Positions 1-64,000 of a DNA stretch of 64,000 nt are shown here, in pieces. The notes under the pieces are model-generated. The model did no database searches. It was given only the letters and a program-made list of their open reading frames with translations, and had not been told where the DNA came from. The translations under genes were made by a program, and so were the position numbers. Origin of the DNA: Eledone cirrhosa (lineage: Eukaryota); assembly GCA_964016885.1 (NCBI GenBank), contig OZ024753.1, forward strand, positions 22,072,001 to 22,136,000, read 5' to 3'. The number at the start of each line of letters is the position of its first letter. The first letter of the stretch is position 1.

Positions 1-3000
1 TGGTGGTATATACAGCATTAGTGATGTGGTATATACACCATTAGTGATGTGGTATATACACCATTAGTGTTGTGGTATATACACCATTAGTGATGTAGTA
101 TATACACCATTAGTGATGTGGTATATACACCATTATTGATGTGGTATATACACCATCCAGTGATGTATATATATACAAAATTAGTGATGTAGTATATACA
201 CCATTAGTGATGTAGTATATACACCATTAGTGATGTGGTATATACACCATTAGTGGTGTGGTATATATACCATCAGTAATGTGGTATATACACCATTAGT
301 GATGTGGTATATACACCATTAGTGATGTGGTATATACACCATTAGTGATGTGGTATATACACCATTAGTGATGTGGTATATACACCATTAGTGGTGTGAT
401 GGTATATACACCATTAGTGTTGTGGTATATACAAAATTAGTGATATGGTATATACACCATTAGTGATGTGGTATATACGCCATTAATGGTGTGGTATATA
501 CACCATTAGTTAATGAGGTATGTACGCCATTAGTGATGTAGTATATACACCATTAGTGATGTGGTATATACACCATTAGTGATGTCGTATATACACACTT
601 AGTGATGTAATATATACACAATTAGTGATGTTGTATATACACCATTAGTGATGTGGTATAAACACCATTAGTGGTGTGGTATATATACATCATTAGTGGT
701 GTGGTATATACACCATCCAGTGATGTGATATATACACCATCAGAGATGTAGTATATACACCATTATATATGTGGTATATATACCATTAATGATGTGATGG
801 TATATACAGCATTAGTGGTGTGGTATATACACCATTAGTGATGTGGTATATACACCATTGGTGATGTAGTATATATAACATTAGTGATGTGGTATATACA
901 CCATTATTGATGTGTTATATACACCATCCAGTGATGTGGTATATACACCATTAGTGATGTAGTATACACACCATTAGTGATGTAGTATATACACAATTAG
1001 TGATGTGGTATATACACCATTAGTGGTGTGGTATATACACCATTAGTGATGTGGTATATACACCATTAGTGATGTAGTATATACACCATTTGTGATGTGG
1101 TATATAAACCATTAGTGATGTGGTGGTATATACACTATCAGTGATGTAGTATATACACCATTAATGATGTGGTATATACACCATTAGTGGTGTGATAGTA
1201 TATACACCATTAGTAGTGCAGTGGTATATACACTATTAGTGATGTGGTATATACACCATTAATAGTGTGGTATATACACCATTAATGATGTGGTATATAC
1301 ACCATTAGTTATGTGGTATATACACCATTAGTGGTGTGATAGTATATACACCAGTAGTAGTGCCGTGGTATATACACCATTAGTGATGTGGTATATACAT
1401 CATTAGTGATGTAGTATATACACCATTAGTGATGTGGTATATATACCATTAGAGATGTAGTATATACACCATTAGTGATGTGGTATATAGAGCATTAGTG
1501 ATGTGGTATATTCACCATCCAGTGATGTAGTATATACACCATTAGTGATGTGGTATATACACCATTAGTGATGTGGTATACACATAATTATTGATGTGGT
1601 ATATACACCATCCAGTGATGTGGTATATACACCATTAGTGACGTGGTGGTATATACACCATCCAGTGATGTGGTATATACACCATTAGTGATGTGGTATA
1701 TATACCATCAGTGATGTGGGATATAAACCATTAGTGATGTTGTATATACACAATTAGTGATGTGGTATATACACCATTAGTGATGTGGTATATACACCAT
1801 TAGTGATGTAGCATATACTCCATTAGTGATGTGGTGGTGTATACACCATTAGTGATGTAGTACATACACCATTAGTGATGTGGTATATACACCATCAGTG
1901 GTGTGGTATATACACCATTAGTGATGTGGTATATACACCATCAGTAGTGTAGTATATACACCATTAGTGATGTGGTATATAGACCATTAGTGATGTAGTA
2001 TATACACCATTAGTGATGTGTTATATACACAATTAGTAGTGTGGTATATACACCATTAGTGATGTAGTATATACACAATTAGTGATGTACTATATACACA
2101 ATTAGTGATGTGGTATATACGCCATTAGTAATGTGGTGGTATATACACCATCCAGTGATGTGGTATATACACCATTAGTTATGTGGTATATACACCATTA
2201 GTGGTGTGGTATATACACCATTAGTGAGGTGGTATATACACCATTAGTAATGTGGTATGTACACCATTAGTGATGTGGTATATACACCATAAGTGAAATG
2301 GTATATACACCATTCAGTAATGTGGTATATACACCATTAGTGATGTGGTATATACACCATTAGTGATGTGGTATATACACCTTCAGTGATGTGGTATATA
2401 CACCATTAGTGGTGTAGTATATACACCATTAGTGATGTGGTATTTACACAATTAGTGATGTAGTATATTACACCATGATTGATGTGGTATATACACTGTT
2501 AGTGATGTGGTATATACACCATTAGAGATGTAGTATATACACCATTAGTGATGTGGTATATACACCATTAGTGATGTAGTATATACACCATTATTGATGT
2601 GGTATATACACAATTAGTAGTGTGGTATATACACCATTAGTGATGTAGTATATACACAATTAGTGATGTAGTATATACACAATTAGTGATGTGGTATATA
2701 AGCCAATAGTGATGTGGTGGTATGTACACCATCCAGTGATGTGGTAAATACACCATTAGTGATGTGGTATATACACCATTAGTGGTGTGGTATATACACC
2801 ATTAGTGATGTGGTATATACACCATTAGTGATGTAGTATATACACCATTAGTGATGTGGTATATACACCATTAGTGATGTGGTATATAAACCATCAGTGA
2901 TGTGGTGGTATATACATTATCAGTGATGTGGTATATACACCATTAGTGGTGTGGTATATACACAATTAGTGGTGTGGTATATACACCATTAGTGTTGTGG

Positions 3001-6000
3001 TATATACACAATTAGTGGTGTGATGGTATATACACCATAAGTGAAATGGTATATACACCATCCAGTAATGTGGTATATACACTGTTAGTGATGTGGTATA
3101 TACACCATTAGTGATGTGGTATATACACAATTAGTGATGTGATGGTATATACACCATTAATGGAGTGGTGGTATATACAGCATTAGTGATGTGGTATATA
3201 CACCATTAGTGATGTGGTATATACACCATTGGTAATGTGGTATATAGGCCATTAGTGGTGTGGTATATACACCATTAGTGATGTGGTATATACACCATTA
3301 GTGATGTAGTATATACACTATTAGTGATGTGGTATATACACCATTAGTGATGTAGTATATACACAATTAGTGATGTGGTATATACACCATTAGTGGTGTG
3401 GTATATACACCATTAGTGATGTGGTATATACACCATTAGTGATGTAGTATATACACCATTAGTGATGTGGTATATACACCATTAGTGATGTGGTATATAA
3501 ACCATTAGTGATGTGGTGGTATATACACTATCAGTGATGTAGTATATACACCATTAATGATGTGGTATATAGACCATTAATGGTGTGATGGTATATACAC
3601 CATTAGTAGTGCGGTGGTATATACACTATTAGTGATGTGGTATATACACCATTAATGGTGTGGTATATACACCATTAATGATGTGGTATATACACCATTA
3701 GTTATGTGGTATATACACCATTAGTGGTGTGATGGTATATACACCAGTAGTAGTGCCGTGGTATATACACCATTAGTGATGTGGTATATACATCATTAGT
3801 GATGTAGTATATACACCATTAGTGATGTGGTATATATACAATTAGAGATGTAGTATATACACCATTAGTGATGTGGTATATACACCATTAGTGATGTGGT
3901 ATATACACCATCCAGTGATGTAGTATATATACCGTTAATGATGGATTATATCCACCATCCAATGATGTGGTATATACACCATTAGTGATGTGGTATATAC
4001 ACCATTAGTGATGTGGTATACACACCATTATTGATGTGGTATATACACCATCCAGTGATGTGGTATATACACCATTAGTGATGTGGTGGTATATAAACCA
4101 TCCAGTGATGTGGTATATACACCATTAGTGATGTGGTATATATACCATCACTGATGTGGGATATACACCATTAGTGATATTGTATATACACAATTAGTGA
4201 TGTGGTATATACACCATTAGTGATGTGGTATATACACCATTAGTGATGTAGCATATACTCCATTAGTGATGTGGTGGTGTATATACCATTAGTGATGTAG
4301 TACATACACCATTAGTGATGTGGTATATACATCATCAGTGGTGTGGTATATACACCATTAGTGATGTGGTATATAAACCATTAGTGATGTAGTATATACA
4401 CCATTAGTGATGTGGTATATACACACTTAGTGATGTAGTACATTACACCATTAGTGATGTGGTATATACACAATTAGTGATGTGGTATATACACCATTAG
4501 TGATGTGGTATATATACCATCAGTGGTGTAGTATATACACCATTAGTGATGTGGTATATAGACGATTAGTGATGTAGTATACACACCATTAGTGATGTGG
4601 TATATACACAATTAGTAGTGTGGTATATACACTATTAGTGATGTAGTATATACACAATTAGTGATGTAGTATATACACAATTAGTGATGTGGTATATACG
4701 CCATTAGTGATGTGGTATATACACCATTAGAGATGTAGTATATATACCATTAGTGATGTGGTATATACACCATTTGTGATGTGGTATATACACCATTAGT
4801 AGTGTGGTATATACACCATTAGTGATGTAGTATATACACAATTAGTGATGTGGTATATACGCCATTAGTAATGTGCTATATACACCTTTAGTGATGTAGT
4901 ATATACACCATTAGTGATGTGGTGGTATATACACCTTTAGTGATGTAGTATATAAACCATTAGTGATGTAGTATATACACCATTAGTGATGTGGTATATA
5001 CACCATTAGTGATGTGGTATATACACCATTAGTGATGTGGTATATACACCATCAGTGATGTGATATATAGACCATTAGTGATGTAGTATATACACCATTA
5101 GAGGTGTGGTATATACACCATTAGTAATGTGGTATATACACCATTAGTGATGTGGTATATACACCATTAGTGGTTTGGTATATACACCTTTAGTGATGAG
5201 GTATATACACTATCAGCGATGTGATGGTATATACACCATCAGTGATGTGTTATATACACCATTAGTGATGTGGTATATACACCATTAGTGATGTGGTATA
5301 TACACCATTAGTGGTGTGGTATATACACAGTTAGTGGTGTGATGGTTTATACACCATTAGTAGTGTGGTATATACACAATTAGTGATGTGGTATATACAC
5401 CATTACTTATGTGGTATATACACCATTAGTGATGTGGTATATACACAATTAGTAGTGTGGTATATACACCATTAGTGATGTAGTATATACACAATTAGTG
5501 ATGTAGTATATACACAATTAGTGATGTGGTATATACGCCATTAGTGATGTGGTGGTATATACACCATCCAGTGATGTGGTATATACACCATTAGTGGTAT
5601 GGTATATACACCATTAGTGATGTGGTAAATACACCATTAGTGATGTAGTATATGCACCATTAGTGATGTGGTATATAAACCATTAGTGATGTGGTGGTAT
5701 ATACACTATCAGTGATGTGGTACCATTAATGGTGTGGTATATACACCATTAATGATGTGGTATATACACCATTAGTTATGTGGTATATACACCATTAGTG
5801 GTGTGATGTTATATACACCAGTAGTAGTGCCGTGGTATATACGCCATTAGTGATGTGGTATATACATCATTAGTGATGTAGTATATACACCATTAGTGAT
5901 GTGGTATATATACCATTATAGATGTAGTATATACACCATTAGTGATGTGGTATATACACCATTAGTGATGTGGTATATACACCATCCAGTGATGTGGTAT

Positions 6001-9000
6001 ATACACCGTTAATGATGGGGTATATACACCATCCAATGATGCGGTATATACACCATTAGTGATGTGGTATACACACCAATATTGATGTGGTATATACACC
6101 ATCCAGCGATGTGGTATATACACCATTAGTGATGTGGTGGTATATACACCATCCAGTGATGTGGTATATACACCATTAGTGATGTGGTATATATACCATC
6201 AGTGATGTGGTATATACACCATTAGTGATGTGCTACATACAACATTAGTGATGTAGTATATACACCATTAGTGATGTGGTATATACAGCATTAGTGATGT
6301 GGGATATACACCATTAGTGATGTGGTTTATACACCATTAGTGATGTGGTATATACACCATTAGTGATGTAGCATATACTCCATTAGTGATGTGGTGGTAT
6401 ATACACCATTAGTGATGTAGTATATACACCATTAGTGATGTGGTATATACACCATCAGTGGTGTGGTATATACACCATTAGTGATGTGGTATATACACAA
6501 TTAGTGATGTAGTATATACACCTTTAGTGATGTGGTATATACACCATTAGTGATGTAGTATATTACACCATTAGTGATGTGGTATATACACAATTAGTGA
6601 TGTGGTATATACAACATTAGAGATGTAGTATATACACCATTAGTGATTTGGTATATACACCATTAGTGATGTGGTATATACACCATTAGTGACGTGGTGG
6701 TATATACAACATCCAGTGATGTGGTATATACACCATTAGTGATGTGGTATATACACCATTTGTGATGTGGTATGTACACCATTAGTGATGTGGTATATAC
6801 ACCATAAGTGAAATGGTATATACACCATCCAGTGATGTGGTATATACACCATTAGTGATGTGGTATATACACCATTAGTGATGTGGTATATACACAATCA
6901 GTGATGTGGTATATACACCATTAGTGGTGTAGTATATACACCATTAGTGGTGTGGTATATACACCATTAGTGATGTGGTATATACACCATTAGTGGTGTG
7001 GTATATACACCATTAGTGAATGTGGTATATATGCCATTAGTGATGTAGTACATACACCATTAGTGATGTAGTATATTACACCATTAGTGATGTGGTATAT
7101 ACACAATTAGTGATGTGGTATATACACCATTAGAGATGTAGTATATATACCATTAGTGATGTGGTATATACACCATTTGTGATGTGGTATATACACCATT
7201 AGTAGTGTGGTATATACACCATTAGTGATGTAGTATATACACAATTAGTGATGTGGTATATACGCCATTGGTAATGTGCTATATACACCTTTAGTGATGT
7301 AGTATATACACCATTAGTGATGTGGTGGTATATACACCTTTAGTGATGTAGTATATAAACCATTAGTGATGTGGTATATACACCATTAGTGATGTGGTAT
7401 ATACACCATTAGTGATGTGGTATATACACCATTAGTGATGTGGTATATACACCATCAGTGATGTGATATATAGACCATTAGTGATGTAGTATATACACCA
7501 TTAGAGGTGTGGTATATACACCATTAGTAATGTGGTATATACACCATTAGTGGTGTGGTATATACACCATTAGTGAATGTGGTATATATGCCATTAGTGA
7601 TATAGTACATACACCATTAGTGATGTGGTATATAAACCACTAGTGATGTGGTATATACACCATTAGTGATGTGGTATATACACCATTAGTGATGTGGTAT
7701 ATACACCATTAGTGAAGTAGTATATACACCATTAGTGATGTGGTATATACACCATTAGTGATGTAGTATATTACACCATTAGTGATGTATGTATATACAC
7801 AATTAGTGATGTGGTATATACACCATTAGAGATGTAGTATATATACCATTAGTGATGTAGTATATTACACCATTAGTGATGTGGTATATACACAATTAGT
7901 GATGTGGCATATACACCATTAGAGATGTAGTATATACACCATTAGTGATGTGGTATATACACCATTAGTAGTGTGGTATATACACCAATAGTGATGTAGT
8001 ATATACACAATTAGTGATGTGGTATATACACCATTAGTAACGTGCTATATACACCTTTAGTGATGTAGTATATACACCATTAGTGATGTGGTGGTATATA
8101 CACCATTAGTGATGTAGTATATAAACCATTAATGATGTGGTATATACACAATCAGTGGTGTGGCATATACACCATTAGTGATGTGGTATATACACCATTA
8201 GTGTTGTGGTATATACACCATCAGTGATGTGGTATATACACCATTAGTGATGTAGTATATACACCATTAGAGGTGTGGTATATACACCATTAGTGATGTG
8301 GTATATACACCATTAGTGATGTGGTATATACACCATTAGTGGTGTGGTATATATACCGTTAGTGATGTGGTATATACACTATCAGCGATGTGGTGGTATA
8401 TACACCATCAGTGATGTGTTATATACACCATTAGTGATGTAGTATATACACCATTAATGGTGTGGTATATACACCATTAGTGATGTGGTATATACACCAT
8501 TAGTGATGTGGTATATACACCATTAGTGGTGTGGTATATACACAGTTAGTGGTGTGATGGTTTATACACCATTAGTGGTGTGGTATATACACAATTAGTG
8601 ATGTGATGGTATATACACCATTAATGGAGTGGTGGTATATACAGCATTAGTGATGTGGTATATAAACCATTAGTGATGTGGTATATACACAATTGGTAAT
8701 GTGGTATATAGGCCATTAGTGGTGTGGTATATACACCATTAGTGAATGTGGTATATATGCCATTAGTGATGAAGTATATACACAATTAGTGATGTGGTAT
8801 ATACACCATTAGTGATGTGGTATATACACCATTAGTGATGTAGTATATACACCATTAGTTATGTGGTATATACACCATTAGTGATGTGGTATATACACCA
8901 TTAGTGATGTAGTATATACACCATTAGTGATGTGGTATATACACCATTAGCGATGTGGTATATACACCATCCAGTTATGTGGTATACACACCATTAGTGA

Positions 9001-12000
9001 TGTGGTATATACACCATCCAATGATGTGGTATATACACCATTTGTGATGTGGTATATACACCATTATTGATGTGGTATATACACCATCCAGTGATGTGGT
9101 ATACACACCATTAGTGATGTGGTATATATACCATTAGTGATGTGGTATACACACCATTAGTGATGTGGTATATAAACCATTAGTGATGTGGCATATACAC
9201 CATTAGTGAAGTGGTATATACACCATTAGTGGTGTGGTATATACACAGTTAGTGGTGTGATGGTTTATACACCATTAGTGGTGTGGTATATACACAATTA
9301 TTGATGTGATGGTATATACACCATTAATGGAGTGGTGGTATATACAGCATTAGTGATGTGGTATATAAACCATTAGTGATGTGGTATATACACAATTGGT
9401 AATGTGGTATATAGGCCATTAGTGGTGTGGTATATACACCATTAGTGAATGTGGTATATATGCCATTAGTGATGAAGTATATACACAATTAGTGATGTGG
9501 TATATACACCATTAGTGATGTGGTATATACACCATTAGTGATGTGGTATATACACCATCCAGTGATGTGGTATACACACCATTAGTGATGTGGTATATAC
9601 ACCATTCAATGATGTGGTATATACACCATCAATGATGTGGTATATAAAACCATTTGTGATGTGGTATATACACCATTATTGATGTGGTATATACACCATC
9701 CAGTGATGTGGTATATACACCATTAGTGATGTGGTATATATACCATTAGTGATGTGGTATACACACCATTAGTGATGTGGTATATAAACCATTAGTGATG
9801 TGGTATATACACCATTAGTGATATGGTATATACACCATTAGTGATGTCGTATATACACCATTAGTGATGTGGTATATACACTATCAACGATTTGGTGGTA
9901 TATACACCATCAGTGATGTGGTATATACACCATTATTGAGGTAGTATATAAACCATTAGTGATGTGGTATATACACCATATGTGGTGTGATGGTATATAC
10001 ACCATTAGTAGTGCCGTGGTATATACACTATTAGTGATGTGGTATATACACAATTAATGGTGTGGTATATACACCATTAGTGATGTGGTATATACACCAT
10101 TAGTGATGTTGAATATACACCATTAGTGGTGTTGTATATACACAATTAGTGGTGTGATGGTATATACACAATTAGTGGTGTGGTATATACACAATTAGTG
10201 ATGTGATGGTATATACACAATTATTAGTGTGGTGGTATATACACCATTAGTGATGTGGTTTATACACCATTAGTGATGTGGTATATACACCATTAGTGAT
10301 GTGGTATATACACAATTATTGATGTGGTATACACACCATCCAGTGATGTGTTATATACATCATTAGTGATGTGGTGGTATATAAACCATCCACTGGTGTG
10401 GTGTATACACTATTAGTTTTGTGGTATAGTATACCATTAGTGATGTGGTATATACACCATTAGTGATGTGGTATATACACCATCAGTGGTGTGGCATAAA
10501 CACCATTAGTGATGTGGTATATACACCATTAGTAATGCAGTATATACACCATTAGTGATGTGGTTTATACACCATTAGTGATGTAGTATATACACCATTA
10601 GTGATGTGGTTTATACACCATCAGTGGTGTGGTATATACACCATTAGTGATGTGGTATATACACCATTAGTGATTTAGTATATACACCATTAGTGATGTG
10701 GTACATACACCATCAGTGATGTAGTATATACACCATTAATGATATGGTATATACACCATCAGTGATGTGGTGGTATATACACCATTAGTGATGTGGTATA
10801 TACACCATTAATGGTGTAGTATATACACCATAAGTGATGTGATATATACACCATTAGTGATGTGGTATATACACCATTAGTGATGTGGTATATACGCCAT
10901 TAGTGGTGTGGTAAATACACCATTAGTGATGTGGTATATACACCATTAGTGATGTAGTATATACAACATTAGTGATGTGGTATATAAACTATTAGTGATG
11001 TGGTATATACACCATTAGTGATGTGGTATATACACCATCAGTGATGTGGTGGTATATACACCATCAGTGATATAGTATAAACACCATTAATGATGTGGTA
11101 TATACACCATTAGTGGTGTGATGGTATATACACTATTACTAGTGCAGTGGTATATACACCATTAGTGGTGTCGTATATACACCATTAGTGATGTGGTATA
11201 TACACCATTAGAGATGTAGTATATACGCCATTAATGGTCTGGTATATACACCATTAGTGATGTGGTATATACACCATTAGTGATGTGGTATATACACCAT
11301 TAGTGGAGTGGTATATACACAGTTAGTGGTGTGATGGTTTATACACCATTAGTGGTGTGGTATATACACAATTAGTGATGTGATGGTATATACACCATTA
11401 GTGGAGTTGTATATACACAGTTAGTGGTGTGATGGTTTATACACCATTAGTGATGTGGTATATACACAATTAGTGATGTGGTATATACACCATTAGTAAT
11501 GTGGTATATAGGCCATTAGTGGTGTGGTATATACACCATTAGAGATGTAGTATATATATCATTAGTGATGTGGTATATACACCATTAGTGATGTGGTATA
11601 TACACCATTAGTGATGTGGTATATACACCATTAGTGATGTAGTATATACACCATTAGTGATGTGGTATAAAAACCAGTAGGGATGTGGTATATACACCAT
11701 TAGTGATGTGGTATATACACCATTAGTGATGTGGTATAAACACCATTAGTGATGTGATATATACACCATTAGTGATGTAGTATATACACCATTAGTGATG
11801 TGGTAAATACACCATTAGTGATGTAGTATATATACCATTAGTGATGTGGTATATAAACCAATTGTGATGTGCTATATACACCATTAATAGTGTGGTATAT
11901 ACACCATTAGGGATGTAGTATATACACAATTAGTGATGTGGTATATACACCATTAGTGATGTGCTATATACACCATTAGTGATGTAGTATATACACCATT

Positions 12001-15000
12001 AGTGATGTGGTGGTATATACACCATTAGTGATGTAGTATATAAACCATTAGTGATGTGGTATATACACAATCAGTGGTGTGGTATATACATCATTAGAGA
12101 TGTAGTATATATACCATTAGTGATGTGGTATATACACCATTTGTGATGTGGTATATACACCATTAGTAGTGTGGTATATACACCAATAGTGATGTAGTAT
12201 ATACACAATTAGTGATGTGGTATATACACCATTAGTAATGTGCTATATACACCTTTAGTGATGTAGTATATACACCATTAGTGATGTGGTGGTATATACA
12301 CCATTAGTGATGTAGTATATAAACCATTAGTGATGTGGTATATACACAATCAGTGGTGTGGCATATACACCATTAGTGATGTGGTATATACACCATTAGT
12401 GATGTAGTATATACACCATTAGTGATGTGGTATATACACCATTAGTGATGTGGTATATACACCATCAGTGATGTGGTATATACACCATTAGTGATGTAGT
12501 ATATACACCATTAGAGGTGTGGTATATACACCATTAGTGATGTTGTATATACAGCATTAGTGATGTGGTATATACACCATTAGTGGTGTGGTATATACAC
12601 CGTTAGTGATGTGGTATATACACTATCAGCGATGTGGTGGTATATACACCATCAGTGATGTGTTATATACACCATTAGTGATGTAGTATATACACCATTA
12701 ATGGTGTGGTATATACACCATTAGTGATGTGGTATATACACCATTAGTGATGTGGTATATACACCATTAGTGGTGTGGTATATACACAGTTAGTGGTGTG
12801 ATGGTTTATACACCATTAGTGGTGTGGTATATACACAATTAGTGATGTGATGGTATATACACCATTAATGGAGTGGTGGTATATACAGCATTAGTGATGT
12901 GGTATATAAACCATTAGTGATGTGGTATATACACAATTGGTAATGTGGTATATAGGCCATTAGTGGTGTGGTATATACACCATTAGTGAATGTGGTATAT
13001 ATGCCATTAGTGATGAAGTATATACACAATTAGTGATGTGGTATATACACCATTAGTGATGTGGTATATACACCATTAGTGATGTGGTATATACACCATT
13101 AGTGATGTAGTATATACACCATTAGTGATGTGGTATATACACCATTAGTGATGTGGTATATACACAATTAGTGATGTAGTATATACACCATTAGTGATGT
13201 GGTATATACACCATTAGCGATGTGGTATATACACCATCCAGTGATGTGGTATACAAACCATTAGTGATGTGGTATATACACCATCCAATGATGTGGTATA
13301 TACACCATCAATGATGTGGTATATACACCATTTGTGATGTAGTATATACACCATTATTGATGTGGTATATACACCATTTGTGATGTAGTATATACACCAT
13401 TAGTGATATGGTATATACACCATTAGTGATGTCGTATATACACCATTAGTGATGTGGTATATACACTATCAGAGATTTGGTGGTATATACACCATCAGTG
13501 ATGTGGTATATACACCATTAGTGAGGTAGTATATAAACCATTAGTGATGTGGTATATACACCATAAGTGGTGTGATGGTATATACAACATTAGTAGTGTC
13601 GTGGTATATACACCATTAGTGATGTGGTATATACACAATTAATGGTGTGGTATATACACCATTAGTGATGTGGTATATACACCATTAGTGATGTTGAATA
13701 TACACCATTAGTGGTGTTGTATATACACAATTAGTGGTGTGATGGTATATACACAATTAGTGGTGTGGTATATACACAATTAGTGATGTGATGGTATATA
13801 CACAATTATTAGTGTGGTGGTATATACACCATTAGTGATGTGGTTTATACACCATTAGTGATGTGGTATATACACCATTAGTGATGTGGTATATACACAA
13901 TTATTGATGTGGTATATACACCATCCAGTGATGTGTTATATACATCATTAGTGATGTAGTGGTATATAAACCATCCACTGGTGTGGTGTATACACTATTA
14001 GTTTTGTGGTATAGTATACCATTAGTGATGTGGTATATACACCATTAGTGATGTGGAATATACACCATCAATGGTGTGGTATAAACACCATTAGTGATGT
14101 GGTATATACACCATTAGTAATGCAGTATATACACCATTAGTGATGTGGTTTATACACCATTAGTGATGTAGTATATACACCATTAGTGATGTGGTTTATA
14201 CACCATCAGTGGTGTGGTATATACACCATTAGTGATGTGGTATATACACCATTAGTGATTTAGTATATACACCATTAATGATGTGGTATATACACCATCA
14301 GTGATGTGGTGGTATATACACCATTAGCGATGTGGTATATACACCATTAATGGTGTGGTATATACACCATAAGTGATGTGGTATATAAACCATTAGTGAT
14401 GTGGTATATACACCATTAGTGATGTGGTATATACGCCATTAGTGGTGTGGTAAATACACCATTAGTGATGTGGTATATACACCATTAGTGATGTAGTATA
14501 TACAACATTAGTGATGTGGTATATAAACTATTAGTGATGTGGTATATACACCATTAGTGATGTGGTATATACACCATCAGTGATGTGGTGGTATATACAC
14601 CATCAGTGATATAGTATAAACACCATTAATGATGTGGTATATACACCATTAGTGGTGTGATGGTATATACACTATTACTAGTGCAGTGGTATATACACCA
14701 TTAGTGGTGTGGTATATACACCATTAGTGATGTGGTATATAAACCAGTAGTGATGTGGTATATACACCATTAGAGATGTAGTATATACACGATTAATGGT
14801 CTGGTATATACACCATTAGTGATGTGGTATATACGCCATTAGTGATGTGGTATATACACCATTAGTGGAGTGGTATATACACAGTTAGTGGTGTGATGGT
14901 TTATACACCATTAGTGGAGTGGTATATACACCATAAGTGATGTGGTATATACACCATTAATGGTGTGGTATATACACCATAAGTGATGTGGTATATATAT

Positions 15001-18000
15001 CATTAGTGATGTGGTATATACACCATTAGTGATGTGGTATATACACCATTAGTGATGTGGTATATACACCATTAGTGATGTAGTATATACACCATTAGGG
15101 ATGTGGTATATAAACCAGTAGGGATGTGGTATATACACCATTAGTGATGTGGTATATACACCATTAGTGATGTGGTATAAACACCATTAGTGATGTGATA
15201 TATACACCATTAGTGATGTAGTATATACACCATTAGTGATGTGGTAAATACACCAGTAGTGATGTAGTATATATACCATTAGTGATGTGGTATATACACC
15301 AATTGTGATGTGGTATATACACCATTAATAGTGTGGTATATACACCATTAGGGATGTAGTATATACACAATTAGTGATGTGGTATATACACCATTAGTGA
15401 TGTGCTATATACACCATTAGTGATGTAGTATATACACCATTAGTGATGTGGTGGTATATACACCATTAGTGATGTAGTATATAAACCATTAGTGATGTGG
15501 TATATACACAATCAGTGGTGTGGTATATACACCATTAGTGATGTGGCATATACACCATTAGTGATGTAGTATATACACCATTAGTGATGTGGTATATACA
15601 CCATTAGTGATGTGGTATATACACCATCAGTGATGTGGTATATACACCATTAGTGATGTAGTATATACACCATTAGAGGTGTGGTATATACACCATTATT
15701 GACGTGGTATACACACCATTAGTGATGTGGTATATACACCATTAGTGGTGTGGTATATACACAATTAGTGGTGTGGTATATACACAGTTAGTGGTGTGAT
15801 GGTATATACACCATTAGAACTCCCGTGGTATATACACCATTAGTGATGTGGTATATACACCATTAGTGACGTGGTATATACACCATTAGTGATGTGGTAT
15901 ATACACCATTAGTGGTTTGGTATATACACAGTTAGTGGTGTGATGGTATATACACCATTAGTGGTGGGGTATATACACAATTAGTGATGTGATGGTATAT
16001 ACACCATTATTGGAGTGGTGGTATATACAGCATTAGTGATGTGGTATATACACCATTAGTGATGTGGTATATACACCATTAGTAATGTGGTATATAGGCC
16101 ATTAGTGGTGTGGTATATACACCATTAGTGAATGTGGTATATATGCCATTAGTGATGAAGAATATACACAATTAGTGATGTGGTATATACACCATTAGTG
16201 ATGTGGTATATACACCATTAGTGATGTGGTATATACACCATTAGTGATGTAGTATATACACCATTAGTGATGTGGTATATACACCATTAGTGATGTGGTA
16301 TATACACCATTAGTGATGTAGTATATACACCATTAGTGATGTGGTATATACACCATTAGTGATGTGGTATATACACCATCCAGTGATGTGGTATATACAC
16401 CATTAGTGATGTGGTATAAACCCCATCCAATGATGTGGTATATACGCCATCAATGATGTGGTATATACACCATTAGTGATGTGGTATATACACCATTATT
16501 GATGTGGTATAGACACCATCCAGTGATGTGGTATATACAATATTAGTGATGTGGTGGTATATAAGCCATCCAGTGATGTGGTATTTACACCAATAGTGAT
16601 GTGGTATATACACCATTAGTGATGTGGTATATACACCATTAGTGATGTGGTATATACACCATTAGTGATGTGGTATATCCACCATCAGTGTTGTGGTATA
16701 TGCACCATTAGTGATGTGGTATATACACCATTAATGATGTGGTATATACACCATTAGTTATGTGGTATATACACCATTAGTGATGTGGTATATACACCAT
16801 CCAGTGATGTGGTATATACATCATTAGTGATGTGGTATTAAGACCATCCAATGATGTGGTATGTACACCGTTAGTGATGTGGTATATACACCATTAGTGA
16901 TGTGGTATATACACCATTATTGATGTGGTATATCCATCATCCAGTGATGTGGTATATACAATATTAGTGTTGTGGGGGTATATAAACCATCCAGTGATGT
17001 GGTATATACACCATTAGTGATGTGGTACATATACCATTAGTGATGTGGTATATCCACCATCAGTGTTGTGGTATATGCACCATTAGTGATGTGGTATATA
17101 CACCATTAGTGATGTGGTATATACACACTTAGTGATGTGGTATATACACCATTAGTGATGTGGTATATACACCATTAGTGATGTGGTATATACACCATCA
17201 GTGATGTAGTATATACCCCATTAATGATGTGGTATATACACCATTAGTGGTGTGATGGTATATACACCATTAGTAGTGCGGTGCAATAGACACCGTAAGT
17301 GATATGGTATATACATCATTAATGGTTTGGTATATACACCATTAGTGATATGGTATATACACCATTAGTGATGTGGTATATACACCATTAGTTGTCTGGT
17401 ATATACACAATTAGTGGTGCGATGGTATATACACCATTAGTGATGGTATATACACCATCATTAATGGTCTGGTATATACACCATTAATGATGTGGTATAT
17501 ACACCATTACTGATGTGGTATATACACCATTAGTGAATGTGGTATACACCATCAGTTATGTGGTGGTATATATGCCATTAGCGATGTAGTATATACACCA
17601 TTAGGGATGTGGTATATATACCATTAGTGATGTCGTATATACACCATTAGTGATGTAGTATATACATAATTAGTGATGTTTTATATACACCATTAGTGAT
17701 GTGGTATAAACACCATTAGTGATGTGGTATATACACCTTTAGTGATGTGGTATATACACCATTAGTTATGTGGTATATACACCATTAGTGATGTGGTATA
17801 TACACCATCAGTGATGTGGTATATACACAATTAGTGATGTTATATATACACCATCAGTAATGTGGTTTATACACCATTAGGGATGTGGTATACACACCAT
17901 TAGTGATGTAGTATATTCACCATTAGTGATGTGGTATATAAACCATCAGTGATATGGTGGTATATACACCATAATGATGTGGTATATACTCCATTAGTGA

Positions 18001-21000
18001 TGTGGTATATACACAATTACTGATGTGTTATATACACCATCTGTGATGTGGTATATACACCATTAGTGATGTGGTATACACACCATTAGTGATGTAGTAT
18101 ATACACCATTATTTATGTGGTATATACACCATTAGTTGCGTGGTATATACACCATTAGTGGTGTGGTATATACACCATTAGTGATGTGGTATATAAACCA
18201 TCAGTGATATGGTGGTATATACACCATCAGTGTTGTGGTAAATAAACCAATAGTGATGTGGTATATACACCATCCAGTGATGTGGTATATACACCATTAG
18301 TGATGTGGTATATTCACCATTAGTGATGTGGTATATACACCATTAGTTATGTGGTATATACACCATTAGTGATGTGGTATATACACCATCAGTGATGTGG
18401 TATATACACAATTAGTGATGTGGTATATACACCATCTGTAATGTGGTTTATACACCATTAGGGATGTGGTATACACACCATTAGTGATGTAGTATATTCA
18501 CCATTAGTGATGTGGTATATAAACCATCAGTGATATGGTGGTATATACACCATAAGTGATGTGGTATATACTCCATTAGTGATGTAGTATATACACAATT
18601 ACTGATGTGGTATACACACCATCAGTGATGTGGTATATACACCATTAGTGATGTGGTATACACACCATTAGTGATGTAGTATATACACCATTATTTATGT
18701 GGTATATACACCATTAGTTGCGTGGTATATACACCATTAATGGTGTGGTATATACACCATTAGTGATGTGGTATATAAGCCATCAGTGATATGGTGGTAT
18801 ATACACGATCAGTGTTGTGGTATATACACCATTAGTGATGTGGTATATACACCATCCAGTGATGTGGTATATAACCGTTAGTGATGTGGTATATTAACCA
18901 TTAGTGATGTGGTATATACACCATTAGTGTTGTGGTATATACACCATAAGTGATGTGGTATATCTACCATTAGTGATGTGGTATATACACCATTAGTGAT
19001 GTGGAATATTCACCATTAATGATGTGGTATATATACCATTAGTGATGTGCTATATACACCATAAATGATGTGGTATATATATACCATTAGTGATGTGGTA
19101 TATGCACCATCCAGTTATATGATATATACAGCATTAGTGATGTGGTATATACACCATTAGTGATGTGGTATATACACCATTAGTGATGTGGTATATAAAC
19201 CATCGGTGATGTGGTGGTATATACACCATCAGTGATGTGGTATATACAACATTAGTGATGTGGTATATACACCATTAGAGATTCGGTATATACACCATCA
19301 GTGATGTGGTATATACACCATTAGTGATGTAGTATATACATCATTAGTGATGCAGTATATACACCATTAGTGGTGTGGTATATACACCATCCACTGATGT
19401 GGTATATACACCATTAGTGATGTGGTATATTCACCATTAGTGATGTGGTATATACACCTTTAGTGGCGTGCTATATACACCATAAGTGATGTGCTATATA
19501 CACCATAAGTGATGTGGTATATATACCATTAGTGATGTGGTATATACACCATTAGTGATGTGCAATATACACCATAGGTGATGTGGTATATATACCATTA
19601 GTGATGTACTATATACACCATTAGCGATGTGGTATATACACCATCCAGTGATGTGGTATAAAAACCATCCAGTTATATGGTACATACACCATTAGTGATG
19701 TGGTATATACCCGATTAGTGATGTGGTATATACACCATTAGTGATGTGGTATATAAACCGTCGGTGATGTGGTGGTATGTACACCATCAGTGAAGTGGTA
19801 TATACACCATTAGTCATGTGGTATATACACCATTAGTGATGTACTATATACACCATTAGTCATGTGGTATATACACCATTAGTGATGTGGTATATACACC
19901 ATTAACGATGTGGTATATACACCATCCAGTGATGTGGTATATACACCATTAGTGATGTGGTATATACACCATTAGTGATGTGGTATATACACAATTAGTA
20001 ATGTAGTATATACACCATCAGAGATGAAGTATATACACCATTAGTGATGTGGTATATACACCATTAGTGATGTAGTATATACACAATTAGTGATGTGGTA
20101 TATACACCATCAGTGATGTGGTATATACACCATTAGGGAGGTGGTATACACATCATTAGTGATGTAGTATATACACCGTTATTTGTGTGGTATATATACC
20201 ATTAGTGATGTAGTATATTCACCATTAGTGATGTGGTATATAAACCGTCAGTTATATGGTGGTATATACACCATTAGTGATGTGGTATATACTCCATTAG
20301 TGATGTGGTATATAGACCAATACTGATATGGTATATACACCATTAGTGATGTAGCATATACACAATTAGTGATGTGGTATATACACCATTAGTGATGTGG
20401 TATATACACCATTAGTGATGTGGTATATACACCATTAGTGATGGAGTATATACACCATTAGTGTGTGTTATATACACCATTAGTGATGTGGTATATACAC
20501 CTCAGTTATGTGGTATATACACCATTAGTGATGTGGTATATACACCATTAGCGATGTGGTATATACACCATTAGTGGTGTTGTATATACACCATTAGTGA
20601 TGTGGTATATATGCCATTAGTTATGTGGTATATACACCATTACTGATGTGGTATATACACCATCAGTGATGTGGTATATACACAATTAGTGATGTGGTAT
20701 ATACACCATCAGTAATGTGGTTTATACACCATTAGGGATGTGGTATACACACCATTAGTGATGTAGTATATTCACCATTAGTGATGTGGTATATAAACCA
20801 TCAGTGATATGGTGGTATATACACCATAAGTGATATGGTATATACTCCATTAGTGATGTAGTATATACACAATTACTGATGTGGTATATACACCATCAGT
20901 GATGTGGTATATACACCATTAGTGATGTGGTATACACACCATTAGTGATGTAGTATATACACCATTATTTATGTGGTATATACACCATTAGTTGCGTGGT

Positions 21001-24000
21001 ATATACACCATTAGTGGTGTGGTATATACACCATCCAGTGATGTGGTATATAACCATTAGTGATGTGGTATATTAACCATTAGTGATGTGGTATATACAC
21101 CATTAGTGATGTGGTATATACACCATAAGTGATGTGGTATATCTACCATTAGTGATGTGGTATATACACCATTAGTGATGTGGAATATTCACCATTAATG
21201 ATGTGGTATATACACCATTAGTGATGTGCTATATACACCTTAAATGATGTGGTATATATATATACCATTAGTGATGTGGTATATGCACCATCCAGTTATA
21301 TGATATATACAGCATTAGTGATGTGGTATATACACCATTAGTGATGTGGTATATACACCATTAGTGATGTGGTATATAAACCATCGGTGATGTGGTGGTA
21401 TATACACCATCAGTGATGTGGTATATACAACATTAGTGATGTAGTATATACACCATTAGAGATTCGGTATATACACCATCAGTGATGTGGTATATACACC
21501 ATTAGTGATGTAGTATATACATCATTAGTGATGCAGTATATACACCATTAGTGGTGTGGTATATACACCATCCACTGATGTGGTATATACACCATTAGTG
21601 ATGTGGTATATTCACCATTAGTGATGTGGTATATACACCATTAGTGGCGTGCTATATACACCATAAGTGATGTGCTATATACACCATAATTGATGTGGTA
21701 TATATACCATTAGTGATGTGGTATATACACCATTAGTGATGTGCAATATACACCATAGGTGATGTGGTATATATACCATTAGTGATGTACTATATACACC
21801 TTTAGCGATGTGGTATATACACCATCCAGTGATGTGGTATAAAAACCATCCAGTTATATGGTATATACACCATTAGTGATGTGGTATATACACGATTAGT
21901 GATGTGGTATATACACCATTAGTGATGTGGTATATAAACCGTCGGTGATGTGGTGGTATGTACACCATCAGTGAAGTGGTATATACACCATTAGTCATGT
22001 GGTATATACACCATTAGTGATGTACTATATACACCATTAGTCATGTGGTATATACACCATTAGTGATGTGGTATATACACCATTAGCGATGTGGTATATA
22101 CACCATCCAGTGATGTGGTATATACACCATTAGTGATGTGGTATATACACCATTAGTGATGTGGTATATACACAATTAGTAATGTAGTATATACACCATC
22201 AGAGATGAAGTATATACACCATTAGTGATGTGGTATATACACCATTAGTGATGTAGTATATACACAATTAGTGATGTGGTATATACACCCTCAGTGATGT
22301 GGTATATACACCATTAGGGAAGTGGTATACACATCATTAGTGATGTAGTATATACACCGTTATTTGTGTGGTATATATACCATTAGTGATGTAGTATATT
22401 CAGCATTAGTGATGTGGTATATAAACCGTCAGTTATATGGTGGTATATACACCATTAGTGATGTGGTATATAGACCAATACTGATATGGTATATATACCA
22501 TTAGTGATGTAGCATATACACAATTAGTGATGTGGTATATACACCATTAGTGATGTGGTATATACACCATTAGTGATGTGGTATATACACCATTAGTGAT
22601 GGAGTATATACACCATTAGTGTGTGTTATATACACCATTAGTGATGTGGTATATACACCTTAGTTATGTGGTATATACACCATTAGTGATGTGGTGGTAT
22701 ATACACCATTAGTGATGTGGTATATACACCATTAGCGATCTGGTATATACACCATTAGTGGTGTTGTATATACACCATTAGTGATGTGGTATATATGCCA
22801 TTAGTTATGTGGTATATACACCATTACTGATGTGGTATATACACCATCAGTGATGTGGTATATACAGAATTAGTGATGTGGTATATACACCATCAGTAAT
22901 GTGGTTTATACACCATTAGAGATGTGGTATACACACCATTAGTGATGTAGTATATTCACCATTAGTGATGTGGTATATAAACCATCAGTGATATGGTGGT
23001 ATATACACCATAAGTGATATGGTATATACTCCATTAGTGATGTAGTATATACACAATTACTGATGTGGTATATACACCATCAGTGATGTGGTATATACAC
23101 CATTAGTGATGTGGTATACACACCTTAGTGATGTAGTATATACACCATTATTTATGTGGTATATACACCATTAGTTGCGTGGTATATACACCATTAGTGG
23201 TGTGGTATATACACCATTAGTGATGTGGTATATAAACCATCAGTGATATGGTGGTATATACACGATCAGTGTTGTGGTATATACACCATTAGTGATGTGG
23301 TATATACACCACCCAGTGATGTGGTATATAACCATTAGTGATGTGGTATATTAACCATTAGTGATGTGGTATATACACCATAAGTGATGTGGTATATCTA
23401 CCATTAGTGATGTGGTATATACACCATTAGTGATGTGGAATATTCACCATTAATGATGTGGTATATACACCATTAGTGATGTGCTATATACACCATAAAT
23501 GATGTGGTATATATATACCATTAGTGATGTGGTATATGCACCATCCAGTTATATGATATATACAGCATTAGTGATGTGGTATATACACCATTAGTGATGT
23601 GGTATATACACCATTAGTGATGTGGTATATAAACCATCGGTGATGTGGTGGTATATACACCATCAGTGATGTGGTATATACAACATTAGTGATGTAGTAT
23701 ATACACCATTAGAGATTCGGTATATACACCATCAGTGATGTGGTATATACACCAATAGTGATGTTGTATATACATCATTAGTGATGCAGTATATACACCA
23801 TTAGTGGTGTGGTATATACACCATCCACTGATGTGGTATATACGCCATTAGTGATGTGGTATATTCACCATTAGTGATGTGGTATATACACCATTAGTGG
23901 CGTGCTATATACACCATAAGTGATGTGCTATATACACCATAAGTGATGTGGTATATATACCATTAGTGATGTGGTATATACACCATTAGTGATGTGCAAT

Positions 24001-27000
24001 ATACACCATAGGTGATGTGGTATATATACCATTAGTGATGTACTATATACACCTTTAGCGATGTGGTATATACACCATCCAGTGATGTGGTATAAAAACC
24101 ATCCAGTTATATGGTATATACACCATTAGTGATGTGGTATATACACGATTAGTGATGTGGTATATACACCATTAGTGATGTGGTATATAAACCGTCGGTG
24201 ATGTGGTGGTATGTACACCATCAGTGAAGTGGTATATACACCATTAGTCATGTGGTATATACACCATTAGTGATGTACTATATACACCATTAGTCATGTG
24301 GTATATACACCATTAGTGATGTGGTATATACACCATTAGCGATGTAGTATATACACCATCCAGTGATGTGGTATATACACCATTAGTGATGTGGTATATA
24401 CACCATTAGTGATGTGGTATATACACAATTAGTAATGTAGTATATACACCATCAGAGATGAAGTATATACACCATTAGTGATGTGGTATATACACCATTA
24501 GTGATGTAGTAAATACACAATTAGTGATGTGGTATATACACCATCAGTGATGTGGTATATACAACATTAGGGAAGTGGTATACACATCATTAGTGATGTA
24601 GTATATACACCGTTATTTGTGTGGTATATATACCATTAGTGATGTAGTATATTCACCATTAGTGATGTGGTATATAAACCGTCAGTTATATGGTGGTATA
24701 TACACCATTAGTGATGTGGTATATACTCCATTAGTGATGTGGTATATAGACCAATACTGATATGGTATATACACCATTAGTGATGTAGTATATACACAAT
24801 TAGTGATGTGGTATATATACCATTAGTGATGTGGTATATACACCATTAGTGATGTGGTATATACACCATTAGTGATGGAGTATATACACCATTAGTGTGT
24901 GTTATATACACCATTAGTGATGTGGTATATACACCTTAGTTATGTGGTATATACACCATTAGTGATGTGGTGGTATATACACCATTAGTGATGTGGTATA
25001 TACACCATTAGCGATGTGGTATATACACCATTAGTGGTGTTGTATATACACCATTAGTGATGTGGTATATACGCCATTAGTTATGTGGTATATACACCAT
25101 TACTGATGTGGTATATACACCATCAGTGATGTGGTATATACACAATTAGTGATGTGGTATATACACCATCAGTAATGTGGTTTATACACCATTAGGGATG
25201 TGGTATACACACCATTAGTGATGTAGTATATTCACCATTAGTGATGTGGTATATAAACCATCAGTGATATGGTGGTATATACACCATAAGTGATGTGGTA
25301 TATACTCCATTAGTGATGTAGTATATACACAATTACTGATGTGGTATATACACCATCAGTGATCTGGTATATACACCATTAGTGATGTGGTATACACACC
25401 ATTAGTGATGTAGCATATACACCATTATTTATGTGGTATATACACCATTAGTTGCGTGGTATATACACCATTAGTGGTGTGGTATATACACCATTAGTGA
25501 TGTGGTATATAAACCATCAGTGATATGGTGGTATATACACGATCAGTGTTGTGGTATATACACCATTAGTGATGTGGTATATACACCATCCAGTGATGTG
25601 GTATATAACCATTAGTGATGTGGTATATTAACCATTAGTGATGTGGTATATACACCATTAGTGATGTGGTATATACACCATAAGTGATGTGGTATATCTA
25701 CCATTAGTGATGTGGTATATACACCATTAGTGATGTGGAATATTCACCATTAATGATGTGGTATATACACCATTAGTGATGTGCTATATACACCATAAAT
25801 GATGTGGTATATATATACCATTAGTGATGTGGTATATGCACCATCCAGTTATATGATATATACAGCATTAGTGATGTGGTATATACACCATTAGTGATGT
25901 GGTATATACACCATTAGTGATGTGGTATATAAACCATCGGTGATGTGGTGGTATATACACCATCAGTGATGTGGTATATACACCATTAGTGATGTAGTAT
26001 ATACATCATTAGTGATGCAGTATATACACCATTAGTGGTGTGGTATATACACCATCCACTGTTGTGGTATATACACCATTAGTGATGTGGTATATTCACC
26101 ATTAGTGATGTGGTATATACACCATTAGTGGTGTGCTATATACACCATAAGTGATGTGCTATATACACCATAAGTGATGTGGTATATATACCATTAGTGA
26201 TGTGGTATATACACCATTAGTGATGTGCAATATACACCATAGGTGATGTGGTATATATACCATTAGTGATGTACTATATACACCATTAGCGATGTGGTAT
26301 ATATACCATCCAGTGATGTGGTATAAAAACCATCCAGTTATATGGTATATACACCATTAGTGATGTGGTATATACACGATTAGTGATGTGGTATATACAC
26401 CATTAGTGATGTGGTATATAAACCGTCGGTGATGTGGTGGTATGTACACCATCAGTGAAGTGGTATATACACCATTAGTCATGTGGTATATACACCATTA
26501 GTGATGTACTATATACACCATTAGTCATGTGGTATATACACCATTAGTAATGTGGTATATACACCATAGCGATGTGGTATATACACCATCCAGTGATGTG
26601 GTATATACACCATTAGTGATGTGGTATATACACCATTAGTGATGTGGTATATACACAATTAGTAATGTAGTATATACACCATCAGAGATGAAGTATATAC
26701 ACCATTAGTGATGTGGTATATACACCATTAGTGATGTAGTATATACACAATTAGTGATGTGGTATATACACCATTAGGGAAGTGGTATACACATCATTAG
26801 TGATGTAGTATATACACCGTTATTTGTGTGGTATATATACCATTAGTGATGTAGTATATTCACCATTAGTGATGTGGTATATAAACCGTCAGTTATATGG
26901 TGGTATATACACCATTAGTGATGTGGTATATACTCCATTAGTGATGTGGTATATAGACCAATACTGATATGGTATATACACCATTAGTGATGTAGTATAT

Positions 27001-30000
27001 ACACAATTAGTGATGTGATATATACACCATTTGTGATGTGGTATATACACCATTAGTGATGTGGTATATACACCATTAGTGATGGAGTATATACACCATT
27101 AGTGTGTGTTATATACACCATTAGTGATGTGGTATATACACCTTAGTTATGTGGTAAATACACCATTAGTGATGTGGTGGTATATACATCATTAGTGATG
27201 TGGTATATACACCATTAGCGATGTGGTATATACACCATTAGTGGTGTTGTATATACACCATTAGTGATGTGGTATATACGCCATTAGTTATGTGGTATAT
27301 ACACCATTACTGATGTGGTATATACACCATCAGTGATGTGGTATATACACAATTAGTGATGTGATGGTATGTATATACAGCATTAGTGATATGGTATATA
27401 CACCATTAGTGATGTGGTATATACACCATTAGTAGTGTGGTATATACACAATTAGTAGTGTGATTGTATATACACTATTAGTGATGGTATATACACCATT
27501 ATTGGTGTGGTGGTATATAAACCATTAGTGATGTGATACATACACCATTAGTGATGTGGTATATACACCATTAGTGATGTGGTATATACGTCATTAGTTG
27601 TGTGGTATATACACCATTAGTGAATGTAGTATATATGCCATTAGTGATGTAGTATATACACCATTAGTGTTGTGGTATATACACCATTAGTGATGTGGTA
27701 TATACACCATTAGTGATGTGGAATATACACCATTATTGATGTGTTATATACACCAGTAGTGATGTACTATATACACCATTAAGAATCTGGTATATACACC
27801 ATCCAGTGATGTGTTATATACACCATTAGTGATGTGGTATATAAACCATCCAATGATGTGGATTATACACCATTAGTGATGTCTTATATACACCAATAGT
27901 GATGCGGTATATACACAATTAGTGATGTCGTATATACACCATTAGTGATGTGGTATATACACCATTAGTGATGTGGCATATACACCATTAGTGATGTGGT
28001 ATATACACACCATTACTGATGGAGTATATACACCAACCAGTGATGTGGTATATACACCATTAGTGATGTTGTATATACACCATTAGTGATGTAGTATATA
28101 CACCATTAATGGTGTGGTATATACACCATTAGGGATGTGGTATATACACCATCCAGTGATGTGTTATATACACCATTAGTGATGTGGTATATAAACCATC
28201 CAATGTTGTGGATTATACACCATTAGTGATGTGTTATATACACCAATAGTGATGCGATATATACACAATTAGTGATGTGGTATATACACCATTAGTGGTT
28301 TATACACCATAAGTGACGTGGTATACACACCATTAGTGATGTTGTATATACACCGTCAGTGATATGGTGGTATATACAGCATTAGCGATGTGGTATATAC
28401 ACCATTAGTGATGTAGTATATACACCATTAGCGATGTGGTATATACACCATTAGTGATGTAGTATATACACCATTAGTGATGTGGTATATACACTGTTAG
28501 TGATGTGGTGTATACACCATTAGTGATGTGGTATATACACCATTAGTGATGTAGTATATATGCCATTAGTGATGTGGTATGTACACCAATATTGATGTGG
28601 TATATACACCATCCAGTGATGTGGTATACGCAATTAGTAATGTGGTGGTATATACACCATGAGTGATATGGTTTATACACCATTAGTGATGTGGTGGTAT
28701 ATACACCATTAGTGATGTGGTATATACACCATTAGTGGTCTATACACCATAAGTGACGTGGTATACACACCATTAGTGATGTTGTATATACACCGTCAGT
28801 GATATGGTGGTATATACAGCATTAGCGATGTGGTATATACACCATTAGCGATGCGGCATATACACCATTACTGATGTGGTATATACACCATTAGTTATGT
28901 GGTATTCACACCATTATTGATGTAGTATATACACCATTATTGATGTGGTATATACACCATTAGTGATGTAGTATATTCACCATTAGTGATGTGGTATATA
29001 AACCATCAGTGATATGGTGGTATATACACCACCTGTGTTGTGGTATATACACCATTAGTGATGTAGTATATACACCATTAGTGATGTGGTATATACACCA
29101 TTAGTGATGTGGTATATACACCATTAGTGATGTGGTATATACACCATTAGTGATGTGCTATATAAACCATCCAATGAAGTGGTATATACACCATTTGTGA
29201 TGTGGTATATATACCATTAGTGATGCGGTATATACACCATTAGTGATGTCGTATATACATCATTGGTGATGTGGTATATACACCATTAGTGTTTGAGTAT
29301 ATACACCAACCATTGATGTGGTATATACACAATTAGTGATGTAGTATATACACCATTAGTGATGTAGTATATACACCATTAATGGTGTGGTATATACACC
29401 ATCCAGTGATGTGGTATATACACCATTAGTGATGTGGTATATACACCATTAGTGATATGGCATTTACACCATTAGTGATGTGGTATATACACCATTAGTG
29501 ATGTGGTATATATACCATCAGTGATGTGGTATATACACCATTATGGTGTGGTATATACACCATTTGTGATGTGGTAGTACATACACCATTAGTGACGTGG
29601 TATATACACCATATGTGACGTGGTATATACACCATTAGTGATGTGGTATATACACCATTAGTGGTATGGTATATAAACCATTAATGATGTTGTATATACA
29701 CCATCAGTGATGTGGTGGTATATACAGCATTAGTGATGTGGTATATACACCATTAGTGATGTAGTATATACACCATTAGTGATGTGGTATATACACCGTT
29801 AGTGATGTGGTATATACACCATTTGTGATGTAGTATATACGCCATTAGTAATGTGGTATATACACCATTATTGATGTGGTATATACACCATCCAGTGACG
29901 TTGTATATACACCATTAGTAATGTGGTGGTATATACACCATTAGTGATGTGATATATACACCATTAGTGACGTGATGGTATATACACGATTAGTGGTGAG

Positions 30001-33000
30001 GTATACACACCATTAATGATGTGGTTTAAACACCATTAGTGATGTGGTATATACACCATTCCCGATGAGGTATATACACCATTAGCGATGCGGTATATAC
30101 ACCATTACTGATGTGGTATATACACCATCAGTGATGTGGTATATACACCATTAGTGATGTTGTATACACAGCATTAGTGATGTAGAATATACACATTATT
30201 GATGTGGTATATACACCATTAGTGATGTAGTATATACACCATTATTAATGTGGTATATACACCATTAGGGATGTGGTATATACACCATTAGTGATGTAGT
30301 GTATACACCATTAGTGATGTGGAATATACACCATTAGTGATGTGGTATATACACAATTACTGATGTGGTATATACACCATTAGTGATGTAGTATATACAC
30401 CATTAGTGATGTGGTATATACACCATTAGTCATGTAGTATATACACCAATAGTAATGTGGTATATACACCATTAATGATGTGGTATGTACACCATCCAGT
30501 GATGTGGTATATACACCATTAGTGATGTGGTATGTACACCATTAGTGATGTAGTATATACACCATTAGTGATTCGCTATATACACCATCAGTGATGTGGT
30601 ATTTACAACACTAGTGATGTAGTATATACACCATTAGTGATGTAGTATATACACCATTAGTGGTGTGGTATATAAACCATCCACTGATGTGGTATATACA
30701 CCATTAGTGATGTAGTATTTACACCATTAGTGATGTGGTATATACACCATTAGTGATGTGGTATATACACCATTAGTGATGTGGTACATACACCATTAGT
30801 GATGTGGTATATACACCATAAGTGATGTGGTATATCTACCATTAGTGATGTGGTATATACACCATCCAGTGATATGGTATATACACCATTAGTGATGTGG
30901 TATATACACCATTAGTGATGTGGTATATACACCATTAGTGATGTGGTATATACACCATTAGTTAAGTGGTATATACACCATTAGTGGTGTGATTTGGTAT
31001 ATACACCATCAGTGATGTGGTGGTATATACACCATCAGTGATGTGTTATATAGACCATTAGTGATGTGGTATATACACCATTAGTGATGTGGTATATAAA
31101 CCATCAGTGATGTGCTGGTATATACACCATCAGTGATGTGTTATATACACCATTAGTGATATGGTATATACACCATCAGTGATGTGGTATATACACCATC
31201 CAGTGATGTAGTATATACACCATTAGTGATGTGGTATATACACCATTAGTGATGTGGTATATACACCATTAGTGATGTGGCATATACACCATTAGTGATG
31301 TGGTATACATACCATTAGTGGTGTGGTATATTCACCATTAGCCATGTGGTATATACACTATCAGCGATGTGGTGGTATATACAACATTAGTGATGTAGTA
31401 TATACACCATCAGTGATGTGGTGGTATATACAACATTAGTGATGTGGTATATACACCATTAGTGATGTCGTATATACACCATTAGTGATGTGGTATATAC
31501 ACAATTAGTGATGTGGTATATACACCATTAGTCATGTAGTATATACACAATTAGTGATGTGGTATATACACAATTAGTGATGTGGTATATACACCATTAG
31601 TGATGTAGTATATACACCATTAGTGATGTGGTATATACACCATCAGTGATGTGGTATATAAACCATTAGTGATGTGGTGGTATATACACCATTAGTGATG
31701 TGGTATATACACCATTAGCGATGTGGTATATACACCATTAGTGGTGTGGTATATACACCATTAGTGATGTGGTATATACACCATTAGTTATGTGGTATAT
31801 ACACCATTAGTGATGTGGTATATACACCATCAGTGATGTGGTATATACACAATTAGGGATGTGTTATATACACCAATAGTGATGCGGTATATACACAATT
31901 AGTGATGTCGTATATACACCATTAGTGATGTGGTATATACACCATTAGTGATGTGGCATATACACCATTAGTGATGTGGTATATACACACCATTAGTGAT
32001 GGAGTATATACACCATCCAGTGATGTGGTATATACACCATTAGTGATGTGGCATATGCACCATTAGTGATGTGGTATATACACAATTAGTGATGAGGTAT
32101 ATATACCATCAGTGATGTGGTATATACACCATTATGGTGTGGTATATACACCATTAGTGATGTGGTAGTATATACACCATTAGTGACATGGTATATACAC
32201 CATAGGTGACGTGGTATATACACCATTAGTGATGTGGTATATACACCATTAGTGATGTAGTATATATGCCATTAGTGATGTGGTATATACACCAATATTG
32301 ATGTGGTATATACACCATCTAGTGATGTGGTATACGCAATTAGTAATGTGGTGTTATATACATCATTAGTGATGTGATATATACACCATTAGTGACGTGA
32401 TGGTATATACACCATTAGTGGTGTGGTATATACACCATTAGTGATATGGTTTATACACCATTAGTGATGTGGTGGTATATACACCATTAGTGATGTGGTA
32501 TATACACCATTCGCGATGTGGTATATACACCATTAGCGATGCGGCATATACACCATTACTGATGTGGTATATACACCATCAGTGATGTTGTATATACACC
32601 ATTAGTGATGTGGTATACACACCATTAGTGATGTAGTATATACACCATTATTGATGTGGTATATACACCATTAGTGATGTAGTATATTCACCATTAGTGA
32701 TGTGGTATATACACCATTAGTGATGTGGTATATACACCATTAGTGATGTGGTATATACACCATTAGTGATGTAGTGTATACACCATTAGTGATGTGGTAT
32801 ATACACCATTAGTGATGTGGTATATACACTATTAGTAATGTAGTATATACACCATTAATGGTGTGGTATATACACCATTAGTGATGTGGTATATAAACCA
32901 TCCAAGGAAGTGGTATATCCACCATTAGTGATATGGTATATATACCATTAGTGATGCGGTATACACACCATTAGTGATGTCGTATATACACCATTAGTGA

Positions 33001-36000
33001 TGTGGTATATACACCATTAGTGATGGAGTATATACACCAACCATTGATGTGGTATATACACCATTAGTGATGTGGTATATACACCATTAGTGATGTGGCA
33101 TATACACCATTAGTGATGTGGTATATATACCATCAGTGATGTGGTATATACACCATTATGGTGTGGTATATACACCATTTGTGATGTGGTAGTATATACA
33201 CCATTAGTGACGTGGTATATACACCATATGTGACGTGGTATATACACCATTAGTGATGTGGTATATACACCATTAGTGGTATGGTATATAAACCATTAGT
33301 GATGTTGTATACACACCATCAGTGATGTGATCGTATATACAGAATTAGTGATGTGGTATATACACAATTAGTAATGTAGTATATACACCATTAGTGATGT
33401 GGTATATACACCTAAGTGATGTGGTATATACACCATTTGTGATGTAGTATATATGCCATTAGTAATGTGGTATATACACCATTATTGATGCGGTATATAC
33501 ACCATCCAGTGATGTGGTATATACACCATTAGTAATGTGGTGGTATATACACCATTAGTGATGTGATATATACACCATTAGTGACGTGTTGGTATATACA
33601 AGATTAGTGGTGTGGTATATACACCATTAGTGACGTCGTTTATACACCATTAGTGATGTGGTGGTATATACACCATTAGTGATGTGGTATATACACCATT
33701 CCCGATGAGGTATATACACCATTAGCGATGCGGTATATACACCATTACTGATGAGGTATACACCCCATCAGTGATGTGGTATATACACCATTAGTGATGT
33801 AGTATAGTCACCATTAGTGATGTGGTATATAAACCATCAGTGATATGGTGGTATATACACCATCAGTTTTGTGGTATATACACCATTAGTTATGTAGTAT
33901 ATACACCATTAGTGATGTAGTGTATACACCATTAGTGATGTGGAATATACACCATTAGTGATGTGGTATATACACAATTAGTGATGTGGTATATACACCA
34001 TTAGTGATGTTGTATATACACCATTAGTGATGTGGTATATACACCATTAGTCATGTAGTATGTACACCAATAGTAATGTGGTATATACACCATTAGTGAT
34101 GTGGCATCTACACCATCCAGTGATGTGGTATATACACCATTAGTGATGTGGTATGTACACCATCCAATGATGTGTATATACACCATTAGTGATGTGGTAT
34201 ATACAGCAGTAGTGCTGTGGTATGTACACCATTAGTGATGGAGTATATACACCATCCATTGATGTGGTACATACACCATTAGTGTTTTAGTATATACACC
34301 ATTAGTGATGTGGTGGTATATACACCATTAGTGATGTGGTATATACACCATTCGCGATGTGGTATATACACCATTAGCGATGCGGCATATACACCATTAC
34401 TGATGTGGTATATACACCATCAGTGATGTTGTATATACACCATTAGTGATGTGGTATACACACCATTAGTGATGTAGTATATACACCATTAGTGATGTGG
34501 TATATACACCATTAGTGATGTGGTATATATACCATTAGTGATGGAGTATATACACTATTAGTGATGTGGTATATACACCATTAATGGTGTGGCATATACA
34601 CCATTAGTGATGTGGCATATACACCATTAGTGATGTGGTATATACACCATTAGTGATGGAGTATATACACCAACCATTGATGTGGTATATACACCATTAG
34701 TGATGTAGTATATACACCATTAGTGATGTAGTATATACACCATTAATGGTGTGGTATATACACCATTAGTGATGTGGTATATACACCATTAGTGATGTGG
34801 TATATACACCATTAGTGGTGTGGTATATAAACCATTAGTGATGTTGTATATACACCATCAGTGATGTGGTCGTATATACAGCATTAGTGATGTGGTATAT
34901 ACACCATTAGTGATGTGGCATATACACCACTAGTGATGTGGTAGTATATACACCATTAGTGACGTGGTATATACACCATATGTGACGTGGTATATACACC
35001 ATTAGTGATGTAGTATATACACCACTAGTGATGTGGTATATACACCTAAGTGATGTGGCATATACACCATTTGTGATGTAGTATATACGCCATTAGTAAT
35101 GTGGTATATACACCATTATTGATGCGGTATATACACCATCCAGTGATGTGGTATATACACCATTAGTAATGTGGTGGTATATACACCATTAGTGATGTGA
35201 TATATACACCATTAGTGACGTGTTGGTATATACACGATTAGTGGTGTGGTATATACACCATTAGTGACGTGGTTTATACACCATTAGTGATGTGGTGGTA
35301 TATACACCATTAGTGATGTGGTATATACACCATTCCCAATGAGGTATATACACCATTAGCGATGCGGTATATACACCATTACTGATGTGGTATATACACC
35401 ATCAGTGATGTGGTATATACCCCATTAGTGATGTAGTATATTCACCATTAGTGATGTGGTATATAAACCATCAGCGATATGGTGGTATATACACCATCAG
35501 TTTTGTGGTATATACACCATTAGTGATGTAGTATATACACCATTAGTGATGTGGTATATACACCATTAGTGATGTAGTGTATACACCATTAGTGATGTGG
35601 AATATACACCATTAGTGATGTGGTATATACACCATTAGTCATGTAGTATATACACCAATAGTAATGTGGTATATACACCATTAGTGATGTGGTATCTACA
35701 CCATCCAGTGATGTGGTATATACACCATTAGTGATGTGGTATGTACACCATCCAATGATGTGTATATACACCATTACTGATGTGGTATATACACCAGTAG
35801 TGCTGTGATATGTACACCATTAATGATGGAGTATATACACCATCCATTGATGTGGTATATCCACTATTAGTGATGTGGTGGTATATACACCATTAGTGAT
35901 GTGGTATATACACCATTAGCGATGTGGTATATACACCATTAGTGATTCGGTATATACACCATCAGTGATGTGGTATATACACCATTAGTGATGTAGTATA

Positions 36001-37790
36001 TACACCATTAGTGATGTAGTATATACACAATTAGTGATGTGGTATATACACCATTAGTGATGTAGTATATACACCATTAGTGATGTGGTATATACACCAT
36101 TAGTCATGTAGTATTTACACCAATAGTAATGTGGTATATACACCATTAGTGATGTGGTATCTACACCACCCAGTGATGTGGTATATACACCATTAGTGAT
36201 GTGGTATGTACACCATCCAATGATGTGGTATATACACCATTAGTGTGTTAGTATATAAACTATCCACTGATGTGGTATATACACCATTAGTGATGTGGTA
36301 CATACACCATTAGTGATGTGGTATATACTCCATCCAGTGATGTGGTATATTCACCATCAGTGATGTGGTATATACACCATTAGTGATGTGCTATATACAC
36401 CATAAGTGATGTGGTATATATACCATTAGTGATGTGGTATACACACCATCCGGTGATATGGTATATACACCATTAGTGATGTGGTATATACACCATTAGT
36501 TAAGTGGTATATACACCATTAGTGGTGTGATTTGGTATATACACCATCAGTGATGTGGTGGTATATACACCATCAGTGATGTGTTATATATACCATTAGT
36601 GATGTGGTATATACACCATTAGTGATGTGGTATATAAACCATCAGTGATGTGCCTGGTATATACACCATCAGTGATGTGTTATATACACCATTAGTGATG
36701 TCGTATATACACCATCAGTGATGTGGTATATACACCATCCAGTGATGTGGTATATACACCATTAGTGATGTGGTATATACACCATTAGTGATGTGGTATA
36801 TACACCATTAGTGATGTGACATATACACCATTAGTGATGTGGTATACACACCATTAGTGGTGTGGTATATACACCATTAGCCATGTGGTATATACACTAT
36901 CAGTGATGTGGTATATACATCATTAGTGATGTAGTATATACACCATCAGTGATGTGGTGGTATATACACCATCAGTGATGTGGTATATACACTCTTAGTG
37001 ATGTGGTATATACACCATCCAGTGATGTGTTATATACACTATTAGTGATGTAGTATATACACCATTAGTGATGAGGTATATACACCATCTACTGATGTGG
37101 TGTATACACCACTAGTTATGTGGTATATACACCATTAGTGATGTAGTATATACACAGTTAGTGATGTGGTATATACACCATTAGTGATGTGGTATATACA
37201 CCATTAGTAATGTATTTTATACACCATTAGTCATGTGTTATATACACCATTATTGATGTGGTATATACACCATTAGTGATATGGTATATACACCATTAGT
37301 GATGTGGTATATACACCATTACTGATGTGTTATATACACCATTAGTGATGGTGTATATACACCATCTGTGATGTGGTATATACACCATTAGTGATGTGGT
37401 GGTATATACACCATTAGTGATGTGGTATATACACCATTAGTGGTGTCGTATATACACCATCAGTGATGTGGTATATACACCATTACTGATGTAGTATATA
37501 CACCATTAGTGATGTGGTATATGCACCATTAGTGATGTGGTATATACGCCATTAGTTGTGTGGTATATACACTATCAGTGATGTGGTGGTATATACACCA
37601 TCAGTGATGTGGTATATACACCATTAGTGATGTGGTATATACACCATCCAGTGATGTGGTATATACACCATTAGTGATGTGGTATATACACCATTAGTGA
37701 TGTGGTATATACACCATTAGTGATGTGGTATATACACCATTAGTGATGTGGTATATACACCATTAGTAATGTGGTAGTATATACTGCACC
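1..37790. repeat. Satellite array 1, 23-bp monomer (consensus CACCATTAGTGATGTGGTATATA), running off the left edge
   Basis: Continuous 23-bp period (e.g. CACCATTAGT at 291 and 314). Recurrent variants: 26-bp GTGGTGG, 24-bp CATCCAGT, GTAGTA, CACAATT. Degenerates into unique DNA at ~37775-37810. Confidence 0.98.
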
Positions 37791-39210
37791 ATTTTAACTG
37801 TGGTGTTATGTCTGACCAGTCCATGGTTTCCGGGCTTTTTTGTGTCATTGCCGACTTTGACATAGACACATTTTCCACCACTCACTTGTATAGTAAATAT
37901 TCAAAAGAATACCTGTTACCGGTGCGTTATTCCCATTAACCTCCTGTTCTTTTTAAATACCTATTCTTTGCATATCTCCTTCATATATTTTTCTGCAGGT
38001 AACATATGTTGAAATACCTTTTTAATATTCAAATTCCTATATCATCCGCCAAAATTCCTAATTGCCGACCGTGTTCTATTTAGTTGCTCATCGGCCATCC
38101 AACAGTTGAAATCGCCCATCGGTGTTCACTAGAGTGTGTTTATATGTGGTCGTTGTTATCGTACCTGTGTATATCTATTTATTTATATTCATCTTCGGTC
38201 AGTATTCTGTGTTTGGTTATGGTTGTTGTTGTGGTTATTCCATTCGTTTTTTCTGTTCAACTTAGTTTTCTTAGTTCTATCTCAGCTGCTTCTCTAATTT
38301 GTCTGCTTGTCGTGTCATTTCTATGTTTAGATATTATTTTAATTTCTATTTTGCCTATATTACCATCATGTCTTTGTCTGTAAAATATCTAAACATAGAA
38401 ATGACTCAACATACCTAGAGACAAGTAGTTAATACAACCAGGCACCCCAACGAATTCCTGCTGACAGCTAAACCATCTAGAACAATAAGGTCTAACGACT
38501 TCTATACAATCTTTAATTTTATTTCGATTTCTAGACTTCCGCCTTCTCCTACCACGTTTTGCTTCTCCCCTTTTTCTCTCCTTTTCTCCTTTATCCCCCC
38601 CCCCCCACACTTTCAGCCTCTGCAATTCTGCTATTTATACTTTCGTCAAATATCTTCTATACCAATCCCATCGATCACCTTTACAATTCTTTGCAATTCC
38701 TAATTTCCGTTCACCATCTACCCACTCCCGTTACCCCCACCCTTCCTGATCCCAATAACATGTATATAAAACGAACATGGGACATATGTCAATAGTTTCG
38801 GTGCGATCGACCATGTAAACTCGCATATCTGAGGAGATGTCGATGAAGAGTTTAGATCCGATCGCCTTTTCAAACCCGAGTTGAACGATATCGATTTTTT
38901 AAACACGATATCTTGTTTTCTTCCTTTCTTTTTTCTTCCCTTTTTTCTTTGTTTTATTCATGAGACTCTCGTACTATCAGAGCCACCACACCTTTCCCCT
39001 GACGTCACAAATTTTATGTGTATTGGTTGTCGCTTAATGTCAATAAATTAATGTTTTGTCTCTCGTCTCTCTACTGGACAGCGTTTGGGTTGTGTCATTG
39101 TGACCCCGGGTGGACCAGCAGTACCGTTTATGGGGTCAAAGCTGCTAAGGTCCATCTCAATGGCCAATGACCCTGGAGTTCTGTGTTCTTCGCAAGAGGT
39201 TCTTTCCACA

Positions 39211-39229
39211 TTTTTCTGTCTCTTATGGC

Positions 39230-39327
<98 letters not shown>

Positions 39328-39341
39328 GCCATAAGAGACAG

Positions 39342-39346
<5 letters not shown>
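39211..39346. repeat. Palindrome: 23-bp unique arms enclosing ~90 bp of (TA)n
   Basis: TTTTTCTGTCTCTTATGGCAGGG (39211-39233), then (AT)n, then CCCTGCCATAAGAGACAGAAAAA (39324-39346), the exact reverse complement. Confidence 0.95.
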
Positions 39347-39372
<26 letters not shown>

Positions 39373-39385
39373 TGGAACAAGTAAG

Positions 39386-39479
39386 ACCCCGACGGCTGAG
39401 CTCAAGCCGTTTCGACGGCTAATTCTGTACTGGATGAAAATTTATTCTGGTATTTAAATAGCCGAGCTTATCAAGGGGT
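39386..39479 (-). ncRNA. Second copy of the same hammerhead ribozyme on the minus strand
   Basis: Reverse complement of 39855-39948 within the left arm; no differences seen in this segment. Confidence 0.78.
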
Positions 39480-39854
39480 AATTCCATATATGGTCAAAGA
39501 GATAATCACCAGGATTGGTCACATCACAAATTAGTAGTAAATCTGTGATGGCAAATTGGTGGGGGAAGAGGTAGCTAAACCTGCCGGTAGGAGAAAAAGG
39601 GAGAGGGGGTGGAGTAGACCCATTCATGCGTTTCGACCTCCTCCCCCTCCCCCTCCCCTGTATCCTCTTTGACCTCACACCCAGCTGTAGCTGGCACTAC
39701 CAACGCATGAATGGGTCTACTCCACCCCCTCTCCCTGTTTCTCCTACCGGCAGGTTTAGCTACCCCTTCCCCCACCAATTTGCCATCACAGATTTACTAC
39801 TGACTTGTGATGTGACCAATCCTGGTGATTATCTCTTTGACCATATATGGAATT

Positions 39855-39948
39855 ACCCCTTGATAAGCTCGGCTATTTAAATACCAGAATAAATTTTCAT
39901 CCAGTACAGAATTAGCCGTCGAAACGGCTTGAGCTCAGCCGTCGGGGT
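39855..39948 (+). ncRNA. Type I hammerhead ribozyme, U3-A8 core variant; predicted cleavage after GUC at 39943
   Basis: Stem I ACCCC(39855-59)/GGGGT(39944-48). Core TTGATAA (39860-66) equals CUGANGA with compensatory C3U/G8A. Stem II G-C closing pair plus CGGCTA/TAGCCG around a ~37-nt loop. GAAA at 39921-24. Stem III ACGGC/GCCGT capped by palindromic TGAGCTCA. GTC triplet present. Distal stem I GGAA/TTCC. Confidence 0.8.
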
Positions 39949-40039
39949 CTTACTTGTTCCTATTACCCACTCTACTACCCTAAGTATTGAGTACTTTGGT
40001 GCGTTATGGTCTACTTGGTTCCTTACCACATTTCCTTCG

Positions 40040-40040
<1 letters not shown>

Positions 40041-40110
<70 letters not shown>
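40041..40110. repeat. (TA)n microsatellite
   Basis: Pure TA run. Confidence 0.97.
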
Positions 40111-40114
<4 letters not shown>

Positions 40115-40143
40115 AAAGAATAGAGGTGTAACACACAAGTTAT

Positions 40144-40504
40144 TATATATTGGTAAACGGAATAGAAAATGCTGACAAATTGTTCACAGTGAAAAATAGT
40201 TTAATTAGGAATAAATGAGAATTAGTAATTGTATTGGTTAGTATTCAGTTTTGGTTTTAAGTTTTACCGGTTGCGCATTTCTAAATGCTTTTCAAAAATA
40301 ATTTTGAGATAGAGCGTCCGTGATGTTTGCTCTGATCCGGACGCTCTATCTCAAAATTATTTTTGAAAAGCATTTAGAAATTAGCAACCGGTAAAACTTA
40401 AAACCAAAACTGAATACTAACCAATACAATTACTAATTCTCATTTATTCCTAATTAAACTATTTTTCACCGTGAACAATTTGTCAGCATTTTCTATTCCG
40501 TTTA

Positions 40505-40514
<10 letters not shown>
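40144..40514. repeat. Inverted repeat, ~177-bp arms with a 17-bp spacer
   Basis: 40144-40320 is the reverse complement of 40338-40514, with ~3 substitutions. Spacer TGATGTTTGCTCTGATC. The right arm runs into (TA)n. Confidence 0.95.
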
Positions 40515-40582
<68 letters not shown>

Positions 40583-40595
40583 TATATATATATAT
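40508..40595. repeat. (TA)n microsatellite
   Basis: TA run with one AATT interruption. Confidence 0.97.
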
Positions 40596-40868
40596 GGGAC
40601 AAGCTTCGGGCTTACGGCAAGAGCACCCTGGTGGGGTGTTGCTCTTAGGGCTGTTAGTGATGTGGGCCTTCATGTTCTTAGCGCAGGAGTATCCTAGTTT
40701 TACTTTGTGTCGGTTAAAGATGGAGCGGTATTTATGACCTATGGGAAAGTGTCTATCTAAGAGAGCTAGAAATCTTTTTCCTACGTTGGTTTTAACGTTG
40801 AATGAGAAGGGAGGAGAGAACCAGTTAGTTTGTCTATTGTTACGCTTTGTTTTCTTATTGCTGTTGTT
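40596..40868 (-). pseudogene. Penelope-like retroelement fragment: linker between RT and GIY-YIG endonuclease, truncated at (TA)n
   Basis: Manual translation, 91 open codons: NNSNKKTKRNNRQTNWFSPPFSFNVKTNVGKRFLALLDRHFPIGHKYRSIFNRHKVKLGYSCAKNMKAHITNSPKSNTPPGCSCRKPEACP. Matches the remembered PLE linker pattern WFxPP..VxTNxG+xFLxL+DxHFP..IFNRxxVK+xYSC..CxCx5CP. Recognised from memory, not searched. Confidence 0.85.
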
Positions 40869-40878
40869 AATAAATTAT

Positions 40879-41001
40879 ATCAGTACTAGAATCTCAAACC
40901 TCTCCTCTAATAAGGCTATCTTTGACAGAGAAGCACCCTACTATAACACGGCGTTAGCTCACAGCGGCTTCTCGCAACTTATCACTTACTCTAACAACAG
41001 C
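40879..41001 (+). pseudogene. Penelope-like retroelement fragment: C-terminal end of the RT thumb
   Basis: ISTRISNLSSNKAIFDREAPYYNTALAHSGFSQLITYSNNS fits the PLE pattern IxxRISxxSS...F...YxxALxxSG+...Y that precedes the linker above. It ends in the same NNS codons with which the minus-strand piece begins. Confidence 0.8.
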
Positions 41002-41034
41002 GCGTTCGTACGATTGTCCTTCCTGTTCCGTATA

Positions 41035-41092
41035 ACCATGTCCATTACGAACTGAGGATACGCTAAGGTGAAACAATTGTTCTCGGCATGGT
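41035..41092 (+). ncRNA. Minimal type I hammerhead ribozyme of PLE type, possibly decayed
   Basis: CTGAGGA (41052-58), one extra T, short stem II AC..GT, then GAAAC-AATT-GT (2-bp stem III with palindromic tetraloop). GTT triplet at 41079-81. Stem I CGA/TCG with an A-C mismatch next to the core, extended by ACCATGT/GCATGGT. Confidence 0.6.
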
Positions 41093-41183
41093 GAACTAAC
41101 TGTTGTGTTACCACTTCTACCTAACTCGTCCCATGAACTGAGTGCTCTACCACTACGGATATTACCTTCCAGTGTTCTAACAC

Positions 41184-41386
<203 letters not shown>

Positions 41387-41633
41387 CATTATCTATAAAA
41401 GGCAGATTGTTGTTGTTGTGTGTGTGTGTGTGCAGGTTCCATGTTTATACATTTGCACAATTTCAAACCGATTCGACTCAAAGTCTGTAAGACTGTTGTA
41501 AATGGTATAAATAGTCAACGACTATTTATTCCATTCAGATTCACCCACAATTACGGAAATAATTGATAAAACTAAATACATGACGCTTTACCCCTCTAAT
41601 AGAATCTGATACCTCTCTCTACTCTCCTTAAAC

Positions 41634-41637
<4 letters not shown>

Positions 41638-41676
<39 letters not shown>
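41638..41676. repeat. (GA)n microsatellite inside the Helitron
   Basis: Direct reading. Confidence 0.95.
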
Positions 41677-41679
<3 letters not shown>

Positions 41680-41766
41680 CGTTTGTTTTTTTAGTGTGGA
41701 ACGGTCAAATATTTATTTACTTCAATGACAAAGAGAACTTATTACATTTCATACGAAACAACAATT

Positions 41767-42333
41767 ATTCAAAAGCAACAGATAAATTTATTCAACAACA
41801 AAAAAAATGCCGATAAATCTTTTTTAAAACATCTATCAACGAACGTGGAAGAAAGAAGTATCAGTTCATTTACTATACACAATAATATCCTCTATGAGGT
41901 CACTAAACCTGCTAGAAACAGCAGCTAACTCTCCCCCATATCACACCACTCCCTACTGTCTTAAATTTAGAAAACATATCCTATATGAGGTTACTAAACC
42001 TGCTAGAAACAGCAGCTAACTCGCCCCCATATTCAAAAGCAACAGATACATTTTTTCAACAACAACAAAAATAGCGATAAATCTTTTTTAAAAGATCTAT
42101 CAACGAACGTGGAAGAAAGAAGTATCAGTTCATTTACTATACACAATAATATCCTCTATGTGGTCACTAAACCTGCTAGAAACAGCAGCTAACTCTCCCC
42201 CATATCACACCACTCCCTACTGTCTTAAATTTAGAAAACATATCCTCTACGAGGTCACTAAACCTACTAGAAACAGCAGCTAACTCTCCCCCATATCACA
42301 CCACTCCATACTGTCTTAAATTTAGAAAACACA
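41767..42333 (+). repeat. Nested tandem duplication: 264-bp unit x2 containing a 91-bp subunit
   Basis: ATTCAAAAGCAACAGATA at 41767 and 42031. ATATCCTCTATGAGGTCACTAAACC-like starts at ~41885, 41976, 42149 and 42240. Confidence 0.92.
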
Positions 42334-42626
42334 TTAGACAACCACGCAGAACAACTCCATCGCAGCTCTGTTGTTCGGCTGGCATCGTCTACGCGCGTGT
42401 TGTGCAAGTACTGTGAAACAATAAATTTCAACACTTCTTTGCACAGAGATAATATCCATAGGTGAAACTACAATTGTCACTGCTGGCGCAGCTCCTGCTT
42501 CGGCAGTCCAGGTCTGCAATTCATTCACCCAGTGCCTGGCAGACAAAAGAGTGCTGCCATAAAATGGGTGGTGCAACCTAACTTTGGTAACTTACTGACC
42601 CCGAGCAACGCCGGGCTTTAATGCTA

Positions 42627-42627
<1 letters not shown>

Positions 42628-42697
<70 letters not shown>

Positions 42698-42712
42698 TAT
42701 ATATATATATAT
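42628..42712. repeat. (TA)n microsatellite
   Basis: TA run with a short CA interruption. Confidence 0.96.
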
Positions 42713-42903
42713 AGCTTTTACAGGACTAGAACTGTTTACAATTTCATAGGGAGCGGGTTGGCAAGACCTTTCAGTCCTGACTTAATAAAGAACATTATTG
42801 AATACGATTCCAAGATTGACGTAGACGCTCTGACAGTTGTGAAATATTTGTGTTTTGAATCATCAATAATAGAATAGGCAATATAACAATTCCTTAGAAG
42901 CAA

Positions 42904-43945
42904 ACACACACACACACACATATATATATATACACACTCACACACACACACATACATACGCACTCACACACACACACACACACATACATACACACACTTA
43001 CACATGCATACATACATACTCACACACACATACACACATACATACACAAATACTTACACACTCACCCCCACACACACACATACATACACACAAATACATA
43101 CATACACACATACACACACATACATACACACACACACACATACTTACACACATACACTCATATATACACAAATAGACACACAGATATTCACGAATACAGA
43201 CCGACACCCTACACACACGCAAACACACTCACGAACACATACACACTCACATACATACAAATACACACATACACACATTCACACTCACATATAGACACAC
43301 ACAAATACACACATTCAGAAGTACTCACACACATGCACACCTACACACTCATATTCACTCAAAAACACATGCATACACACACATACATACACACACATAC
43401 ATACACGCAAATACATACATACACACACAAACACACGAGCACATACAAACACTTAATGCAAACATACATAAACACACACAAACACACGCACACACAGCAA
43501 CACACACACAGCAACAGTACACAGCAACACACACACACACACACACAGCAACACACACACACACACAGCAGTACACACTCACAGCAGCACACACACACAG
43601 CAACACACACACAGCAACACACACACACACAGCAACACACACACAGCAACACACACACAGCAACACACACACACAGCAACACACACACACAGCAACACAT
43701 ACACACAGCAACACACACACAGCAACACACACACAGCAGCACACACACAGCGTCACACACATACAGCAGCACACAGCAACACACACCCACAGCAACACAC
43801 ATACACAGTAACACACATACACAGGAGCAGCACTCACACAGACACACAGCAACACACAAACATACAGCAGTACACAGCAACACACAAATATACAGCAGCA
43901 CACAGCAACACACACATACAGCAGCACACAGCTACCTACACATAC
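42904..43945. repeat. Degenerate (CA)n/(CATA)n tract grading into a CAGCAA(CA)n minisatellite
   Basis: CA/CATA mosaic to ~43490, then repeated CAGCAA or CAGCAG followed by variable (CA)n. Confidence 0.93.
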
Positions 43946-44239
43946 CCAGTAAATCAGTAAATACATTATTAAATAGCTTAAGAAAGAGACTCAGCATTCT
44001 ATAATGGTGTCTAGTCTAGATATTATAATGTCTCTTCCCGTAATGGCTATTTCCATTATCTATAATACTAATAAAATATAGAAACAGAACAAAAACAAAA
44101 AATTATTAATCGGAATCTAATGTAAGCAAATATCTTGTTTAACAAATGTTTTACTTGGTGCTGTATTCATTTCATAGTAATTTCAAATCGTCACGAAACT
44201 CCGAAAGGGGTCAACAATGACGAGGAGTTTATTGGGAAC

Positions 44240-47200
44240 AAGGTGTTGTACTAGTTGTTAGGGATACCAGTTGTTAGGGATAAAAGTTGTTAGAGATACA
44301 ACGGCCAATTCAGCGTCTACAAAACCTGTTTTATTGGTAGTATAACGTGAAATACAATAGAAACTGCCATAACAACTAGTATCTCTAGAGATACTAGTTG
44401 TTAGAAATACTAGTTGTTAGAGATACTAGTTGTTAGAGATACTAGTTGCTAGAGATACTAGTTGTCAGGGATACTAGTAGTTAGAGATACTAGTTGTCAG
44501 GGATACTAGTAGTTAGAGATACTAGTTGTCAGGGATACTAGTTGTTACAGATACTATAGTTAGAGATCTAACTATAGTATCTGTACCAACTAGTATCCCT
44601 GAGAACTAGTATCTCTAACAACTAGTGCCTCTAACAACTAGTATATCTAACAACTAATATCTCTAACAATTAGTATCTCTAACAACTAGTATCTGTAGCA
44701 ACTAGTATCTCTAACAACTAGTATCTCTAACTAGTATATCTAACATCTAGTATCTCTAACTAGTATATCTAACAACTAGCATCTCTAACAACTAGTGTCT
44801 CTAACAACTAGTATCTCTAACAACTAGTATCTCTAACAACTAGTATCTCTAACAACTAGTGTCTCTAACAACTAGTATCTCTAACAACTAGTATCTCTAA
44901 CAACTAGTATCTCTAACAACTAGTGTCTCTAACAACTAGCATCTGTAACAACTAGTATCTCTAACAACTAATATCTCTAACAACTAGGATCTCTAACAAC
45001 TAGTATCTGTAGCAACTAGCATCTCTAACAATTAGTGTCTCTAACAACTAGCATCTCTAACAACTAGTATCTCTAACAACTAGTATCTCTAACAACTAGC
45101 ATCTCTAACAACTAGTATCTGTAGCAACTAGTATCTCTAACAACTAGCATCTCTAACAAATAGTGTCTCTAACAACTAGCATCTCTAACAACTAGTATCT
45201 CTAACAACTAGCATCTCTAACAACTAGTATCTCTAACAACTAGCATCTCTAACAACTAGTATCTGTAACAACTAATATCTCTAACAACTAGCATCTCTAA
45301 CAACTAGTATCTGTAGCAACTAGTATCTCTAACAACTAGCATCTCTAACAACTAGTATCTGTAGCAACTAGTATCTCTAACAACTAGCATCTCTAACAAC
45401 TAGTATCTGTAACAACTAGTATCTCTAACAACTAGTATCTCTAACAACTAGTATCTCTAACAACTAGTATCTGTAGCAACTAGTATCTCTAACAACTAGT
45501 ATCTCTAACAACTAGTATCTCTAACAACTAGCATCTCTAACAACTAGTATCTCTAACAACTAGTATCTCTAACAACTAGTATCTATAACAACTAGTATCT
45601 GTAGCAATTAGTATCTCTAACAACTAGTATCTCTAACAACTAGTATCTCTAACAACTAGCATCTCTAACAACTAGTATCTGTAGCAACTAGTATCTCTAA
45701 CAACTAGTATCTCTAACAACTAGTATCTCTAACAACTAGCATCTCTAACAACTAGTATCTGTAGCAACTAGTATCTCTAACAACTAGCATCTCTAACAAA
45801 TAGTGTCTCTAACAACTAGCATCTCTAACAACTAGTATCTCTAACAACTAGCATCTCTAACAACTAGTGTCTCTAACAACTAGTATCTCTAACAACTAGT
45901 ATCTCTAACAACTAGTATCTCTAACAACTAGTATCTCTAACAACTAGTATCTCTAACAACTAGTATCTCTAACAACTTAGTATCTGTAGCAACTAGTATC
46001 TCTAACAACTAGTATCTCTAACAACTAGTATCTCTAACAACTAGCATCTCTAACAACTAGTATCTGTAGCAACTAGTATCTCTAACAACTAGCATCTCTA
46101 ACAACTAGTGTCTCTAACAACTAGCATCTCTAACAACTAGTATCTCTAACAACTAGTATCTCTAACGACTAGTATCTCTAACAACTAGTATCTGTAGCAA
46201 CTAGTATCTCTAACAACTAGTATCTCTAACAACTAGTATCTCTAACAACTAGTGTCTCTAACAACTAGTATCTCTAACAACTAGTATCTCTAACAACTAA
46301 TATCTCTAACAACTAGTGTCTCTAACAACTAGTATTTCTAACAACTAGTATCTCTAACAACTAGTATCTCTAACAACTAGTGTCTCTAACAACTAGCATC
46401 TCTAACAACTAGTATCTCTAACAACTAGTATCTCTAACAACTAGTGTCTCTAACAACTAGCATCTCTAACAACTAGTATCTGTAACAACTAATATCTCTA
46501 ACAACTAGCATCTCTAACAACTAGTATCTGTAGCAACTAGTATCTCTAACAACTAGTATCTCTAACAACTAGCATCTCTAACAACTAGTATTTGTAGCAA
46601 CTAGCATCTCTAACAACTAGTGTCTCTAACAACTAGCATCTCTAACAACTAGTATCTGTAGCAACTAGTATCTCTAACAACTAGTATCTCTAACAACTAG
46701 TATCTCTAACAACTAGCATCTCTAACAACTAGTATCTGTAACAACTAATATCTCTAACAACTAGCATCTCTAACAACTAGTATCTCTAACAACTAGTATC
46801 TCTAACAACTAGCATCTCTAACAACTAGTATCTCTAACAACTAGCATCTCTAACAACTAGTATCTGTAGCAACTAGTATCTCTAACAACTAGCATCTCTA
46901 ACAACTAGTAGCCCTGACAACTAGTATCTCTAACAACTAGTATCTGTAACAACTAGTATCTCTAACAACTAGTATCTGTAACAACTAGTATTTCTAACAA
47001 CTAGTATCTCTAACAACTAGTATCTCTAACAACTAGTGTCTCTAACAACTAGCATCTCTAACAACTAGTATCTGTAACAACTAGTATTTCTAACAACTAG
47101 TATCTCTAACAACTAGTATCTGTAACAACTAGTATTTCTAACAACTAGTATCTCTAACAACTAGTATCTGTAGCAACTAGTATCTCTAACAACTAGCATC

Positions 47201-50200
47201 TCTAACAACTAGTATCTGTAGCAACTAGTATCTCTAACAACTAGCATCTCTAACAACTAGTATCTGTAGCAACTAGTATCTCTAACAACTAGCATCTCTA
47301 ACAACTAGTATCTGTAGCAACTAGTATCTCTAACAACTAGTATCTCTAACAACTAGTATCTCTAACAACTAGTATCTCTAACAACTAGCATCTCTAACAA
47401 CTAGTATCTCTAGCAACTAGTATCTCTAACAACTAGCATCTCTAACAACTAGTATCTGTAGCAACTAGTATCTCTAACAACTAGTATCTCTAACAACTAG
47501 TGTCTCTAACAACTAGTATCTGTAGCAACTAGTATCTCTAACAACTAGTATCTCTAACAACTAGTATCTCTAACAACTAGTATCTGTAACAACTAGTATT
47601 TCTAAGAACTAGTATCTCTAACAACTAGTATCTCTAACAACTAGCATCTCTAACAACTAGTATCTCTAACAACAAGTATCTCTAACAACTAGTGTCTCTA
47701 ACAACTAGTGTCTCTAACTAGTATATCTAACAACTAGCATCTCTAACAACTAGTATCTCTAACAACTAGTATCTCTAACAACTAGTGTCTCTAACTAGTA
47801 TATCTAACAACTAGCATCTCTAACAACTAGTATCTCTAACAACTAGCATCTCTAACAACTAGTATCTCTAACAACTAGTATCTGTAACAACTAGCATCTC
47901 TAACAACTAGCATCTCTAAGAACTAGCATCTCTAACAACTAGTATCTCTAACAACTAGTATCTCTAACAACTATCATCTCTAACAACTAGTATCTCTAAC
48001 AACTAGTATCTGTAGCAACTAGTATCTCTAACAACTAGTATCTGTAACAACTAGTATCTCTAACAACTAGCATCTCTAACAACTAGTATCTCTAACAACT
48101 AGTATCTCTAACAACTAGTGTCTGTAGCAACTAGTATCTCTAACAACTAATATCTCTAACAACTAGTGTCTGTAGCAACTAGTATCTCTAACAACTAGTA
48201 TCTCTAACAACTAGTGTCTGTAACAACTAGTATCTCTAACAAATAGTGTCTGTAGCAACTAGTATCTCTAACAACTAATATCTCTAACAACTAGTGTCTG
48301 TAGCAACTAGTATCTCTAACAACTAGTATCTCTAACAACTAGTGTCTGTAACAACTAGTATCTCTAACAACTAGCATCTCTAACAACTAGTATCTGTAGC
48401 AACTAGTATCTCTAACAACTAGTATCTGTAACAACTAGTATCTCTAACAACTAGCATCTCTAACAACTAGTATCTCTAACAACTAATATCTCTAACAACT
48501 AGTATCTGTAGCAACTAGTATCTCTAACAACTAGCATCTCTAACAACAAGTATCTCTAACAACTAGCATCTCTAACAACTAGCATCTCTAACAACTAGTA
48601 TCTCTAACAACTAGCATCTCTAACAACTAGCATCTCTAACAACTAGTATCTCTAACAACTAGTATCTCTAACAACTAGTATCTCTAACAACTAGCATCTC
48701 TAACAACTAGCATCTCTAACAACTAGTATCTCTAACAACTAGTATCTGTAGCAACTAGTATCTCTAACAACTAGTATCTCTAACAACTAGTATCTCTAAC
48801 AACTAGTATCTCTAACAACTAGTATCTGTAACAACTAGTATCTCTAACAACTAGTATCTCTAACAACTAGTATCTCTAACAACTAGTATCTCTAACAACT
48901 AGTATCTCTAACAACTAGTATTTCTAACAACTAGTATCTCTAACAACTAGTGTCTCTAACAACTAGTATCTCTAACAACTAGTATCTCTAACAACTAGTA
49001 TCTGTAACCACTAGTATCTCTAACAACTAGTATACCTAACAACTAGTATCTGTAACAACTAATATCTCTAACAACTAGTATCTCTAACAACTAGTATCTC
49101 TAACAACTAGTATCTCTAACAACTAGTATCCCTAACAACTAGTATCTGTAACAACTAATATCTCTAACAACTAGTATCTCTAACAACTAATATCTCTAAC
49201 AACTAGTATCTGTAGCAACTAGTATCTCTAACAACTAGCATCTCTAACAACTAGTATCTCTAACAACTAGTATCTCTAACAACTAGTATCTCTAACAACT
49301 AGTATCTCTAACAACTATTATCTCTAACTACTAGTATCTCTAACATCTAGTATCTCTAACAACTAGTATATGTAACCACTAGTATCTCTAACAACTAGTA
49401 TACCTAACAACTAGTATCTGTAACAACTAGTATCCTTAACTAGTATCTCTAACAACTAGTATCTCTAACAACTAGTATCTCTAACAACTAGTATCTGTAA
49501 CAACTAGTATCTCTAACAACTAGCATCTGTAACAACTGGTATACTTAACAACTAGTATCTCTAACAACTAGTATCTGTAACAACTAGGATCCCTGACAAC
49601 TAGTCTCCCCAACAACTAGTATATGTAACAACTAGTATATCTAACAATTAGTATCCCTAACAACTAGTATTTGTAACAACTAGTATCCTTAACTAGTATC
49701 TCTAACAACTAGTAGCCCTGACAACTAGTATCTCTAACAACTAGTATCTCTAACAACTAGTATCTGTAACAACTTGTATCCCTGACAACTAGTATCCCTA
49801 ACAACTAGTATCTCTAACAACTAGTATCGCTAACAACTAGTATCTCTAACAACTAGTATCCTTAACTAGTATCTCTAACAACTAGTATCTGTAACAACTA
49901 GTATCCCTGACAACTAGTATCCCTAACAACTAGTATCTCTAACAACTAGCATCTCTAACAACTAGTATCTGTAGCAACTAGTATCTCTAACAACTAGTAT
50001 CTGTAACAACTTGTATCCCTGACAACTAGTATCCCTAACAACTAGTATCTCTAACAACTAGTATCGCTAACAACTAGTATCTCTAACAACTAGTATCCTT
50101 AACTAGTATCTCTAACAACTAGTATCTGTAACAACTAGTATCCCTGACAACTAGTATCCCTAACAACTAGTATCTCTAACAACTAGCATCTCTAACAACT

Positions 50201-50942
50201 AGTGTCTCTAACAACTAGCATCTCTAACAACTAGTATCTGTAACAACTAGTATCTCTAACAACTAGTATCTCTAACAACTAGTATCTCTAACAACTAGTA
50301 TCTCTAACAACTAGTATCTCTAACAACTAGTATCTCTAACAACTAGTATCTCTAACAACTAGTATCTCTAACAACTAGTATCTCTAACAACTAGTATCTC
50401 TAACAACTAGTATCTCTAACAACTAGTATCTCTAACAACTAGTATCTCTAACAACTAGTATCTCTAACAACTAGTATCTCTAACAACTAGTATCTCTAAC
50501 AACTAGTATCTCTAACAACTAGTATCTCTAACAACTAGTATCTCTAACAACTAGCATCTCTAACAACTAGTATCTGTAACAACTAGTATCTCTAACAACT
50601 AGTATCTCTAACAACTAGTATCTCTAACAACTAGTATCTCTAACAACTAGTATCTCTAACAACTAGTATCTCTAACAACTAGTATCTCTAACAACTAGTA
50701 TCTCTAACAACTAGTGTCTCTAACAACTAGCATCTCTAACAACTAGTGTCTCTAACAACTAGCATCTCTAACAACTAGTATCTGTAACAACTAGTATCTC
50801 TAACAACTAGTATCTCTAACAACTAGCATCTCTAACAACTAGTGTCTCTAACAACTAGCATCTCTAACAACTAGTATCTGTAACAACTAGTATCTCTAAC
50901 AACTAGTATCCCTAACAACTAGTATCTCTAACAATTAGTATC
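44240..50942. repeat. Satellite array 2, 16-bp monomer (consensus AACAACTAGTATCTCT)
   Basis: 16-bp period (e.g. AGTA at 50281 and 50297). Variants TAGCATC, TAGTGTC, CTGTAGC. Reverse-oriented monomers at ~44240-44300 and 44387-44564; forward from 44567. Confidence 0.98.
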
Positions 50943-51051
50943 AGCAATGAAGTAATGAATGGGACATTGTTTCCTTCGTGCCAACGTGACGATGCCATCT
51001 TTTATTGTTTTCTGTATTATTTACTGCTTGTGACGTCAATGGCGTTAGTAA

Positions 51052-51186
51052 CATAGGCTGACCAAGATACTCCCATGGAATGGCCAACTGAGATTTATTT
51101 TTCTACATAGTCCCTGAAAAGAGAGTTGAAATTAATGCATGCAAGACTTTACAGTTCTAGCATCACTCCTTCATAGTCAGCCTATG
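51052..51186. mobile_element. Possible 135-bp MITE
   Basis: Terminal inverted repeats CATAGGCTGAC (51052-62) and GTCAGCCTATG (51176-86), extendable to 14/16 matches. Flanked by AA on both sides; superfamily unclear. Confidence 0.45.
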
Positions 51187-51517
51187 AACTTCTCAGCCCA
51201 CCATATATATATATTATAAAGTAAAATACCAGAGGACAGACAGGTTTAATTTCCTTTATTATTTATTTCTGCACATTTCGGTGACGTGTGTATAAATTGA
51301 AATTAATGGATGCAAGATTTCACAGTTCTAGCATCACTCTTTCACAGTATGAAGAGTGTTGTTATAGATAAGGGCAAATGAACGGTGGAGTGTGAATGGA
51401 CACAAGGGATGTAAATAAGATGATCCCTAAACCCTTCAAAATTGTGCCGTCCCTTCTCCTCTCTACTCAAAATATTTATTCACAACTATATAGACGAGTT
51501 TAAGGCGCTGAATTGTC

Positions 51518-54500
51518 AGAGTCGTTAGTACTAGGAATAGAACGGTAGAGTCTTTAGTACGGGGGATAGAACGGTAGAGTCATTAATACGTCTGATAGAA
51601 TGGTGGTGGTTAGAACGTCTCATAGAATGGTAGAGTGGTTAGTACGTCAGATAGAATGGTAGAGAGGTTATAACGTCGGATAGAATGGTCGAGTTGTTAG
51701 AACGTCGGATAGAAGGGTAGAGTGGTTAGAACGTCAGATAGAATGGTAGGGTGGTTAGAACGTCTGATAGAATAGCAGAGTGGTTAAAACGTCAGATAGA
51801 ATGGTAGTGGTTAGAACGTCAGATAGAATGGTAGAGTGGTTAGAACGTCAGATAGAATGGTAGAGTGGGTAGAACATCTGATAGAATGATAGAGTGGTTA
51901 GAACGTCAGATAGAATGGTAGAGTGGTTAGAACGTCTGATAGAATGGTAGTGGTTATAACGTCAGATAGAATTGTAGGGTCGTTAGAACAGCAGGTAGAA
52001 TGGTAGAGTGGTTAGAACGTCTGATAGAATGGTAGAGTGGTTATAACGTCGAATAGAATGGTAGAGTTGTTAGAACGTCGGGTAGAATGGTAGAGTGGTT
52101 AGAACGTCGGATAGAATGGTAGTGGTTAGAACATCAGATAGAGTGGTTAGAACGTCAGATAGAATGGTATAGTTGTTAGAATGTCAGATAGAATGGTGGA
52201 GTGGTTAGAACGTCAGATAGAATGGTAGAATGGCTAGAACGTAGATAGAATGGTAGTGGTTAGAACGTCAGATAGAATGGTAGAGTGGTTAGAACGTCAG
52301 ATAGAATGGCAGAGTCGTTAGAACGTCAGATAGAATGGTAGTGAGGTTAGAACGTCATATAGAATGATATAGTGGTTAGAACGTCAGAGAGAATGGTAGA
52401 GTGGTTAGAACGTCTGATAGAATGGTAGAGAGGTTAGAACGTCAGATAGAATGGTATAGTTGTTAGAATGTCAGATAGAATGATAGAGTGGTTAGAACGT
52501 CAAATAGAATGGTAGAGTGGTTAGAACGTCTGATAGAATGGTAGAGTGGTTAGAACGTCAGATAGAATGGTAGAGTTGTTAGAACGTCAGATAGAATGGT
52601 AGAGAGGTTAGAACGGCATATAGAATGGTACACTGGTTAGAACGTCAGAGAGAATGGTAGAGTGGTTAGAACGTCAGATAGAATGGTAGAGTGGTTAGAA
52701 CGTCTGATAGAATGGTAGAGTGGTTATAACGTCGGATAGAATGGTAGAGTGGTTAGAACGTCGGATAGAATGGTAGTGGTTAGAACGTCATATAGAATGG
52801 TACAGTGGTTAGAACGTCAGAGAGAATGGTAGTCTGGTTAGAACGTCAGATAGAATGGTAGAGTGGTTACAACGTCTGATAGAATGGTAGAGTGGTTATA
52901 ACGTCGGATAGAATGGTAGACTGGTTAGAACATCAGATAGCATCGTAGAGTGGTTAGAATGTCAGATAGAATGGTAGAGTGGTTAGGACGTCAGATAGAA
53001 TGGTAGAGTTGTTAGAATATCAGATAGAATGGTGGAGTAGTTAGAACGTCAGATAGAATGGTTAGAACGTCGGATAGAATGGAAGAGTCATTAGAACGTG
53101 TGATAGAATGGTAGAGGTTAGAACGTCTCATAGAATGGTAAAGTGGTTAGTACGTCAGATAGAATGGTAGAGTGGTTAGAACGTCTGATACAATGATAGA
53201 GTGGTTATAACGTCAGATAGAATGATAGAGTGGTTACGACTTCTGATAGCATGCTAGTGGTTAGAACGTCAAATAGAATGGTAGAGTGGTTAGAACGTCA
53301 GATAGATTGGTAGAGTGGTTAGAACGTCCTATAGAATGGTAGAGGGTTTAGAACGTCAGATAGAATGGTAGATTGGTTAGAACGTCAAATAGAATGGTAG
53401 TGGTTAGAACGTCGGATAGAATGGTAGAGTGGTTGGAACGTCTGATAGAATGGTAGAGTGGTTAGAACGTCAGATAGAATGGTAGGGTGGTTACAACGTC
53501 AGCTAGAATGGTAGAGAGGTTAGAACGTCATATAGAATGGTACAGTGGTTAGAAAGCCAGAGAGAATGGTAGAGTGGTTAGAACGTCAGATAGAATGGTA
53601 GAGTGGTTAGAACGTCAGATATTATGGGAGAGTGGTTAGAACGTCAGATAGAATGGTAGAGTGGTTAGAATGTCTGATAAAATGGTAGTGGTTAGAACCA
53701 CAGAAAGAATGGTAGAGTGGTTAGAACGTCAGATAGAATGATAGAGTTGTAGAAGGTCAGATAGAATGGTAGTGGTTAGAACCTCAGATAGAATCGTAGG
53801 GTGGTTAGAACGTCAGATAGAATGATAGAGTTGTTAGAACGTCAGATAGAATGGTAGAGTGGTTAGTACGTCGGATAGAATGGTAGAGTAGTTAGAACGT
53901 CAGATAGAATGGTATAGTGGTTAGAACGTCAGATAGAATGGTAGAAGGGTTAGAACGTCAGATAGAATGGTAGTGCTTAGAACGTCAGATAGAATGGTAG
54001 AGTGGTTGGAACGTCAGATAGAATGCTAGAGTCTTTTGAACGTCAGATATAATGGAAGAATGGTTAGAACTTCGGATAGAATGGTAGAGTTGTTAGAACG
54101 TCGGATAGAAGGGTAGAGTGGTTAGAACGTCAGATAGAATGGTAGAGTGGTTAGAATGTCAGATAGAATGGTAGAGTGGTTAGAACGTCAGATACAATGT
54201 TAGAGTGGTTAGAATGTCAAATAGAATGGTAGCATTGTTAGAACGTCGGATAGAAAGGTAGACTGGTTAGAACATCAGATAGAGCGGTTAGAACGTCAGA
54301 TAGAATGGTAGAGTTGTTAGAATATCAGATAGAACGGTGGAGTAGTTAGAACGTCAGAGAGAATGTTTAGAACGTCGAATAGAATGGTAGAGTCATTAGA
54401 AAATGTGATAGAATGGTAGTGGTTAGAACGTCTCATAGAATGGTAGAGTTATTAGAAAGTCGGATAGAATGGTAGACTGGTTAGAACGTCAAATAGAATG

Positions 54501-57500
54501 GTAGAGTGGTTAGAACGTCAGATAGAATGGTAGAGTGGTTAGAACGTCTGATAGAATGGTAGAGTGGTTACAACATCTGATAGAATGGTAGAATGGTTTG
54601 AACGTCAGATAGAATGGTAGAGTGGTTAGAACATCTGATAGAATGGTGAAGTGGTTAGAACGTCTGATAGAATGGTAGAGTGGTTAGAACGTCTGATAGA
54701 ATGGTAGTGGTTAGAACGTCAGATAGAATGGTAGAGTGGTTAGAACGTCAGATAGATTGGTAGAGTGGTTAGAACGTCCGATAGAATGGTAGAGAGGTTA
54801 GAACGTCGGATAGAAAGGTAGACTGGTTAGAACATCAGATAGAGTGCTTAGAACGTCAGATAGAATGGTAGAGTTGTTAGAATATCAGATAGAATGGCGG
54901 AAGAGTTAAAACGTCAGATAGAATGGTTAGAACGATGGATAGAATGGTAGAGTCATTAGAACGTGTGATAGAATGGTAGTAGTTAGAATGGTAGAGTGGT
55001 TATTACGTCAGAGAGAATGGTAGAGTGGTTATAACGTTGGATAGAATGGAAGAGTTGTTAGAACGTCGGATAGAATGGTAGATTCGTTAGAACGTCAAAT
55101 AGAATGGTAGAGTGGTTAGAACGTCAGATAGAATGGTAGAGTGGTTAGAACGTCAGATAGAATGGAAGAGTGGTTGGAACGTCTGATAGAATGGTAGAGT
55201 GGTTAGAACGTCAGAGAGAATGGTAGAGTGGTTAGAACGTCTGATAGAATGGTAGAGTGGTTAGAACGTCAGATAGAATGGTAGAGTGGTTAGAACTTCT
55301 GATAGAATGGTAGAGTGGTTAGAACGTCAGATAGAATGGTAGAGTGGTTGGAACGTCTGATAGAATGGTAGAGTGGTTAGAACGTCAGATAGAATGGTAG
55401 AGTGGTTAGAACGTCTGATAGAATGGTAGAGTGGTTATAACGTCAGATAGAATGGTAGAGTGGTTAGAACGTCTGATAGAATGGTAGAGTGGTTAGAACG
55501 TCAGATAGAATGGTAGGGTGGTTACAACGTCAGCTAGAATGGTAGAGAGGTTAGAACGTCATATAGAATGGTACAGTGGTTATAAAGCCAGAGAGAATGG
55601 CAGAGTGGTTAGAACGATCGATAGAATGGTATAGTGGTTAGAACGTCAGATATTATGGGAGAGTGGTTAGAACGTCAGCTAGAATGGTAGAGAGGTTAGA
55701 ATGTCATATAGAATGGTGGAGTATTTAGAACGTCGGATAGAATGGAAGAGTCATTAGAACGTGTGATAGAATGGTAGTAGTTAGAATGGTAGAGTGGTTA
55801 TTACGTCAGAGAGAATGGTAGAGTGGTTATAACGTTGGATAGAATGGAAGAGTTGTTAGAACGTCGGATAGAATGGTAGATTCGTTAGAACGTCAAATAG
55901 AATGGTAGAGTGGTTAGAACGTCAGATAGAATGGTAGAGTGGTTAGAACGTCAGATAGAATGGAAGAGTGGTTGGAACGTCTGATAGAATGGTAGAGTGG
56001 TTAGAACGTCAGAGAGAATGGTAGAGTGGTTAGAACGTCTGATAGAATGGTAGAGTGGTTAGAACGTCAGATAGAATGGTAGAGTGGTTAGAACTTCTGA
56101 TAGAATGGTAGAGTGGTTAGAACGTCAGATAGAATGGTAGAGTGGTTGGAACGTCTGATAGAATGGTAGAGTGGTTAGAACGTCAGATAGAATGGTAGAG
56201 TGGTTAGAACGTCTGATAGAATGGTAGAGTGGTTATAACGTCAGATAGAATGGTAGAGTGGTTAGAACGTCTGATAGAATGGTAGAGTGGTTAGAACGTC
56301 AGATAGAATGGTAGGGTGGTTACAACGTCAGCTAGAATGGTAGAGAGGTTAGAACGTCATATAGAATGGTACAGTGGTTATCAAGCCAGAGAGAATGGCA
56401 GAGTGGTTAGAACGATCGATAGAATGGTATAGTGGTTAGAACGTCAGATATTATGGGAGAGTGGTTAGAACGTCAGCTAGAATGGTAGAGAGGTTAGAAT
56501 GTCATATAGAATGGTGGAGTATTTAGAACGTCGGATAGAATGGAAGAGTCATTAGAACGTGTGATAGAATGGTAGAGGTTAGAACGTCTCATAGAATGGT
56601 AAAGTGATTAGTACGTCAGATAGAATGGTAGAGTGCTTAGAACGTCAGATAGAATGGTTGAGTGGTTAGAACGTCAGATAGAATGGAAGAGTGGTTGGAA
56701 CGTCTGATAGAATGGTAGAGTGGTTAGAACGTCAGAGAGAATGGTAGAGTGGTTAGAACGTCTGATACAATGAAAGGGTGGTTATAACGTCAGATAGAAT
56801 GATAGAGTGGTTACGACGTCTGATAGAATGCTAGTGGTTAGAACGTCAGATAGAATGGTAGAGTGGTTAGAACGTCAGATAGATTGGTAGAGTGGTTAGA
56901 ACGTCTGATAGAATGGTAGAATGCTTAGAAAGTCAAATAGAATGGGAGTGGTTAGAACGTCTGATAGAATGGTAGAGTGGTTAGAACGTCAGATAGAATG
57001 GTAGGGTGGTTACAACGTCAGCTAGAATGGTAGAGAGGTTAGAATGTCATATAGAATGGTACAGTGGTTAGAAAGCCAGAGAGAATGGTAGAGTGGTTAG
57101 AACGTCAGATAGAATGGTAGAGTGGTTAGAACGTCAGATATTATGGGAGAGTGGTTAGAACGTCAGATAGAATTGGAGAGTGGTTAGAATGTCTGATAAA
57201 ATGGTAGTGGTTAGAACCACAGATAGAATGGTAGAGTAGTTAGAACGTCAGATAGAATGGTAGAGTTGTAGAAGGTCAGATAGAATGGTAGTGGTTAGAA
57301 CCTCAGATAGAATCGTAGGGTGGTTAGAACGTCAGATAGAATGATAGAGTTGTTAGAACGTCAGATAGAATGGTAGAGTGGTCAGTACGTCGGATAGAAT
57401 GGTAGAGTGGTTAGAACGTCAGATAGAATGGTAGAGTGGTTAGAACGTCAGATAGAATGCTAGAGTGGTTAGAACGTCAGATAGAATGGTAGAAGTGTTA

Positions 57501-60500
57501 GAACGTTAGATTGAATGGTAGTTGTTAGAACGTCAGATAGAATGGTAGAGTGGTTGGAACGTCAGATAGAATGCTAGAGTCTTTTGAACGTCAGATATAA
57601 TGGAAGAATGGTTAGAACTTCGGATAGAATGGTAGAGTTGTTAGAATGTAGGATAGAATGGTAGAGTCGTTAGAACGTCAGATAGAATGGTAGAGTGGTA
57701 AGAACGTCAGATAGAATGGTAGAATGGTTAGAACGTCAGATAGAATAGTAGAGTGGTTAGAACGTCAGATAGAATGGTAGAATGGTTGGAACCTCTGATA
57801 GAATGATAGAGTGGTTAGAACGTTAGATAGAATGGTAGAATGGTTAGAACGTCGGATAGAATGGTAGTGGTTAGAATGTCAGATAGAATGGTAGAGTGGT
57901 TAGAATGTCAGATAGAATGGTAGAGTGGTTAGAACGTCAGATACATTGTTAGAGTGGTTAGAATGTCAAATAGAATGGTAGAATTGTTAGAACGTCGGAT
58001 AGAAAGGTAGACTGGTTAGAACATCAGATAGAGTGGTTAGAACGTCAGATAGAATGGAAGAGTGGTTGGAACGTCTGATAGAATGGTAGAGTGGTTAGAA
58101 CGTCAGAGAGAATGGTAGAGTGGTTAGAACGTCTGATAGAATGGTAGAGTGGTTAGAACGTCAGATAGAATGGTAGAGTGGTTAGAACTTCTGATAGAAT
58201 GGTAGAGTGGTTAGAACGTCAGATAGAATGGTAGAGTGGTTGGAACGTCTGATAGAATGGTAGAGTGGTTAGAACGTCAGATAGAATGGTAGAGTAGTTA
58301 GAACGTCTGATAGAATGGTAGAGTGGTTATAACGTCAGATAGAATGGTAGAGTGGTTAGAACGTCTGATAGAATGGTAGAGTGGTTAGAACGTCAGATAG
58401 AATGGTAGGGTGGTTACAACGTCAGCTAGAATGGTAGAGAGGTTAGAACGTCATATAGAATGGTACAGTGGTTATAAAGCCAGAGAGAATGGCAGAGTGG
58501 TTAGAACGATCGATAGAATGGTAGAGTGGTTAGAACGTCAGATATTATGGGAGAGTGGTTAGAACGTCAGCTAGAATGGTAGAGAGGTTAGAATGTCATA
58601 TAGAATGGTGGAGTATTTAGAACGTCGGATAGAATGGAAGAGTCATTAGAACGTGTGATAGAATGGTAGAGGTTAGAACGTCTCATAGAATGGTAAAGTG
58701 ATTAGTACGTCAGATAGAATGGTAGTGTGCTTAGAACGTCAGATAGAATGGTAGAGTGGTTAGAACGTCAGATAGAATGGAAGAGTGGTTGGAACGTCTG
58801 ATAGAATGGTAGAGTGGTTAGAACGTCAGAGAGAATGGTAGAGTGGTTAGAACGTCTGATACAATGAAAGGGTGGTTATAACGTCCGATAGAATGGTAGA
58901 GGGGTTAGAACGTCAGATAGAATCGTAGAATGTTTAGAACGTCAAATAGAATGGTAGTGGTTAGAACGTCAGATAGAATGGTAGAGTGGTTAGAATGTCC
59001 GATAGAATGGTAGAGTGGTTGGAACGTCTGATAGAATGGTAGAATTGTTAGAACGTCAGATATAATGGAAGAATGGATAGAACGTCGGATAGAATGGTAG
59101 AGTGGTTAGAACGTCAGATAGAATGGTAGTGGTTAGAACGTCAGATAGAATGGTAGAGTGGTTAGAATGTCAGATAGAATGGTAGAGTGGTTAGAACGTC
59201 AAATACAATGTTAGAGTGGTTAGAATGTCAAATAGAATGGTAGAATGGTTAGAACGTCGGATAGAAAGGTAGACTGGTTAGAACATCAGATAGAGTGGTT
59301 AGAACGTCAGATAGAATGGTAGAGTTGTTAGAATATCAGATAGAATGGTGGAGTAGTTAGAACGTCAGAGAGAATGGCTAGAATGTCTGATAGAATGGTA
59401 GAGTTATTAGAACGTCGGATAGAATGGTACACTGGTTAGAACGTCAAATAGAATGTTAGAGTGGTTAGAACGTCAGATAGAATGGTAGAGTGGTTAGAAC
59501 GTCTGATAGAATGGTAGAATGGTTAGAACAACTTATATAATGGAAGAATGGTTAGAACGTCAGATAGAATGTTAGAGTGGTTAGAACATCTGATAGAATG
59601 GTAAAGTGGTTAGAACGTCTGATTGAATGGTAGAGTGGTTAGAACGTCTGATAGAATGGTAGAGTCGTTAGAACTTCATATAGAATGGTGGCGGTTAGTA
59701 CGTCGGATAGAATGGTAGAATTGTTAGAACGTCGGATAGAAAGGTAGACTGGTTAGAACATCAGATAGAGTGGTTAGAACGTCAGATAGAATGATAGAGT
59801 TGTTAGAACCTCCGATAGAATGGTAGAGTGGTTAGAACGTCAGATAGAATGGTAGAATGGTTAGGACGTCGGATAGAATGGTAGAGTGGTTAGAACGTAA
59901 GATAGAATGGTAGAATGGTTAGCACGTCGGATAGAATGGTAGTGGTTAGAACGTCAGATAGAATGGTAGAGTGGTTAGAATGTCAGATAGAATGGTAGAG
60001 TGGTTAGAACGTCGGATATAAAGGTAGACTGGTTATAACATCAGATAGAGTGGTTAGAACGTCAGATAGAATGGTAGAGTTGTTAGAATATCAGATAGAA
60101 TGGTGGAGTAGTTAGAACGTCAGATAGAATGGTAGAGTGGTTAGAACGTCTGATAGAATGGTAGAATGGTTAGAACAACTTATATAATGGTAGAATGGTT
60201 AGAACGTCAGATAGAATGGTAGAGTGGTTAGAACATCTGATAGAATGGTAAAGTGGTTAGAACGTCAGATAGAATGGTAGAATGGTTAGGACGTCGGATA
60301 GAATGATAGAGTGGTTAGAACGTCATATAGAATGGTGGCGGTTAGAACGTCGGATAGAATGGTAGGGTGGTTGGAACGTCTGATAGAATGGTAGAATTGT
60401 TAGAACGTCGGATAGGAAGGTAGACTGGTTAGAACATCACATAGAGTGGTTAGAACGTCAGATAGAATGATAGAGTTGTTAGAACCTCCGATAGAATGGT

Positions 60501-63500
60501 AGAGTGGTTAGAACGTCAGATAGAATGGTAGAATGGTTAGGACGTCGGATAGAATGATAGAGTGGTTAGAACGTCAGATATAATCGTAGAGTGGTTAGAA
60601 TGTCAGATAGAATGTTAGAGTGGTTAGAATGTCAGATAGAATGGTAGATTAGTTAGAACATCAGATAGAGTGGTTAGAACGTCAAATAGAATGCTAGAGT
60701 GGTTAGAACGTCAGATAGAATGGTAGAATGGTTATAACGTCAGATAGAATGGTAGAGTGGTTAGAACGTAAGATAGAATGGTAGAATGGTTGGAACGTCT
60801 TATAGAATGGTAGAGTGGTTAGAACGTCAGATAGAATGGTAGAATGGTTAGCACGTCGGATAGAATGGTTGTGGTTAGAACGTCAGATAGAATGGAAGAA
60901 TGGTTAGAATGTCAGATAGAATGGTAGAGTGGTTAGAACGTCAGATAGAATGTTAGAGTGGTTAGAATGTCAGATAGAATGGTAGAATGGTTGGAACGTC
61001 TGATAGAATGGTAGAGTGGTTAGAACGTCAGATAGAATGGTAGAATGGTTAGGCCGTCGGATAGAATGATATATTGGTTAGAACCTCATTTATAATCGTA
61101 GAGTGGTTAGAATGTCAGATAAAATGGTAGAGTGGTTAGAACGTCAGATAGAATGTTAGAGTGATTAGAATGTCAAATAGAATGGTAGAGTGGTTAGGAC
61201 GTCAGATTGAATGGTAGAGTTGTTAGAATATCAGATAGAATGGTAGAGGTTAGAACGTCTCATAGAATGGTAAAGTGGTTAGTACGTCAGATAGAATGGT
61301 AGAGTGGTTAGAACGTCTGGTACAATGATAGAGTGGTTTTAACGTCAGATAGAATGATAGAGTGGTTACGACGTCTGATAGAATGCTAGTGGTTAGAACG
61401 TCAGATAGAATGGTAGAGTGGTTAGAACGTCAGATAGATTGGTAGAGTGGTTAGAACGTCCGATAGAATGGTAGAGGGGTTAGAACGTCAGATAGAATCG
61501 TAGAATGTTTAGAACGTCGGATAGAATGGTAGAGTGGTTGGAACGTCTGATAGAATGGTAGAGTTGTTGGAACGTCTGATAGAATGGTAGAATTGTTAGA
61601 ACGTCAGATATAATGGAAGAATGGTTAGAACATCGGATAGAATGGTAGAGTGGTTAGAACGTCAGATAGAATGGTAGAATGTTTAGAACGTCAAATAGAA
61701 TGGTAGTGGTTAGAACGTCAGAGAGAATGGTAGAGTGGTTAGAATGTCAGATAGAATGGTAGAGTGGTTAGAACGTCAGATACAATGTTAGAGTGGTTAG
61801 AATGTCAAATAGAATGGTAGAATGTTTAGAACGTCGGATAGAAAGGTAGACTGGTTAGAACATCAGATAGAGTGGTTAGAACGTCAGATAGAATGGTAGA
61901 GTTGTTAGAATATCAGATAGAATGGTGGAGTAGTTAGAACGTCAGAGAGAATGGCTAGAACGTCTGATAGAATGGTAGAGTTATTAGAACGTCGGATAGA
62001 ATGGTAGACTGGTTAGAACGCAAAATAGAATGGTAGAGTGGTTAGAACGTCAGATAGAATGGTAGAGTGGTTAGAACGTCTGATAGAATGGTAGAATGGT
62101 TAGAACAACTTATATAATGGAAGAATGGTTAGAATGTCAGATAGAATGGTAGAGTGGTAAGAACATCTGATAGAATGGTAAAGTGGTTAGAACGTCTGAT
62201 TGAATGGTAGAGTGGTTAGAACGTCTGATAGAATGGTAGAGTGGTTAGAACGTCATATAGAATGGTGGCGGTTAGAACGTCGGATAGAATGGTAGGGTGG
62301 TTGGAACGTCTGTTAGAATGGTAGAATTGTTAGAACGTCGGATATAAAGGTAGACTGGTTAGAACATCAGATAGAGTGGTTAGAACGTCAGATAGAATGA
62401 TAGAGTTATTAGAACGTCCGATAGAATGGTAGAGTGGTTAGAACGTCAGATAGAATGGTAGAATGGTTAGGACGTCGGATAGAATGATAGAGTAGTTAGA
62501 ACCTCAGATATAATGGAAGAATGGTTAGAATGTCAGATAGAATGGTAGAGTGGTTAGAACGTCAGATAGAATGTTAGAGTGGTTAGAATGTCAGATAGAA
62601 TGGTAGAATGGTTGGAACGTCTTATAGAATGGTAGAGTGGTTAGAACGTCAGATGGAATGGTAGAATGGTTAGGACGTCGTATAGAATGATAGAGTGGTT
62701 AGAACCTCAGATATAATCGTAGAGTGGTTAGAATGTCAGATAGAATGGTAGAGTGGTTAGAACGTCAGATAGAATGTTAGAGTGGTTAGAATGTCAGATA
62801 GAATGGTAGAGTGGTTAGGACGTCAGATTGAATGGTAGAGTTGTTAGAATATCAGATAGAATGGTAGAGGTTAGAACGTCTCATAGAATGGTAAAGTGGT
62901 TAGTACGTCAGATAGAATGGTAGAGTGGTTAGGACGTCGGATAGAATGGTAGTGGTTAGAACGTCAGATAGAATGGTAGAGTGGTTAGAATTTTAGATAG
63001 AATGGTAGAGTGGTTAGAACGTCAGATAGAATGTTAGAGTGGTTAGAATGTCAAATAGAATGGTAGAATGGTTAGAACGTCGGATATAAAGGTAGACTGG
63101 TTATAACATGAGATAGAGTGGTTAGAACGTTAGATAGAATGGTAGAGTTGTTAGAATATCAGATAGAATGGTGGAGTAGTTAGAATATCAGATAGAATGG
63201 TAGAGGTTAGAACGTCTCATAGAATGGTAAAGTGGTTAGTACGTCAGATAGAATGGTAGAGTGGTTAGAACGTCAGATAGAATGATAGAATGGTTGGAAC
63301 GTGTTATAGAATGGTAGAGTGGTTAGAACGTCAGATAGAATGGTAGAATGGTTAGCACGTCGGATAGAATGGTAGTGGTTAGAACGTCAGATAGAATGGT
63401 AGAGTGGTTAGAATGTCAGATAGAATGGTAGAGTGGTTAGAACGTCGGATATAAAGGTAGACTGGTTATAACATCAGATAGAGAGGTTAGAACGTCAGAT

Positions 63501-64000
63501 AGAGTGGTAGAGTTGTTAGAATATCATATAGAATGGTGGAGTAGTTAGAACGTCAGAGAGAATGGCTAGAACGTCTGATAGAATGGTAGGGTTATTAGAA
63601 CGTCGGATAGAATGGTAGACTGGTTAGAACGTCAAATAGAATGGTAGAGTGGTTAGAACGTCAGATAGAATGGTAGAGTGGTTAGAACGTCTGATAGAAT
63701 GGTAGAATGTTTAGAACAACTTATATAATTGTAGAATGGTTAGAACGTCAGATAGAATGGTAGAGTGGTTAGAACATCTGAAAGAATGGTAAAGTGGCTA
63801 GAACGTCTGATTGAATGGTAGAGTGGTTAGAACGTCTGATAGAATGGTAGAGTGGTTAGAACGTCAGATAGAATGGTGGCGGTTAGAACGTCGGTTGAAT
63901 GGAAGAGTGGTTGGAACGTCTGATAGAATGGTAGAATTGTTAGAACGTCGGATAGAAAGGTAGACTGGTTAGAACGTGAAATAAAATGTTAGAATGGTAA
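51518..64000. repeat. Satellite array 3, 29-bp monomer (consensus GATAGAATGGTAGAGTGGTTAGAACGTCA), running off the right edge
   Basis: 29-bp period (e.g. 55321 to 55350). 27-bp (GGTAGTGG) and 21-bp deletion variants. Purine-rich + strand. Confidence 0.98.

What the first reader, a model, noticed from the sequence alone, without database searches (positions are those of the whole stretch)
39374..40040. Outward-facing pair of variant-core (U3-A8) hammerhead ribozymes in a non-coding palindromic element inside (TA)n
Seen: a complete type I hammerhead topology at 39855-39948 (+), mirrored at 39386-39479 (-). The core reads UUGAUAA, so a strict CUGANGA search would miss it. Stem III is 5 bp with a palindromic cap (TGAGCTCA), and loop II is unusually long (~37 nt, AT-rich). 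Known: positions 3 and 8 form a tertiary Watson-Crick pair, U3-A8 variants occur naturally, and PLEs and retrozymes carry type I hammerheads. Inference: this is a non-autonomous ribozyme retroelement targeting (TA)n. Transcription from either side would yield one sense ribozyme plus its antisense copy, so self-cleavage would compete with folding into a 259-bp hairpin that could feed small-RNA pathways.
Basis: partly seen in the sequence, partly recalled or inferred. Interest (0 to 1): 0.85.

Follow-up and report, generated by a model that had tools for sequence, protein, structure and literature searches.

The report
Retrotransposon stub records ribozyme cutting
This is a short back-to-back remnant of a still-intact Penelope-like retrotransposon, and many other copies in the genome begin exactly at its hammerhead ribozyme's predicted cut site, which likely means the ribozyme cuts the transposon RNA in living cells.

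Summary
In detail: a type I hammerhead with a U3-A8 core lies at 39855-39948 (+), mirrored at 39386-39479 (-), in 259-bp arms within (TA)n. It is not a separate non-autonomous palindromic element. It is two 5'-truncated cDNAs, joined head to head, of an autonomous Hydra-clade Penelope-like element (3.55 kb, intact 717-aa RT/GIY-YIG ORF, thousands of copies). Inverted pairs, pLTR hammerheads and U3-A8 cores are all in print.

The family adds two things I did not find in print. (1) 5' ends pile up at the predicted cut: 179 junctions, against 13, 18 and 18 at three matched control positions; 30 of 30 inspected were true junctions. A second, unrelated hammerhead family gave 26 against 5. (2) Each insertion pairs one short and one long 3' end, 77 nt apart (39 of 39 unbiased pairs), and cut arms come with cut partners (17/21 vs 1/51).

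Best reading: the ribozyme cleaves some template RNA in vivo, and two reverse transcriptases likely prime on the same RNA. No RNA data or assay was available, and a second truncation hot spot inside the ribozyme is unexplained.

The parts
39351..39373 (.). (TA)n target, left flank
   Evidence: sequence
39374..39632 (-). left arm: 5'-truncated pLTR copy ending at the short (S) 3' terminus, at the base of hammerhead stem I
39386..39479 (-). type I hammerhead, U3-A8 core, minus-strand copy; predicted cut between 39391 and 39390
39629..39632 (.). head-to-head junction with 4-nt microhomology shared by both arms
   Evidence: sequence against other copies
39629..40040 (+). right arm: 5'-truncated pLTR copy ending at the long (L) 3' terminus
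39849..39960 (+). type I hammerhead with extended stem I (core fold 39855-39948; U3 = 39860, A8 = 39865)
39943..39944 (+). predicted cleavage site (after C17); other genomic copies begin at the base matching 39944
39964..40040 (+). 77-nt 'tail' present on one arm only; in full-length copies it reads on into the 5' UTR and ORF
40041..40110 (.). (TA)35 target, right flank

Best explanation
The locus is a 667-bp head-to-head remnant of a Hydra-clade Penelope-like retrotransposon, likely made when two reverse transcriptions were primed from the two ends of a cut (TA)n target and joined, and its hammerhead likely cleaves part of the element's RNA in vivo. SHOWN: pLTR identity; intact autonomous copies; two fixed 3' termini 77 nt apart, one of each per insertion; a sharp excess of 5' ends at the predicted cut, often with 1-2 extra bases. 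INFERRED: the GIY-YIG nuclease cuts both strands of (TA)n; one RT starts at the short site and one at the long site; both cDNAs stop early and are end-joined (4-nt microhomology here). On RNA already cut by the ribozyme the start sites lie only about 20 and 97 nt from the 5' end, so RT runs off and leaves 17/97-nt stubs. Long copies, and this locus, came from uncut or re-ligated RNA. Cleavage would therefore release monomer RNA and waste a few percent of integrations, unless circles are formed.
For: Family: 40 best hits at 98-100% among 2,883 candidates; 9,482 exact matches to a 27-mer spanning the cut; pLTR-ORF-pLTR units with 784-codon open frames; 717-aa protein with RWR, DKT, CxCX5C, C-terminal VIY..YIG, CxxC and CxH, matching the Hydra description. 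Cut-site fossils with equally degenerate patterns: position -7: 13, -1: 18, cut: 179, +4: 18; binomial p about 1e-34 to 1e-38. 30 of 30 inspected hits are real junctions, none a point mutant. 21 of 50 listed mini-palindromes (377 sites) have both arms starting at the cut (hand count). Tandem restarts at the cut base occur (L250/251; L270-272). Second, unrelated C3-G8 family: 26 vs 5, 20 of 20 inspected are junctions. End pairing: 39 of 39 pairs short+long in ORF-picked loci; 81 SL, 4 LL, 0 SS over all sets. Partner arm cut in 17 of 21 when the long arm is cut, 1 of 51 when it reads through (Fisher p 7e-12). Arms within a pair are more alike than between pairs (2.1 vs 4.3 differences, n=12; 0 vs 2.0, n=3; 6 shared private variants). 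Core: U3 in 131 and A8 in 133 of 133 full-length hits, overlapping loci not removed; position 7 takes all four bases. R2 precedent: 5' junctions mark the ribozyme cut and carry non-templated bases (PMC3774820, passages).
Against: No RNA evidence and no cleavage assay. The +1 control gave 118 hits: 62 of 100 listed are CA, the expected CpG point mutant, but the rest show real spill-over to +1, so the peak is not one base wide. The patterns favour A/T filler and miss joins with microhomology; 8 of the 21 double-cut palindromes are blunt with a CG overlap, uncertain by one base. A broader hot spot 22-47 nt upstream of the cut is commoner among short pairs (9 of 15), and 21 of 50 mini-palindromes join through stem III, so RT stops or collapses elsewhere in the ribozyme too. 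The predicted share of the active fold is low for the window copy (about 0.02; 0.18 for the young subfamily; lower with flanks). Covariation inside the family is weak (1 of 23 pairs with a two-sided change; 10 of 500 shuffles as good). An older subfamily carries C3-A8 (L167, L266). 4 of 21 cut long arms have read-through partners. In vitro, the Poseidon hammerhead was dispensable for insertion and no RNA-seq reads ended at its cut (PMC11167929).
Confidence: 0.8

Rival explanations
1. Same element, but the 5' ends at the cut site come from RT stalling at RNA structure (base of stem III or the G run) or from a transcription start, and the hammerhead is idle in vivo.
For: Other truncation hot spots exist inside the ribozyme; low predicted share of the active fold; PLE hammerheads are weak in vitro (PMC4209133); no reads at the cut in Anolis.
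Against: A stall at stem III should keep C17, yet the -1 position has 18 hits against 179, and most of those 18 are cut-site joins with a chance C. The same step appears in an unrelated family whose stem III is short and AU-rich. A start site falling on the scissile bond in two families is unlikely.
Confidence: 0.12
2. The ribozyme cleaves, but the two arms come from two separate RNA molecules. The coupling of truncation points arises from co-cleavage in a ribozyme dimer (palindromic GAGCTC loop), from a shared master copy, or from later loss of the palindrome centre.
For: Palindromic loop III; symmetric short pairs; 4 of 21 discordant pairs; shared variants fit one source locus as well as one molecule. 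This is compatible with the best explanation and differs only in the template count.
Against: The strict short+long rule (39 of 39) needs an asymmetric complex in any case. Centre loss cannot give single arms or tandem restarts that begin at the cut with added bases.
Confidence: 0.4
3. One reading: an independent non-autonomous retrozyme whose functional unit is the palindrome, switching between cleavage and a long hairpin that feeds small-RNA pathways.
For: The locus has no ORF and a transcript across it could form a 259-bp hairpin. A retrozyme-like tandem of 176-nt hammerhead units derived from this pLTR exists at L071.
Against: Arm lengths and junctions differ at every locus; the same sequence flanks intact ORFs; no second copy with this junction among the 40 best hits (30 examined).
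Confidence: 0.05
4. Assembly artefact (fold-back chimera).
For: Palindromes beside (TA)n are typical trouble spots; no contig in the four runs spans the whole stretch.
Against: The arms differ at 4 positions, end at two fixed family termini, and the short end and mini-palindrome joints also appear in contigs of four public runs from one study.
Confidence: 0.02

Closest known systems
Hydra-clade Penelope-like elements (Craig et al. 2021, PMC8557442)
   Same: C-terminal GIY-YIG, RW(K/R), DKT, CxCX5C linker, CxxC/CxH, (TA)n target, hammerhead in the pLTR. Penelope-13_HM is listed with an inverted 5'-truncated copy and a hammerhead on both strands.
   Different: All Hydra hammerheads in their File S2 have CUGA cores, loops II of 4-10 nt and stems III of 3-4 bp. 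This one has U3-A8, a 37-nt insert and a 6-bp stem III with a 7-nt loop. The unit is 3.55 kb (generally <3 kb there) and the tail 77 nt (30-40 bp there).
U3-A8 hammerheads of Schistosoma Cercyon PLEs (Cervera and de la Pena 2014, PMC4209133); U3-A8 natural variants (Perreault 2011, PMC3088659)
   Same: Same core covariation in a pLTR; dual hammerheads 100-700 bp apart on opposite strands, ascribed to truncated PLEs.
   Different: Those are minimal, dimer-dependent motifs; this one has a stable stem III. No genomic sign of in vivo cleavage was reported there.
Poseidon PAc of Anolis (Frangieh et al. 2024, PMC11167929)
   Same: Two internal RT start sites that define the tail, double-strand cleavage of AT-rich DNA, predicted protein dimer.
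   Different: No difference in start site between strands in vitro, hammerhead dispensable, no reads at the cut. Here one start of each kind is used per insertion and cut-site ends are fixed in the genome.
R2 HDV-like ribozyme (PMC3774820)
   Same: Genomic 5' junctions record the ribozyme cut, with non-templated additions.
   Different: In R2 the cut makes the full-length template. Here it lies just upstream of the RT start sites, so a cut linear RNA yields stubs.
Non-LTR retrozymes (bioRxiv 10.64898/2026.07.22.740005)
   Same: Non-coding, type I hammerhead, pLTR-derived.
   Different: Defined as direct tandem repeats; this locus is an inverted one-off insertion.

Membership tests
Type I hammerhead ribozyme | Core YUGANRA / GAAA / NUH with a 3-8 Watson-Crick pair | tested here: met
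   U3-A8. C3-G8 to U3-A8 covariation among Hydra relatives: L117 and L130 carry U3-A8, most other metagenome loci C3-G8
Type I hammerhead ribozyme | Three helices, stem I open | tested here: met
   96.8% of cells paired over 11 subfamily representatives; covariation weak; pair probabilities 0.5-0.97 in the 119-nt fold
Type I hammerhead ribozyme | Match to an Rfam hammerhead model | tested here: not met
   no hammerhead family among 72 matches at E<=5
Type I hammerhead ribozyme | Self-cleavage after NUH, measured | not testable with these tools
   indirect support only: genomic 5' ends at the site
Type I hammerhead ribozyme | Stem I - stem II tertiary contact | tested here: inconclusive
   stem I internal loop present; a candidate upstream pairing is lost in the young subfamily
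Hydra-clade PLE | Single ORF, RT then C-terminal GIY-YIG | tested here: met
   717 aa with YRDD and VIY..YIG motifs read by eye; Pfam and PDB searches gave no hit for this protein; best homologue carries PF01541
Hydra-clade PLE | RWK motif, DKT, CxCX5C linker, CxxC and CxH around E and N | tested here: met
   RWR, DKT, CNCPDRSIC, CNLCSEE, N..CKH against the description
Hydra-clade PLE | CCHH motif absent from the endonuclease | tested here: inconclusive
   only one Cys before YIG; motif layout recalled, not aligned
Hydra-clade PLE | (TA)n target, pLTR hammerhead, tandem/inverted copies, one-sided tail | tested here: met
Hydra-clade PLE | Generally shorter than 3 kb; tail 30-40 bp (typical, not strict) | tested here: not met
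   3,553-bp unit, 77-nt tail
Hydra-clade PLE | Placement in the Hydra clade on an RT tree | not tested
Non-LTR retrozyme | Short non-coding direct tandem units, each with a hammerhead, propagating as a family | tested here: not met
   inverted, variable junction, tied to an ORF

The most novel reading that the evidence does not exclude
Penelope-like elements integrate by double priming on one RNA: a dimer cuts both strands of (TA)n, one RT starts at the short site and the other 77 nt behind it and displaces the first cDNA, which forces every insertion to be an outward-facing short+long pair. The hammerhead just upstream of both start sites acts as a built-in switch: cut RNA becomes mRNA or circle precursor and gives only stubs, while uncut or circular RNA gives full copies. 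Cut-site stubs then serve as a genome-only assay of in vivo ribozyme activity for any PLE family.
Probability: 0.4. Interest if true: 0.82.

Novelty: new variant of a known kind. Interest (0 to 1): 0.62.

Why it matters
What PLE hammerheads do is called 'still unclear' (PMC8557442), and the one reconstituted PLE needed no cleavage and showed no reads at the cut (PMC11167929). Hundreds of genomic stubs that start at the scissile bond would show that the ribozyme acts on RNA that is being retrotransposed, and that a U3-A8 core works in vivo. The one-short-one-long rule gives a testable account of the unexplained inverted pLTR and one-sided tail of PLEs. The family has many intact ORFs, so it can be reconstituted. 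The locus itself is an ordinary dead remnant.

Tried and rejected
Rfam: no hammerhead hit; the miRNA matches reflect the palindrome. Pfam and PDB gave nothing useful for the ORF. RNA runs: no RNA holder listed, which says nothing about expression; four runs of unknown kind, kept as contigs, were laid and cannot show RNA ends. Neptune-clade assignment (my first guess from recall) was dropped after reading the Hydra description. A pseudoknot between the loop II insert and 39819-39829 was rejected because that segment is missing in the young subfamily. Fold-back copying of the long arm as the source of the short arm was rejected because short-end arms can be far longer than their partners (L056/055, L061, L170). 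The +1 control was confounded by CpG mutants and is not used as a clean control. The hammerhead of a second Hydra-like family was not located, and the second hammerhead family used as a replicate was not linked to an ORF. Earlier scan findings: none returned. Lunse et al. (PMC5785218) is not held, and the search for 'Terminons' listed only papers that cite that work; either could bear on novelty.

Full report
Observation. The hammerhead pair is as described. It is the only hit of a relaxed descriptor in the window, and none of 300 shuffles reached its score. Rfam does not recognise it. Stem I extends to GGAAT/GTTCC (39849-53 / 39956-60).

What the sequence is. The 39840-40040 stretch has 2,883 candidate matches in the 3.0-Gb own genome, the best 40 at 98-100%. 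In the 30 loci examined the match continues upstream into a 3' UTR, and in some it continues downstream into an ORF. A protein search returned 77 scored matches, many with open frames of 784 codons or more. In 20 fetched 10-kb stretches the layout is pLTR-ORF-pLTR with a unit near 3.55 kb and runs of several tandem units. In natural copy L060 the ATG lies 190 nt after the predicted cut and the stop 1,209 nt before the next cut. The 717-aa protein has RWR, DKT, YRDD, CxCX5C, a C-terminal VIY..YIG, CxxC and CxH. These are the marks of the Hydra clade (PMC8557442: passages, section 11 and supplement parts 1, 2 and 52 read). No tree was built. The window copy belongs to a slightly older subfamily; its pLTR is about 87% identical, gaps included, to the one with most intact ORFs. 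A 27-mer across the cut has 9,482 exact matches.

Anatomy of the locus. The right arm (39629-40040) and left arm (39632-39374) are two 5'-truncated pLTR copies joined at a 4-nt microhomology. The left arm ends at the base of stem I, the right arm 77 nt further on. These are the family's two fixed 3' termini. Among head-to-head pairs, 39 of 39 from 66 ORF-picked loci have one of each. Over all sets the count is 81 short+long, 4 long+long, 0 short+short. The other sets were picked with long-arm queries. Of the four long+long calls L036 is two separate insertions and L025 is unclear, and one real long+long pair (L168) was missed by the pattern. Inverted 5'-truncated copies and a one-sided tail are known for PLEs; I found no count of this strict pairing.

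What is already known. U3-A8 cores and dual opposite-strand hammerheads in truncated PLEs were reported in 2014 (PMC4209133, parts 1-2 of 4 read), and U3-A8 is a known natural, active covariation (PMC3088659, passages and section 8). Penelope-13_HM is listed with hammerheads on both strands. Among 78 metagenome loci of related proteins most hammerheads are C3-G8, and two in the expected place are U3-A8. Other hammerhead families in this genome also show U3-A8 or long loop II inserts.

Does it cut? I predicted that reverse transcription of cleaved RNA would leave arms starting at the cut, and found one in L213 with both arms doing so. Exact patterns asking for two non-reference bases before a given position (6 of 16 dinucleotides each) gave 13 at -7, 18 at -1, 179 at the cut and 18 at +4. 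All 30 cut-site hits inspected are junctions, many with one or two added A/T. Most of the 18 hits at -1 are cut-site joins with a chance C; two are point mutants, one a deletion, and three belong to one tandem array that restarts at the cut base. The +1 position gave 118, of which 62 of the 100 listed are the CpG mutant CA, so there is spill-over downstream and a wall upstream, as run-off plus nibbling would give. Of 377 mini-palindromes, 50 were listed: 21 have both arms at the cut, 6 one arm, 2 are ambiguous and 21 join through stem III (hand count). An unrelated C3-G8 family gave 26 at its cut and 5 at -3, with 20 of 20 inspected true junctions. R2 elements give the precedent for reading ribozyme cuts from junctions (PMC3774820, passages). 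Against: low predicted share of the active fold, weak covariation, a C3-A8 subfamily, a commoner and unexplained hot spot 22-47 nt upstream of the cut (9 of 15 short pairs), and no RNA data. Cut-site arms are a few percent of the total, so most templates were uncut or re-ligated, the one behind this locus included.

One RNA or two. When the long arm starts at the cut, its inverted partner ends at or within 6 nt of the cut in 17 of 21 cases; the other 9 of 30 hits had no visible partner, a direct jump or a long-type partner. When the long arm reads through, the partner is cut in 1 of 51 (L169 was flagged by the script because of a variant and counted as read-through). Arms within a pair are more alike than between pairs (15 of 48 pairs were long enough), and both window arms share a variant seen in no other of 133 hammerhead hits. 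This fits two primings on one RNA. Co-cleavage in a dimer, a shared master copy, gene conversion or loss of the palindrome centre are not excluded. PAc shows two start sites, double-strand cleavage and a predicted dimer in vitro (PMC11167929, parts 1-2 of 4).

Not found in print. Searches returned no report of PLE 5' junctions at the hammerhead cut or of a strict short+long rule; I saw listings for most and passages of PMC6765202, PMC2377424 and part 1 of 5 of the 2026 retrozyme preprint (supplements closed). Subscription papers, Lunse et al. and the Terminon paper were not available.

Verdict. The locus is a dead stub of a new Hydra-clade family (about 0.95). In vivo cleavage is likely (about 0.8) and one-RNA double priming is plausible (about 0.45). 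The interest lies in the family-wide junction evidence, not in this copy.

Noticed in passing
window 40111-40507: A second head-to-head palindrome of another repeat family in (TA)n (177-nt arms), with about 33 extra bases on one arm only; similar copies in 9 of 221 loci. No hammerhead found by my descriptor.
   Followed up: partly
window 40596-41186: Fragments of another Hydra-like element: endonuclease-side homology at 40650-40844 (-) and 40879-40989 (+), and a decayed minimal C3-G8 hammerhead near 41048-41090 resembling copies in L022, L165 and L177.
   Followed up: partly
window 39210-39345: A roughly 26-bp inverted repeat bracketing (TA)45; the left copy ends a longer repeat at about 37790-39233. 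Possibly two 3' ends of another (TA)n-targeting element.
   Followed up: no
window 3-37781, 44386-50942, 51537-63998: Three long satellites with 23-, 16- and 29-bp units; the retroelement cluster sits in the 7-kb gap between the first two.
   Followed up: no
L071:1251-1754 (-): Two tandem 176-nt pLTR pieces, each spanning the whole hammerhead, plus a piece starting near the cut: a possible newborn retrozyme array.
   Followed up: partly
L059, L183, L195, L208, L209, L214 and others; window equivalent about 39897-39922: Both arms of many mini-insertions stop 22-47 nt upstream of the cut (9 of 15 short pairs; joints also). Unexplained: RT block at the distal stem II, an RNA 5' end, or palindrome collapse.
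   Followed up: partly
L054:9171-9999: At least 15 tandem repeats of a 55-58-bp ORF segment at the 5' truncation of a multi-unit insertion, suggesting repeated RT slippage.
   Followed up: no
L073-L084, L203-L212: A second abundant Hydra-like family with open frames up to about 930-980 codons; its hammerhead was not located.
   Followed up: partly
L005:74, L021:136, L027, L204, L245: Further U3-A8 hammerhead families in the same genome, unrelated in sequence; one copy (L187) starts at its predicted cut.
   Followed up: partly
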